Virus record (IMG/VR): IMGVR_UViG_3300036786_000189
Location: 1 to 50,276 of that record
Length of the DNA stretch: 50,276 nucleotides
Strand: one strand, 5' to 3'
Origin: a virus
Lineage: Duplodnaviria; Caudoviricetes
Positions 1-50,276 of the stretch are shown here, piece by piece. The stretch's first letter is position 1, and the number at the start of each line of letters is the position of its first letter. Below the pieces are notes generated by a model. The model saw only the letters and a program-made list of their open reading frames with translations. It searched no databases and was not told the origin of the DNA. Both the position numbers and the translations under genes were made by a program.

Positions 1-669
1 TCAGAACAGCCGCCCCTGATCGAGTTCGCGGCGGATGCGTGTCTCTGCGGCGTTGAACCACCGCTCTTCAATCTCGATGCCGATGAAGTTGCGGTCGCAT
101 TGCAGGGCGGCCACGCCCGTTGTGCCGGAGCCCATGTAAGGGTCCAGCACGGTGTCATCGGGCTGCGTTACGCTCTCGATGATCCAGCGCATGACCTCGA
201 TGGGCTTCTGCGTCGGATGCCAGTGCTCGCCGCGCTCCGGCCCGCGGTTCGCGCCGCTCCAGAAATAGCGAATCATCCGCGCCGGGCCATCGATGGAACA
301 CCAGGCCAGCTCGCAATCGGAGAAGCACATGCTCTTCGCGCCGGCGCGCTTGTCCCATACGAACCAGGCGCGGGAATTGGGGAGCTTGCTGGCGAAATTG
401 TTGGCGCCGAACAGCACCACCGGCTCGACCCAGCCAAGCAGCGGACATGGATCGAACGGCTCGGCATCGCCAACGATGCCGCCGACATCTTTCCAGACCG
501 AGCCGGTCGGCGTCGACGGGTTGTAGCCGATCCCATAGGGCGGATCGGAGACGATCGCGTTGAACTTTCCGGCCAGCGCGGGCAACAGCACGATGCCGTT
601 GCCGAGCAGAAGCGTCGCGCGGCCGAGCGCGACAACCCGGCGCGCGCCGGGATACTCACAGACTGACAT
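1..669 (-). CDS. Beta-class N6-adenine/N4-cytosine DNA methyltransferase (222 aa)
   Basis: ATG 669 (MSVCEY). Motif IV DPPY precedes HPTQKP and motif I DPYMGSGTTG, the beta-class order. Confidence 0.92.
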   Translation of the reverse strand: MSVCEYPGARRVVALGRATLLLGNGIVLLPALAGKFNAIVSDPPYGIGYNPSTPTGSVWKDVGGIVGDAEPFDPCPLLGWVEPVVLFGANNFASKLPNSRAWFVWDKRAGAKSMCFSDCELAWCSIDGPARMIRYFWSGANRGPERGEHWHPTQKPIEVMRWIIESVTQPDDTVLDPYMGSGTTGVAALQCDRNFIGIEIEERWFNAAETRIRRELDQGRLF

Positions 670-795
670 GGGTTCGCCCTTCGACACCTGATGCGGGCCG
701 GTATGGCCTGCATGGACACGTCGCTGGGCGAGGTTCTCAGCCTCGCTTTCGCTGCTGATTCGACAGGCTGCCGCCCGCGCGCTTATCTTCGCGCC

Positions 796-1152
796 ATGGC
801 AGGAAGCCGATATTGGGATAAGCGCCCCTACGAGGGCGTCACGCTGGCGGACTGGCCGCGGCAGCGATGGATGTGGGCGAATTGCGGTTTGCCCTGTGGG
901 CGCTCCGTGGCGCTTCCGCTGGCCTATTTTCGCGCGAAGCTCGGCGACAGAGCGCCGGTCACCCGCATGCTCTCGAGCCTGCGCTGTTCGCGATGTGGCA
1001 AGCACCCGTCCGGTTTCACCGCGCCGTCCCGCGGCGCACTGGGCCAAGAGGCGGAATTGCCGCTCGCTAGCGTGCCGCGCGCGATTCGCGAGCAGCTATC
1101 ACTGCCCCCGCGGCTGCGTTTTCCCGAAAGCATGGGGAATTATTATACATGA
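796..1152 (+). CDS. Small putative Zn-binding protein (118 aa), C-terminus rewritten by the IS insertion
   Basis: CGLPC and CSRC pairs; last codons GNYYT* come from the IS terminal repeat. Confidence 0.6.
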   Translation: MAGSRYWDKRPYEGVTLADWPRQRWMWANCGLPCGRSVALPLAYFRAKLGDRAPVTRMLSSLRCSRCGKHPSGFTAPSRGALGQEAELPLASVPRAIREQLSLPPRLRFPESMGNYYT

Positions 1153-1284
1153 GTCCCTTGCGCCATGATTAGCGCGCCCGCTTCCGTTTCGCAGCCTCGC
1201 GGGCGCGGTCTTGGGCTTTGGCCGATAGGACAAAACCTTGTCGGCGATCGCATCTAGTTCCTTCGGGACGGCTGGCGCGGTCAA
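1099..1284 (-). CDS. Small basic ORF coupled downstream of the transposase (reads out through the IR)
   Basis: Start overlaps the transposase stop; PKELDAIADKVLSYRPKPK resembles short ORFs I recall after IS1595 transposases. Confidence 0.4.
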   Translation of the reverse strand: MTAPAVPKELDAIADKVLSYRPKPKTAPARLRNGSGRANHGARDSCIIIPHAFGKTQPRGQ

Positions 1285-2198
1285 TGGATCAGCCTCTTGT
1301 AGGTGAGCCGCTTCCCCTTCGTGCCAGCCACGAAGCTTTCGAGGCGGTCGAGCGTGTGGTTTTTCACGTCGCCATCGTTGAGGCGGAAGGCGAACTCATC
1401 GACGTAGCGGCTCAGGTGCTTCTTGCTGGCGTGGTGGTAGACGCCGATCAGGCCGCGCTTGAGAACCGCGAACACGCTCTCGACATTATTGGTCGATACG
1501 CCGTCGCGGACATACTCGCCCGCCGTGTGGTTGACTGTCTCGTGGCCGAAGAAAAGGCCACCGATGCCCTTGTAGGCGCTGGCGTCATCGGTGTGGATCA
1601 TCGAACCGACTTCGACGTGGCGATGGATGGCCGTGTGCAGCGTGGCGGCGTCGGAATCCTCAATCGTCATGGCGACGGTACGCCCGCCCTGTTCACGCAT
1701 CGCCAGCACGCCCGCTTTGCCGACAGCGCCGCGACCGGCCTTTAGCTTCTTGTATTCGTGCTTGTTCTTTTCGAGGCCACCCACATAGGTCTCATCAACC
1801 GCAACGATGCCTTGAAGCTTGATCAGGTCATCGCCGCAGGCTTCGCGAAGACGGTGCAGAACGAACCACGCCGATTTTTGCGTGATTCCGATCTCTTTCG
1901 CCAACTGCATGGATGATATGCCTTTCCGGGCCGTCACCAGCAGATACATCGCGTAGAGCCACTTGTGCAGCGGGACGTGGCTGCGCTTGAAGATGGTGCC
2001 GGTCCTGACTGTGAAATCTTCTTTGCACTGGTTGCAGCGATAGAAGCCGCCAGCGCGGGCCGTGATCCGCTCACCCAGCCCGCAACACGGGCAACGCGGA
2101 CCTTCCGGCCAGAGACGGCCTTCAAGGTATTTCCGCGCCGCGTCTTGATCGGGGAAAAGTTTGAACAGTCCAAAGGTCGATATGGTGCTTTTGCTCAC
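1281..2198 (-). CDS. IS1595-family (ISXO2-like) DDE transposase (305 aa)
   Basis: N-terminal Zn ribbon CPCC...CNQC, HTH-like SSMQLAKEIGITQKSAW, catalytic DETY, TDD and NNVES motifs, YVDEFAFRLN. Confidence 0.95.
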   Translation of the reverse strand: MSKSTISTFGLFKLFPDQDAARKYLEGRLWPEGPRCPCCGLGERITARAGGFYRCNQCKEDFTVRTGTIFKRSHVPLHKWLYAMYLLVTARKGISSMQLAKEIGITQKSAWFVLHRLREACGDDLIKLQGIVAVDETYVGGLEKNKHEYKKLKAGRGAVGKAGVLAMREQGGRTVAMTIEDSDAATLHTAIHRHVEVGSMIHTDDASAYKGIGGLFFGHETVNHTAGEYVRDGVSTNNVESVFAVLKRGLIGVYHHASKKHLSRYVDEFAFRLNDGDVKNHTLDRLESFVAGTKGKRLTYKRLIH

Positions 2199-2581
2199 GC
2201 AACGCGCTCCACGGCCTGCGCCAAAAGCTTGCCGCCGACGCGGCGGTCAGGCTCCTTGTCGATCCACTCCACCCGCGATAGCGCGCCCTTTTCGATGATG
2301 GCGTAGAAACGGGGCTTGGTCAGATGAGCGATGGCCTTCTGACCCTTGTCCGTCTTACCGACAAGCCAATGAACGGTCTCGCCAGCACGCGACGAAAGCC
2401 ATTCCATGATATCGTCGGGTGCCTCGCGCTTCTCGCTGGCATAGCGCCGGACGGTCGTATCGGCGTAGTCCCCGCTCAGAAGCCCCGCCGCGACCAACGC
2501 GCGGGCGAGCGGGCGCTGCCATTCCTCGCCACCCCATGCCTCACCAAGCTCGCGAAACTTCACTGCTCGTGCACTGCTCAT
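2195..2581 (-). CDS. IS passenger, putative HTH DNA-binding protein (128 aa)
   Basis: WQRPLARAL...DTTVRRYAS HTH-like pattern; 4-nt overlaps with both neighbours. Confidence 0.7.
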   Translation of the reverse strand: MSSARAVKFRELGEAWGGEEWQRPLARALVAAGLLSGDYADTTVRRYASEKREAPDDIMEWLSSRAGETVHWLVGKTDKGQKAIAHLTKPRFYAIIEKGALSRVEWIDKEPDRRVGGKLLAQAVERVA

Positions 2582-3225
2582 GACTTACCCCCAATGAGTT
2601 GACCCTTCATCTGGGAGATTTCGGTTGGCGTCAGGCCTTCAACGCCAACGCGCAACGCGAAGTCCGCCGCCACTTCCCAGTCCTTCATTTGCGCTTTCGA
2701 GCCAAACTTTTTGCTCCCCGAAAGCCGCACCGCCGCCAAAGCCTCAAGGAGTTCTTCGTCGGCCTTGATGATTTTCCGCGCCCGGCGCATGCGGACAATA
2801 CCGTCTTCGAACGTGCCAGCGCCGTCCTTGGCGAGCTGCACAAATTCGGCGCGCTCCTTAATCTCGGCACTGTTGTTGGGAGCGGCGAACAAGGCGACCG
2901 CGTCAACCTCTACCGCCGTCCCGGTGCCTTCCAGCACCGCCACGATGGACTGAAAGGTGCATTTGGCAAGCCCGCGCTCGGCGAGCGCGATCTCAGCCAG
3001 GTTAAGGCCGATGTCATAAAGGTTGCTGCCGAGGCCCGAAATTCCGGCGAACACAATGTGGTTGGGGCCGAAGGGGCAGTAGAGCTTGGCATCCCAAGCG
3101 CCAGCGCGGGGGCCTTCGAAGATGTAGAGCTTATCCTGGCTCTCAAGGGGGCCGCCGTTGATGTAGACCCGCGTCTCCCCACTTTTGGGGTGCTTCCAGA
3201 CTGCAAGCTTGTAAGATTGTTCCAT
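2578..3225 (-). CDS. IS passenger, hypothetical protein (215 aa)
   Basis: GGAGG RBS; ATGA overlap with next gene; no recognisable family. Confidence 0.75.
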   Translation of the reverse strand: MEQSYKLAVWKHPKSGETRVYINGGPLESQDKLYIFEGPRAGAWDAKLYCPFGPNHIVFAGISGLGSNLYDIGLNLAEIALAERGLAKCTFQSIVAVLEGTGTAVEVDAVALFAAPNNSAEIKERAEFVQLAKDGAGTFEDGIVRMRRARKIIKADEELLEALAAVRLSGSKKFGSKAQMKDWEVAADFALRVGVEGLTPTEISQMKGQLIGGKS

Positions 3226-3282
3226 CTGACTGGGCCTCCTTGCCCTCGCTCAGGGGAGCCGCGCTCGCCCTTTGGTGTTCCT

Positions 3283-3311
3283 TATATAGGCCCAGCAGAC
3301 GAGGGAGTCAA
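3283..3311 (-). promoter_or_regulatory. Sigma70-type promoter for the IS passenger-transposase operon
   Basis: TTGACT (3311-3306, inside the IR), 17-nt spacer, TATATA (3288-3283). Confidence 0.65.
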
Positions 3312-3498
3312 GTATATAATCCCCAAAGCATGGCGCCCCACCCATGAAATGATTGCTTTTGTTTCGCGGGCTGCACATCCGGCGACGGTTGGCGACAACC
3401 ATCCACAAGTTTTGCGACACCGCCCTGTTAGCAGACTGGTGGCGCTCTCCGGCCGGGATTGATCCGTCTCCCGATCTTTGCGCGAATACGTCCGGAGC

Positions 3499-3632
3499 CT
3501 GAGAACTCCTGATGTAGGCCGACAGCCCGAACTAGGGCGATCGGTGATCGCCCTAGGGCGGGAGTGCGCGAATAGAACACCCGCAAGGGGAATAAGCGCG
3601 CGTGACCTACATCACGTTCTCAGCTACCCGCC
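3499..3632 (+). ncRNA. c4/P4-CI-like antisense RNA structure with upstream target
   Basis: GGCGGG (3557-3562) pairs CCCGCC (3627-3632); CCC-GCAA-GGG tetraloop hairpin (3580-3589); CCTACATCA (3606-3614) and GTTCTCAG (3616-3623) are complementary to upstream TGATGTAGG and CTGAGAAC (3499-3518); perfect 11-bp hairpin 3532-3556. Confidence 0.65.
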
Positions 3633-3682
3633 GCCAGGCGCGCGGTCTGGAGCATCGTGTCGAAAGAACGTGGGGCGCAAGA

Positions 3683-3886
3683 ATGTCGAAGAGCAATTCG
3701 AAGCGGACGGCCAAAACAGCCGCCGCCGATCGTAGGCAGATTGCCTCAACCCTGAGCCAGATCCACGGCGCCATCGTCTGCGCGCTCGCGGCAGGCGGCC
3801 AAAATGTGCCGGACGCGGTCGCGGCGGCGCTTTGGGGAGCAGCGCGGCTAGCAAGCAACGAACTCGCAACCCTGCAGCGCTCGTGA
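3683..3886 (+). CDS. Hypothetical protein (67 aa) downstream of the c4-like RNA
   Basis: ATG 3683; basic N-terminus and helical C-terminus; occupies the slot of c4-regulated genes. Confidence 0.45.
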   Translation: MSKSNSKRTAKTAAADRRQIASTLSQIHGAIVCALAAGGQNVPDAVAAALWGAARLASNELATLQRS

Positions 3887-3986
3887 ACTTCGAGACAGAT
3901 TAACTGTTGATAGCGTCGGGCGCGACCATCGCAAGTCGCATCCAAAAGTGGAACTATTAGTCCCTGTCGACGGGGCGCGGAGGTCC

Positions 3987-4388
3987 ATGATGTGCGGAGG
4001 AAAAAAGGCGGCCACACTATCCCTACTCACCTTGTTGTTCGCGGGGTGCGAAACCACCGCCCAGCTACAAGACCACGCTCCCGACAGGGTTAGCGTCTTT
4101 CACACCGACGCGGACAGGATGAGCAATTGCCTCCTTCGCGACCTGTCCGCGCGCCTCAGAACCTTTGCCCTAACGCGCACCGCGGACAACGCTGGCGTCA
4201 CGATTTCGGCGGAACTGACCGACCTCAGCTTCGACAACGATTCCATCGTCCAGTTCTCCCTTCGGATCGCACCGGCCATGCCGAACGAAGCTCGAGTTGC
4301 GCTCTGGTCGCGGCACTCGCTGATGGGAAGCCCGCTCTACGCGGACACGATCTGGCCCGTCGTCGTGCAGTGCGAACGCGCGGCTTAG
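3987..4388 (+). CDS. Putative lipoprotein (133 aa), moron-like
   Basis: GGAGG RBS; KK plus hydrophobic stretch plus lipobox LFAG-C; opposite strand to the late operon. Confidence 0.7.
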   Translation: MMCGGKKAATLSLLTLLFAGCETTAQLQDHAPDRVSVFHTDADRMSNCLLRDLSARLRTFALTRTADNAGVTISAELTDLSFDNDSIVQFSLRIAPAMPNEARVALWSRHSLMGSPLYADTIWPVVVQCERAA

Positions 4389-4403
4389 AAGGCCACCGAA
4401 GCG

Positions 4404-4763
4404 TTAGCGCGCGAGCCCGAACAGCTTTGCGAAGCTGACGACGTCGTCCCAGGGGATGATGGACTTGCAGATCAGATAGAGAATCAACCCGACCAGCAGG
4501 CTGAACGTGCGGCTGTTTCGGTTCGCGCTGCGCTCGTCCAGCAGATCGAGGCGCACCGTCACCAGCTCGTAGCTAAGGCGATTGAGGACGTTGCGCCTCC
4601 GGCACACCAGCGAATGGACGTGTGTGTCGGTCGATTCCTCGGGGTCTTCCAGCGCGGGATCGGCCTTGAGGGTGTCGTGAAGCCGGCGCTTGTCGGCGAG
4701 CTCGCCGGACAGTTCCTGCTCGCGCTGACTGGCCCGGCCGAGAAGCGTGTCGATCAAGTTCAT
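4404..4763 (-). CDS. Hypothetical protein with C-terminal TM helix (lysis region)
   Basis: Coiled-coil-like N-terminus; TM FSLLVGLILYLICKSII. Confidence 0.6.
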   Translation of the reverse strand: MNLIDTLLGRASQREQELSGELADKRRLHDTLKADPALEDPEESTDTHVHSLVCRRRNVLNRLSYELVTVRLDLLDERSANRNSRTFSLLVGLILYLICKSIIPWDDVVSFAKLFGLAR

Positions 4764-4829
4764 GGCACCCCCAAATCTCAAAACGGCGATGTGGGCGCGG
4801 CGCCGTATCGCGCCGCGCCCCCTTCGCCT

Positions 4830-5432
4830 TCACCACGCCTGGATCATGGCGTCGTTCTCTTTCAGCGCGGCGACCAGGTTTGCCAGGTCGTCGGCCGTCG
4901 GCTCGCCCTTGGCCTGGGCGGCCTGGAGCTGGATGTAGACCGAGAGGGCGACCGCCACGCCGCCCGTCACGAGCTGCACCGTCTGCGTCTGGCCGCTCAC
5001 GCTCTTCGTCGAGGCGGCGGCGAGGTCCGCAGTGACCGTCTGATAGGCGGCGATATTGTCGCCAATCTTGGCCAGCGCCTCCGCGATAGCGGCGGGATCG
5101 CCTTTCGCCGCCTTGATCGCGGTGAGCCCATCGTCGAAGGCCTGGACGAGCCCCGCGTCGGCCGCCTTGATCTTGCCCTTGTTCTGCGTGCAGAGCGCGG
5201 GCGCATTGGCGGCGATGCACACGCCGATGACGCCGCGCTGCGCGCCGGAGAACACGATGGCCGACGTCTGGAACGCCTTGCCGGGCGTCACAGCCGGCGT
5301 CGCAGTCGTCGGCACCGTGGCGATAGTCGTCGGCGGCGCGGTGGAGGCCCCGCCAAGGATGCCGGTGATGCTGCCGCAGCCGGACAGCGCGAAGGCGATT
5401 GCCGCAGCCGCGGCGATTTTAAGGATGTTCAT
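4830..5432 (-). CDS. Lipoprotein (200 aa), possible spanin-like
   Basis: AGGAG RBS; lipobox LSG-C; Ala-rich helical body; next to the holin-like gene. Confidence 0.75.
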   Translation of the reverse strand: MNILKIAAAAAIAFALSGCGSITGILGGASTAPPTTIATVPTTATPAVTPGKAFQTSAIVFSGAQRGVIGVCIAANAPALCTQNKGKIKAADAGLVQAFDDGLTAIKAAKGDPAAIAEALAKIGDNIAAYQTVTADLAAASTKSVSGQTQTVQLVTGGVAVALSVYIQLQAAQAKGEPTADDLANLVAALKENDAMIQAW

Positions 5433-5469
5433 TTATGACTCCTAGTTGAGGTTGCGAAACGCCCTCGGC

Positions 5470-5961
5470 CTATTTCGTCTGAAGTTCGGCCGCGAGTTTG
5501 TTGAAGCTGGTTTGAGACGCGCCGGCGTCGAGCGGCAGGCGCGCCCAGATCTTCTGTGCGATGCCCTGCGAGCCGCCGAGCCAGGCGACCAGCCATGCCT
5601 CGTGATCGAGGACGTATTGCAGCGCCTGCGCGGTCACCGCGCTCCCGACGCCGACGTTGAGCTTTTGGCCCGCGACGGCGCCCTCGACGGTGTTGAGGCC
5701 CCAGCCGATGGCGTTGGCGAGAAGCTGCTCGGCGTGCGCCGAGACCAGCATGGTCAGGATTTGCGGGGGCAGCTTGCGCGCGAGCCACATCAGTAGCGCG
5801 AAGGCGAGCAGCGCGACCACCTGCGCGATCTGCACGGCGTAGTCGCCCCACGCAACGGTGACGGTGGTGGGCGACGCAACGGCGGCGAGCGCCGCCTGCG
5901 GAAGAAGAGCAAAGACAACAACCGCGCAAAGCGTCGCGCGGCCCAAGTTGAGCTTGAGCAT
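5470..5961 (-). CDS. Putative holin-like membrane protein (163 aa)
   Basis: GGAG RBS; signal/TM plus a second TM, then a soluble helical domain (AQALQYVLDH) reminiscent of LL-H-type holins. Confidence 0.6.
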   Translation of the reverse strand: MLKLNLGRATLCAVVVFALLPQAALAAVASPTTVTVAWGDYAVQIAQVVALLAFALLMWLARKLPPQILTMLVSAHAEQLLANAIGWGLNTVEGAVAGQKLNVGVGSAVTAQALQYVLDHEAWLVAWLGGSQGIAQKIWARLPLDAGASQTSFNKLAAELQTK

Positions 5962-6009
5962 TGATGGTCTCCGGAGGTGTGAAGCCACGAGGTCCCGCGT
6001 GGCGCGGGT

Positions 6010-6192
6010 TTAGTCGCGCGCCGGCGAACCATCCCCAGAGGGAAGGCTGTCCGAGGCGAGATATATGAAGGTGACGGCCTCTATGCGGCCCGGGCCAGAC
6101 GGCTTCGCACGCGCCGCCGCTGCCGCCAGATCGTCGAGCCAGCGCAGGTCGATCGCTGCACCAAGCACCGCATGGCCCTTGCGAGACCGCAT
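6010..6192 (-). CDS. Hypothetical protein (60 aa)
   Basis: ATG 6192 overlaps the upstream TGA (TGATG coupling). Confidence 0.35.
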   Translation of the reverse strand: MRSRKGHAVLGAAIDLRWLDDLAAAAARAKPSGPGRIEAVTFIYLASDSLPSGDGSPARD

Positions 6193-7001
6193 CACGTCAG
6201 CGTTCCGCCGCGCGTGGTCGTCTGCATGCGCTTCTGGCGGTACACCGATGCCATTTCGCCCGTGGTGAGACGCTGGTTGATGATGGTCGCCCAGACCACG
6301 CGGGGCATATAGTTGAAATAGGTCGCGACGTTCCAAGACGCGTTGCCGAGCGCAATCGGCTGCGCGCTTGTATTCGGCAACAGCACCGCAGGCTTCGCGG
6401 TTTTCAAGCCCTCGCCGCGGCCCCCAACGAACGCTTCCCAGCCACTCGCGTCATAGGTCAGGCCGAAGAAGAACAAATCTCCGGCCACGAGCCGCGCAGG
6501 GGCATTTAGAAGCTGAGAATTCGGTCGCACGCCGACGCCGGAGACCGGGTCTGCCGCGATAACATTTGCGTACAAGCCGGCCGGCAAAGAACCGTTGCCT
6601 CCGTAAATCATGGAGAAGTGGCCGCCTGCTGCTTGGCTGGAGAGCTGCGTACCCTCCAGCCATGCCCCAAATTCGGGGGCAGGAACATTATAGGCCGCGA
6701 TCAACATCACGGTCTGGCCGAGCTGTTCCACGGTCGCGGACTTGAACCCAAACCGGCCGGCCACCGCCGGCGTGGCTGAGATCGCATCGAAGGTCGGCGT
6801 GCCGCCGCCAGGAATAAGCGTCATCGCGCCGTTGAGGCCCACGAAGCTTGCCGACGAGACGCCCAAATTCCATTCGTCGACGGTGTTCGGCAACAGCTTG
6901 GCGGGATAGACCAGCGATGCATCGGAGAACGGTATGGGATTGCCGCCCGATCCCACGCGAACAGGCAGTGACTTGGTGAGCAGCGATTTGATGTAGGTCA
7001 T
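6192..7001 (-). CDS. Tail accessory protein, possible LamG/concanavalin-like beta-sandwich (269 aa)
   Basis: TAATG coupling to the tailspike; FFFGLTYD, IALGN and WATIINQRLTTGEM resemble LamG-like motifs. Confidence 0.65.
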   Translation of the reverse strand: MTYIKSLLTKSLPVRVGSGGNPIPFSDASLVYPAKLLPNTVDEWNLGVSSASFVGLNGAMTLIPGGGTPTFDAISATPAVAGRFGFKSATVEQLGQTVMLIAAYNVPAPEFGAWLEGTQLSSQAAGGHFSMIYGGNGSLPAGLYANVIAADPVSGVGVRPNSQLLNAPARLVAGDLFFFGLTYDASGWEAFVGGRGEGLKTAKPAVLLPNTSAQPIALGNASWNVATYFNYMPRVVWATIINQRLTTGEMASVYRQKRMQTTTRGGTLT

Positions 7002-9202
7002 TATTGGTCTCCCAACGTAACGCCGGTGAGGTAGCCGTGTGGACAGCGGTGCGGCATCGCATACTTTGTGCCGGCATGAACGTAGTAATCCGCCGTGGAG
7101 TCTCGCAGATCGCACGACGCGCCGAAGAGTGGCGGGACGGGCAAGTTTTGATCGAGGTAGTCGAAGCCCATGCGGAATTGCCAGGCTCCGACGAGCGCGC
7201 GTGATGGGGTGAGGATGAGCTTTCTGCCTAGGATTTGCGGGTTCATCGTGAGCGGGACCATTCCGACGGTATCTTGCAGCGCAAATCCGCACTGCGGCGT
7301 CTCCCCGATCATCACCAGCGGGGCGGTCGGGACGATGAAGAGAGCCGATACAAGGCCACCCGAATAGACCGCAGAAACGGGCTCCAGCCATGGCGGCTTC
7401 ACCTGATCCACGCGCCGGCGCTTCGCGGAACGGCCGATGTAATTTCCGTCCTGCTGAATGCCGATGGCGCTTTCGTGGATGCTGTCGATGGCTTCGTAAG
7501 GAAACGCGCCCGTGGTCGAAACAAAGTCGAAGTGCGGATCGGTCATGCAGAGGTTGAGAAGCGCCTGCTGGATCGAGCCGCTATAGCCGGACGCCGGCAT
7601 GTGCGAGGACATTTGCGAGACCGCGAAGCAGACTGGGAACGTCTGCAACGTGATAGCGCGGATATCCGCATCCAGATCGGAGCGAAGCTGGGCGTAGATG
7701 CTGATGAGCGTGGAAACGTCGAGCGCCAGATCGCTGGCGGCGGCGCCCGGAGCAAACGGCACATATAGGACGGAGAACGACTTGCCCGCGGCCGTCGCAG
7801 CCGCATAGGCCGCCGCGACCTGGTCGAGGGCGAGCTGGTAGAATGGCTGTCCTTTGACAAGTTGCGTGATCGCGTAGGACGAGTGCCCTGCCGCTGCCGC
7901 GAAAATCGTGATCTTGCCAGCGGTTCCGTTCAGCGCAGCGGCGGGACCGTTCTCCTTGATGTGGATCTGTGTAAAGCCGTTGGCCGCGCCGGAGGCCCAG
8001 GTCTCGCCCTCAACGCCGCTGGTGCCATCGGCCGCCGCTCCGTCGACCTCGTTCAAGGTGACGATCGGGCCCGACGCATCCCAGGGATTGAACCCGATAC
8101 CGCCCGGCTTTGACGAGCGCACGCCCGCGCTCAGCATCAGATGCCCGTAGGGCGACGCGCCAGAAATGTGCGGAATGGCATTGTAGCCAAGCCGCAGGCT
8201 TTGGGAGGTGCTGACAAAGCCCATCCAGTCCGTCGCAGCCGGAATATCGCCAACGGCCAGCGGCGTCGGCGGCGTCGTCACGGCGTTAATGCCGGGGCCG
8301 ACCAGAACACGCGAATCCTTGTCGAACCCGATCAACGCCGCATCCGCGCCATATTCGAGCGGCAGGAGGGACGTGGTGCTGTCCGGCGTGTGCAGTTCCT
8401 GGCTAGTGAATGTTCCCTCTATCATCGCGGTGCGCGAAGCCAGCGCTGCCTCCGCGGCGCTCGCGCGCGACGTTTCGCCCGCGAGCGCAACGGTGAGCGC
8501 GGTTGCAATTCCGAAGACGATCACCGGAAGCGCCGTCGTGCCGACCGTGATCGCGGTCGCGGCGACATTCACCTGGAGGACGTAGCCCTGGTATAGCGTG
8601 CCCGCCAAAACCACGGCCGTCCCGTAGCCCAGCTCGCTCGCCGAATCCGCGTCGGTGGCGCGGGTCAAAATCCATGGATGTGTGGAGTCCCCAATCTGGG
8701 TCACGACATAAATGCCGTTCTGCAGGGTCGATGCCTGCCACCAAACCCAGAGGCGCTTGTTCACTACGACGGCTTGGCCGTCCTGAGAGGCGAGTGCACC
8801 ATTGGCGGTGGCCGTGAGCATCGCTCCGACGCCGGACGTGCCGGGAGCATAGGTGCAGCTAGGCAGGGCCGCAGTGGTCGCAAAGTCGACCGTGCCGGGA
8901 GGTGTGCCGCCGCTGACCGGATTGTAGTGCTGCGCGACGCCCGTGATGTCCTGAAGACGCGCGGCGTCGCCGGGATTAACGGGCGCGGGGAGCGCCGGGG
9001 ACACCGTGAACGTTTTTTGGACCAGGATCGTCTGTGGGGTCGTGAGGTCGACGAAGATGCCGCTGTTCGGCATCGCGTCCTCGATTTGGCCGAACAAGGC
9101 GCGGATGGACGGTTTATCGGGCTCCGCGACACCGCTATCGGGATCGTTCGGAATGTTGAAGTCCTGGTAAGCAGCATCGGCCGCATCGCGGATCGCGCCC
9201 AT
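7001..9202 (-). CDS. Tail fibre/tailspike with SGNH-like esterase domain (733 aa)
   Basis: AGGAG RBS; fibre-type N-terminal segment (QNGIYVVT...LTRATDAD); SQSL and DSIH catalytic-like motifs; follows the tail tip gene. Confidence 0.75.
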   Translation of the reverse strand: MGAIRDAADAAYQDFNIPNDPDSGVAEPDKPSIRALFGQIEDAMPNSGIFVDLTTPQTILVQKTFTVSPALPAPVNPGDAARLQDITGVAQHYNPVSGGTPPGTVDFATTAALPSCTYAPGTSGVGAMLTATANGALASQDGQAVVVNKRLWVWWQASTLQNGIYVVTQIGDSTHPWILTRATDADSASELGYGTAVVLAGTLYQGYVLQVNVAATAITVGTTALPVIVFGIATALTVALAGETSRASAAEAALASRTAMIEGTFTSQELHTPDSTTSLLPLEYGADAALIGFDKDSRVLVGPGINAVTTPPTPLAVGDIPAATDWMGFVSTSQSLRLGYNAIPHISGASPYGHLMLSAGVRSSKPGGIGFNPWDASGPIVTLNEVDGAAADGTSGVEGETWASGAANGFTQIHIKENGPAAALNGTAGKITIFAAAAGHSSYAITQLVKGQPFYQLALDQVAAAYAAATAAGKSFSVLYVPFAPGAAASDLALDVSTLISIYAQLRSDLDADIRAITLQTFPVCFAVSQMSSHMPASGYSGSIQQALLNLCMTDPHFDFVSTTGAFPYEAIDSIHESAIGIQQDGNYIGRSAKRRRVDQVKPPWLEPVSAVYSGGLVSALFIVPTAPLVMIGETPQCGFALQDTVGMVPLTMNPQILGRKLILTPSRALVGAWQFRMGFDYLDQNLPVPPLFGASCDLRDSTADYYVHAGTKYAMPHRCPHGYLTGVTLGDQ

Positions 9203-9228
9203 GTTCGTCTCCTTGAGATAGTTGGATT

Positions 9229-11658
9229 TCAGATCGTGACAGTCACCGGGCCCGTGTGGCCTGAAGGGGTGCCAGCGCTGTTTTCAGCCGTGACCCAATA
9301 GTCGTAGGCGCCGGATGTCAGACCGGCGTCGAGGTAAGAGCCGGTGCCCCCCAACGGGCCAGGCTCCGCTCCCGATACATCCGCCGCCGCGCCGAACCCT
9401 GCTCCGTGCGCGGCGCGCCAGACACGCGCCGCCGCGAAGTTCGAGGACGTGGGATTGCGCCAGCCAATTGTGGCATCCGTACCGGACACCGATTCCGTCA
9501 CATCGCTCGGCGCGCCCGGCGCCACGTTCGAGGTCGACGTGGAGACCGTCGTCGTGGGGGACCAATCGGAGAGCGAACCGGCACCGGTGAGATAAGCAAC
9601 CTCGACCTCGATCGAGGCATCCGCCGGCACGAAGTCGGTGTCGATTACAACGTCGGGATAGGCGGTTATCGAGGGATAGCTAGCCTCGACCCAACTCACC
9701 GCGCCTGTCTTGCGCCAGCGCGCCGACCAGGTGAGGTCGTTGCGGTCCGGCCCCGTCGCGTCGATTTCGATGCGCACACCTTGCGTATCGCCGGTTCCGG
9801 TCGTGTCGAACATCGCCGACGACGATGTGATCGTGGGCGCATCCAATTGCTCGCCTTCGACGCGGTCGACAGTGGAGGGGCCGCCGCCTTCCTCGGTGAG
9901 GTAGTTCCAGGCGTCGACATTCGGATCGGCCGCAGTCACGGTGAAGACGATGGACAAGCCATCTTCAGCGATCTCCGGATCGCCCGTGACCTCGACCACC
10001 ACGTCATCGAGCTCGTCGATCTCGTTCGGGCCAGCCTGCACGCGGATATAGCGTTCGCCTATCCCATCCATGCCCGATAGCTTGGTGCGGATCGTTCCCG
10101 AGCCCGCGAGCAGCTTGGCCAAAGCGCGCTTGGCGAGGCGCCGCGCCTGACTGTTCTGCTGGCACCATTGCGGATAGAAGGACTGGGCGCGCGTGGCACC
10201 GCGCTGGACGATGTCTTCCTCGTCGTTCCATGGATCGGTGTCGACCTGGTTGTAGTCGAACTCCGGCGCGCAATAGCTGACATTGAGCTGGTTGCAGGCC
10301 TGCTCGTCCACAACATAGGAGGACCAGGCGTAGTCAATGATGTCATCGGCGGTCAGCGTCACCGTCGGCTCTTCGTAACGCCCCGCCTTGATGATAACGG
10401 CGCCTTGCCCGTTGCGGCACATCCAGCCATCGCAGCATGTCCGGAATTGCAGCACCACATCGGAGAGCTGGTTACCCCCGGTATAGTATCCATTGCAGGT
10501 GTAGCGCTTCTCCGTCGCCGGATTGGTCGGATCGGACAGCCAAGTCACGTGCTCGTACATCGCGTGGCTATGGGCCAGCGTGCCGCTGATATTGATCGTG
10601 AACGGCGACGATGTCCCGCTGACCGAAGCGACCGTGACTGTCTCGGCATTGTCCTGGTTCGGCGCCAGGTTGACCATCATCCCGGCATGCAGCCCGGCCG
10701 CCTTGCTCAATTGGAACGAGGTGTCACCATGGCTCGCATCGGCCTGGACCACGGCGAGCAGCCCTTTGACTGGCACGTCTTCGTCGCACACATCCGCGGA
10801 CACCGTCAGGATGTCGAGCGTGGGCGCAAAGCATTTGTCCCAATCGTAGTCCCACTTGCGCCACAGATCGTTCACCCAGCAGACGATAGGGTTATCGCTC
10901 CACGCCCAGGTCGAGGCATCGTCCTTGGACTGGCTGCCGTCGCGCCAATCGTAGACCAGCGATAGGCGCGCCGCGACCGACGGCGAAGGCTTGCCGTTCG
11001 GAAACTGCTTGGGATAGATGCTAAGACCGCCGCTGCGGACACGTATCCAATAGCTCGCGATGCCGTCGCCGCGGCAGGATGTCGACCAGGCCGCCGGAAG
11101 CTCCGTCGCCAGATCGGAGTAGGCGGTTTCCGTGGCGAGCCCCAGGCGCGTCTGGATGATGACTGGCGCCGTCGTCGGATCGACCGCATTCAAACCAAGC
11201 AGATTGATGATGGGAAGCAGCGGATCGGTGCCGTAGATGCGCCCATAATTCCAGTCGTCGGAGGAATAGGACCCATCCTTGAGCGGGATGACGGCCCCGG
11301 TCTCGTACAGCCGGACCTTGTCGTCGTTGAGATACCACTGCTCGTAGCCGTCGATCTGCCCCTGATGGAACGCGAACACGCGCTCCAGAATATTTGCCGT
11401 GACTTCATCGAGCATGAATGCGCCGGCGATGCGCGCCCGACCATAGCCGACATTGGCATAGGGTATCGGCTGCTTGACAGGCTGCTTGCCCGCCTGCGGG
11501 TCCGGTACCGATGGCGCCAGCGCCGCGCTGAGGCCGATGCTGGCGGCGGTGAGCGCGACGGTCCCGATGATTTCGGTGACCGTCGCGCTCACTATGATCG
11601 CCGTACCCGTGACTTCGCTTACAGCCCAGATGATGGCCGCCCCAACCGCCTGCGGCAT
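9229..11658 (-). CDS. Tail tip / host-specificity (gpJ-like) protein with C-terminal FN3-like domains (809 aa)
   Basis: YGRARIAG, WAWSDNP, CDE...RYTCNG and QARRLAK motifs; position after the NlpC-like gene. Confidence 0.88.
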   Translation of the reverse strand: MPQAVGAAIIWAVSEVTGTAIIVSATVTEIIGTVALTAASIGLSAALAPSVPDPQAGKQPVKQPIPYANVGYGRARIAGAFMLDEVTANILERVFAFHQGQIDGYEQWYLNDDKVRLYETGAVIPLKDGSYSSDDWNYGRIYGTDPLLPIINLLGLNAVDPTTAPVIIQTRLGLATETAYSDLATELPAAWSTSCRGDGIASYWIRVRSGGLSIYPKQFPNGKPSPSVAARLSLVYDWRDGSQSKDDASTWAWSDNPIVCWVNDLWRKWDYDWDKCFAPTLDILTVSADVCDEDVPVKGLLAVVQADASHGDTSFQLSKAAGLHAGMMVNLAPNQDNAETVTVASVSGTSSPFTINISGTLAHSHAMYEHVTWLSDPTNPATEKRYTCNGYYTGGNQLSDVVLQFRTCCDGWMCRNGQGAVIIKAGRYEEPTVTLTADDIIDYAWSSYVVDEQACNQLNVSYCAPEFDYNQVDTDPWNDEEDIVQRGATRAQSFYPQWCQQNSQARRLAKRALAKLLAGSGTIRTKLSGMDGIGERYIRVQAGPNEIDELDDVVVEVTGDPEIAEDGLSIVFTVTAADPNVDAWNYLTEEGGGPSTVDRVEGEQLDAPTITSSSAMFDTTGTGDTQGVRIEIDATGPDRNDLTWSARWRKTGAVSWVEASYPSITAYPDVVIDTDFVPADASIEVEVAYLTGAGSLSDWSPTTTVSTSTSNVAPGAPSDVTESVSGTDATIGWRNPTSSNFAAARVWRAAHGAGFGAAADVSGAEPGPLGGTGSYLDAGLTSGAYDYWVTAENSAGTPSGHTGPVTVTI

Positions 11659-11661
11659 CGC

Positions 11662-12054
11662 CTACAGGCCCCACGCGGCAGTGAAATCTGTCGCGAGCAC
11701 GAGCAGCCCGCGTGCGCCCAGCATCGCCCAGCCATGCGCCGTCTTGACGCCGCCGACGACGCGGTTGCCGCCTTTGGTCGCGACCAGCACCGCGCCCACA
11801 TCGCCAGGCTTCGGCGCCTGGGTGCGCATCACGCCGAGGGGAGCAAGCGCCTTGTGCATGATCGCTACGACACCGCCCTCGCGGCGCAGGATGCGCTCGC
11901 AGCCCAGCGCGCTATCGTACGTGCCCCGCCACTCCGCGGCAGGATCGACGCCCAGGCGATCGCGTACGCAATCGGCCGGAAACAGAAGGCAATCGAACGA
12001 TCCGAACGCGAAAGGCTTTGCCGCGGCGCGCGACAGGAATTGGGCGAGCGTCAT
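11662..12054 (-). CDS. Tail assembly protein, NlpC/P60-like (DUF6950-like, 130 aa)
   Basis: FAFGSFDCLLF...WRGTY...PGDVG; lambda gpK position. Confidence 0.8.
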   Translation of the reverse strand: MTLAQFLSRAAAKPFAFGSFDCLLFPADCVRDRLGVDPAAEWRGTYDSALGCERILRREGGVVAIMHKALAPLGVMRTQAPKPGDVGAVLVATKGGNRVVGGVKTAHGWAMLGARGLLVLATDFTAAWGL

Positions 12055-12635
12055 GTCGGCCACCGTTCCGTCGTTTGCGAGTTGTAGAGAACGACCCGGT
12101 CGCAGAATGCGTCGGTCGGCGAACGCAGCCGCTGGTCGATGCCCGTCCAGCGCCACAAGTTCTTCTGCTTGCGCCCGACCTCGCCTGTGCCGACCGACAG
12201 CGACACGGTGCGCGTGACGGGTTGCTGCGAGCCTGTGCGCGCCGCCTTGGGCGTATCGGCAACGCCGTTCCAGAACCACGCGACCGAAGCCATCGGCTGC
12301 TTGTCGGGGCCGAGCATCGTGAGGCCCCAAAAGACCTCCGCGCCGCGCACCGTGGCGCGGTCGGCATTCGCAAGCCGAAGCACCTCTGCCGTGACGCCGC
12401 TGAGGGCAAATTCGTGCCGGATCATCGCCCCGTTCAACGGCACGCGGATCGACGGGATCTGGACGAAGATGCCGAGCCCCCGATAGACGCCGCCCGCCGT
12501 GTCGACGCTGTCGGACGGCAGGCGAAAATCCCCGACGCCGCTCCAGATGCGAACCGGCGTGTCCGTCTGCATGAAGAAGAACCAAGCGGGCGGATTGCGG
12601 TCGCTGCGGAGCTGATCCTGCGTCAAGCCGGTCAC
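12051..12635 (-). CDS. Minor tail protein (gpL/DUF2163-like, 194 aa)
   Basis: RIWSGVGD, YRGLG, DQRLRSPTDAFC; position in the tail tip module. Confidence 0.75.
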   Translation of the reverse strand: MTGLTQDQLRSDRNPPAWFFFMQTDTPVRIWSGVGDFRLPSDSVDTAGGVYRGLGIFVQIPSIRVPLNGAMIRHEFALSGVTAEVLRLANADRATVRGAEVFWGLTMLGPDKQPMASVAWFWNGVADTPKAARTGSQQPVTRTVSLSVGTGEVGRKQKNLWRWTGIDQRLRSPTDAFCDRVVLYNSQTTERWPT

Positions 12636-13327
12636 GAGAAGGTTTCCTCGAAGGTGATCGAGGGCTGGCCGCGATAGGGCCGCTCGATCTTGGGCCAGAT
12701 CGAAGAGAGCGCCGAGGCGGACAGCTTCATCGTGCAGCGCGGCTTCTGGAAATCGGCGAAAGTGCCGTCGGCATAGTCCTCGCGCAACGGCGGCAGGAAG
12801 CTGATCGAGAAAAGGTCACCATCCACGTCGGTCACCGCGCCGATGAGATAGAGCCGGTCGCCATAGGTCGGCCCAGTCAACGTGAAGAACTCGCCACCCT
12901 TGATCGCGGACCCCATGCTTCGCGTGACTTGCATGGACGTCGCGCGCAGGCTCGCGTCCCCCGTGACCGCGTACGAAATGATGCCGGTCTCGTAGAGCGA
13001 GCCGTCCGAGAACGGCGATCCGTCGCTATGCGGCACGAGCGCCGCGCCCGTGAACCCGGCCGGCCACGGCTGGGCCACATCGATCACTGGCACGACGATG
13101 GGCACGGCGCCGGAGCCGAGCCGGACTGCGAGCGCCCGCCACATCCGGATTTCGGCCGTGCTGGTCAGCAACTTGATGTCGCACTGCGCCGTCCACCAGC
13201 CGCCGCCCGAAATGTCCGGCGCGGGCGGCGGTCCGGAAATCGGCTGGCCGCCAGTCACCACCGTGCCGGCGAGCGCCCATTGCAGCCCTACGGATGGAAA
13301 CAGCGTGTTCTGGAAGGTCTCGATCAT
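12632..13327 (-). CDS. Distal tail (Dit-like) protein (231 aa)
   Basis: Immediately follows the TMP; GGGWW and HSDGSPFSDGSLY motifs. Confidence 0.7.
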   Translation of the reverse strand: MIETFQNTLFPSVGLQWALAGTVVTGGQPISGPPPAPDISGGGWWTAQCDIKLLTSTAEIRMWRALAVRLGSGAVPIVVPVIDVAQPWPAGFTGAALVPHSDGSPFSDGSLYETGIISYAVTGDASLRATSMQVTRSMGSAIKGGEFFTLTGPTYGDRLYLIGAVTDVDGDLFSISFLPPLREDYADGTFADFQKPRCTMKLSASALSSIWPKIERPYRGQPSITFEETFS

Positions 13328-16300
13328 CAGCCGTGCTCGTAAAAGTCTTGCTGTTGCCAGTTCGCATTGACGCGCCGCGCCTGCTTGAGCGCCGACGCGG
13401 TCGCGTTGCGCTCGGCGCGCGAAGCCATGGCGTTCATCTGGGCGAGAAGATCCTCGGTCATCACCGCCCCGCGAAGGTCGAAATACATCCCCGACTGCTG
13501 CCTGGCACCCTTCGAGCTCGCCGATGACTGCCGGTCGAACGATGCCTTGGTCTCTTCGAGATTAAGGACGCGCTCGCCCCGCTTGAGGATCGCAGGAACC
13601 TCATCGCCGGCCAGACCACCGCCGTGGTAGCGCGGCGCGCCGCGGAACGCCGATGACGGCACATAGCGGACATTGGAGAAGCTTCCCGCAACGCCGCCTT
13701 CGTGGAAGGTCGAAACCAGGCTGGCGACGTCCGTCAGTATCCCGCTGTCGTCGTTCGCGCCATCACCGCCGAAGTCGAACAGGCCGCCGAGCGACGACGA
13801 CAGCGGCGACATGATGACGTAGAAGGGTGCATCCAGGCTGCCGTCCGGCTTGACGCCGGGGATCGCAACGCCGGCGCCCGGCGTGCCGCCTCCGAACAGC
13901 GAACCCAACGCGCCCCCGACAGAATCTCCGGTCGGCAGGTTGGTGCCGAAGGTCATGTTCTTCAGCGGGTTGATCACGCCGAGCTTGAGCAGATCGCCTT
14001 CGAAATCTTGCAGCACGCCGAGGCCGAGCTTCTGGAAATCCTTCCAGCCGAACTTGCCCTGCACGATGAAGCTCGAGAACTTGCTCGACATGCTGTCGAA
14101 CACGTCCTCGACTTCGCCGCGGCTGGATTTGGCGAGGTCGAGCTGCTGGTTGAGGATCACCGCCTGCTGGGCATTGGCGATGATCTGCTTGCCCTCGTCG
14201 CTTTCCGCCTTGATGTTGTCGTTCAGCAGTTGCTGCTTGGCCTGGAGCGCGGCGGTCTCGACCTGACGCGCGCCGTCGTTGTCGTTGGCGATCGCCAGTT
14301 CCTGCTTGAGCAGATCGATGTTCTGGTCGCCCTGCGTCCGCAGCGCTAGCGCCTTGGTACGTGTCTGCTCGGTATTGTCCTTCTCGCGCGCCGCCGTGAG
14401 CGCCGCGATCACCTTGGCGAGCTCTTTCTTCGCATCGCCCTCGGCGAAGGCCTGCGCGATCAGGAGTGGCGCGATCGCGGTCTGCGTCTCCATCTCGCGG
14501 CTTGCCTGCTCGCTCGTCATCGTGCCTGCGGCGACCTGGTCGTTGAGCTTCTTGCGGGCCTCGTTCTCGTAGTCGAGCTGGGCGGCCTGCTTGGCGCCCT
14601 GGTCCATCGCCTTTCCAGCCGCGTCGCCGAGCTTCTTCGCGCCGGCCTCGGCGGCCTCCCCGGAGGCCGCGCCCTTCAGATAGGCCTCGGCCAGCGCGAT
14701 ATAGGCGACCGCCTGCTTGTCGATATTGGCGGTCGCCTCGGCATAGGCCTTCGCCCCCGCCATTTGGATTTCGCGGTTCGCCTCGGCCGTGGTGACCACC
14801 TTGCCGGATAGTTCCACCGCCTTCTGCTGCTCGGCGATGGCTTCCTTCTGGGCGGGCGTCTTGGCTTTGAGCGCCGCGATCTGAAGTTCGTCAAGCTTTT
14901 GCGCTTTCGCGGCCGGGTCGAGATAGGAGCTGATCGCGTGGGTATAGGCGTCCTGCGCGCCCGCCACTTCGCGCGCAGTAACAGCGGCCTTCTGCTGCGC
15001 CAGGCTGTTCCCGGCGAGCTGATCCATCGCCGCTTTGTTTTTGTTGAGGCTCTGCTCATCCTCGAAGCCGGGCGTTGCTGCGCGCACGATGGGTCCGGCC
15101 ACAAGTGACAGCTTGGTCGCCGCGGCGTCAGCGGCCGTCTGCTTCGCCTTCTTGTCCGTCTGGTCTATCGCGGCGTTGACGCGGCCCAGGTCGGCAAGGA
15201 TGTCAGGTATCGGTCGCGGCATGCTCGTCTGGCGCGTGGAGTGGCTTTCCGGATCGTATTGCACAAGGCCCTGGCCCTTTTGCGCCAGGGCGAGCTCTGT
15301 TTGCAGCGCCGTTTTCTGCGCGGCAAGGGGCACTGCTTCAAGGCCTCGGCTCATCACCTCGATCGCGTCGGAGGCGTGCTGTTTGATCGAGTCCCAGATG
15401 CCAGTCCAAAAGCCGGTCTGATCCTCGGCGTCCTTGATCGAATTCTTCAGCGCTTCCATCAGGATGGCTTGCGCTCGCGCCGTGTCGTTCGACGCCATCG
15501 CCGTCTGGATGTACTGCGCAGTCTTGTCGTCGAGCGCCCCAAGCCCAGCCAGGAGTTGCTCACCCGCCTTGGCCGGGTCGGCAAACGCCTTCACGAGCGC
15601 GTTCTGCGCCTCGTCCATGCTCTGCCCCGTCGCGTGGGCATATTGCACCGTCAGGTCGATCAGGCCCTTGAGCTGCGTGCCGCCGACCGAGCCTGTTTTG
15701 GCGAAGGCGACCTCGATGTCGCGCGCGGCGTTGACAGAGATGTTGTCCGCGTTGGCCGCGCTTTCCGCGAAAGACTCGATCTGATCGCGCGTCGCGCCCA
15801 CTGCGCGTCCCGCGCCCGTGGTCGCCTGCTCCAGGGCGTGCTCGGCATCCTCCGCGCGGTTGAAGGCGAGAACCACGGCTACGCCGGTTGCCACGACGCC
15901 GGCGATGATGTCGACGAGGGGATTGGCAACGATGCTGCCAACTAGCGCACCAATACCCTGACCTTCGGACGCGCGCATGAAGTCCCCAGCCGCCATGCTC
16001 AACTGGCGGAGCGACAGCCCCCCCGACGCGGCGTTTTCCGCCAGATGCAAGAAGCCTTCGCCGAGTTCACGCGCCTTCGTCACGCTGATCGCTTCGCCCT
16101 CTGAAAGAGCAGCTAGCGAGGCCTTGGTGTCGTCAAAGCTCTTGTGCGCCAGGTAGACGGCTGCTGTGTACTCTGCCTGGCCGAGAGCGCCCTTGTCATA
16201 AAGCTCATCGGCATCCGATAGGGCGGCGTTGAGGCGGACTTGGGAGGCACTAAGCGGATCGATCTGCTCGCGCAACGCCGCCGCGCGTTGCTGCATGGCT

Positions 16301-16884
16301 GTCTGCGCGGCATCCGCGTCACTAAAGACCGCCGCAGAATCCTTCGCCGACTTGGCGCCTACCCCGACGCCAAATGCGGCGTTGAGCGTATTCTGAAAAT
16401 TCTGCCCGACCTGCTCCGCCTTCATCTGTGCGATGGCTGCCGCCTGATCGAATTCCGCTTCGAAAGCCGACGCGGAGTCCTGTGCCGACTTGGCGCCAGC
16501 GCCAATTCCGAACGCAGCGGTAAGGGTGCTTTGGAACGATTGACCAATCTGCTCGGCCTTCATTTGCGCGACCGCGGCCACGCGATCGAACTCGGCCTCG
16601 AAGACTTTGCTGGCATCGCGCGCGGAGCTGGCCATATTGTCGTTGACGCCCATGAACCGGCTAAACGATGTCTGGTTCGCCTGCTGCGTCTGCGCGTTCT
16701 TTTGGGCTTCGGTGAGTTGGCGCTCTGCGGCCTCCTGGCGCTGAATGGCCGAAGTCGCCTGGTCGATGGACTTGCCGAGATCCCCGAATACGGCATCGCC
16801 CGTGCCGCCGATATCCTGCATTCCACGCTGGACATCGGCTTGTCCTTCCAGGCCGATGCGGATGGCAATCTGGCGAGCGGTCAT
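13327..16884 (-). CDS. Tail tape measure protein (about 1185 aa)
   Basis: Very long Ala/Gln-rich helical ORF after the chaperones; C-terminal HEGG...EVPAILKRGERVL. Confidence 0.93.
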   Translation of the reverse strand: MTARQIAIRIGLEGQADVQRGMQDIGGTGDAVFGDLGKSIDQATSAIQRQEAAERQLTEAQKNAQTQQANQTSFSRFMGVNDNMASSARDASKVFEAEFDRVAAVAQMKAEQIGQSFQSTLTAAFGIGAGAKSAQDSASAFEAEFDQAAAIAQMKAEQVGQNFQNTLNAAFGVGVGAKSAKDSAAVFSDADAAQTAMQQRAAALREQIDPLSASQVRLNAALSDADELYDKGALGQAEYTAAVYLAHKSFDDTKASLAALSEGEAISVTKARELGEGFLHLAENAASGGLSLRQLSMAAGDFMRASEGQGIGALVGSIVANPLVDIIAGVVATGVAVVLAFNRAEDAEHALEQATTGAGRAVGATRDQIESFAESAANADNISVNAARDIEVAFAKTGSVGGTQLKGLIDLTVQYAHATGQSMDEAQNALVKAFADPAKAGEQLLAGLGALDDKTAQYIQTAMASNDTARAQAILMEALKNSIKDAEDQTGFWTGIWDSIKQHASDAIEVMSRGLEAVPLAAQKTALQTELALAQKGQGLVQYDPESHSTRQTSMPRPIPDILADLGRVNAAIDQTDKKAKQTAADAAATKLSLVAGPIVRAATPGFEDEQSLNKNKAAMDQLAGNSLAQQKAAVTAREVAGAQDAYTHAISSYLDPAAKAQKLDELQIAALKAKTPAQKEAIAEQQKAVELSGKVVTTAEANREIQMAGAKAYAEATANIDKQAVAYIALAEAYLKGAASGEAAEAGAKKLGDAAGKAMDQGAKQAAQLDYENEARKKLNDQVAAGTMTSEQASREMETQTAIAPLLIAQAFAEGDAKKELAKVIAALTAAREKDNTEQTRTKALALRTQGDQNIDLLKQELAIANDNDGARQVETAALQAKQQLLNDNIKAESDEGKQIIANAQQAVILNQQLDLAKSSRGEVEDVFDSMSSKFSSFIVQGKFGWKDFQKLGLGVLQDFEGDLLKLGVINPLKNMTFGTNLPTGDSVGGALGSLFGGGTPGAGVAIPGVKPDGSLDAPFYVIMSPLSSSLGGLFDFGGDGANDDSGILTDVASLVSTFHEGGVAGSFSNVRYVPSSAFRGAPRYHGGGLAGDEVPAILKRGERVLNLEETKASFDRQSSASSKGARQQSGMYFDLRGAVMTEDLLAQMNAMASRAERNATASALKQARRVNANWQQQDFYEHG

Positions 16885-16906
16885 GTGTTGGTCTTTCGAC
16901 GGCGTT

Positions 16907-17652
16907 TCAGCCGCAGATTTCGTTGAAGTCGCGCACGACAAGAGCCTCGACCTCCGGCAAGAGGTCGAGAAAGAGTTGACCCGCGCAATTCATGGCTTGG
17001 GCCAGCATGATGACGGCAGTGAAGTCGAGGCCGGTGGCGATGCGGATAAGCTTGGTGCCTCCGGTTGGAAGCGTCGCCGAGGTGATAGCGATGCGCATTT
17101 GACTGTGGGCGCATCGGAACACCTCCCACACGGCGATGCCTTCCGGCGTCGCCAGTCTGTTCACTTCGTACGGGCACGCTTCGCACGTTTGCGGGCAGAA
17201 TTGGCAATAGCCTTTGCCCGCGTTTTCGCCCCCGAAGTGCCATTCTGCGAGGGCGCGGATGCGTTTTTTTCGTCGTGCCTCGACAGCGCCGGCATGACGT
17301 ATTTTCGGTCGATCTCGTCGAAAACGCGCCAGTTCTTCAGATAGGACGCGATGTTCTCTGGCGTCGGCTCGACCGGGTTGCCGTCCTTGTCGCCGACGCC
17401 CTCCCATTCGACGATGCCGAGCTCGGCGATGATGCCGGTAAATGCGGCGCTGCTCGCGGCCTTCGCGGTTTGCGGGTGGGCTACGGCCGCTTCGGAGGCG
17501 CGCATGCGCGCCGCCAGCACCATCGGCGTGTCGATGGGCCGGAATCGCGTGCGCTGCGCCGGAATTTCGACGAGATTCCCCCCGTCCATGAATGAATGCG
17601 CGGGGAGGATTTCGAGCCAGAACGGCGCGGCCCCGGTGTCGAGTTTGAGCAT
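16907..17652 (-). CDS. Tail assembly chaperone GT (product of -1 frameshift)
   Basis: Slippery A AAA AAC at 17269-17263; -1 frame open to 16907 (WHFGG, CQFC...CEAC, EGIAVW, GLDF). Confidence 0.8.
17161..17652 (-). CDS. Tail assembly chaperone G (163 aa)
   Basis: GGAG RBS; IVEWEGVGDKDGNPV motif; lies between tail tube and TMP. Confidence 0.85.
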   Translation of the reverse strand: MLKLDTGAAPFWLEILPAHSFMDGGNLVEIPAQRTRFRPIDTPMVLAARMRASEAAVAHPQTAKAASSAAFTGIIAELGIVEWEGVGDKDGNPVEPTPENIASYLKNWRVFDEIDRKYVMPALSRHDEKNASAPSQNGTSGAKTRAKAIANSARKRAKRARTK

Positions 17653-17687
17653 GACAGTCTCCGTGATGATGTTTCGATGATCGCCCG

Positions 17688-18980
17688 TCAGGCGTAGCTG
17701 GCGACGTCGTTGACGAGCGTGATTGTGCAGGCGCGACCCACGTTGGTGTCCTTCGCTCCCTGCCAATTGTAGGTCGCCTGGATCGCGCCCGGCCCTGTGA
17801 TCGGGAATTTCGACTTGGGCAGGAAGACGCGGTGGTAGGCGAAGGCCAGGCTGAACGCGCCATTCGTCCACTTGTAGGTCAGGTCATCGACAGGGATGCC
17901 GTTGGACGCAAGGTCGCGCAGCACCGTGTCCTTGAAGCGCAGCACCGACTGGCCGGTATAGGCGGCCTCACCGGGATCTGCGCCACCGATGCGGCCATCC
18001 TTGCGGATGATGTCGACCGTGTCGTAGCCATTGTCGAAGGAGAAGTTGCCCGACACGAGGTCTCCGAGCTGGACGCCGGCCCGCGTCACCGAGCCCGAGA
18101 ATTGCGCGAAGCGCAGGACCGCATAGGCCGTCGGCGTGCCCGCGGCGCTCGTAGGCGTGTTGGGCGATTCGCCCTGCGCGATGCAGCTCAGCGTCGCGCT
18201 GAGATTGCCCGACCGCGCCAGGTTGATTGTGAGCTTGTTGGCGACGATGCCGTAGTTCATCGCGTAGTTCGGCACGTCGCTGTAGCCCTGCTCGACCGAA
18301 AGGCTGGGCAGCGCTTCGGCGCCGGAGGCGAAGACATGGTTGTAAGGGCCGCTGGCCGACCCACCGGCGAGGTCCGCTCCAGATGCGGTCGCGTGCGACG
18401 CCGGCGAGGACGAGGCCGCCAGCGCCACGCTGTTTCCGGCCGTTCCGACGGTGCCATAGGTGACGTTGACGGTCTTGCCGTCGAGCGCAAGCTCGAACTT
18501 GCACGCCGCGAAATCAGAGGTCGCGCTGGCATTGAGGCCCTCGACAGCCGCGATGAGCGTGTCGAGAAGCGTTGCGCCGATCTGGCTCTCGTCGCCTGTC
18601 GGCGTGCCGGTGACGAAGGTCCAGGCCGAGGTCCCGACCGTGATCGTGCCGTTGTTCGTGGGCTGCGCGGAAAACGCGAAGCTCCCGGTCGCCGCCACGC
18701 CCTGCGTCGTCGTCGGCGCGCCGCAGAGGGCTTTGAGCCAGTGCCCGATATTGCGGGCATCGACCGGGATGACCACATCGCCCGTGTCGTTGATCACATC
18801 CGGCGACGGATCGGCGGGATCGCGGCCCTGCCCGAGCAGATCGCTCGCGATCAGGCCCTGTTCCTCGCCCAGTTGGGAGGACACGAAGGGCACCGTGAAG
18901 AAGCCCGAAAAGGGCGGGACGCCGTAACTGGTTTCAAAAGCCAAAGCCATGACGGCGTTGGCGCCGCGTGCGCGAGCCAT
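17688..18980 (-). CDS. Major tail tube protein with inserted surface domain (430 aa)
   Basis: MARARGANA...FETSYG, LGEEQGLIASDLLGQGRDP and LVNDVASY motifs; AGGAG RBS. Confidence 0.9.
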   Translation of the reverse strand: MARARGANAVMALAFETSYGVPPFSGFFTVPFVSSQLGEEQGLIASDLLGQGRDPADPSPDVINDTGDVVIPVDARNIGHWLKALCGAPTTTQGVAATGSFAFSAQPTNNGTITVGTSAWTFVTGTPTGDESQIGATLLDTLIAAVEGLNASATSDFAACKFELALDGKTVNVTYGTVGTAGNSVALAASSSPASHATASGADLAGGSASGPYNHVFASGAEALPSLSVEQGYSDVPNYAMNYGIVANKLTINLARSGNLSATLSCIAQGESPNTPTSAAGTPTAYAVLRFAQFSGSVTRAGVQLGDLVSGNFSFDNGYDTVDIIRKDGRIGGADPGEAAYTGQSVLRFKDTVLRDLASNGIPVDDLTYKWTNGAFSLAFAYHRVFLPKSKFPITGPGAIQATYNWQGAKDTNVGRACTITLVNDVASYA

Positions 18981-19022
18981 GTGAGTTCTCCTTGGTTGAA
19001 CGAGAGTTGCGCCGGCGTGGCG

Positions 19023-19700
19023 CTACGCGTTGTCGCCGATGTGCGTTTCAAGGATCGGCTCGACCTGGTCCGCCCAATGCTGGGCGGCATCGTCTACGTT
19101 GAGACGTTTCGGCATGCGCGCCGTGGGCGTCAGAATGAACATCACGACCTGGGCAGCGCGTTGCGCCGACTTGCCCTTGGCGTAGAGACGCACGAGCTGC
19201 TTGCCCGTCGCGCGCTTGAAGCTGGACGCCGCCGTGCCGATTACATCGACATAGGCGATCAGCCTGCCGTTTCCGGCACGCGCGAATTTGAGGTCTTGGT
19301 TGAAATAGGTCTCAACCTCGGCAGGCGACATCCGGTGACTGCCGCCGCGCACACCCGGCCCCGCCGCACCGTGCGGCACATTGGCGGTCGGGATCGCCAG
19401 ATAGCGGCGCCCGTTGATGGGCACGATGGTCGGCGCGCGGTCGAATGCGTCGATGATCTCCGGCGCCTTTGACCATACGAAGGCGGCGGCATTGGCGCTG
19501 GCCGAGGCGACGGGATAGCGCCGTCCTTGCCATGTGTTGGCGAGCCGCGTGCCTAGGCCTGCGCCTTCGACTTGCGCCCGCAATTCCGTCTTGAGGCCGG
19601 TGGTGACCTCTTCGGCCGTCGCCGTCACGGCCGTGGCGACGTCATCGGTCCCCAACACCGAAGAGAACTTCGGCACCTGAAGCGTGAAGCGCGCTGGCAC
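19023..19700 (-). CDS. Tail completion protein (DUF6441/gpZ-like, 225 aa)
   Basis: LRAQVEGAGLGTRLANTW and YLAIPT motifs; position in the neck/tail module. Confidence 0.75.
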   Translation of the reverse strand: MPARFTLQVPKFSSVLGTDDVATAVTATAEEVTTGLKTELRAQVEGAGLGTRLANTWQGRRYPVASASANAAAFVWSKAPEIIDAFDRAPTIVPINGRRYLAIPTANVPHGAAGPGVRGGSHRMSPAEVETYFNQDLKFARAGNGRLIAYVDVIGTAASSFKRATGKQLVRLYAKGKSAQRAAQVVMFILTPTARMPKRLNVDDAAQHWADQVEPILETHIGDNA

Positions 19701-19701
19701 G

Positions 19702-20139
19702 CTAACCCGCGCCCGTCGCCGTCGTGTAGGAAAGCTGCACCGAGAGCATCGCTGTCCGCTCGGTCTCCGCGCCGTCTACGGGGTACTCGTGGATTTCCGG
19801 TGCCAGCACGATGCGCGCATCGTCCACGGCGCCGCCGAGCGTGCGATCCGCCGCCAGCGCGGGCTCGAACAGCGCGATCACGGCCTCGACAGCCGCTTCG
19901 CGCTCTTTCCCACTCGCCGTGATCTCAAACGAGGCTTGATGCTCCCACGAATAGCTCATGGGCGAGAGGATGTATTCCGGACTTCCCGGATCGCCGTCAC
20001 GCATGATCACGACGCCGTCATGCGTTGCATCGACCGATTTCTCCGGGTCGCGGTGAAAGCCAATGCTCGCCACCGCCGTCGCGGCGCTGATCGCGATTTC
20101 GAGCGCGGCAAGCGCGCCAATGCGCGTCTGGGTGGTCAT
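19702..20139 (-). CDS. Tail terminator-like protein (145 aa)
   Basis: RDGDPGSPEYILSP and ADRTLGGAVD motifs. Confidence 0.75.
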   Translation of the reverse strand: MTTQTRIGALAALEIAISAATAVASIGFHRDPEKSVDATHDGVVIMRDGDPGSPEYILSPMSYSWEHQASFEITASGKEREAAVEAVIALFEPALAADRTLGGAVDDARIVLAPEIHEYPVDGAETERTAMLSVQLSYTTATGAG

Positions 20140-20453
20140 TGCGGCGCAAGCTCTAGACGCCAGGTCAGGCGCATCGGATCGTTGGCGTTGAAGTTGAGCA
20201 GCCGGAACGGCGCACTACCGGCAGGCACCTGGACCGTATCGTTGTCGGCGGGCTGCGCGATATCGCAAGCGCGGACGAGCAGCACGCGCTTGCGGTCGCG
20301 GATTTGTGCGCTCTGGATTTGCGTCTCGATGTCCGGCTGCGCATAGGCGCCGCGGCAGGCAATCGCGCCGCCCGCAGCCGGGCAATAGACGATGTCCATG
20401 CCGAGGTTCGGATCGCTGAATAGTGTAGCGAGCATCACGCCGAAGGCGCTCAT
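20136..20453 (-). CDS. Head-tail joining protein (gpFII-like, 105 aa)
   Basis: LFSDPNLG...Y and C-terminal D.MRLTWRLE; position. Confidence 0.75.
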   Translation of the reverse strand: MSAFGVMLATLFSDPNLGMDIVYCPAAGGAIACRGAYAQPDIETQIQSAQIRDRKRVLLVRACDIAQPADNDTVQVPAGSAPFRLLNFNANDPMRLTWRLELAPQ

Positions 20454-20683
20454 CTGCCAGCGAGGGTCCGTGCGGCTTCGACGCCGGCGCGCGTGAGATT
20501 GGGGGCACGCTCACCGCCATGGACGAGATTGCGCTGGCGCAGGTTCGCTACCGCTTCCGCGACCTTGGGCGCGGGAACATCCTTCGGGTAGGGCTTGAGC
20601 ACGCCCGCAATGCGCGAAAGCGCGGCGAGCAGAATTTGATCTTCGACCGATTGAAGATCGAGTTCGAGAGTTTTCTTAGCCAT
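20450..20683 (-). CDS. Hypothetical protein (77 aa)
   Basis: GAGG RBS; ATGA overlap with the next gene. Confidence 0.6.
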   Translation of the reverse strand: MAKKTLELDLQSVEDQILLAALSRIAGVLKPYPKDVPAPKVAEAVANLRQRNLVHGGERAPNLTRAGVEAARTLAGR

Positions 20684-20708
20684 GGTTGCCTCTGTTCGGG
20701 ATGGAACG

Positions 20709-20744
20709 CGAAAGGCCGCGGCGATGAACCGCCGCGGCCTTTCG
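20709..20744 (-). terminator. GC-rich hairpin after the major capsid gene
   Basis: Perfect 15-bp inverted repeat CGAAAGGCCGCGGCG with a 6-nt loop; only a short U-run. Confidence 0.6.
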
Positions 20745-20764
20745 GTCGATGTCTAGCGCGCCGC

Positions 20765-21829
20765 TTAGGGATGCACGAGGCGGCTGCCGCGCAGCAGAAC
20801 TTCCGGACGCGAGCAGATATGCAGCGGATAAGACCGCAAGTGCGCGTCCACCCATTCCTGCAGCGTGGACGGGTCCACCACGATGCGCGGCAGGAGCGGG
20901 ATGCCGGGCGTATTGACCACGTCGAAGCCTTCGCCAGGCGACCACGCATTGATGAAAATGCCGGGCGCGTTGGCCGGGAAGAACTTGACCTCGTCCGGGT
21001 CGATGGCGATGGTCGAATTGTCGTCGGTGCCGCGGTAATCGACCCAATACACGCCGCCCCAATAGAACACCTCGAACGCGCCCGAACTGTCGTCCGGCTT
21101 GACTTGTTGGTAGTTGCCGTAGGCGCGTGCCACGTCGCCGTGCGAGGTGAGCTTGTCGAAGAACGTGTTTCCGCACAGCGCCATGATCTTGGACTGCGTG
21201 GTGATCATACCCTTCGAGGCCCGGATCATGGGGCGAACGACATTCTCGCGGATGAAGGCCTTGAGCACGGTGGCGCCGTTGACGGCGGTCGAGGCCGCGT
21301 TCGCGCCCGTAAGGTCGAAATAGATCACGTCGGGCTGCGAGATGCCGAACTCGTCGTAGTAGTTGTAGATGACGCTGCCGTCCGCATCGAGTACGATGCC
21401 CTGCACCATGCCGTGCAGCATGTGCTCCCAGGTCATCTCGATCTCGGACTGCAGACCTGCCGGACCAGACAGACGGCGCATCAGCTCCTTCTGCATCGCC
21501 TGCACATCGCTCTCGCTGCCGAAAGCGCGGATGCCAGCGATTTCGTCCGCCATCAGCCGGTCCTTCTTGGCGATGCGCACCGTCTTGAACGGACGCACGG
21601 CGCGCTTTTCGGTCGTGCGCTCCGGGGGCGGCGAGCCGCGCGGCGTGGTCTGCACCAGACCGAGCGTGCCATTGCGTTCCTCGACATAGACCGAAGTCGT
21701 CGTGACAGGCCGGGGAACGCAGAGATTGAGGCTCTGCATGAAGGTGGGATTGTACGGCACCTTGTCGATCGCACCGACGAGCTGGGTGAACGAGAAGGCG
21801 TCGTCTTCGAAGACGTTGATGGCAACCAT
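20765..21829 (-). CDS. Major capsid protein (lambda gpE family, 354 aa)
   Basis: FSFTQL, GIRAFGSE, TWEHM...G, GIVLDADG and SYPLHICSRPEVL motifs. Confidence 0.93.
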   Translation of the reverse strand: MVAINVFEDDAFSFTQLVGAIDKVPYNPTFMQSLNLCVPRPVTTTSVYVEERNGTLGLVQTTPRGSPPPERTTEKRAVRPFKTVRIAKKDRLMADEIAGIRAFGSESDVQAMQKELMRRLSGPAGLQSEIEMTWEHMLHGMVQGIVLDADGSVIYNYYDEFGISQPDVIYFDLTGANAASTAVNGATVLKAFIRENVVRPMIRASKGMITTQSKIMALCGNTFFDKLTSHGDVARAYGNYQQVKPDDSSGAFEVFYWGGVYWVDYRGTDDNSTIAIDPDEVKFFPANAPGIFINAWSPGEGFDVVNTPGIPLLPRIVVDPSTLQEWVDAHLRSYPLHICSRPEVLLRGSRLVHP

Positions 21830-21913
21830 GAGTTTCTCCGTTGGCCGGAACGCGCCGGCGCTGGTTTTGAGGTCGAGTGCGCCGGGGAGCGCGTTGAGGG
21901 AAGCGAGAGGCGG

Positions 21914-22573
21914 CTAGCGGCCGACGAGGCCGAGCGCGGCGAGCGCGGCGATGCCCGCGTTCTTGTCGTTGTCGGAGATGCCGGTCTTCCAGGTCACTTC
22001 CGAGGCGTTGTACTCGACGGGGCCACGCACATGGGCCGTCGCCTGGACATCGGCAGTGGCGGCGAAGGCGGGGCCGTAAAGCAAGGCGCACGCGTTCTGC
22101 GAGCCATCGGTCGCGGTCGCATCGTGCCCGACATACTTGAGCGATCCGGTCGCGTAGGTGACCGAAATGGTGAAGCCATCGCCGGCCACGAAATCGATCG
22201 CGCCATCCGCCAGCGGGAAGTTGATGCCGCCGTTGTAGGCAACGCCCACATTGCCGGTGCCATCGAGCGTGCCGTTCGGCTTGAGTACCTCGAAAGCGCC
22301 CGCGTTGGTCGCCTTCTCGACGATCACGACTTTCCAGTCGCCCGCCAACGCGCCGGCATCGCCCGTGAGCGAACCCAGCGTGCCGTTGCCGGTGTTGCCC
22401 GCAAAGGCCACGGCGGCGTGAACGGTCTGCGCGCCGATGGTGATGCGGCCCAACACGCGGCCCGCAACGAGGTCGGCGCCGGATGCGACCGTGATCTGCT
22501 CGCGGCAGAAGTTTCCGGGGCCTTCCGAGACGAGATGGCCGCCGGCATGGGGGTCTTCGGTGAGAGTAGTCAT
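21914..22573 (-). CDS. Head decoration protein (gpD family) with inserted domain (219 aa)
   Basis: LVSE...REQITV, GRVLG, DGSQ.ACALLY and C-terminal LAALGLVGR. Confidence 0.88.
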   Translation of the reverse strand: MTTLTEDPHAGGHLVSEGPGNFCREQITVASGADLVAGRVLGRITIGAQTVHAAVAFAGNTGNGTLGSLTGDAGALAGDWKVVIVEKATNAGAFEVLKPNGTLDGTGNVGVAYNGGINFPLADGAIDFVAGDGFTISVTYATGSLKYVGHDATATDGSQNACALLYGPAFAATADVQATAHVRGPVEYNASEVTWKTGISDNDKNAGIAALAALGLVGR

Positions 22574-22582
22574 GGGGGGTTC

Positions 22583-24064
22583 CTATTCTCCTTTGAGTTT
22601 TCCACCGCGCGCGGCGCGGATCGCGGCCTCCCAACCGGCCTGTGCCGTTTGGGAGGAAGTTCCATCACCAGCTTCGGGCAGAATGTGCCCGCTCACTGGC
22701 CGGGCGGCGCTGGCCTGCACCCGGCGAGCCTGCAGCGCCTCCCGCACATGGGCGAGGCTCGCGCCTGTGCGGATGAAATCAGAGGCAAGATCGGGTACTT
22801 CGGCGAGGCGGCAGAGTTCCACGATCTCGACGTGAAGCGCCACGGCATCGCCTTGCGCGAGCGCGCGCACACTTTCCAGGTCGATGACATTCCCGGCGCT
22901 GATCGCCGCCACCGCGTGGGTCGCCGCCGCTGCTGCCTCTGCCGCCGTCACGGGCACGGCTGTTGCGAACGCGACAGGCTTGGGCGAAATGGTGGCGCGC
23001 AATGCGGCGAGAGCGTCGAGCGGCGTGCCCATCTGGTCGGCGAAGTTTGCCGCGATCGCCTCGTCGCAGGTCATGATCCGCGCCTGAGTTGCCAGCACCG
23101 CATCGGCGGAGAGGCCGCGATTGCGCGCCACGATGACCGCAAAGATGCCGCGCAGCCTGTCGCAATCGGCTTGCAACCATGCGCGCGCGTCTTCCGTGAG
23201 CGGCGCGTGCGGGTTGGCATCGACCTTGTTCGAACCGGAGTAAACATAGGTGTACCGCAGCCCTTCGGCCTTATCGGCTGCGGACTGATCGACATGGAGG
23301 CAGACGACGCCGACCGAACCCGTCATGCTGGTGCGGCTCACAAAGATGCGCTGCGCCGCCGAGAGCAATGCGTAGCCGGCGCTGGTGGCGTTATCCGCCG
23401 CGACACCGTAGATCGGCTTCGCGGCGCGCGCCGCATAGATGGCATCGGCGGCGTCGAAGGCGCCGTTGCACTCGCCACCCCAGGAGCCGACCATGAGGAG
23501 GGTCGCCTTGACGGCAGGATCTGCGGCGGCGCGCTGCACTGCCGCGACAACGTCGGAATAGGCGGTCATGCCCGACATTGCGTCGAGCCACCCGGCCTTG
23601 TAGACGAGGGTGCCTTCGGCCGCGATCAACGCGATGCCATCGGCCGTCACGCAATAGGGAACGCCATCGTCTCCGTCGTTGTCATCGGCGCCCGGCAACA
23701 ACGCAAGATTGCCGGGAGGCGACGCGCGCAGGCGCGCAGCTTCCTCATCGGACAGTGCCGCGCCGATATGCACGCCCGACAACATTCCGAGCCTGGGGCC
23801 GATGCCCGTCAGGATGGCGTCGATCTTCGGCGCGGCGATCAAGAGCGGCGTGTCGAAGATGCGGCCCATCACATGCGGCAGATCGGTGCGCGCGACGCGC
23901 GCCGAACGTGCGCTCGCGGCCTGCGCAGGGTTGCCATCAGGCGGGTCGACGGACGGCGGTGCCGGCGAAGCGCCAGTCTCGCTGTTTTCGGGGGGCGGTG
24001 GCGCGTCGTTCGTCTCGACGGGATCGGCTTCCGGCGCAACTTCTTCGGTGGTGTCTTCGATCAT
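22583..24064 (-). CDS. Capsid maturation protease, S49 family (gpC-like) with scaffold C-terminus (493 aa)
   Basis: SWGGE, SAGY, GSVGV, KVDANPH and VARNRG motifs. Confidence 0.9.
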   Translation of the reverse strand: MIEDTTEEVAPEADPVETNDAPPPPENSETGASPAPPSVDPPDGNPAQAASARSARVARTDLPHVMGRIFDTPLLIAAPKIDAILTGIGPRLGMLSGVHIGAALSDEEAARLRASPPGNLALLPGADDNDGDDGVPYCVTADGIALIAAEGTLVYKAGWLDAMSGMTAYSDVVAAVQRAAADPAVKATLLMVGSWGGECNGAFDAADAIYAARAAKPIYGVAADNATSAGYALLSAAQRIFVSRTSMTGSVGVVCLHVDQSAADKAEGLRYTYVYSGSNKVDANPHAPLTEDARAWLQADCDRLRGIFAVIVARNRGLSADAVLATQARIMTCDEAIAANFADQMGTPLDALAALRATISPKPVAFATAVPVTAAEAAAAATHAVAAISAGNVIDLESVRALAQGDAVALHVEIVELCRLAEVPDLASDFIRTGASLAHVREALQARRVQASAARPVSGHILPEAGDGTSSQTAQAGWEAAIRAARGGKLKGE

Positions 24065-25693
24065 TTAGGCTGCCTCCTCATCCAAGTCCTCGCCGACAAC
24101 GGTCTCATCATTCGGCGGCTTTTCTGTTTCTGCCGGTGCGCCCACGTCTGGAGGCGGCGCCGAGCCGCGCGCGTTGGTGCGGCGCGCGTCGGAATCGAGT
24201 ACTAAGCCATAGGCATCGGCGCTGGCATTCGAGCGCGCGATTGCCGCGTCCATCTCGGCCAGCGTCGAGCCGCGCGAGAGAACGACAGCCTCGCGGCTCT
24301 CGGTGCCGTCGCGCATCGCCTTTTCCTCGGCCGCGGTATCCTTGAGCGGATCGACCCACTCCTGCTTCGGAGGAATCCAGGTCGCGCGCACGAAGTCGCG
24401 GGGCCGCGCATTGAATTGCGCGGCGCGGATTGGCAGTGCGCCCGCGAGCACGGCCTCGGCGACATAGCGCCGATAGACGGGCTTGCAGAACTGAAAGATG
24501 AAGGTGCGCTGGAGCTGCTTGAGCGCCGCACGCATGTCGATCCGGCTCTCGCGCAGGCTCGAATAGTTTGCCTTCGAGTAGTCGCCCGTTACCGTGGCGT
24601 AAGGCAAATCCATGCCCGCAGTCAGATCGAGCAGGCAGCGGTACTCGAAGGCCTCGAAGTTCGGGCCGACATCGGCCGGGGTCGAGAACGTGATCTGCTC
24701 GCCGTCCTCGAGATACTGCAACGTGCCGGGCGAAAGGCCCGCGGTGACTTCCTGCTCGGCATCCGAACTCGTGTCGCGGACGCCGAGCCCTGGCTGATCC
24801 TGTTCGCCGAGCGGCGCATCGTCGGAAGCGTTGCTAAGGCGGTAGATGAACCCGGCATACAACGCCGCCGTCAATTTGCGCTGCAATTCCGCGTCCTTGT
24901 ATTGGTCGCGGATATAGGCGAGCACGATGGAAGTCGCGAGCCAGGAAACGCCCCTGATCTGGCCCGGCCGGAGCGGCTTGAACACATGCACCACTTCGCT
25001 CGCGGGCACGCGCGTCCAGCCGACCTGCAGGTTCGGCACTGCGGTTTCGCCGGGATGCACTTTCCAGAAATAGTAGGCGACGCGCTGGCCGATGGGGTTG
25101 AACTCGATGCCCGCGCGCACGGCATTGCCGTTCGCGGCGATCATGTTCAACTCATAAGGGCACATCTCGGATTCGAGGAGCTGGATTTGTACCGGCACCG
25201 CAAGGCGATCGCGCGCCAGGCGCGGACGCAATCGCACAAAGAACTCGCCGGCCTCGAAGATCGCGTTGGCGCCCAACTCCATCAGGCCATAGAGGTCGCA
25301 CAGTCCGTCCGCATCACTTTCCTCGACGATGTCGTCCCACAATTCCGCGATCAGCGCCTTGAGCGCCTCGTTCTTCGGCGTCGGGATGGGGCGAATGCCC
25401 GTACCGACCAAGCCGGTGGCGAAGACGCGCTGGCCTTTGCGCGCGATGGGCACGTTGCGCACGAGATGGCGCGCGCGGGCGCGCAGCATCGGACCCGAAA
25501 ACAGCAGCACGCTGGTGGGACCAGCCTGCGTCGGGCGAAATCCGAACAGACGGCGGCGCGCCTGCGCGCCTTCGTAGCCACTGCCCGCCGAGAGGCCACC
25601 CGTGCTGGCAGCGAAATTGGGGCCGGAGATTTGGCTCACTTGGACGATGCGGCCGTCCGCGTGCGCGGCGATGCGATAGCGAGGCTTTGCCAT
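24065..25693 (-). CDS. Portal protein, lambda family (542 aa)
   Basis: RARHLVRN, GIEFNPIGQRVAY, RPGQIRG, NYSSLR and WVDPLKD motifs. Confidence 0.95.
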   Translation of the reverse strand: MAKPRYRIAAHADGRIVQVSQISGPNFAASTGGLSAGSGYEGAQARRRLFGFRPTQAGPTSVLLFSGPMLRARARHLVRNVPIARKGQRVFATGLVGTGIRPIPTPKNEALKALIAELWDDIVEESDADGLCDLYGLMELGANAIFEAGEFFVRLRPRLARDRLAVPVQIQLLESEMCPYELNMIAANGNAVRAGIEFNPIGQRVAYYFWKVHPGETAVPNLQVGWTRVPASEVVHVFKPLRPGQIRGVSWLATSIVLAYIRDQYKDAELQRKLTAALYAGFIYRLSNASDDAPLGEQDQPGLGVRDTSSDAEQEVTAGLSPGTLQYLEDGEQITFSTPADVGPNFEAFEYRCLLDLTAGMDLPYATVTGDYSKANYSSLRESRIDMRAALKQLQRTFIFQFCKPVYRRYVAEAVLAGALPIRAAQFNARPRDFVRATWIPPKQEWVDPLKDTAAEEKAMRDGTESREAVVLSRGSTLAEMDAAIARSNASADAYGLVLDSDARRTNARGSAPPPDVGAPAETEKPPNDETVVGEDLDEEAA

Positions 25694-25694
25694 G

Positions 25695-25949
25695 TCAGAT
25701 TGCCCGGTTCTGATCCGCGCGCGGATCGAAATTGTCCCAATCGTGGTCGCGGAAATCGCGATCCGTCCGTGACGGCTTTTGTCCGCCGTGGCTCGCCAAG
25801 CGCGGGTCGATCTGCGCGCCGGCGAAGTCCTTGACGGTCGCCTCGTGTCCGCACTGGCGGCACATGGCGACCGCATCATCGTCCCCTGCCGCACTCACAT
25901 CCGAGGATGAACACACCGGACATTGGTGCGTGCAGGGGCGATGACTCAT
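25695..25949 (-). CDS. Small Zn-ribbon protein (84 aa)
   Basis: CPVC...CRQC; tightly packed between neighbouring genes. Confidence 0.6.
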   Translation of the reverse strand: MSHRPCTHQCPVCSSSDVSAAGDDDAVAMCRQCGHEATVKDFAGAQIDPRLASHGGQKPSRTDRDFRDHDWDNFDPRADQNRAI

Positions 25950-25954
25950 GGCTG

Positions 25955-26179
25955 CTAGGCGTTGTCGAAAGTCGCCGGGTTCTCGTCGCCGGCATTGGCG
26001 CGGAGCATCACGCCGGTGTTGATGGCGTTGAACGTCTCGTTCGCGCCGTCCGGGCGGCGCCCATAGATGCTCTTCGCCGAGACGTTGCAGTAGTCCTCGC
26101 CCAGGCTCACGCTGGTAATCGTTGCCGGGATCAGGACGGTATCACCGGCCTTGAGTTCGCGGCCTTTTGCATCGTGCAT
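25955..26179 (-). CDS. Small beta-rich (KOW/SH3-like) protein (74 aa)
   Basis: GGAG RBS; DAKGRELKAGDTV motif. Confidence 0.65.
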   Translation of the reverse strand: MHDAKGRELKAGDTVLIPATITSVSLGEDYCNVSAKSIYGRRPDGANETFNAINTGVMLRANAGDENPATFDNA

Positions 26180-26204
26180 GACAGTCTCCGTTTTGTGGTT
26201 GGCT

Positions 26205-26414
26205 TCAGAGGTCTTTGATTGCAAAGACCTTCACGCGACGGACGGTTTTCTTGCCCGTTCCGGCGTTCACGTCGGCCTCGATCAAGGCCTTGATTTTCAG
26301 GATTTCGTCCACGGGCCGATAACCGACCAGGCCGACGCTCGGCAGCTCGACACGGTTCGCGCCGGTCGCGAGAACCCTATTGATCGCGTCGAGGTCGGCT
26401 TGCGTATAGGCCAC
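26205..26414 (-). CDS. Head-tail joining protein (gpW-like, 69 aa)
   Basis: GTG start after GGAG; YTQADLDAI...ATG...V.YR...EIL pattern; follows terL. Confidence 0.82.
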   Translation of the reverse strand: MAYTQADLDAINRVLATGANRVELPSVGLVGYRPVDEILKIKALIEADVNAGTGKKTVRRVKVFAIKDL

Positions 26415-26424
26415 GGGCGTCTCC

Positions 26425-26459
26425 AAAAAAGCGGCCTCGCGGCGCGAACCGCGAGGCCG
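26425..26459 (-). terminator. Intrinsic terminator between terL and the gpW-like gene
   Basis: 11-bp stem CGGCCTCGCGG with a 6-nt loop, followed by C and T6 on the minus strand. Confidence 0.7.
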
Positions 26460-26520
26460 AGTTGGCAGCCGCCGCGGGGAGCCGCGACGACATCGGATGC
26501 CGCGACGGCGGCAAATGCGT

Positions 26521-28626
26521 TCATTCCATGAAGCGCGACTTGATCACGCGCCGCGCTGCGGGACGCGCGCCTGGCCGCGCTGTTGTGTTTGCGGGCGCAG
26601 CACCAGCGGGTGTCGCCCCTTCGATGCGCGCGGCATGCGCCATAAGGTCGTCCGCGCCGCCAGCGTCCGGTGCCGCGTGCATCGCCGTGCGCGCCGCCCA
26701 TTTGGCCGGCGTGTAGCGGTCGAGGCCGAGATGCGACGCCATCGCGCGCGCGCCGACCCAGATGTCGAGTTGCTCGTTCGCCTGACCGTGGCGCTTCTTC
26801 CACATCCGGCGCACGAGGCCGTCGCGTGTTTCGCTGGCGTCGAGATACTCCGCCGTGATCTGCGAGAAGAACGCCTCGTCGCAATTGCGCGGGAAGCGCG
26901 TGCAGGCGGCAGGCCATAGCCCGGTCTGCTCGTCCGGCCCGACGATCGTCTTCTGCAGGCTCGCGTAGAGCGCGCTCTTGAGCGGATGCGTGCCGAGCGG
27001 CCAGAGCAACACGCCGCGCTTGATCACCTTGCCGCGCCAGTTCACGTCCTGCTTCTTCGGCGTGCCGATGAAGGGTCGCGTGGCGCCGTCGCGCCCGTCC
27101 GTCGCGTAGACGTTGGGGCGGCGGCGGCAGAAATTGTAGACGGCATGGCTGGCGTAACCAGAATCCACGCCAAAGGCCTCGATGGGCCACACCCGGCCCC
27201 ATTGGTCCTCGTAAGGCCGCGCGATGATCTCGGCCAGCGCGTGCCAGGGTGCGTCGTCGAAGGCGTTGCCCTCGATGACGCCGTAGTCGAGCAGCCAGCA
27301 CGACATCTTGTCGCCCCAGCCATAGGTGCCCCATTCGAGGCGCGCCGGACTTTGCTGCACGTCGCAGAAGCCGGTGACGGCGAGCACGCCATCGGGAAGC
27401 GTCGGCCCCTTCTCGCGTTCCTCGCGCCGGGCATAGAGCTTCAGGTGATCCGGCGCCTCGCCGGTTTCCTCGTAGGCCTCGGCCTCCACTTGCTGGGTGA
27501 AGGTCTTGAGCTTCTCCGGGTTGTCCTTCGCGCCGAGATAGTCGCGAACGATCATCTCCCAATCGTGGAACGTGCTCTGGCCGCGCCAGAGATGAAACCC
27601 CGGTTGACGCCCGAACGTCTTGCGCTCGCGGAAAAGGTCCATCTCGACCTTCGGCACGATGTCGCCAGGCGCGCGATCATGCTCGCCGTCGCTCGGAAAC
27701 GTCTTGAGCCAGACGCCGCCCGCGTTCATCGCCTGCTTCTGCCAATGCGGCAGTGCGCAACCGCAACACGGCGCCGCGAGATAGGAGCCGAACGGCGCGC
27801 GGACATTGTCGTTCTTCAGGTTCGCGAGGCGGAACACGAAATAGTCGAGGCATTCCGGACACGGCCAGTACCAGCGGCGCTGATCGGACGCGTCGTAGAA
27901 CTGCGAGATGCGGCACGAGCCCTTGAGCTTGGGCGTCGAGGTCCACAGGCACTTGCCGCCGCGCACCATGTAGGTCGAATTGCGCTGGCGCATCTGCTCG
28001 ATGGGATCGCCGCGACCGCCCGCGTCGAGCGGAAACTCGCTGATCTCGTCGCCCCAGATGTGCTTGACCGTGATCGCCTGCAGGCCTTTGGACGAACCGG
28101 CATGCGTGATCTGCACGAAGCCGCCGCGAAAGCGTTTGTTGCTCGCCGTCGAGCCCGTCTCGTCGCGGCTCTTGACCTCCCGGACCTTGTGTTTCAGCGC
28201 CGGCGTCGCGTCGAGCGTCGGCTGAAACTTGATGCGATTGAACTTCTGCGCCTCGTCGATCGAGGGCAGCACCACGAGGAACGGCGCCGGCGCCTTGTCG
28301 ATGGAGGCGCCGATCCAGTTGACGCCGATCTCGCTCTTAATCATCTGCGCCGCGCACATCAGCGTGACATCGGTCGCGGGATGATTGATCGAGAGGCACT
28401 CCATCGGCTCGATGCCGTAAGGCGTCTCCGCGTTGTGCCACTTGCCCGGCCTGGGCGAACCCGATTCCGCGCTCACTTCGCGCGTGTCTTCGGCCCACTG
28501 AGCCACCGAAATGTCGGGCGGCACCGTGAAGCCGATGGTCAGCGCATCGAAGATCTGCACCTTGGCATTGCCGAGCTGCGCGAAATGCGGCGCGCGAAGA
28601 TCGACCGCCCGTTCAAGGTGCTGCAT
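26521..28626 (-). CDS. terL: Terminase large subunit, lambda GpA family (701 aa)
   Basis: AQMIKSE Walker A variant, GDEI Walker B, STP, SDQRRW.WPCPEC, VDSGY and NEQLD nuclease motifs. Confidence 0.96.
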   Translation of the reverse strand: MQHLERAVDLRAPHFAQLGNAKVQIFDALTIGFTVPPDISVAQWAEDTREVSAESGSPRPGKWHNAETPYGIEPMECLSINHPATDVTLMCAAQMIKSEIGVNWIGASIDKAPAPFLVVLPSIDEAQKFNRIKFQPTLDATPALKHKVREVKSRDETGSTASNKRFRGGFVQITHAGSSKGLQAITVKHIWGDEISEFPLDAGGRGDPIEQMRQRNSTYMVRGGKCLWTSTPKLKGSCRISQFYDASDQRRWYWPCPECLDYFVFRLANLKNDNVRAPFGSYLAAPCCGCALPHWQKQAMNAGGVWLKTFPSDGEHDRAPGDIVPKVEMDLFRERKTFGRQPGFHLWRGQSTFHDWEMIVRDYLGAKDNPEKLKTFTQQVEAEAYEETGEAPDHLKLYARREEREKGPTLPDGVLAVTGFCDVQQSPARLEWGTYGWGDKMSCWLLDYGVIEGNAFDDAPWHALAEIIARPYEDQWGRVWPIEAFGVDSGYASHAVYNFCRRRPNVYATDGRDGATRPFIGTPKKQDVNWRGKVIKRGVLLWPLGTHPLKSALYASLQKTIVGPDEQTGLWPAACTRFPRNCDEAFFSQITAEYLDASETRDGLVRRMWKKRHGQANEQLDIWVGARAMASHLGLDRYTPAKWAARTAMHAAPDAGGADDLMAHAARIEGATPAGAAPANTTARPGARPAARRVIKSRFME

Positions 28627-29182
28627 CGTCCTGCGGAGCCTGCCCTGTCGCGATCGCTTTCTTCAGCGTTGCGATGAAGTCCTCGAGTTGGGCGCGGTTT
28701 GCCTCGCGCAAGATCGACTGGATGGTCCGCGGGTCGCGTTCTTCTGCTAGGCGCTCGCAAAACACCGGCTCCGGTCCCATCATCCGGTCCCGCAAGGCCG
28801 ATGCGGCTTCGACCACGGCATCAAGCTGCTTCGTCGGATCGACGAGCTGGTTGATCGAGACCGCCCAATCGCGCTCCGCCTCCCAGGTCTTGATCTCTTC
28901 GAGCCGATGCTTGCCGCCGCGGCGCGTCGGATGGTCCGCCTTTGCAGGCTTCGCTTCCGAAGACGATGCGGAGGCATCGGCGATGCGCGGGTTGTCGGCG
29001 CGATGTTGCTTCAGTTGGGCCACATCGACGGTGCCTTCGGCGTCGAGCAGCCCTTCGTACTGTTGCAGATAGCGCGAGAGCGAACTGCGATTGATGCCAA
29101 GCAATCGCGCCGCTTCTGCGGGCTTTACGCGGCCCGAAGTGTTGCAGCGTGCTGCATCATCAGGTGCAACCTGTTGCATCAC
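28613..29182 (-). CDS. terS: Terminase small subunit (Nu1-like)
   Basis: N-terminal HTH AEAARLLGINRSSLSRY; overlaps the terL start. Confidence 0.8.
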   Translation of the reverse strand: MMQQVAPDDAARCNTSGRVKPAEAARLLGINRSSLSRYLQQYEGLLDAEGTVDVAQLKQHRADNPRIADASASSSEAKPAKADHPTRRGGKHRLEEIKTWEAERDWAVSINQLVDPTKQLDAVVEAASALRDRMMGPEPVFCERLAEERDPRTIQSILREANRAQLEDFIATLKKAIATGQAPQDDAAP

Positions 29183-29207
29183 TTTCCAAAAGCTCCACTA
29201 CAAAGTC

Positions 29208-29253
29208 GAAACGCGCAGTTTGCCCGTATTCGATCTGGCCGCAGGAAGGACCC
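29208..29253 (-). promoter_or_regulatory. Putative cos site (cosQ/cosN-like)
   Basis: GGGTCCT (lambda cosQ heptamer) at 29253-29247, then 17 nt, then ATACGGGCAAACTGCGCG, just upstream of terS. Confidence 0.6.
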
Positions 29254-29446
29254 ACGCGTTGGGGTGCGGGCCATGCGCCGCGTGCATAGCGAGCGCAGCC
29301 GCGCGACGCGTGCGCGATCAAGTGGCCTGTTTCCCGGAGATATGTCGGTGTCGATGCGCCCGAAAGCGTTGCGCCCGGCAAGCCGTTTCGGGCCGCCGGG
29401 CGCATTTCAACATCCGCACCCCTTGTCAACGATTCGGCGAAGTCCG

Positions 29447-30124
29447 TCAAGCCCCCGCGAGCCACGGCTCCGGCGGCGGCAACGCGTCGGCGAGCGTGTG
29501 CGTGCCCAACATGCCCGGCTCGCTCAAGCTGGCATGCACATCGCTGATCGCACGCGCCCAGCGTTCATAGGCCTGTCGCCGCTCGGCCACGATCTCCGGC
29601 AAATCCCCGCGATAGTAGAACAGCCGAAACGGGCAGATGTGGCGCTTGCGCTTCTTGTCGAGGTGCAACGCGTGGCCGGTTGGGCCGCGTTCGACGGTGA
29701 TCGACGGATACGGCGTCCAATCTGGCCGCGCGCCTATGATGGCATACTCGCGCACCACGCCCGCCATGCGTCCGGTCAACAGCACGGCGCGCATCACGGC
29801 ATAGGCATCGGCTGGCGCTTCAAAGCCAAGGTTCATGCTCGATCCAACGGCCGCGCCGATGCGTTCGGAGTTCGCCGCGCCCGGATAGCCGCGCGGTCCA
29901 AAGCCAGCCGCCGCGCCCATGCCTTGCATCCGCGCCAAGTGAACCTTCTCGCGCGCATACGCCCAGTTCAACAGCCACTCCACAGTTACAGCCTGTCGGC
30001 TATCAATCTCTAAGGGAGTAAGGGATGTATCTGATAATCTCGCATGTGGGCGCGCGCGCTCACGCAAAGCTATGGGATCGGCTCCATCCCTCCCCGAACC
30101 GCTAACCGTTTTCACCACCGTCAT
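29447..30124 (-). CDS. Hypothetical protein, possible late-gene regulator (start uncertain)
   Basis: EWLLNWAYAREK...RPDW...YERWARAI...PPEPW; lambda-Q position between replication genes and terS. Confidence 0.55.
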   Translation of the reverse strand: MTVVKTVSGSGRDGADPIALRERARPHARLSDTSLTPLEIDSRQAVTVEWLLNWAYAREKVHLARMQGMGAAAGFGPRGYPGAANSERIGAAVGSSMNLGFEAPADAYAVMRAVLLTGRMAGVVREYAIIGARPDWTPYPSITVERGPTGHALHLDKKRKRHICPFRLFYYRGDLPEIVAERRQAYERWARAISDVHASLSEPGMLGTHTLADALPPPEPWLAGA

Positions 30125-30275
30125 TTTCCCTCGCTTGCCCAATGGGGAGGAATGGGGACGAAGGGACAAACGAGAAAACGACCTAGTATGTGGGCGCGCG
30201 CCGACACACAAGCCGAAAACCCGCCGCCGCGCCTTTGGCAAGTCGCAATCATCCCTTCGTCCCCATCCCTCCCCA
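30044..30275. repeat. Inverted plus direct repeats, candidate replication origin
   Basis: 24-bp IR with 1 mismatch (30143-30166 / 30252-30275); 14-bp direct repeat ATGTGGGCGCGCGC (30044-30057, 30188-30201); immediately downstream of the helicase gene. Confidence 0.65.
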
Positions 30276-30305
30276 ATATCGTCCCGGCTTTGAAGCGCTG
30301 CGTCA

Positions 30306-31832
30306 TCATGTCGGGTCACCGACCACATGCACGCCCACATACACCGTGTTGCCGCCCGTCTTGCGGCGCTCTATGCCGCGCCCGGTGAGCTTGGTGCCGA
30401 AGGTGCGCCCGGTCAGCGGATCGAGGCCTTCGTCCTTGCACCACTCGGTATAGACCTCGCGCAGCCGCTTCGCGCTCGTCTCGAACGGCCGCGCCGTCGA
30501 GGGATTGATCGCGTGCGCGCTCACCTCGCAGCGCGCCTTCAGGAACTCGCCCACGGGATCCTCGTCGGCACGATAGGCTTCGACGGCGGCGATGGCCGCT
30601 TCTGGCGGGCGCAATCCCGTGGCGAACCATTCCTCGCAGCCGTCGAGCATCCATTGCAGGATGCCCTCGGCTTCTTCGAGCAGCTTGGCTTCGAGGTTGC
30701 GGTCGATCTTGTCGTCCGGGATCGACACTGTGAACGGCACGAGCCGGATGCGCCGCCAGATGCCGCGATCGGTGCCGCGGATCACCGGCTTGTGGTTGGT
30801 CGAGATGACCGCCTTGAACACCGGCCGGAAATCGAAGAAGCCCTGGTTGAGGTGGCGCACGGTCATCGTCTCGCCGCCCGACATATCCTTGACCTTCGCC
30901 TCGTCGAGACGCGCGCCTTCGGGCGGCTCGGCCGCGCTCACCATGCGCGCACCCGGCAGGCGCGCCAGGTCCGGCGAGGCCTCGGCGCCGCCAGAGCCTT
31001 CGCGCTTGGCCAGGAACGTGGCAATGGGCGAGTTCATCGCATAGCTCGCCATGATGAACCGGATGATGTTCATCAGCGTCGATTTGCCGTTGCTGCCCGT
31101 GCCGTAGAAAATGAAGAACACCTGCTCGCGCATCGAGCCGGTCAGACAATAGCCGAGGATGCGCTGGAGGAACGCGCGCATCTCTTCGTCCGGCATGATC
31201 TGTTCGAGGAACGCCTCGAAGCGCGGGCATTGCGCAGCCGTGTTGTACTTCACGCCCAGCACGCGCGTGATGCGGTCGGCGCGCCGGCTTTCGCGCAGCT
31301 CGCAATGCGTCGAAAGCTCGATGGTGCCGTTGGGCGCGGCGAGCAGATAGGTGTCTGCGTCGAGCGCCTCGACGCGCTCGGCGAGATAGGGCTTTGACGC
31401 CGCCAGCATCGCGCTCACGCGCGAGGTATTTCCCGTCTGCACCGACCACGCATAGAGACGGTCGATGCGCTCCGGCGACACCTTGCCGGGCTTCGCTTGG
31501 AGCGCCTTCGCCTCGGCGATGATCTGCTGGCTCACCTGGTGGCCGCGTTTGATCGCGTGCGCCTCGCCGCTCTCCACATCCCAGCGCGCGCCGTCCCAAG
31601 TGAACCAGCCGACCTTCTCGACATGCATCAAGTCCTCGCCGAAGCGCGTCTGCAGCCGCTTGGCGTTGCCGAAATCATTGAGCGGCGCGTAGGACAGAAC
31701 ACGGTCGACATCGTCGCCCTCATCGGCGTCGCCGGGCGCAAACGCACCCCGCTCCGCCTTTCGCTTCGAGCCCTTGGGCGCGGCGACAGGCGTAAGGTCT
31801 TCTTCGTCGAACGGATCGCCGTGATCGCTCAT
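30306..31832 (-). CDS. P4-family/D5-type SF3 helicase without an N-terminal primase domain (508 aa)
   Basis: D5_N-like NDFGNAKR, Walker A GTGSNGKST, TNHKP and GIWRR motifs, C-terminal winged-helix-like region. Confidence 0.92.
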   Translation of the reverse strand: MSDHGDPFDEEDLTPVAAPKGSKRKAERGAFAPGDADEGDDVDRVLSYAPLNDFGNAKRLQTRFGEDLMHVEKVGWFTWDGARWDVESGEAHAIKRGHQVSQQIIAEAKALQAKPGKVSPERIDRLYAWSVQTGNTSRVSAMLAASKPYLAERVEALDADTYLLAAPNGTIELSTHCELRESRRADRITRVLGVKYNTAAQCPRFEAFLEQIMPDEEMRAFLQRILGYCLTGSMREQVFFIFYGTGSNGKSTLMNIIRFIMASYAMNSPIATFLAKREGSGGAEASPDLARLPGARMVSAAEPPEGARLDEAKVKDMSGGETMTVRHLNQGFFDFRPVFKAVISTNHKPVIRGTDRGIWRRIRLVPFTVSIPDDKIDRNLEAKLLEEAEGILQWMLDGCEEWFATGLRPPEAAIAAVEAYRADEDPVGEFLKARCEVSAHAINPSTARPFETSAKRLREVYTEWCKDEGLDPLTGRTFGTKLTGRGIERRKTGGNTVYVGVHVVGDPT

Positions 31833-32389
31833 GGCCCCCCGTTCACTGGGGTCGTTCCCATTCGACGCGCGAAGCGGTCCATGAACGCTTTGTTCCGAAG
31901 CCGCGTGCGCTCGCGGCTGCGCTCCGCCTCAAATTGAAAATAGGAGAGCTGCGCCTTGAGCAGACCCACATCGCGCCGACAGTCACCCGAATTGCGAAGG
32001 AGCGAGACGATGAACTCCCAATCCGGCGGAGCCTTCTGGCGCATCGGTGCGCGCCGCTTGACGGCAAATCTCTCGCCATCCCATTCCTGCAACCCGGCAT
32101 AGTCCGGAAGCTCGCTAAGTTGGACGAGGCCTGGCGGCGTCACATACCAGAAGCGATCTGACCATTGCAGCGCGCCGGCCTGCTTATCGTCGCCATCGCG
32201 CAAAAAATCCGAGCGGCTCACCTTGATCTCGTAGGCGCACGCGCGAAAATGCGCGGACCCGATAGGCTCAAGGGTCCAGAAGTCAATACGTCGCTTTCCG
32301 GAGAACAGTGTTAACTCCGTCGCCCATATTTTGTCGTCGGATGTGGCGATCAGTGCATCCAGAATGTTGTCCGCGCTCAACGGTTTCAT
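31829..32389 (-). CDS. MmcB-like PD-(D/E)xK nuclease (186 aa)
   Basis: RIDF...YEIKVSRSDFLRD...K...SDRFWYVTP...ELP..AGL. Confidence 0.85.
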   Translation of the reverse strand: MKPLSADNILDALIATSDDKIWATELTLFSGKRRIDFWTLEPIGSAHFRACAYEIKVSRSDFLRDGDDKQAGALQWSDRFWYVTPPGLVQLSELPDYAGLQEWDGERFAVKRRAPMRQKAPPDWEFIVSLLRNSGDCRRDVGLLKAQLSYFQFEAERSRERTRLRNKAFMDRFARRMGTTPVNGGP

Positions 32390-32601
32390 CGCCCCTCGCG
32401 ATCTGCCGCGTCACAGAGCCCGCGCGCTTGCCATGCAGCCCATCCGGCGCGCGCTGTCGCCAACACGTAGTCGCCGCCACGCGAGCGCGTGAGCAGCGCT
32501 ATGGCCTCCTCGCGGCGCAATGCGCGCGTCACCCAAGCCTCGAAGCGTAGCCGCTCGATCTCGGTCGGTGACACGGCGTTGAGCGGCACGACGGTAGCCA
32601 T
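32386..32601 (-). CDS. Hypothetical protein (71 aa)
   Basis: Coupled to both neighbours; RFEAW...AWQAR pattern seen in small phage proteins. Confidence 0.6.
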   Translation of the reverse strand: MATVVPLNAVSPTEIERLRFEAWVTRALRREEAIALLTRSRGGDYVLATARAGWAAWQARGLCDAADREGR

Positions 32602-33470
32602 CAGGTCCCCACGTTGTTCGCCGGACGATACAAAGCCCGCGGCGCGCCCTCGCCGTTCAGGACGCGCAGATACTTGTCGGTTTCGCAGAGGATGTTCGGC
32701 ACGTCGGAGAAATCCATCTCGACGCCCGTCTCCTGGCGGATGGTCTCATAGAGCGTGCGCAGTTCGGCGAGTGCCCGCCATTGGGGCAGCGCGAAGTCGG
32801 TGGCGCGTCCGGCGATGCGGTTGAGGCCGCGCACCGTGCCTGGTCCTGCCGCTGCCCAGGTTTCCACATCGTCGGCGCCGCGCAACAATGCGGTGAAGCG
32901 CATGTCCACCACGACCTGATACGCCATGAATGCGCCCCAGCCCTGATACTTCGACAGAGCTATGTGCGTGTCGCGCAGCGTCGCCGCGCGGACCGAGCCA
33001 TCGAGCATCGCCCCGATCCGCAGCCGGTCGCGCCACGGCTCGCCCAAGACGGTTTTGACCACATAATCGATCTTCGACGCCCCCTTCGTCGCCGGAGCGT
33101 TGATCGTATAGGCGCCGGTAAAGACCTTCTCGCCGCGCGCCTGGCGCATCGCTAAAATTTCGCAAAGGCGTGGCAGCACGAATTGTGGATCGCTGGGCAG
33201 TCCGGCGATGATTTCTTGAAGCGTATCCGGCCAGTTGATCCAGCGACCTATCGCCAGCATGAACCATAGATTCGGCAGACCGGCGAAGCGCTCGCGGATG
33301 TTGCGCCGAATCCAGACCGTCACGCGGTCGTCCTCGCGCCGCACATTGCAGAAGCGGTACTTGGCGAGGATCGGATCGTCGGTCCACGGCATGGGCGCGC
33401 CGCTTTCCTTGCGGATACGCATAGCCTCGCGCTCGCGGACCCAATGTCGTAGGGCCTCGGCTGCGATCAT
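32601..33470 (-). CDS. 5-hmdU DNA kinase helical-domain / aGPT-Pplase1-like protein, stand-alone (289 aa)
   Basis: ERE.MR.RK..G...PWTDDPIL.KYRFCNVRREDDR, FTGAY, GAFMAYQVVVD, GPGT.RGL and LCE.DKY motifs; no P-loop. Confidence 0.82.
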   Translation of the reverse strand: MIAAEALRHWVREREAMRIRKESGAPMPWTDDPILAKYRFCNVRREDDRVTVWIRRNIRERFAGLPNLWFMLAIGRWINWPDTLQEIIAGLPSDPQFVLPRLCEILAMRQARGEKVFTGAYTINAPATKGASKIDYVVKTVLGEPWRDRLRIGAMLDGSVRAATLRDTHIALSKYQGWGAFMAYQVVVDMRFTALLRGADDVETWAAAGPGTVRGLNRIAGRATDFALPQWRALAELRTLYETIRQETGVEMDFSDVPNILCETDKYLRVLNGEGAPRALYRPANNVGT

Positions 33471-34360
33471 GCCGCGTCACTCCTTCCCATCGGCCAGGTC
33501 AGCCCGGCGAGCTTCTCGACGCCGCCGCTCCACAGCGGCACCTTGGTCTCGTACTCCGGAGGCGGCGTGACGCTCGCGGTGACGGCCGCGTAGACCGCCA
33601 CGACGCTGTCCACGCTGCGGCCCACCTTCGGGCCGAGGACCAGCGAGCGCTTCACGCCTTCCATCAGCCCGCGCAACAGCGCCGGCGACGCGCCCGCGGT
33701 CAGTTCCGTCAACAGGTCCACGTCCTCGTCCGGAAGGTCGAAGGGCGCGGCATAGCGCTTGATGATGGCGAAGCGTTCTTCGTCGCCCGGCAGGTCTATC
33801 GGGATCTGCATGTCGAAGCGCCGCCACAGCGCCGGGTCGAGGAAGTCGTGCCTGTTCGTGGCGGCGAGCCCGATGCCCTCGAATTGCTCGATGCGCCGCA
33901 GCAGCACGTTGAGCGAGTTCGCCCGCTCGACGCTCGCGCCCTGGTCGTTCATCCGCCTGCCGCCGATCGCGTCGACCTCGTCGAAGAACATCACGACCTT
34001 GCCCTCGGTCTCGTCCATCGCCCGGAACAGCTTGTCGATGTTCTGCCCGGTCGCGCCGAGATAGGCCGCGATCAGGCTCTCCGAACGCACACAGGCGAGC
34101 GGGAAGCCGAGCCGCGCGGCGAAGTGGTGCGCGAACGTGGTCTTGCCGCAGCCCGGTGGGCCGTAGAGCAGCGCCAGATGGCGCGCCTTGAGCCCCGCGG
34201 CCTTCAGCTCCTTCTTGAGCCTGAGTTCGCTCATCCACTCGAACAGCGCCGCGCGCACGGCAGGCGCGAGGATCGGTTCCTCGCATTCCTCCGGCAGCAT
34301 GATGTCGGCGAAGGGCGAGAGGTGACGCTTCACCTTGTCGTACTCGGCGTCCTTGCTCAT
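33467..34360 (-). CDS. AAA+ ATPase (297 aa)
   Basis: GPPGCGKT, FFDEVD and ATNR..FLDPALWRRF motifs. Confidence 0.93.
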   Translation of the reverse strand: MSKDAEYDKVKRHLSPFADIMLPEECEEPILAPAVRAALFEWMSELRLKKELKAAGLKARHLALLYGPPGCGKTTFAHHFAARLGFPLACVRSESLIAAYLGATGQNIDKLFRAMDETEGKVVMFFDEVDAIGGRRMNDQGASVERANSLNVLLRRIEQFEGIGLAATNRHDFLDPALWRRFDMQIPIDLPGDEERFAIIKRYAAPFDLPDEDVDLLTELTAGASPALLRGLMEGVKRSLVLGPKVGRSVDSVVAVYAAVTASVTPPPEYETKVPLWSGGVEKLAGLTWPMGRSDAA

Positions 34361-34980
34361 GGCGCGCCATCGCCATCGGGCTTGCCGTCGCCTTTGCCGT
34401 CCTCGTCATCGGGCTTTTTCTTTTCCTTGCGGCGCCAGGCCTTCGGCAATTCCATGCCGTCCGTGCCCGTCTCCGCGCACCAGCCCTCGTCCCAGGCAGC
34501 GCGGCGCGGATCGTTCGCGGTGTAGGGATTGTCGAACACCCGCTTGCCGTCCCGCGCGGCCTGCGCGCCGGCGTCGCGCGCCTTGGCGATTTCTTCCGGG
34601 CCTAGCGCGTCCGGCTTCTTTTCGGGCGCCCCCCCCCGTGCCTGCTCGTCACCGTCCGATTCCGGCTTGTCGTCCTCGCCGGACAGGCGCTTGCGGGCAT
34701 CCTCGCCGAGCGGCGTGCCGTGCAGCATGCCGATGGAGGCGCGGTACATCTGGTCGAGCGCCTGGCGCTCGCGAAGCGTCTGCTCGTCCTCCTTGCGGTC
34801 GCGGACAATGCCCTTGATGACCTTCACGTTGAAGCCGCGGCTGCGCGCCTGCTCGTATTCCTCCGTGATCTGCTCGGCGATTTCCTTCTTCTTGATTTCG
34901 AGCAGCTCGACGCGCTCGATCACGCCCAGCAGCTCGTTGCCGATGCTGCTGGTGTTCTTCGCGGGCTTGCGGATTGCCAT
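34357..34980 (-). CDS. GapR/DUF2312-like DNA-binding protein with Rmf-like C-terminal extension (207 aa)
   Basis: IERVELLE.KKKEIAEQI...Y..ARSRGFNVK.I..IV..RK; C-terminal G.QAARDG...NPY...W.EGW. Confidence 0.8.
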   Translation of the reverse strand: MAIRKPAKNTSSIGNELLGVIERVELLEIKKKEIAEQITEEYEQARSRGFNVKVIKGIVRDRKEDEQTLRERQALDQMYRASIGMLHGTPLGEDARKRLSGEDDKPESDGDEQARGGAPEKKPDALGPEEIAKARDAGAQAARDGKRVFDNPYTANDPRRAAWDEGWCAETGTDGMELPKAWRRKEKKKPDDEDGKGDGKPDGDGAP

Positions 34981-34981
34981 G

Positions 34982-35566
34982 TCAGCCCTCCGCCGTTTCG
35001 GCGCGGCTGAAGCCCACGACGATGCCCTTCTCGTCATCGACCTGGCCGTCGAGGAAGTGCTGGCCGTCCGCGCACGCCACATAGAACCCGGCATGGTCGT
35101 CGCCCTGCACGAGCGCGACCTCGGCGTCGTACTCGACGGTTACGACGGTGCATTCCTTCAGGCAGGTGAACGCCTCGTCGGCGATGAGACGGTCGCCTGC
35201 TTTGAGGTCTTGGATTTTGACAGGCGTGGCGGCGCGGTTTCCGGTGACACCATCGAAGAGCTTGTCCAGCGCACCGCTCTTGGCGTCTTCCTCGATCTGG
35301 CGATCCCAAGCATCCGACTCGGCGGACGTCAGTTCATGATCTTCCGCGCGGCGGAAGCCAACGACGGGAAGGAAGCGATGCGGCTTGCCGGTGAGATAGT
35401 GGCGGCCCAATGCGCATTGCACGAACGGCTCCGCGTCCGTCGCCATCAATTGGCGTTCGACCTCGACTGTGACGACTTCTCCGGGCTGGATGCAGTCGTA
35501 GCCGCCATCGTCTTGGTGTGTCAGGCGGTCTCCAGCCTTCAACTCGTGCGCATATAACGTGGTCAT
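34982..35566 (-). CDS. Hypothetical protein with a tandem duplicated beta domain (194 aa)
   Basis: Two copies of LKAGDRL...C...VVTVE...V.C..G.H.L.G...VVGF.RAE. Confidence 0.75.
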   Translation of the reverse strand: MTTLYAHELKAGDRLTHQDDGGYDCIQPGEVVTVEVERQLMATDAEPFVQCALGRHYLTGKPHRFLPVVGFRRAEDHELTSAESDAWDRQIEEDAKSGALDKLFDGVTGNRAATPVKIQDLKAGDRLIADEAFTCLKECTVVTVEYDAEVALVQGDDHAGFYVACADGQHFLDGQVDDEKGIVVGFSRAETAEG

Positions 35567-38172
35567 GCCGCTTCCTCCTTGGGGTCGGACTGTGGGTCGA
35601 TGAAGTCGAACAGCGAAGGCATCGCCATTTCGCGGGCGGCGGCTTCGCAATAGACGGCGCCGTCGCGCCAATAGGCGGTGGACAGCTCGATGCCGATGCC
35701 CTGGCGGCGCGCCTTCAGCGCGCGATACGGGACCGTCATCAGCCCGCCGAAGGGGTCGAGAACGGTCTCGCCCGGCATGGTGAACTGCGCGATCGCGCGG
35801 TCCACGATGTCGAATTGCAGCGGGCAGAGATGCATCTCCTTGCCCTTGGCGTATTGCGCGCCGTTGAGGGTGCGCATGCGCGTGACATCGCTCCATACGT
35901 CGTCGTGCCAGCTCGCGGGCGGCAGGAGCATGAAGGTCGGCGGCAATTGCCCGGCCGCTTCTAGGGCCTCGGCAATCGCGACATGGTTCTCGAAGTCGTA
36001 GACGCTCTCCGCGCTGTACTTGCGGAACGCCTGATAGATCACGTCGGCCTTGAGCCCGACCAGCTCTTCGCCCGTGAGCAGCCGGTCGCCGCTGGAGCGC
36101 TGGAAGCCGTGCGCGTCCACCTGCCAGCGGGCGCGGCTGTAGCCGCCCTCGTTCTGCCAGCCATCGCGCGTGTGCAGCTTCTTCGCCTTGACCACCGGCA
36201 CGTCGGCATAGCCGTTCGACGCATCGCTGGGCGGCTTGCGGAACAGCAGGAGATATTCCGGCATGCCCGCGCCTTGCCGCGAACCGTCCTTGCATTGCTC
36301 GGTCCAGCCCAGGCGATAGGTCTGGTTGTTCTCGCGCACCACGTCGGTCGTGATCGTCTTGCGCGCGAGGAAGGCGAAGCCGTGGCGGCGGAAATGCGCG
36401 ACCGTGTCGTCGGAGAACGGGCTCACCGTCTGGAAGCCCAGCCCGGTCATGCCGCCGGGCACGATGCGGTCCTTGACATGGATCGCCGCCACGCGGCCCG
36501 GCTGCAGAACGCGGAAAAGCTGCGGCGTCAGATAGTCCATCTGCCGGAAGAAGTGCTTGTCGTCGTCGGTGTGGCCGAAGTCGTTGAACGAGGGCGTGTA
36601 CTCGTACTGCGTCGAGAACGGGATCGAGGTGAGGATCAGATGCGCGCTGTTGTCGGGGAGATTCGACACTTCTTCGACGCAGTCGTTGTTGATCGCCCGC
36701 CAGCCCGGCCCCGAAACCTCCGCGCGCGCGACGCCGAACGAGCGCTGGAGCGTGCCGCACATCGCCTCGTGGCTAAGCCCGTACTCGCGGATGATCCTCG
36801 ACATCGTCTCGGCCTGTTCCTCGTGCCGCGCCCACTTGGCTTCGAGGTTGCGGCGCGTCTCGCGCTCGGCCTCGGAATAGATCAGGTCGAGCCGCACCGT
36901 GAAGCGCTGGCCGAACCGTTGCAGACGATGCACGGCCTGGATGAAGTCGTGGAACTTGTGGCCGATGCCGAGGAACACATGCCAGTGGCAGTGCATCTGG
37001 AAATTGCAGCCTGCGCCGGACATGGAGGGCTTGGTCGCCAGCTCGGCGAAGCGGCCGTGCTTGAAGCCGAGCGCCGCCTGCTCGTTCTTCTCCAGATCTT
37101 GTCCGCCGAAGATCGAGACGACGCCGGGCACGGCGCGCTCGATCGCGTCGCGCTCGGCTTCGAGGTCGTGCCACAGGATGCGATGCTCGCCCGGTCCCTC
37201 GGCCCGGATGGCGAGCATCTTGGCGACGCGCGCGCCCAGGCTCTCGCGCTTCTCCTTGGCGGCATCGACCACGCCGAAGGCCGTGTTCTTGAACATGCGG
37301 CCCTGGCCGTCGCGCTCGCTGCCCGCTTCGCGGTGATCGCTCGGCACCTCGTGCCAGCGGATGTCGAGCGCCGGCATGTCGTAGCCGTCGTCGGAGTAGC
37401 CGAGGTCGGATGGGCGCCGGACGAACAGCGCCCAGCTCGCGACCCACATCCAGAACTCGCGCTCCTTGTGGGGATGGATGGTCAGCGCGTCGGCATGCTC
37501 GCTGTCGCGCTTGAAGAACCGCGTCTTGGCCTGCCCGACATCCATCACGCCGAGGAAGGCGGCATAGGCCAAAAGCTCGATGTACTCGTTGGGGTCGGGC
37601 GTAGCCGTCGCCACGAAGCGGAAGCGCACGCCGTCCGTCTTGACGCCGCCCGTCCGGTCGTCGCCGGCGAACAGGCGCATGAACTCGCGGAAGGTCTTGG
37701 AGCCGCCGAAGCCGCGCAGGCACGCCGCCTCGTCCAGCGACACGAAGCCGAACACGGTCGGGTCGATCTTGCCTTCGCGCACGCTCTCGTAATTGGTGAT
37801 GTTGATGGCGCCGGGGTCCATCTCGTCGGTGCGGCGGATGAATTTGAGCCGCACCGCGAAGGCGCCGGTGAAGCGCGCCGCGGCTTCCTCGAAGAACTCC
37901 TGACGCACGCCGAGCGGGATGCAGATCAGCGCCGCGACCTTCTCCTTGACCATGGCCAGGCGTGCCAGTTCGATCTGCGCCGAGGTCTTGTGCAGCCCGA
38001 ACGACGCGAAGATCGCCCGCCTGCCGCCAGCCGCCGCCCACGGCACGATGGCCTCGCGCACGAAGTCCTTGAGCGCCGGGTTCACCTCGTGCGGCTCGAC
38101 GGTGAAGCCATGCGCGCCCGCGAGCCTGATCTTGCCCTTGAGGAAGTCGATATAGGTCGCGGGCTCGGTCAT
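35563..38172 (-). CDS. SNF2-like helicase fused to an amino-DNA methyltransferase (869 aa)
   Basis: GLHKT, DEAA, TATP and QAVHR..RFGQ helicase motifs; SIPF, HLCPLQ and DPFGGLMT MTase motifs. Confidence 0.9.
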   Translation of the reverse strand: MTEPATYIDFLKGKIRLAGAHGFTVEPHEVNPALKDFVREAIVPWAAAGGRRAIFASFGLHKTSAQIELARLAMVKEKVAALICIPLGVRQEFFEEAAARFTGAFAVRLKFIRRTDEMDPGAINITNYESVREGKIDPTVFGFVSLDEAACLRGFGGSKTFREFMRLFAGDDRTGGVKTDGVRFRFVATATPDPNEYIELLAYAAFLGVMDVGQAKTRFFKRDSEHADALTIHPHKEREFWMWVASWALFVRRPSDLGYSDDGYDMPALDIRWHEVPSDHREAGSERDGQGRMFKNTAFGVVDAAKEKRESLGARVAKMLAIRAEGPGEHRILWHDLEAERDAIERAVPGVVSIFGGQDLEKNEQAALGFKHGRFAELATKPSMSGAGCNFQMHCHWHVFLGIGHKFHDFIQAVHRLQRFGQRFTVRLDLIYSEAERETRRNLEAKWARHEEQAETMSRIIREYGLSHEAMCGTLQRSFGVARAEVSGPGWRAINNDCVEEVSNLPDNSAHLILTSIPFSTQYEYTPSFNDFGHTDDDKHFFRQMDYLTPQLFRVLQPGRVAAIHVKDRIVPGGMTGLGFQTVSPFSDDTVAHFRRHGFAFLARKTITTDVVRENNQTYRLGWTEQCKDGSRQGAGMPEYLLLFRKPPSDASNGYADVPVVKAKKLHTRDGWQNEGGYSRARWQVDAHGFQRSSGDRLLTGEELVGLKADVIYQAFRKYSAESVYDFENHVAIAEALEAAGQLPPTFMLLPPASWHDDVWSDVTRMRTLNGAQYAKGKEMHLCPLQFDIVDRAIAQFTMPGETVLDPFGGLMTVPYRALKARRQGIGIELSTAYWRDGAVYCEAAAREMAMPSLFDFIDPQSDPKEEAA

Positions 38173-38474
38173 TCGCCAACCGCCTGCTTGATCTTCGCGA
38201 GGTTGCAGACGACGAAGCCTTCGTAGCGCAGTCGGCCAAGCACCCAAGCCGCGTTCGCCAGCACGTTCTCGCGCATAGCCGCGGTGTAAGCCGCATGAAC
38301 GAGCGATGCGTCCAGCGTGCAGTCACACACCGCCAGTTCATGCTCAAAAAGAGCGACGGCAACCGCGCGCAAGGCTGCAGGCGACGGCCAAGATCGCATA
38401 TCGCGCAGCAACGGCTCTTTCGTGATCGCCTTGCGGCACTGCTCGTCTGTGGCTTGCAGCTCGTCGGGCGTCAT
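38169..38474 (-). CDS. Hypothetical protein (101 aa)
   Basis: ATGA coupling on both sides. Confidence 0.55.
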   Translation of the reverse strand: MTPDELQATDEQCRKAITKEPLLRDMRSWPSPAALRAVAVALFEHELAVCDCTLDASLVHAAYTAAMRENVLANAAWVLGRLRYEGFVVCNLAKIKQAVGE

Positions 38475-38785
38475 GCGGCGCGCACCGCGAACAGATCGAG
38501 GAAGATGCCCTGGCTCGCCTGATGGTTGCGAAGGCAATGCTGGCAGAGGAACGCCGGCGCCTGGTTCAGGATCGTTCGCGTGAGCGCGATCCGAACGATG
38601 GAGAGGCGCTGAACTTCACCGTCAGCATTGGCGCACCAGGCGTCGATGCCCAGACGCGGCCACGCGACGCCGCCGCGATCCTTGTTGACCGGAAGCGCCA
38701 GCATGAACTCGCCGTTGCTGGCGCGACCGCCGAGCGCGTGATTGCGGACCCCGCACACAGCGCAGCGTGTTTTGTCCACGCTCAT
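38471..38785 (-). CDS. Degenerate HNH-like Zn-binding protein (104 aa)
   Basis: RCAVCG and LCQHC pairs retained; central H/N catalytic pattern absent. Confidence 0.55.
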   Translation of the reverse strand: MSVDKTRCAVCGVRNHALGGRASNGEFMLALPVNKDRGGVAWPRLGIDAWCANADGEVQRLSIVRIALTRTILNQAPAFLCQHCLRNHQASQGIFLDLFAVRAA

Positions 38786-39480
38786 GCTCCGGACGCCGGC
38801 ACGCGCGCGAGGCACTCAATGAGGCCGTCTGCGAGGCGCTTGATGGCGAAACTCTTCTTAATTTTTAGAGCATCGGCATCGGCATCGGCATCGGCATCGG
38901 CATCGGCATAGGCATAGGCATAGGCATAGGCATAGGCATAGGCATAGGCATCGGCATCGGCATAGGCATCGGCATAGGCATCGGCATCGGCATAGGCATA
39001 ACTTTTCTTCAAAGCCGTGTACCACTCGTCCCGCGCGACGGTTTCACCAGCGAGCGCGCGGCGATGAAGCGCCTGTACCGCGAGATGAGACGCGGTGTCT
39101 GCCTTGCGCAAGGTCGCGACCTCGATCCGCAACGGCATCACGAAATTGGCGCGCCAATCATGCACCACCGAGAACGGCACCTTCCCGTCGAGCCGCGCAA
39201 GTTCGGCGTAAAACGCAGCGCCCCAAGTTTTCGCGTCGTCGAATTCCTGGGTGTCGAAAAGCCACGGCACCATCTGCGCGAGCCAGCGCGGCATGATCTG
39301 CGCCGGGCAAGCACTGGCCGAATTGACATCCGGGCCGATGACCGCGAGCGCGCAAGCGAGATGGCGGCCGTCTTCCTCGGCGTGCCACTTGCTTTGAACA
39401 AGGCGCCCGTCTTGAAGGGCCGAGTTGTAGCGGTCCAACGCCTGTGCTGCGGTGGTCGCAGTTGTGATCGTCGCGTCCAT
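38782..39480 (-). CDS. Hypothetical protein with an internal (Tyr/Asp)-Ala tandem repeat (232 aa)
   Basis: GGAGG RBS; globular N-terminus, repeat, then short helical C-terminus; frame preserved through the repeat. Confidence 0.8.
   Translation of the reverse strand: MDATITTATTAAQALDRYNSALQDGRLVQSKWHAEEDGRHLACALAVIGPDVNSASACPAQIMPRWLAQMVPWLFDTQEFDDAKTWGAAFYAELARLDGKVPFSVVHDWRANFVMPLRIEVATLRKADTASHLAVQALHRRALAGETVARDEWYTALKKSYAYADADAYADAYADADAYAYAYAYAYAYAYADADADADADADALKIKKSFAIKRLADGLIECLARVPASGA
38869..39000. repeat. Hexanucleotide tandem repeat, 22 units of two types (minus strand TATGCC / GATGCC)
   Basis: Read directly: 11 YA and 11 DA units, last unit GATGCT. Confidence 0.97.
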
Positions 39481-39529
39481 GGTCAAGTCCTCCGGTTGGA
39501 TGCTTCGGTGAAAGGGATGGGGCGCGTGG

Positions 39530-40021
39530 TCATGCCGCCGCCGCGAGTTGGAGCGGCGCCGGCATTTGGTGCGGCAGCAGCTGGTAGGCCAGCAGCTTTT
39601 TCTTCTTCGTCTCGCCAACGAGACGAAACCCGGCCTTCCAGAAGCAGAAGCCCTTGATCCGCTCGCCGCGCACCAGCACGCCGGGCACTTGCTTGGGGTC
39701 CACGAAGGTGACGCAGCCGAGCGGCGGCACGTCGTAGAGCGTCTGCATGATCGCCAGCGCCTCGCGGATCATGTCGGATGCGAGCGGCCCGGCGTTTTCG
39801 TTGCGAAAGATCGACGTGATCCACGCACCCAGCCAGGCATGATGCACATACTCGGCCTTGGGATAGCTCAAGCCGAACACCGCGCGCTTGTTCGTCGCGA
39901 CCAGGACCCGGCACGAGCCCGCCGGCATGAACTGCGGCGAGCCAACCTTCTGGCGCGAGTAGTGCCTATCGGCGAGCGCACGACCGTCCGGATCAGCGCG
40001 ATGGGCGAGCCTCCAAATCAT
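39530..40021 (-). CDS. Mom-like GNAT-fold protein (163 aa)
   Basis: RHYS, FRNE, VTFVD and GFCF.KAGF..VG.T pattern parallels Mom-family motifs. Confidence 0.6.
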   Translation of the reverse strand: MIWRLAHRADPDGRALADRHYSRQKVGSPQFMPAGSCRVLVATNKRAVFGLSYPKAEYVHHAWLGAWITSIFRNENAGPLASDMIREALAIMQTLYDVPPLGCVTFVDPKQVPGVLVRGERIKGFCFWKAGFRLVGETKKKKLLAYQLLPHQMPAPLQLAAAA

Positions 40022-40491
40022 GGCAAGACCTCGCGAAAGACGATCCCAGCTTCGACCAGCAGGTCTTTAGCCTCGGCCAAATCGGCATGCCATTTGGAGA
40101 AACCCGCTTTCTGCGGATACGACACGATCTCTCGAACGCCGGACTGGATGATTTCAACCGTGCATCGCACACAGGGCGCGCCGCCCCACACTTGGCCGCT
40201 CGCATCGGTCGCTGCGAGGTAGAGTACACAGTCCTTGGTACTGACCCCGGCCCGGGCCGCAGCGAGGATGGCATTCATTTCCGCGTGAACAATCAGCCGG
40301 AGCTTGGTCTCTCTATCGTCGAGACGATTCGATGTGCACGCGACCCCCTCCGGAAAACAGTTGTGCCCGATGGCGACAACGCTACTGGCAGCATCAACGA
40401 GCAGCGCGCCCACTTTGGTCGATGGGTCTGGAGAGGCGCCAGCGAAACGATGTGCAAGAGCCAGGTAGTCGCGGTCGGCTTGCTCGCTCAT
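40018..40491 (-). CDS. dCMP deaminase family protein (157 aa)
   Basis: SPDPSTKVGA, HAEMNAI, PCVRC and IIQSG motifs. Confidence 0.92.
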   Translation of the reverse strand: MSEQADRDYLALAHRFAGASPDPSTKVGALLVDAASSVVAIGHNCFPEGVACTSNRLDDRETKLRLIVHAEMNAILAAARAGVSTKDCVLYLAATDASGQVWGGAPCVRCTVEIIQSGVREIVSYPQKAGFSKWHADLAEAKDLLVEAGIVFREVLP

Positions 40492-41798
40492 GCCGCCCTC
40501 CGCAATTGCGCGTCGATACGTTCGCCAATCCAGCGCACGGCCGTGGTCGCCATGGAGTTGCCGAGCGCCTTGTAGCGCGGGCCGTCAGCGGCGCACCGCA
40601 CCAACTCGTCATCGCCGGCGTCCGGATAGGCCGAGAGAAAGTAATCACGCATCTCGTCCATCTCCCGCGACCAGTTGCGCTTGCGCGTCGGGATCAGCGT
40701 GAAATCGTCCGGGAAGCCTTGGAGCCGTTCGCACTCGCGCGGCGTGAGGCGGCGCACCTTCGCTTCCGCAATGTAACTGCGCGATGATCCACCACTCGCG
40801 GCTCGCAGGTTGGCTGTGTCGTGCGGGCCCTCGAACGCCGCGCCACCATCTCGACCTCTCAGGTCGTATGCGACCGCTACTTGGCCGCCAGCATTCTGGT
40901 GGCTGTCCTTGCGTCCCATCGCGCGCAGCGGCGGCGATATTTTCCCGACTCCAAAGCCGTTTTGGCCGCTGGCCTTGCAATCGAACGCCACGACATGCGG
41001 GGCACCTGTTGTCAGGCTATAGGTGGTGCCGTCCTCCAAAATTCCGAAGCCAGGTGGTCTGGTGCGAAAGCCTCCCGAACTATCGGCGCTCGGCGTGATT
41101 GAGACCCCGGAGCGCGCCACCGCATCGGCGTGAATACAAAGAGGCACGATGGGTATGCCGCGACCCGTCCCGTCCTCGGACGCATCAAAACCCTCGGCGC
41201 GCAGCGTGTGCGCGATCAACGTTTCGCTTTCGTAGTCTTGCCTACCCATGCCCCCCCCCATTGAGGCAGTGGGAGGCTTCGCGCGTGACGAGACCGCCGT
41301 CGCAATCGGAGTCCGTACCGAGTCCGCCACCGCCTGAAGCGCGCGCAGCAATTGTTGGGGCAATGTCTTTCCGCGCTTCGCGGCGCGGCGGAGAATTCCC
41401 GCGCAGGCCAAGGCGCTCAAAAAGTATCGCGGCGGGATCGGCCGCGTCTCTAAAACAGATGACAGCGAACACACGCTCGCGTCGTTGGGCCAGGCCGAAG
41501 TATTGAGCGTCGAGAACCCGCCATGCCGCCCGTGCCCTCGGCCCCTCAGCCAGACCTTCGCTGGGCCACCGGCACGATTGCCAGCCATAGGTTCGATGGA
41601 CGTTGTATGACCGATCGTCGAAGTGAGGCAGCGGACCCCAGATGGCATCGGGCGGGACCAAGGGATCATCGGCCCCGACAAATCCGCCCAGGAAACATCC
41701 AAAGGCGTTGTCGCCCGTGGTGAGGACGCCGGGGACGTTCTCCCAAACGACGATGAGGCCGGACTTTCCTTCTCGTTCCCGAACATGGTCAATTGCAT
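40488..41798 (-). CDS. C5 DNA methyltransferase second chain: overlapping-frame peptide fused to variable region and motifs IX-X (436 aa)
   Basis: Starts inside the first chain in another frame; CSLSSVLE...RYFLS..AC.GILRRA peptide; C-terminal RRLTPRECERLQGFPD and RYKALGNS. Confidence 0.75.
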   Translation of the reverse strand: MQLTMFGNEKESPASSSFGRTSPASSPRATTPLDVSWADLSGPMIPWSRPMPSGVRCLTSTIGHTTSIEPMAGNRAGGPAKVWLRGRGHGRHGGFSTLNTSAWPNDASVCSLSSVLETRPIPPRYFLSALACAGILRRAAKRGKTLPQQLLRALQAVADSVRTPIATAVSSRAKPPTASMGGGMGRQDYESETLIAHTLRAEGFDASEDGTGRGIPIVPLCIHADAVARSGVSITPSADSSGGFRTRPPGFGILEDGTTYSLTTGAPHVVAFDCKASGQNGFGVGKISPPLRAMGRKDSHQNAGGQVAVAYDLRGRDGGAAFEGPHDTANLRAASGGSSRSYIAEAKVRRLTPRECERLQGFPDDFTLIPTRKRNWSREMDEMRDYFLSAYPDAGDDELVRCAADGPRYKALGNSMATTAVRWIGERIDAQLRRAA

Positions 41799-42144
41799 GG
41801 GCGATCCTGACGAATGTGAGTGCGAGGTTGCTGCGCGCGTCCGATAAAGAGCCGCGCAATCCGGCGAGCGAGAACCCTTGGCAGGGCGTGCCTGCGATCA
41901 GCACGTCGGGCATCTCGATGCCGAAGCGCTTCAGGTGACGCACGCGCATGGCCGCCATGTCGCCCCACAGCGGAACGGTGCCGGCCGCGCGACCAATACG
42001 CAGATCTCGCGCGGCGTGCCGATACTTCAGCACCGCGATGGGGAAGTCCTCGATCTCTGAATAGAACGCGGGCTCCCAGCCAAGCGGCATGAACGCGATG
42101 CTTGCCGCTTCGATGCCGGAGCAGAACGATCCGAACGTGGTCAT
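41242..42144 (-). CDS. C5 DNA methyltransferase first chain, motifs I-VIII (300 aa), stops just after a G9 tract
   Basis: FCSGIEA, SEI, GTPCQGFS, ENVPG and QRRERVF motifs; ends NGGGHG*. Confidence 0.88.
   Translation of the reverse strand: MTTFGSFCSGIEAASIAFMPLGWEPAFYSEIEDFPIAVLKYRHAARDLRIGRAAGTVPLWGDMAAMRVRHLKRFGIEMPDVLIAGTPCQGFSLAGLRGSLSDARSNLALTFVRIAHAIDHVREREGKSGLIVVWENVPGVLTTGDNAFGCFLGGFVGADDPLVPPDAIWGPLPHFDDRSYNVHRTYGWQSCRWPSEGLAEGPRARAAWRVLDAQYFGLAQRRERVFAVICFRDAADPAAILFERLGLRGNSPPRREARKDIAPTIAARASGGGGLGTDSDCDGGLVTREASHCLNGGGHG
41251..41259 (-). repeat. G9 homopolymer at the frame junction of the C5 methyltransferase
   Basis: Nine C on the plus strand; removing one base joins the first chain to motifs IX-X. 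Confidence 0.9.
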
Positions 42145-42488
42145 GCCGCGCGCTCCCCGTCGTCGAGGATCGCGGCGATCATGTCTTCTTCCGCGGCGAT
42201 GGTGAGCAGGCGCCGCGCCAGTCCCTTCACGTCGACTTGGCGGCGCGAGGCTTCGCGGGAGAGCAGCGTAAGGATGTCCGGCTCGACATAGACGAGCTGC
42301 CCGCGTGGCACGCCTTGCAGCGGCGTGCGGTCGAACGGCGGGATGGCCTTGCCGCTGGCGCGCGCGGCTTTGATCACCGCGTAAATCTCGTACATGAACA
42401 CGCGCTCGGCGAGCATGCCCTGGATCAGGCACGGCCGCGTGCCCTGCTCGGCCAGCGTGACGATGCGGGTGCGGGTCGCGTCGATCAT
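42141..42488 (-). CDS. Hypothetical protein, probably DNA-binding (115 aa)
   Basis: ATGA coupling; C-terminal L.REASRR...LARRLL...AILDD pattern. Confidence 0.65.
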   Translation of the reverse strand: MIDATRTRIVTLAEQGTRPCLIQGMLAERVFMYEIYAVIKAARASGKAIPPFDRTPLQGVPRGQLVYVEPDILTLLSREASRRQVDVKGLARRLLTIAAEEDMIAAILDDGERAA

Positions 42489-43390
42489 GCCGCTGCCCTT
42501 TCCGCTGGCTTTGCAGGGCCGCGCACGGTCGGGATGGGGCGCACACGCACCTTGGCGCGCAGCAAGCCGTCGAGATGCTCGGCGAACTTGCGAGAGTCCG
42601 GGCAGAGAATTTCGCTGACTTCCTTGGGGAGGCTGCAGTCGTGACGGCAGACGCGCCACTCGAAAGCGCGATGCTCGACCAGCAGCGCGCCGAACGTCTC
42701 CGGCGCATCGAATGGCATGCACTCGGTTTCGATCAGATGCGCGGGCCACTCGCTCGCCTTCGCGCGGGCGCGGGAGATATGCGCATCGAGCCACGCCTTG
42801 CCGCTGGTGTAGAGAACGAGCCGCCCTTGGGAGTCCGGCTGCAAGTGACCGACCGCGAGCGTGTGCCCGGTGAAGGACAGCGGCCTTCCGCCGTCGAGCG
42901 GCAGCGCGATCAGGTCGCAGACCTGGTCGAGGAAGTCCGCATCGGCGAAGCGCCAGCACGAAAGCGTATCGGCGATGCACGCATCGGCGACCGGAAGGAT
43001 CAGCGCGGGCGTTCCATCCTCGCCGGGATTTTCGGGTGTGCCGGTGAGCGCGTGGCGCCAGCGCGGCGCGGCGTCGGTAATCTCGCTCTCGTCGTCCCAG
43101 GCGAAACGCGACTTCACCTTGCGCGGCTTGTCATGCGGCTCGCGCACGATGCGCGCCATGACCACGCCCATCTCGAGCAAGACGAGCTGATCCACATTCG
43201 CGCTCTCGCCGCTGCCGATCACACTCGGCAAGCCGCAGGCGCCGAACATCGCGCCAAGATCGAACGTCTCGATCAGCGAGACATACTCACCGCGCGCGCG
43301 ACGCCCGCCGCGACCACGCGGCAACGCATCACCGCCCGCGCCATCGACGCGCGCCGTAATCGCCGCGATCATTTCGGCGAAGCCGGTCAT
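42485..43390 (-). CDS. Hypothetical protein, possible divergent primase-like/replication protein (301 aa)
   Basis: ALILPV...DLIAL...TG...VG...LVLYT...WL pattern; near the start of the cro operon. Confidence 0.5.
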   Translation of the reverse strand: MTGFAEMIAAITARVDGAGGDALPRGRGGRRARGEYVSLIETFDLGAMFGACGLPSVIGSGESANVDQLVLLEMGVVMARIVREPHDKPRKVKSRFAWDDESEITDAAPRWRHALTGTPENPGEDGTPALILPVADACIADTLSCWRFADADFLDQVCDLIALPLDGGRPLSFTGHTLAVGHLQPDSQGRLVLYTSGKAWLDAHISRARAKASEWPAHLIETECMPFDAPETFGALLVEHRAFEWRVCRHDCSLPKEVSEILCPDSRKFAEHLDGLLRAKVRVRPIPTVRGPAKPAERAAA

Positions 43391-43605
43391 GTCTCGCGCA
43401 CCCAATAGGGCGTCGCGGCGGCTTGCTCCGGCGATTGTTCCGGTTGCTGGCCGCGCAGCGCCGTCACGGTGTCCGCCAAGCTCTCGGCCGCGGCGGCCAG
43501 CGCCATCGCGTCGGCGGCCTCCTTGAGCAGCGGCGCGATGTCGGGATGCGTGCGTGCCCGGCGCCGCAAGTCGATCGCGATCTGCGATGCTGTCCGCGCG
43601 CCCAT
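43387..43605 (-). CDS. Hypothetical protein (72 aa)
   Basis: Abuts the cro stop; ATGA overlap with the next gene. Confidence 0.55.
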   Translation of the reverse strand: MGARTASQIAIDLRRRARTHPDIAPLLKEAADAMALAAAAESLADTVTALRGQQPEQSPEQAAATPYWVRET

Positions 43606-43902
43606 TCACCGAGCGCCTCCGGCGATTGCCGCGAAAGGCGGCGGCGCAAGTTCGGCGGGCGTGAAAAAGAAATCCTCCGGCGCGAGCGGGATGCCGGCGA
43701 GCTGGGCGCGGGTCAGGATTGTCTGCTGGTGCTGGGTGGGGATCAGACCACCCGTGCCGCCCCGCGCCCGGTCATAGGTCCAGCGGTAGAGCCGCGACTC
43801 GTGGACCCCGGTCCATTGTCCGACCAGGGCTAACCCATGGGAAAAGCTGCCTTTTCCGCATTTGGTGATGACGCGCGTGGCGGGGCTTGCGATTCGATCC
43901 AT
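43606..43902 (-). CDS. cro: Cro-like HTH regulator (98 aa)
   Basis: GVHESRLYRW...GGTGGLIP...L.PEDF; divergent from cI. Confidence 0.78.
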   Translation of the reverse strand: MDRIASPATRVITKCGKGSFSHGLALVGQWTGVHESRLYRWTYDRARGGTGGLIPTQHQQTILTRAQLAGIPLAPEDFFFTPAELAPPPFAAIAGGAR

Positions 43903-43911
43903 GGCCAAGGC

Positions 43912-43984
43912 TTGCGATATTCGCAAGTTTATGGCAAGTAAAACTTGCGATTATCGCAATTGCCTACGCTGGCGATTTTCGCAA
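43912..43984. promoter_or_regulatory. Operator triplet (OR-like), TTGCGA-N3-TCGCAA
   Basis: Sites at 43912-43926, 43945-43959 and 43970-43984 (last has 1 mismatch), between cro and cI. Confidence 0.88.
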
Positions 43985-44016
43985 GGGTGTGTCCCGTAAC
44001 GTTCGTTACCAGGCCC

Positions 44017-44676
44017 ATGCAAAAGAACGACCTCCTTCGCGAGTGGATCGCCGACGCCCTTAAGCGGCGCAAGTATCAGGGCAAAACCCAGCGCGGGCTC
44101 GGCCACGAGCTGAACATCGGCGAGACCGATGTCAGCAAGATCATCAAGGGTCGGCGCGAGGTGAAGGCCGCCGAATTGCCTCTGATCGAACGCTATCTCG
44201 GCGAGCGCGCGCCCGTTCACGCGGAAGCCGAGACGCACGTCGAACCCGACGACGCTGCGCCCGGCTACGTGCCGATCGCCGTCTACGATCTTCGCGCCTC
44301 GGCTGGCGCAGGCGCGGTTGCGATCGATGCCGACGCCATCGGGCATGTGATGTTCGCCCAGGATTTTATCGCCAAGGCCGCGACGAAGCCTTCCAATCTC
44401 TTCGTGCTGGAGATTTCCGGCGACAGCGCCATGCCGACGCTCTACGACGGTGATCACGCGCTGGTGGATCGCGGCCAGGTCGATCCGCGCCGCTCCGGAC
44501 TTTACGTGATCCGCGTCGACGACGTGCTTCAGGTGAAGCGTATCTCGATGCACCCGACGAAGAAGTCACTCTCGCTCATCAGCGAGAATCCGATCTATCG
44601 CAGCTACGACAACATATCCCCGAAAGATGTCGTGTTCGTCGGGCGCGTCATCTGGATTGGCAGGCGCCTTGCCTGA
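44017..44676 (+). CDS. cI: CI-like repressor, HTH plus S24 peptidase (219 aa)
   Basis: TQRGLGHELNIGETDVSKIIKGRR HTH; ASAGAG cleavage-site region; GDS and VKR catalytic dyad; GRVIW. Confidence 0.93.
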   Translation: MQKNDLLREWIADALKRRKYQGKTQRGLGHELNIGETDVSKIIKGRREVKAAELPLIERYLGERAPVHAEAETHVEPDDAAPGYVPIAVYDLRASAGAGAVAIDADAIGHVMFAQDFIAKAATKPSNLFVLEISGDSAMPTLYDGDHALVDRGQVDPRRSGLYVIRVDDVLQVKRISMHPTKKSLSLISENPIYRSYDNISPKDVVFVGRVIWIGRRLA

Positions 44677-44710
44677 ACCTTGCACAGCCTCTCTCAGAAG
44701 GAGCGGTGGC

Positions 44711-44884
44711 ATGAATGTGGATATTTTTGACGGCATCGCTTGGGCGCGCGGCGTTCCAATCGACGAGGCGTTTCCCGAACCTTCGGATCGCGAGTGGGTG
44801 GAGCGTGAGCTCGACGCCAGCGGCGTGTTGATGGGCGGCGGCGCGGCGCCGCTGACATACATCGCGAGGTCCGCCGATGGCTGA
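44711..44884 (+). CDS. Hypothetical acidic protein (57 aa)
   Basis: AGGAG RBS; overlaps the next gene. Confidence 0.6.
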   Translation: MNVDIFDGIAWARGVPIDEAFPEPSDREWVERELDASGVLMGGGAAPLTYIARSADG

Positions 44885-45167
44885 CATGACCTTCGCGGAG
44901 TTCCGCGCGACAAAGGAAGCCGTGGACGATCCGGCAATCCTGAATGACCGGCTGGGGCAAGACCTCTACACCGGGCCCTGCCTCGTCTATCTCGGTGTCC
45001 TCGCAATCGAGATGGAGACGCCGGAGTGGAAGGATGCCACGCCCGCGCTCGACCGCTTCCAGCTTGTCATCGGCAACGTCTGCACGATGGACCGCGACCT
45101 CGAAAAGCTGGAACGCGAACTCTATGCTTGGGCCATCGAAGAGGGCTTCGCGTGCTTCGCCGCATAG
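44877..45167 (+). CDS. Hypothetical acidic protein (96 aa)
   Basis: GAGG RBS; phage-like codon use. Confidence 0.72.
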   Translation: MADMTFAEFRATKEAVDDPAILNDRLGQDLYTGPCLVYLGVLAIEMETPEWKDATPALDRFQLVIGNVCTMDRDLEKLERELYAWAIEEGFACFAA

Positions 45168-45391
45168 ACCCGCTCGACGTGGCCAAGTGGATCGGGACGG
45201 CCCTACAGATCTTTGGCTGCCTGACACTCGCGCTCAACATCGCAAGTTCGGCGTGGGCGTTCCCGGTGATGCTCGCGGGCTCGGCGCTCTGCATCGTCGC
45301 CTCGCTCGCGCGTCGCGACCGCGCGCTGCTTGCGCTCAACGCGGCCTATTCCCTCACCAACATCGTCGGCATCCTGCGGTGGCTCGCGTGA
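45152..45391 (+). CDS. Small three-TM membrane protein (79 aa)
   Basis: GTG after GAGGG; three hydrophobic helices (KWIGTALQIFG, AFPVMLAGS, LLALNAAYSLTNIVGILRW). Confidence 0.72.
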   Translation: MLRRIDPLDVAKWIGTALQIFGCLTLALNIASSAWAFPVMLAGSALCIVASLARRDRALLALNAAYSLTNIVGILRWLA

Positions 45392-45945
45392 TCGCGCGCG
45401 CCGCGATGCTCGGCGCCGTGGCGTTGCTCGCCGCGAACGCAGCCGACGCTGCGGATTACTTCGTGCAGGGCGCGCCGGCGCGTGCCTGCCCGCGCGTGGA
45501 CGAACTGATGCTCGGCGCGAAGGATTGCGTGGCGCTCCCCGTCAACGCCCGCGTGGCATGGAACGGCCATCGCATCGACGGCTTCAGGCCGCGCTATCTC
45601 GGCGGCGACGCCGCGCACATCATCTCCAACGGCCGCGCCCTGTTCGTCTACGCCAACATGCTGCGCGAGCTTCCGTGGCGCGATCCGCTCAAGACAGAGT
45701 TCGTCCTCGCACGCGATGCCGTCGCCTGTCCCGACCAGGGCCGGATGGGAGATGCCTTGCACGCCGTTTCCATCGGTGATCGCGCGTGGCTGGCCCAGAC
45801 CGGGTGCATGATGGTCCCTGCTGGAACCGCCGCCTCACGGCTCTCCCCCGAACTGGCTGGCCGCGAATCGCTTTGGCATCTCCGGTTGCGATTTTCGCAA
45901 GGTTCGCCCCGCGAGCTTTGGATGAACGCCTCCGATTTCCCCTGA
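45388..45945 (+). CDS. Secreted/periplasmic protein (185 aa)
   Basis: GTGA coupling; signal peptide ending ADA-A; two ACP...C segments. Confidence 0.7.
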   Translation: MIARAAMLGAVALLAANAADAADYFVQGAPARACPRVDELMLGAKDCVALPVNARVAWNGHRIDGFRPRYLGGDAAHIISNGRALFVYANMLRELPWRDPLKTEFVLARDAVACPDQGRMGDALHAVSIGDRAWLAQTGCMMVPAGTAASRLSPELAGRESLWHLRLRFSQGSPRELWMNASDFP

Positions 45946-46016
45946 AACACCCGCTCAATCCCTGGACTTTTTTGAGCTTGCGATTTTCGCATTGACGTAA
46001 CTTGCGATTTTCGCAA
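45886..46016. promoter_or_regulatory. Operator triplet (OL-like) with putative PL-like promoter
   Basis: TTGCGATTTTCGCAA at 45886-45900 and 46002-46016; TTGCGATTTTCGCAT at 45978-45992; TTGACG at 45992-45997. Confidence 0.85.
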
Positions 46017-46049
46017 GCGTTCCCCCCGAACGTTGGAGGAACCGAATCG

Positions 46050-46352
46050 ATGGCCAGGTACTGGGGCGCCCGCGGAACGACCAAGCCGCCCACCAAAGCG
46101 CAGCGCCGAGAGGCCGCGCGCGAAGCCGCCAAGCGCGCGACCGCGAAAGTCGCGAAGAAGAGCGACATGCTCAAGACCCGCATCCTCGCCCGCGCCATCG
46201 TCGCCGCCGCCGAGAAGCGCGGCAGCGTCGTGATGATGGACGGCACGCAAGCCGGTCTCTCCGAAAGCGACGTGTCGCGGCTGTGGGACCCAGCGATCGA
46301 TCTCGCCCGGCGCATCGAGCCCGGCCTTTGCGAAATGGCGGTGACGCCTTGA
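46050..46352 (+). CDS. First gene after the PL-like promoter, basic N-terminus (100 aa)
   Basis: GGAGG RBS; KAQRREAAREAAKRA helix. Confidence 0.75.
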   Translation: MARYWGARGTTKPPTKAQRREAAREAAKRATAKVAKKSDMLKTRILARAIVAAAEKRGSVVMMDGTQAGLSESDVSRLWDPAIDLARRIEPGLCEMAVTP

Positions 46353-46444
46353 GCCCGCGCCTGCTCGCGATCCTCGCCTTCGGCAGCGAGTTCGCCATCG
46401 CCCTCACCATCCTCGCCCTCGCACTTTCGGAGCGCGCCCAATGA
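46349..46444 (+). CDS. Small hydrophobic peptide (31 aa)
   Basis: TTGA and ATGA coupling; MSPRLLAILAFGSEFAIALTILALALSERAQ. Confidence 0.5.
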   Translation: MSPRLLAILAFGSEFAIALTILALALSERAQ

Positions 46445-46611
46445 GCGAACCCCAGGAGACCATCTGCCGCCTCGCCGGCATCTGCTACATCCCGCCCGCG
46501 CAATCCGCGCCGCTGGTGCGGCAGGGCCGCTTCGTCTCGCCCGCGGGTTGGGTCTATATCGCGCTTGCCGTGGCGTTCGTCGCCGGCGGCGCATGGCTGG
46601 CGTTCCAATGA
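46441..46611 (+). CDS. Small single-TM protein (56 aa)
   Basis: ATGA coupling on both sides; C-terminal WVYIALAVAFVAGGAWLAF. Confidence 0.55.
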   Translation: MSEPQETICRLAGICYIPPAQSAPLVRQGRFVSPAGWVYIALAVAFVAGGAWLAFQ

Positions 46612-47192
46612 GCGCCACCGCCATCATGCGCTCCGGCGCGCGCGTCGACCTCTCCAAGCCGAACGCCGACAGCCTGTTTCTGCGCGACATCGCCGAAGGG
46701 CTCGCCAAGACGCCGATGTATGGCGGCGCGACGTGGGGCTTCTACAGCCACGCCCAGCACGCCACGCTGCTCGCGGCCGAGGCCGCGCGCGAGGAAGGCC
46801 CGCAGGCCGGGCTCTACGCGCTGCTCCATCACGCCCATGTGGCCTTTGAGAGTTTTGACACGCTCAACAGCGTCGAGGCCTGGCGCGGGCGGCGGCAGGC
46901 CGTCATGCGCGCGGTCCACGAAGGCTGCGACCTCGACTGGCCGATGCCCAAGCCCATCGCCAATGCGCTCGCCGTCGCCCATGCCTGCGTCGAGATGACG
47001 GAGCTTCGCCAGCTTTGCACCGATTGCGATGCCGAGGTCGCGGCACTGGAACGCAACGGCGCCCGCAGCTTGCGCGGCGCGATCAAGCCAAAGGCCTGGG
47101 ACCGCGCGCTCGATGGCTTCATCGAAGCCCTGCGCGTCAACGCCGTCGCCGCCCAGCTTCCAAGGATGCCCATTTGGGGAGACATCCTGTGA
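46608..47192 (+). CDS. HD-superfamily (YfbR-like) protein with degenerate active site (194 aa)
   Basis: SG.RVDL..P...DIA..LA....YGG....YS.AQH; ALLHH where ALLHD is expected. Confidence 0.75.
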   Translation: MSATAIMRSGARVDLSKPNADSLFLRDIAEGLAKTPMYGGATWGFYSHAQHATLLAAEAAREEGPQAGLYALLHHAHVAFESFDTLNSVEAWRGRRQAVMRAVHEGCDLDWPMPKPIANALAVAHACVEMTELRQLCTDCDAEVAALERNGARSLRGAIKPKAWDRALDGFIEALRVNAVAAQLPRMPIWGDIL

Positions 47193-47701
47193 TCCGACGC
47201 GCATGGATCGCAGCGCTAGCGGCCCTGCTGCGCTATCTGCATCGCATCGTGGCGGACGTGCGCAATCCAGATTTTGTCATTGGCGGTCGCGATGATCCCT
47301 ACCTGTGCCGCTGGTTCTTGACGCCGTGGAGTGGCAACAAGCGCGGCATCGCGAAGCTTCTGCCCAATGTTTACCTTCACCTATTCCTTCGTTCGGACGC
47401 GGACTTCGCCTTGCACGATCACCCTTGGGCGAACCTTTCCATTCTGCTCGACGGAACCTATGTCGAGCACACCATCCGCAACGGCGGCGTCCATATCCGC
47501 ACGCGCCGCTTCGCTGGCGATATGAAGGCGCGACGTGCAAGCGCCGCACATCGCATCGAAATCGTTGCTCCGTGCTGGAGCCTTTTTCTCACCGGCCCGA
47601 CCGTTCGCGATTGGGGCTTCCACTGCCCGCAGGGTTGGCGGCATTGGAAGGACTTTGTGGATGAGGCGGATAGCGGCGCAATCGGCAACGGGTGCGAGTG
47701 A
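47189..47701 (+). CDS. Phage cupin-fold (cysteine dioxygenase-like) protein (170 aa)
   Basis: YLH.F.RSD, LHDHPW, S.LL.G.Y.E, HRIE and WGF motifs. Confidence 0.75.
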   Translation: MIRRAWIAALAALLRYLHRIVADVRNPDFVIGGRDDPYLCRWFLTPWSGNKRGIAKLLPNVYLHLFLRSDADFALHDHPWANLSILLDGTYVEHTIRNGGVHIRTRRFAGDMKARRASAAHRIEIVAPCWSLFLTGPTVRDWGFHCPQGWRHWKDFVDEADSGAIGNGCE

Positions 47702-48669
47702 TGACCGCGAGCAAGATCGAGTGGACCGACAGGTCCGACTGGAACCCGGTGCGCGGCTGCACGCGCGTCTCTCCAGGTTGCGGGGGCCCCGGCGATCACG
47801 GCGGCTGCTATGCCGAAGGCATGGCCGCCCGCTTCTCCAAGCCCGGCCAGTGGGGCCACGGCTTCGCGGAGATGAAGAGCGGCAGACCGCGCTGGACCGG
47901 CAAGGTTGCGGTCGCCGAAGATCGCGTCACGCTGCCGCTGCGTTGGCGCAAGCCCGCCAAGGTCTTCGTGAGTTCGACCAGCGACGTGTTCCACGAGGCA
48001 CTGCGCGACGAAGCCATCGACCGCATCTTCGCGGTGATGGCGCTTTGCCCGCATCTGACGTTCCAAATCCTGACGAAGCGGCCTGATCGGATGCGGGATT
48101 ATATGTCTCCCTATTCGAGCCGCCGTGCAGATAGCCTCGGCACGAAGGTTGTCGCGCTCGGCTATCAGGAACCCCTTGAGCATTTGCGCTGGCCGCTTCC
48201 AAACGTCTGGCTCGGCACCAGCGTTGAGAACCGCGGCGTCATTGGCCGGATCGATGAATTGCGCGCCACGGCCGCCGCGGTTCGCTTTATCAGCTTCGAG
48301 CCACTTCTCGGCACCCTCGGCAATATCGATTTTAGCGGCATTCATTGGGCGATCGTCGGCGGCGAGAGCGGTCCCCGCGCCAGGCCGACGCACCCCGATT
48401 GGGTGCGCTCGCTGCGCGACCAATGCCTCGCGGCCAAGGTGCCGTTCTTGTTCAAGCAATGGGGCGAGTGGGCGCCATGCGAAAAGGTCCGTTGCTCCGA
48501 AGGCCATGACCATCGCGTCAACCAGCTCCCCGCCGGCTTCCGCTTCGACGATGCCCGTCGCTACCAGATCATGGATGGCGAGGGTATCGAGTGGGCGAAG
48601 GTCGGGAAGAAGGATGCGGGCCGCGAACTCGACGGAGCGGTGTGGAGCGAGTTTCCGGCAGCCACATGA
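47701..48669 (+). CDS. DUF5131 / phage Gp37Gp68 radical-SAM-like protein (322 aa)
   Basis: SKIEWT, WNP..GC..VSPGC...CYA, FQILTKR, SFEPLLG, GGESG and FKQWG motifs. Confidence 0.92.
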   Translation: MTASKIEWTDRSDWNPVRGCTRVSPGCGGPGDHGGCYAEGMAARFSKPGQWGHGFAEMKSGRPRWTGKVAVAEDRVTLPLRWRKPAKVFVSSTSDVFHEALRDEAIDRIFAVMALCPHLTFQILTKRPDRMRDYMSPYSSRRADSLGTKVVALGYQEPLEHLRWPLPNVWLGTSVENRGVIGRIDELRATAAAVRFISFEPLLGTLGNIDFSGIHWAIVGGESGPRARPTHPDWVRSLRDQCLAAKVPFLFKQWGEWAPCEKVRCSEGHDHRVNQLPAGFRFDDARRYQIMDGEGIEWAKVGKKDAGRELDGAVWSEFPAAT

Positions 48670-48896
48670 GGTCGAGCGCCACCATCCACAATCCCTTGCT
48701 GGCGCTCGACAGCGCAAAGCGGATCACGGGGCTTCCTCCGGAGGCCAAGGCCGCTTTCCGCGCGGTGCTAATGGATCTGCGGAAAGAAGCGGCCGACAAG
48801 GCGCAGACCTACTGGAAGCACAACAAAGCCATCACAGCAGCCTATTGGAAGGCGGTGTCGATTTGGGCGGGGCACTTCGCGAGATTGGCCCGATGA
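48666..48896 (+). CDS. Hypothetical protein (76 aa)
   Basis: ATGA coupling on both sides. Confidence 0.65.
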   Translation: MRSSATIHNPLLALDSAKRITGLPPEAKAAFRAVLMDLRKEAADKAQTYWKHNKAITAAYWKAVSIWAGHFARLAR

Positions 48897-49189
48897 CCGA
48901 CGCGCCGCTCCCAACCCCGGAGGCCGAGCCCCGCATCGGGGCGAGCGAGATCTGCGTGATTGCCAAGCTGTCCCGTGCGACCTTGGGTCGCCGGGTTCGG
49001 GCAAAGCGGTTTCCATCCCCAATAGACAAGGGCCGGGAGCAGCTTTTCGACCGCCGCGCGGCCTATCAGGCCCTTGGCATCCTCGCGAAGGAGGACAATC
49101 ATGGCGACGAAAACCCTTGGGAGAGGGGCGCCCTTGCCCTCCACGACCGTAAAGCTGCCCCCCTACGTCGTTCTCCAGCGTCGCGGTGA
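48893..49189 (+). CDS. xis: Excisionase / AlpA-like HTH (98 aa)
   Basis: LSRATL.R.VR..RFP.P; overlaps the integrase start. Confidence 0.72.
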   Translation: MTDAPLPTPEAEPRIGASEICVIAKLSRATLGRRVRAKRFPSPIDKGREQLFDRRAAYQALGILAKEDNHGDENPWERGALALHDRKAAPLRRSPASR

Positions 49190-50276
49190 CGGGCGAACCG
49201 CCTTCTATTTCCAGGTGCCGAAGCGATTGAGGCCGGACGGCTGGTCGGGCGCGTATCGCCTGCCGCTCGATCACATGAAGCGCACCGGCGCCGGCGACGC
49301 CGCCGAACTCGCCGCCGTGACGGCGGACGCCGACACCTTCCTGCGCCGTCTCAAGGCCGAGCGATCGGGCCAGCCGGAGCATTATCGGCTCTACACGTTG
49401 CCGTGGCTGATCCAATCCTTCGATCAGAAGATGAAGACGAAGGAGCGCGCGCCGCGCACGCTCACCGGATACGCCTATGCGGCGCGCCAGGTCGAGGCGT
49501 GGTCGCAGGAATCGGGACACCCGCATGTGCGCCTGATCACGCGCCCAGCCGTGCTGCAGTTCCTGTCGACCATGGACGCGACGCCGATCAAGCGCCGCTT
49601 CGTGGCCTCGTATCTGCGCAGCCTCATGACGCACGCGATGGACAAGGGATTGCGCACCGACAATCCCGCAATCCGCCTCGGCCTCGAAACGCCTGAGGCG
49701 AAGGTTCACATCTGGAGCGATGCCGAGCTCCAGACGATGCTCACCGCCGCCGATGAGTTGGGCCTCGAAGGCGTGGCCACCGCCATGCAGATCGCCCACG
49801 ATGAAGGCCCGCGGCCGGGCGACATCCTCGGCTTCCAGAAGCATCGCGACTTCAATGTGCGCGACTGGACCTTCCGTTACTTCCAGAACAAGACGGGGGG
49901 ATGGGTTGTGTCGCCGGCGGGACGGCGGGTGCGCGAGCGCCTGGCGCAGCAGCCGGACACCCAGCTCATGCTGGTGATCAACCCGCGCACGATGAAGCGC
50001 TACAACGAGCGCGTATTCACCCGCGACTTCGACCGCCTGCGCACCAAGACCGGGTTGACGGAACTCAACTTCCGGCACCTTCGGCACACCTTCGTGGTAA
50101 AGTGCAAGCGGGCGGGACTCGACGAGTTCGAGATCGCCTCCAAGACCGGGCACTCGGCCAAATCCGTCCGCGATATGCTGGCCCGACATTACTTGCCGCA
50201 CGATAGCGAAGTTGCTACGAACGCCACCGCAAAGATCGAGGCCTACCGGGAACGGAAGTTGGACGCCAAAGTCTGA
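49101..50276 (+). CDS. int: Tyrosine recombinase / integrase (391 aa)
   Basis: AGGAGG RBS; GPRPGD (R), QNKTG (K), RHLRHT, TGH and RHY (Y) catalytic residues. Confidence 0.93.
   Translation: MATKTLGRGAPLPSTTVKLPPYVVLQRRGDGRTAFYFQVPKRLRPDGWSGAYRLPLDHMKRTGAGDAAELAAVTADADTFLRRLKAERSGQPEHYRLYTLPWLIQSFDQKMKTKERAPRTLTGYAYAARQVEAWSQESGHPHVRLITRPAVLQFLSTMDATPIKRRFVASYLRSLMTHAMDKGLRTDNPAIRLGLETPEAKVHIWSDAELQTMLTAADELGLEGVATAMQIAHDEGPRPGDILGFQKHRDFNVRDWTFRYFQNKTGGWVVSPAGRRVRERLAQQPDTQLMLVINPRTMKRYNERVFTRDFDRLRTKTGLTELNFRHLRHTFVVKCKRAGLDEFEIASKTGHSAKSVRDMLARHYLPHDSEVATNATAKIEAYRERKLDAKV

Follow-up and report, generated by a model that had tools for sequence, protein, structure and literature searches.

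Clade-1 proteins in hypermodifying phages and in defence

The clade-1 family of aGPT-Pplases (PF18723) was reportedly defined by Iyer et al. 2013. Clade-1 genes of the type found in phages M6 (gp55), ViI (gp160), phiW-14 (gp72) and SP10 (C-terminal domain of gp186) have as neighbours a dUMP hydroxymethylase plus a kinase or glycosyltransferase, and these phages encode their own polymerase. SP10, phiW-14, M6 and ViI turn 5-hmdU into a hypermodified base or thymine, and M6 gp55 is dispensable for amino-acid transfer (passages of PMC8989533). ViI retains a little 5-hmdU and SPO1 retains 5-hmdU, which host glycosylases excise (passages of PMC6449724). In phiW-14, leftover hmU becomes thymine by a mechanism stated as unknown in a passage of PMC5977210. 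The amino acid:DNA transferases of clade 2 (PF18724; PaMx11 gp46/PUGT and M6 gp51) depend on kinase-made 5-PmdU. The known transfer requires an activated 5-hydroxymethyl group, and the clade-2 intermediate trapped by borohydride yields thymidine (passages of PMC8989533); Cys247 of clade 2 is catalytic (passages of PMC11472151), and the cysteine of ADDT, the clade-2 transferase, attacks C6 of the base (passages of PMC11472151 and PMC13458397). The Pfam name of PF18723, HMUDK_hel, points to a kinase because both domains are fused in SP10 gp186 (passages of PMC5889632), where the kinase domain is active by itself (passages of PMC8989533).

Clade 1 is also found elsewhere. Homologues of PF18723 in bacteria and fungi are noted in passages of PMC5889632, and pelagiphages carry clade 1 together with thymidylate synthase (passages of PMC9599517). 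The validated anti-phage system DS-4 comprises a thymidylate synthase, a dNMP kinase, PF18723, TIR/NDT and NMAD2 (PMC13092281, passages and Table S8). The literature searched describes no activity for clade-1 proteins. Nothing on solo clade-1 genes was found in passages of PMC13229309, PMC13697223, PMC7824862 and 10.1101/2025.10.29.685425; Iyer et al. 2013 may list stand-alone or cellular contexts, and the supplements of other papers may list solo ones.

The gene studied here shares with M6 gp55, ViI gp160, phiW-14 gp72 and the SP10 gp186 domain a full-length PF18723 match and the invariant residues of the family, but it stands alone and in a temperate phage. It is 39% identical to M6 gp55 and 44% to the protein of Rhizobium phage RHph_TM26, and no cultured phage in our collection exceeds 45%. 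Like DS-4, it places PF18723 outside lytic hypermodifying phages; DS-4, however, is cellular, consists of five genes and brings a thymidylate synthase of its own, and its PF18723 protein comes from a distant cellular clade. We found no DS-4-like operon around the gene: the neighbours are phage replication and accessory genes, and PADLOC gave no match at the locus. Cellular PF18723 proteins among the loci that we collected are ~25% identical to the prophage protein and have Thr for its Cys41. One such gene, in a same-genus genome, adjoins a thymidylate-synthase-like gene (L200), and other cellular PF18723 genes in relatives of the host adjoin MazG-C.

An intact PF18723 gene in a temperate prophage

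The window (the whole stretch of 50,276 nucleotides that was analysed) is a lambda-like temperate phage within a bacterial contig (G000:C30), with terminase gpA, portal, capsid and tail genes; the integrase and the CI-like repressor (Table 1) indicate that the element is temperate. The nearest named homologues of the PF18723 protein come from Rhizomicrobium and Bradyrhizobium records, which, with the GapR-like gene in the prophage, points to an alphaproteobacterium as the likely host. Positions 30000-37793 and 38922-45000 of the window were matched without differences by contigs of the possible source run, which are not independent of it.

Table 1. Genes around the PF18723 gene and in the control region of the prophage
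Feature	Position	Strand	Remarks
D5-type primase-helicase	30306..31832	minus	Operon of the PF18723 gene; Pfam/PHROGs
phrog_5429 'DNA repair protein' (MmcB-like nuclease of the initial annotation)	31829..32389	minus	E 8.4e-27; no Pfam match
ORF without known family	32386..32601	minus	71 aa; between the PF18723 gene and the MmcB-like gene
PF18723 (aGPT-Pplase clade 1) gene	32601..33470	minus	289 aa; stand-alone; all-helical HhH-glycosylase-like fold
AAA+ ATPase	33467..34360	minus	PF00004 E 1.5e-27; IetA-like below cut-off
GapR-like DNA-binding domain and RMF/CrpP-like domain	34357..34980	minus	Found with the AAA gene as its conserved partner
Helicase fused to N6/N4 DNA methyltransferase	35563..38172	minus	Operon of the PF18723 gene; Pfam/PHROGs
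dCMP deaminase	40018..40491	minus	Operon of the PF18723 gene; Pfam/PHROGs
CI-like repressor (HTH and S24)	44017..44676	plus	Divergent from the operon of the PF18723 gene; Pfam/PHROGs
Tyrosine integrase	49134..50276	plus	Pfam/PHROGs

The initial annotation had placed the protein in the helical clade-1 family from its letters, and profile searches bear this out. The match to PF18723 spans profile positions 6-276 of 281 and residues 6-272 of 289 (E 7.7e-46; 157 bits, curated cut-off 25), and the ORF also matches phrog_2396 (E 1e-63). No other Pfam family was found in the protein. The P-loop domain of the 5-hmdU DNA kinase (PF18748; M6 gp54) is missing, PF18723 filling nearly the whole chain, and the protein is not a kinase. 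It keeps the clade-1 invariant motifs (F-x-N-x-x-R-x-x-D, GPG and C-E-x-x-K) as F40, N42, R45 and D48, G209-P210-G211, and C262, E263 and K266; the putative catalytic Cys262 sits in DVPNILCETDKY. The lineage is under purifying selection (dN/dS 0.08-0.22 in 9 pairs), which rules out a pseudogene or neutral relic. The gene is thus a real, intact and selected member of PF18723, and here it lies outside any hypermodification pathway.

The predicted structure is confident (pLDDT 93.3) and all helical, with no nucleotide-binding domain. Among the 828 chains compared with VIA, the best match was the clade-2 glycine:DNA transferase PaMx11 gp46 (8z2n; Z 11.4, rmsd 4.1, 227 aligned), a modest score that falls below VIA's caution level for helical folds and near the 10.2 of the second match, MjOgg; gp46 and HhH glycosylases occupy the top rows of the VIA list. 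A sequence search against solved structures gave no matches. The protein resembles clade 2 in this fold. Cys262 may also share the register of the ADDT family cysteine in the C-terminal helix, to which it aligns in a weak profile-profile alignment (probability 15.7). In contrast, the two are 8% identical, PF18724 does not match, and the clade-2 metal ligands Glu243/Thr244 line up with Pro258/Asn259, so that the ligand residues are not kept.

The fold would also suit a DNA glycosylase acting by excision of modified or damaged bases. 8-oxoguanine glycosylases head the Foldseek list (no row reaches E 0.001), MjOgg is close in Z, and HhH-fold glycosylases act in defence (passages of 10.1101/2025.10.29.685425). 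However, when the motif of the host endonuclease III is laid by eye on the protein, the catalytic Lys/Asp positions fall on the invariant Phe181/Gly209, a hint only, as the computed alignment is not significant (probability 0.4). We regard excision as extremely improbable.

The gene belongs to a long leftward operon. From the repressor region to the terminase, this operon takes in methyltransferases, the dCMP deaminase and the D5 primase. It is codirectional with the primase and terminase and divergent from the repressor. Gene order thus suggests that it lies in a lytic operon behind the repressor region and not in a lysogeny cassette, and that this operon is likely silent in lysogeny. A promoter scan at the locus returned 0 sites and is uninformative.

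Two neighbours had been offered as companions of the gene. The overlap with the AAA gene is a real ATGA, but 11/18 junctions of the operon carry such an overlap and it is no sign of partnership. The six closest AAA relatives (44-68%) all adjoin a GapR/RMF-like gene and none adjoins a homologue of the PF18723 gene, and we therefore reject the AAA gene as a functional partner. The other three AAA matches in the 52 loci of the lineage described below come from longer proteins that cluster only loosely (24-27% identity for L103 and L105), and a genome search with phrog_3757 returned mostly housekeeping AAA genes. The second neighbour, the MmcB-like nuclease, is indeed nearby, although not directly downstream, since the 71-residue ORF intervenes. 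An MmcB-like gene occurs near a homologue in 2/52 loci (the window included) and a PF18723 homologue is nearby in 0/7 MmcB-like relatives; the gene is therefore rejected as a partner, and neither Pfam nor PHROGs gave it the name 'MmcB'.

A lineage without the partner genes

Thymidylate synthase and kinase are missing from the window, as the initial annotation had stated, and no family A or B DNA polymerase was found in its 50 ORFs (Pfam and PHROGs). We extended the search to the genome that holds the prophage, which is 87.8% complete. The 5-hmdU kinase (PF18748 and a custom profile that detects the kinase in control phages) and ADDT (profiles that detect it in control phages) both gave 0 matches. 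No hydroxymethylase was found within 10.5 kb of the gene (custom profile), and the single full-length PF00303 match in the genome lies on another contig. Tet_JBP (PF12851) was found in neither this genome (0/1) nor the viral records (0/42), in searches run without a positive control. Overall, these searches revealed no source of 5-hmU in the genome.

Homologues numbered 1,270 among 3,188 candidates. Genes were called and clustered in 174 loci and regions of related genomes, and a tree was built from the 117 rows left once identical proteins had been merged and partial rows removed. The prophage protein falls in a 52-row solo group, whose boundary was drawn with the labels already seen; its roughly 50 loci (48-70% identical) occupy variable early regions of phages. 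Within 8 kb, a thymidylate-synthase-like gene accompanies 1/52 solo loci versus 49/56 of the remaining phage loci. When both flanks are required to span 3 kb or more, the counts are 0/32 for the solo group versus 27/27 for other phage homologues. Hence the absence of the usual pathway, first noticed in one window, holds for the whole conserved lineage, which supports the inference of the initial annotation that the gene has a role apart from that pathway.

The same contrast is seen in whole viral records. PF00303 occurs in 1/29 solo records (1/9 of those at least 90% complete) versus 13/13 controls, which were selected for carrying it. Kinase is found in 0/29 solo records, bar one 24-residue Walker A match, versus 7/13 controls, and ADDT in 0/29 versus 5/13, both with profiles built partly from control loci. 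TAGT glycosyltransferase was found in 0/29 solo records versus 6/13 controls. Conversely, integrase genes are present in 10/29 solo records versus 0/13 controls, and 9/29 versus 0/13 are proviruses. The control counts also qualify the described association of clade 1 with the kinase, which is not obligatory even in pathway phages.

One could suppose that diverged or host-supplied enzymes make 5-hmU and that the protein plays its usual role in a hidden pathway. Many neighbours of solo genes have no assigned family, the window has a dCMP deaminase, and one exceptional solo record (G323) carries ThyX and a divergent thymidylate-synthase-like gene ~14 kb from the PF18723 gene; the incomplete genome and the uncontrolled Tet_JBP search also leave room for it. 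Against it stand the PF00303 counts in viral records, the prophage's lack of its own polymerase and the fact that no unannotated neighbour recurs. We consider a hidden pathway highly unlikely.

Support for the solo group was 0.91 in the 117-row tree, with an SH-aLRT of 87 on 47 rows; when fused forms were added it was 0.62, with five kinase-linked pathway rows inside the group. The nearest relatives with a pathway are linked to the kinase and not to a glycosyltransferase, and, judging from the tree, the solo group probably arose from kinase-linked pathway phages. A second solo copy, on a different branch, lies in a chromosomal region of one related genome (G651). The gene is rare, with a close copy in 4/300 same-order genomes. 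Altogether, these data show a conserved solo clade-1 lineage that lacks the partner genes and is not an accident of one window.

Residue conservation agrees across the two sets. C262, E263, K266, R45 and D48 are invariant in 52/52 solo and 50/50 pathway rows, and N79, F181, D189 and G209 are likewise kept in essentially all of both. Position 258, four residues before Cys262, is the exception: it is Pro in 51/52 solo rows, the prophage protein among them, and Gln or Glu in 49/50 pathway rows. The replacement suggests that specificity may have changed.

We also looked for conserved neighbours. The commonest neighbour cluster is present in 8/72 loci, so no partner family is conserved, and no hidden conserved neighbour was found in the 300 neighbour proteins annotated. 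At low frequency the lineage is accompanied by MT-A70 (7/52 loci), DUF5131 (6/52) and C5 methyltransferase (3/52) genes and by Dam, Mom and FkbM genes, primases and integrases. This list is compatible with a writer that needs no partner: Cys262 would activate an unmodified or methylated pyrimidine in the DNA of the phage itself and attach to it a host metabolite, which would serve against restriction like the marks of the neighbouring methyltransferases. In its favour, the paralogue in clade 2 acts as a transferase, the change from Gln to Pro suggests an altered pocket, and no ADDT gene was found in SP10 although that phage makes glutamylthymine. However, methylases are common cargo of such regions and no neighbour family is conserved. 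Moreover, the known transfer needs its activated 5-hydroxymethyl group, and the solo records yielded neither hydroxymethylase nor kinase nor TET. A writer is, in our judgement, unlikely, though a different modification chemistry, one option of the initial annotation, may apply.

Nine longer PF18723 homologues were found among 4,299 candidates. Four are joined to DNA polymerase A, two to a Toprim primase, one to a RepB primase and helicase and one to a weakly matching primase-polymerase, while one has no assignment; thus 8/9 are fused to a primase, helicase or polymerase, a count that may include artefacts where a fusion is known from a single contig. Four long forms fall in or beside the wider group of the prophage protein. 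One polymerase fusion (L150) has no thymidylate synthase in its 5.2 kb, and no polymerase-fused form was found on viral contigs.

These fusions bear on the second option of the initial annotation, that the protein attacks competing phages, stripping or cross-linking the base of 5-hmU phages and so letting host restriction act. The family is part of a validated bacterial defence system, and proviruses make up 9/29 of the solo records and 0/13 of the controls. Yet the gene lies in a primase/terminase operon that is likely silent in lysogeny, in the long forms the domain is joined to replication proteins that belong to the element itself, PADLOC gave no match, and the DS-4 protein belongs to a distant cellular clade. 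Weakened by gene order and fusions alike, an attack on competitors seems to us highly improbable.

A possible route from 5-hmU to thymine

Several observations could be reconciled if clade 1 restored thymine from 5-hmU. PF18723 is present in the thymine-making phages SP10 and phiW-14 and absent from the 5-hmdU-keeping SPO1 and from CP-51 and CampHawk (2/5), a small comparison in which the three negatives are related; all three carry a hydroxymethylase-like gene. In six control phages, of which three are 100% complete, clade 1 accompanies a hydroxymethylase and a glycosyltransferase while kinase and ADDT are both missing, so phosphorylation is not a prerequisite for clade 1 to work. M6 gp55 is not required for amino-acid transfer, borohydride trapping in clade 2 gives thymidine, gp46 is the best structural match, and Cys262 falls on the ADDT cysteine. 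The invariant residues are kept. Moreover, the lytic-operon position and the fusions to replication proteins suggest that the protein acts on newly made DNA of the element itself. The gene content of DS-4, the thymidylate-synthase-like neighbour of the cellular gene at L200 and the excision of 5-hmdU by host glycosylases point in the same direction.

Our preferred reading, suggested tentatively as a possibility and not as the probable outcome, is that the protein acts alone in lytic growth as a Cys-dependent eraser, which likely restores thymine from 5-hmU in newly made DNA of the phage itself. By analogy with the clade-2 paralogue, the HhH fold would bind DNA and flip out the pyrimidine. Cys262 would then add to C6, the hydroxymethyl group would lose water, and an exocyclic methylene would form, which a hydride donor would reduce to thymine. 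The source of the 5-hmU would lie outside the phage. Thymine oxidation is one source of this base; another would be a DS-4-like host defence making modified dU nucleotides, and since DS-4 pairs PF18723 with a thymidylate synthase, the host could supply the substrate of the eraser. Erasure would spare phage DNA from host glycosylases or from modification-dependent effectors. A broader proposal is that clade-1 aGPT-Pplase is the missing polymer-level 5-hmU to thymine reductase, carried solo by temperate phages as a counter-defence that erases a DS-4-like, host-imposed base mark; this we consider decidedly unlikely.

Other evidence argues against an eraser. The model has no nucleotide-binding domain, which leaves the hydride donor unexplained. 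Like SP10, the nearest pathway relatives of the solo group (G330 and G331) lack ADDT, although they have kinases, so clade 1 may be the transferase in these phages. The kinase linkage of its closest pathway relatives, the Pro at 258 in solo rows, the weak ADDT profile match, the modest Z and the size of the five-phage comparison weigh on the same side. Finally, no source of 5-hmU was found in the genome, and the passages of PMC13092281 do not say what the DS-4 thymidylate synthase makes.

Some of these points would suit a reader or shield that binds modified or damaged pyrimidines, possibly trapping them by the cysteine, without turnover. The HhH fold is of a DNA-binding type, Gln/Glu is lost at a clade-2 metal-ligand position, and the model contains no cofactor-binding domain. 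Nevertheless, the polar and charged residues in common with pathway members show no loss, a pattern that suits retained catalysis better than binding alone, and we rate the latter as very unlikely.

Whichever activity applies, clade 1 is the only shared pathway gene without a function in the literature searched, and the step from hmU to thymine is stated to be unknown in the passage of PMC5977210 cited above. The partner-free lineage offers one small protein in which to examine this thymine-restoring step. A lone writer of a base would represent new chemistry. If the protein is instead a 5-hmU eraser, it would reverse an oxidised thymine directly in DNA, a base reversal of a new kind, and could be an anti-defence protein and a tool for 5-hmU mapping.

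Genes accompanying PF18723 in the window and its relatives

The IetA-like AAA ATPase of the window stands without its protease and lies behind a gene that joins GapR and RMF/CrpP-like domains; these two genes were found together again in six other loci. The prophage bearing the closest named homologue of the window's PF18723 gene (L001 and L003) holds a diversity-generating retroelement, and in G323, one of the solo-group phages, a divergent thymidylate-synthase-like gene adjoins ThyX.

Coordinates of features in the window and in PF18723 loci
Sequence	Positions	Strand	Feature
Window	1281-2198		IS1595-family transposase, left edge of prophage
Window	33467-34980		IetA-like AAA ATPase
Window	38782-39480		ORF with low-complexity YADA/DADA repeat; no family match
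Window	40488-42144	minus	C5-cytosine methyltransferase, split
Window	40488-41798		ORF with later methyltransferase motifs
Window	near 41251-41259		nine-G run
L001, L003	5948-8600		reverse transcriptase, bAvd and Mtd-like genes
L256 (G323)	5070-8615		ThyX, divergent thymidylate-synthase-like gene, dCMP deaminase fusion, kinase-like gene
L282 (G651:C14)	9757-10617		solo PF18723 gene
L150	1591-4215		PF18723-polymerase fusion

A split cytosine methyltransferase

The C5-cytosine methyltransferase of the window is broken by a frameshift at the G run, with its later motifs carried on in the frame of ORF 40488-41798. Identical letters occur at this run in contigs of the possible source run, which are not independent of the window. 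The frameshift represents either phase variation or mutation.

PF18723 in other settings

A solo PF18723 gene of a different branch lies in a chromosomal region near the genes for ribosomal proteins S9 and L13 (L282), and the 20 kb there contain no pathway gene. Fusion proteins from several unrelated elements (P0121-P0129; L150) join PF18723 to a DNA polymerase A, a Toprim primase or a RepB primase with helicase. Cellular loci (L199-L202, L272-L279, L005-L015) have HTH, IrrE-like peptidase, MazG-C or thymidylate-synthase-like genes alongside, resembling predicted or validated defence systems.

Outside the solo group, many uncultured phages (L053, L054, L058, L060, L067, L075 and others) combine dUMP hydroxymethylase, clade 1 and TAGT glycosyltransferase without the kinase, an arrangement seen in 20 of the 56 other phage loci. 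Glycosylated 5-hydroxymethyluracil was unreported in phages as of 2019, according to PMC6449724; this kinase-free set would predict that modification.

Follow-up and report, generated by a model that had tools for sequence, protein, structure and literature searches.

The window analysed here, a 50,276-nt stretch of viral DNA, carries a gene that by its sequence belongs to a widespread family of phage C5-methyltransferases (P1 Dmt-like), in which a conserved gene, beta, is nested in the +1 frame of the methyltransferase gene itself, alpha. In this copy a tract of nine G residues ends alpha early, and the distal part of the enzyme is read in the frame of beta. With a probability of about one half, we favour the reading that a replication slip from G8 to G9 moved the recognition modules and motifs IX-X from alpha to beta, and that the resulting pair still assembles with one of the modules broken.

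C5 motifs I-X, with the catalytic PC, ENV and QxRxR, are all present and are distributed across two chains (Table 1), and the Pfam family PF00145 matches both chain 1 (E 3.9e-17) and residues 339-373 of chain 2 (E 1.9e-7). By motif content the gene is a C5 DNA methyltransferase (PF00145), with methylation itself predicted. Chain 1 also matches phrog_116 (E 5.7e-49), and its AlphaFold2 model (mean pLDDT 78, below 50 for residues 261-300) has M.HhaI as top Foldseek match, with the fold of a C5 catalytic domain followed by a disordered tail. An earlier note on this DNA had described chain 1 as holding motifs I-VIII and stopping 9 nt past the G9 tract, and chain 2 as starting inside it in another frame, with an overlap of 557 nt, staying open through the tract and carrying the variable region and motifs IX-X; the ORF coordinates agree on each point. 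Its expectation for G8 was likewise reproduced in silico: alpha becomes a full-length protein of 551 aa (...CLNGGGMGRQDYESET...) and beta a protein of 193 aa ending in WVGKTTKAKR. At G7 or G10, motifs IX-X are carried by neither chain. The beta ATG sits 18 codons ahead of the alpha WENV, the commonest start position in relatives (64/131), and the ATG of the downstream deaminase gene overlaps the chain 2 stop (ATGA) in the G8 and G9 layouts alike.

Table 1. Features of the methyltransferase locus and of neighbouring genes, in coordinates of the window.
Feature	Position	Strand	Remarks
Upstream 116-aa ORF	42141..42491	minus	no known family; stop overlaps chain 1 ATG
Chain 1 (alpha N-half), 300 aa	42144-41242	minus	ends SHCLNGGGHG*
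Motif I, chain 1	42135-42106	minus	
Motif IV GTPCQ, chain 1	41892-41878	minus	
AGGA ahead of beta ATG (41798)	41805..41808	minus	short, putative ribosome-binding-like site
Chain 2, 436 aa	41798-40488	minus	+1 frame; beta region, then tract, then variable region and motifs IX-X
Motif VI ENV, chain 1	41742-41734	minus	
Conserved beta core (CSLSSVLE...YFLS...CAGILRRA..RGK.LP..L..AL)	41325..41516	minus	dual-coding over alpha motifs VII-VIII
Motif VIII QRRER, chain 1	41487-41473	minus	followed by one variable-region module and a tail (predicted disordered)
Conserved variable-region module HCLN.GG / MGRQDYESET	41220..41271	minus	split across both chains by the extra G
G9 tract	41251-41259	minus	C9 on the given strand; one G above the length that keeps alpha in frame
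Motif IX (RRLTPRECERLQGFPDDF)	40701..40754	minus	
Motif X region (DGPRYKALGNSM...WIGERI)	40515..40586	minus	
Downstream dCMP-deaminase-family gene	40018..40491	minus	PF00383, E 4.8e-16
163-aa phrog_24928 protein	39530-40021		
Long protein with N6/N4 methylase domain	35563-38247		
5-hmdU kinase helical domain	32601-33470		

At the site of the tract, relatives mostly encode HCLNAGGMGRQDYETET, a conserved module, so that the G9 allele retains motifs I-X yet cuts this module in two. The split module is likely a DNA-recognition (TL-loop-like) repeat, a role that we assume from its resemblance to the HhaI TL/loop segment, to which the last repeat alone was aligned. It is present in just 9 of the 74 full-length relatives found with chain 1 and absent from the other 65.

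The surrounding DNA is likely a prophage, with integrase, repressor, terminase, portal, capsid and tail genes, and the methyltransferase gene belongs to its early region; the contig measures 137 kb, in a genome of 3.39 Mb and 65% GC. A cluster of DNA-modification genes extends across 32601-40491 and 1-1047 of the window, with a further methyltransferase at the left end (1-1047); the 163-aa protein of Table 1 is presumably Mom-like. The ORF at 38782-39618 has a low-complexity AYAD/AYAY repeat close to its C-terminus.

Conservation of the nested beta frame

A first survey returned at least 160 viral loci in addition to the window, with duplicates within the set. Among the matches listed, 150 of 161 loci have a full-length alpha with a short nested +1 beta, three are in three ORFs, two (the window included) have beta fused to motifs IX-X and six are incomplete; the nested +1 ORF was found in all 155 complete loci listed. 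A second survey of 80 loci, partly on the same contigs as the first, gave 78 loci with full alpha and short beta, none in three ORFs, one fused and one incomplete. The G8 layout, full alpha with short beta, is the family norm. Fused loci are rare (2/155 listed, window included, and 1/79), and with a full-length alpha in 150/155 complete relatives among the matches listed and in 78/79, a split of the M.AquI kind is not fixed in the lineage.

The earlier note had looked to homologues for conservation of both frames, which is what we found. Over alpha motifs VII-VIII, the +1 frame contains no stop in 137 sequences; in the same 137 sequences, conservation over the beta core is 0.82 in the +1 frame vs 0.69 in alpha, and third-position entropy drops to 0.56 over the beta core, vs 1.39-1.59 at motifs I, IV and IX. 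By these sequence measures, the beta frame is under selection as a conserved alternative-frame ORF of alpha. At least 6251 protein clusters match beta, none of them named, and the beta region of chain 2 had no match in Pfam, PHROGs, NCBIfam or PDB sequences. In phage P1 itself, the +1 frame of dmt contains an intact but unannotated beta ORF (L331:1185-3449, NC_005856.1). The chain 2 N-terminal region also proved related to the beta chain of M.EcoHK31I, to which the earlier note had pointed, and in the same register, a result that comes from about 40 residues translated by eye from published primer tables. The primer-derived stretch RGEYWMQNTVEHP...CTLSQVLET matches the family core and lies over alpha WRVLDA...QRRRR in the same +1 register.

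Some further occurrences are worth recording. Plasmid records that match the beta core number 532, most of them P1-like. An actinobacterial homolog on a Euzebya plasmid (L332:1-2129) has a divergent nested beta, and an insert at its catalytic PC motif that we take to be an intein with an endonuclease domain. In a search for close relatives of the prophage, four of 300 genomes of the family have a beta homolog (5 loci), none beta-fused and none with a G/C run of 8 or more.

Tract length and slippage among relatives

The tract is absent in most relatives, in which GCN GGY GGY codons form no run. In a tally of 152 loci listed (window included, after removal of three same-contig duplicates and six incomplete loci), G runs of up to 7 were in frame in 141/141 cases, and those of 8 or more were shifted in 5/11, all by +1. 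Pattern scans for tract-bearing copies (166 loci; 30 metagenome loci with short flanks; 67 family members, 54 distinct) gave 34 distinct family loci in frame, 18 in +1 and 2 in the third frame. As the scan pattern needs G7, -1 alleles of G7 are invisible to it; for in-frame lengths of 8 or more, there were 21 loci in frame, 13 in +1 and 0-2 in -1 (bias p 0.0002-0.007). This +1 bias matches the insertion bias of C. jejuni G8 and G9 tracts, which for G8 is 11:1 to 24:1 in the available text of PMC3401435. We also found G7/G8 and G8/G9 allele pairs with common flanks (L162 and L279 are 97.6% identical), and one +1 allele common to three separate metagenome assemblies, with others of the same flanks in frame. 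A tract scan of a genome collection gave 24 loci, two of them in the methyltransferase family.

Purified phages vary as well. In cluster J mycobacteriophages, 17 distinct purified genomes match the homologous site, and the nine that were fetched carry G6 (1), G8 (4), G9 (3) or G10 (1); the other genomes look G9 (7) and G10 (1), as judged from alignment span alone. By tract type, Dove and Omega are G8, Dallas and Porcelain G9 and NihilNomen G10. The proposal that the poly-G tract is a phase-variable site is upheld to the extent that the tract is hypervariable in relatives (18/54 in +1; G6-G10 in isolates): in these relatives of the window phage, even closely related copies differ in tract length and, with it, in reading frame. 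Most probably, the window G9 is genuine and derived, having arisen from G8 by a +1 slip.

The variable region has 16 times the density of runs of 8 or more that is seen in the flanks (9.9 vs 0.63 per 100 kb). Set against a codon-shuffle null in 135 sequences, such runs are as frequent as expected (4 vs 4.0), and those of 6 or more are depleted (11 vs 31.9). Second lesions are frequent in tract-bearing relatives (other repeats, and a nonsense codon in L179), which fits weak selection. The variable regions of nine relatives (L166, L175, L228, L254, L292, L312, L313, L316, L344) hold more repeats, of the kinds (GA)n, (ACAG)n, several G8-G11 runs and a C9 run, with frame changes nearby; in L312, two frame shifts cancel each other.

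The earlier note had named a homopolymer sequencing error as the main alternative, the gene then being a plain G8 member of the family, and this we consider unlikely. A Logan contig of sequencing run X1 has G9 at depth 17.9 with no indel; X1 is the single run with the locus and may itself be the source, and its contigs, of which about 71% was read, hide minority alleles. G/C runs of 8 or more are rare, the 3.39-Mb genome containing 12, of which five are 9 long and two of these five lie in the window. The prophage's other G9 run (34629-34637, between the GapR-like and RMF-like domains of the ORF at 34357-35094) is in frame, which makes a systematic assembly error unlikely. Three other long runs, checked as candidates for a genome-wide homopolymer error, were intergenic and were set aside (C18:10956, C53:49839, C46:82807); those at G000 C18:10956 and C53:49839 sit in a shared palindromic repeat (CCTCCCCCTCGCGGGGAGGT-like arms), apparently a host repeat family. 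An error is further opposed by the +1 allele common to three metagenome assemblies and by the length differences among isolated phages. As a terminase control, 14 loci were fetched, six of them terminases with a G8-G9 run: five are in frame, one is -1 and none is +1. The one out-of-frame gene means that tract errors or mutations do exist in collections, and the comparison of +1 states (0/5 distinct terminase loci vs 13/34 family loci) gives p=0.15 on this small control. Less probable still is a DNA fixed at G9 from which full-length alpha is made by transcriptional slippage or ribosomal frameshifting. Homopolymer runs can serve as recoding sites and one base separates G9 from full-length alpha, but the tract is missing in most relatives and, where it exists, varies in length at the DNA level, unlike a conserved recoding signal.

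Possible activity of the G9 pair

Motifs I-VIII on one chain and the distal variable region with motifs IX-X on the other make up the M.AquI-type pattern, in layout. According to the available text of PMC3404938, M.AquI is cut in the variable region and fragments of M.SssI and M.HhaI cut after motif VIII complement each other; in layout, the G9 cut, between motif VIII and the distal variable region, is placed as in M.AquI and near the optimum for M.SssI/M.HhaI complementation. In the accessible part of PMC2836561, the beta chain of M.EcoHK31I carries motif IX and works with C-terminal fusions. We modelled the complex from three pieces, with the beta core and the C-terminal part of the 436-aa chain 2 as separate pieces, and the beta core scored 0.77 against both halves, the best of three controls reaching 0.45. 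The mark for this score is reached by 116/157 solved complexes and 2/215 mismatched pairs, a calibration set unlike the present job with its three pieces and own alignments. Runs share at least 66% of contacts and partner pLDDT is at least 73, with the closest modelled contacts made by beta LSSVLE/YFL with motif IX and by residue 219 at motif VIII. By this prediction the beta core lies between motifs VIII and IX and bridges the two halves; the passing score may reflect likeness to one-chain C5 structures. Beta probably stands in for the linker found after motif VIII in C5 enzymes made as one chain. From the model and these analogies, the G9 pair probably still assembles.

The strongest hint that G9 is active comes from sequence comparisons in cluster J (L431-L439, e.g. 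MN062701.1:67989-69108, AY129338.1:67900-69204). Here the methylase is in three ORFs whatever the tract length: beta stops just ahead of the tract, and alpha is not made whole by any length. With G8, alpha ends in one module and with G9 in another, and each of these modules is conserved in the frame in which it is so read. Purifying selection acts on the separate IX-X ORF (pS 0.52-0.83, pN 0.04-0.08). Dallas and Omega, one pair of sub-lineages related to the window gene, differ at 9 positions in the module directly after the tract, none of which alters an amino acid in the G8 frame; in the module after that they differ at 10, all of them third positions, and it is only in the G9 frame that all of these are silent. 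The simplest reading of these patterns would be that both tract states have been translated and kept by selection, with a different terminal module of alpha in each; alternatively, both lineages share frameshifts acquired once the modules had diverged. The cluster J gene is annotated as two separate methylase genes, with beta mostly unannotated, and in Schatzie, Thibault and Constella an HNH gene is inserted in the methylase gene.

Beta is fused to the C-terminal half in 4 of the 17 +1 loci in which it was located, and among the 34 in-frame loci it extends as far as the tract in 7 (p=1.0); in the other 13 of the 17 +1 alleles, beta is not joined to the C-terminal half and motifs IX-X were identified on no initiated chain. 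As fusions are not enriched among +1 alleles, fusion depends on where beta happens to stop, and it occurs in the window because this beta has no stop ahead of the tract. Among the top 120 long beta homologs, 102 are beta-IX-X fusion proteins, mostly singletons whose junctions differ, a pattern expected of sporadic frameshifts or assembly errors; a crude test found Gly- or Pro-run signatures near the junction in 70 of the 102. The P0213 lineage, a candidate for a fixed, tract-free fused lineage, turned out to be fused at a C9 run. At the protein level, the Pseudomonas proteins P0137, P0142, P0244 and P0246 share junctions, as do P0232 and P0234. The latter two are beta fusions with an intact module, 90-92% identical over the beta part to L424, an isolate prophage in which a one-base shift upstream is made good by a G7 tract, so that alpha is full-length but has one module scrambled. 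Either state of this pair could be ancestral, and L424 may reflect selection for a one-piece alpha.

The earlier note had proposed that one-base slippage toggles between two arrangements that each retain all motifs, rather than simply switching the enzyme on and off. The frames and the retention of motifs I-X stand. The equivalence of the two states does not: G8 is the norm, fusion is not enriched, long tracts are as frequent as codon shuffling predicts, and G9 breaks one variable-region module. The beta fusion looks like a by-product that is probably tolerated, rather than a demonstrated designed toggle.

In the assembling-pair reading that we prefer, slippage from G8 to G9 would end alpha after motif VIII and join the variable region and motifs IX-X to the nested beta, which would supply the linker after motif VIII and clamp the catalytic half to motif IX. 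The two chains are predicted to form an enzyme that would methylate DNA, one of its recognition modules likely being lost, and the slip would be reversible; translation initiated at beta would, as the ATGA overlap suggests, keep the downstream deaminase gene coupled at G9. By analogy with T2 agt (available text of PMC12633550), a plausible purpose would be to balance the shelter that methylation gives from type II restriction against the risk from methyl-directed nucleases. Nearly as likely as the assembling pair, in our estimate, is a real slip that leaves the enzyme OFF or nearly dead at G9, in an ON/OFF contingency locus or a gene decaying at a mutational hotspot, with a functionless fusion. 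There is precedent for phage contingency loci that turn DNA modification ON and OFF (T2 agt, same source), and such a state would fit the 13 of 17 +1 alleles with motifs IX-X on no initiated chain identified, the lack of fusion enrichment, the frequent second lesions and the cut through a strongly conserved module, whereas complementation of C5 enzymes cut at such a position (PMC3404938, in part), the predicted contacts of beta with both halves, and purifying selection on the cluster J IX-X ORF and on the module readable only in the G9 frame all argue for an active pair. We hold as a more doubtful extension that poly-G tracts in this methyltransferase family are selected switches of architecture and specificity, in which each length would be active with other recognition modules and the beta clamp would permit cuts anywhere in the variable region; cluster J, with G8 and G9 ending alpha in different conserved modules, would be its clearest case.

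If G9 is active, a frameshift of the kind annotated as a pseudogene would be a re-partition of the enzyme, and phages could change their methylation pattern through slips of a single base, a point relevant to restriction escape. For thousands of phage methyltransferases, among them P1 Dmt, function may depend on a second chain, and cloning or codon optimisation would destroy the nested beta.

Comparison with known systems

Each element of this arrangement has a precedent: a nested beta is known from one E. coli enzyme, and split C5 enzymes, phase variation at poly-G tracts and contingency loci in phages are known as well. A paper combining nested beta, split C5 enzyme and poly-G was not found in open-licence PMC and bioRxiv literature, and the available text of PMC5537653, PMC6536676, PMC3925955, PMC12707154 and PMC3706429 describes neither a nested beta nor a tract in such phage genes. 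M.EcoHK31I, an alpha/beta C5 methyltransferase recognising YGGCCR (PMC2836561 and PMC3404938, in part), resembles the window gene in having a homologous beta nested in the other frame of alpha in the same +1 register; its beta N-terminus is dispensable and that of the window family is poorly conserved. It differs in that its beta lies wholly inside alpha and carries motif IX, with motif X on alpha, and in being part of a restriction system, whereas in the window gene motifs IX and X travel together (on alpha at G8, on beta at G9) in an orphan prophage enzyme whose long variable region is modular and which has a G tract.

M.AquI (CYCGRG), compared by layout from the published text available, has a two-chain cut like that of the window G9 allele, and M.BspRI is also among the C5 enzymes with complementing fragments (PMC3404938, in part). 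For M.AquI, M.SssI, M.HhaI and M.BspRI, the available text of PMC3404938 describes no overlapping beta region; in the window, a slippery tract determines where the enzyme is divided, and the start of chain 2 lies within chain 1. The window gene thus departs from both the motif partition of M.EcoHK31I and the fixed split of M.AquI. The C5 domain of P1 Dmt and the phrog_116 orphan phage methyltransferases belong to the same family as the window gene, P1 Dmt differing in that its full-length alpha is fused to an adenine methylase and lacks the split module and the tract; Paracoccus prophage C5 enzymes of relaxed specificity (PMC3925955, in part) may be relatives. With the poly-G phase variation of C. 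jejuni (PMC3401435) and of methyltransferases (PMC12707154), and with T2 agt (PMC12633550), as far as the available texts go, the window gene shares a coding G8/G9 tract, length variation, insertion bias and DNA modification as the target. Those poly-G examples are mostly ON/OFF, and cj0031 fuses to cj0032 on slippage (PMC3401435, available text); the window gene differs from the known poly-G loci in that an overlapping partner gene catches the shifted half.
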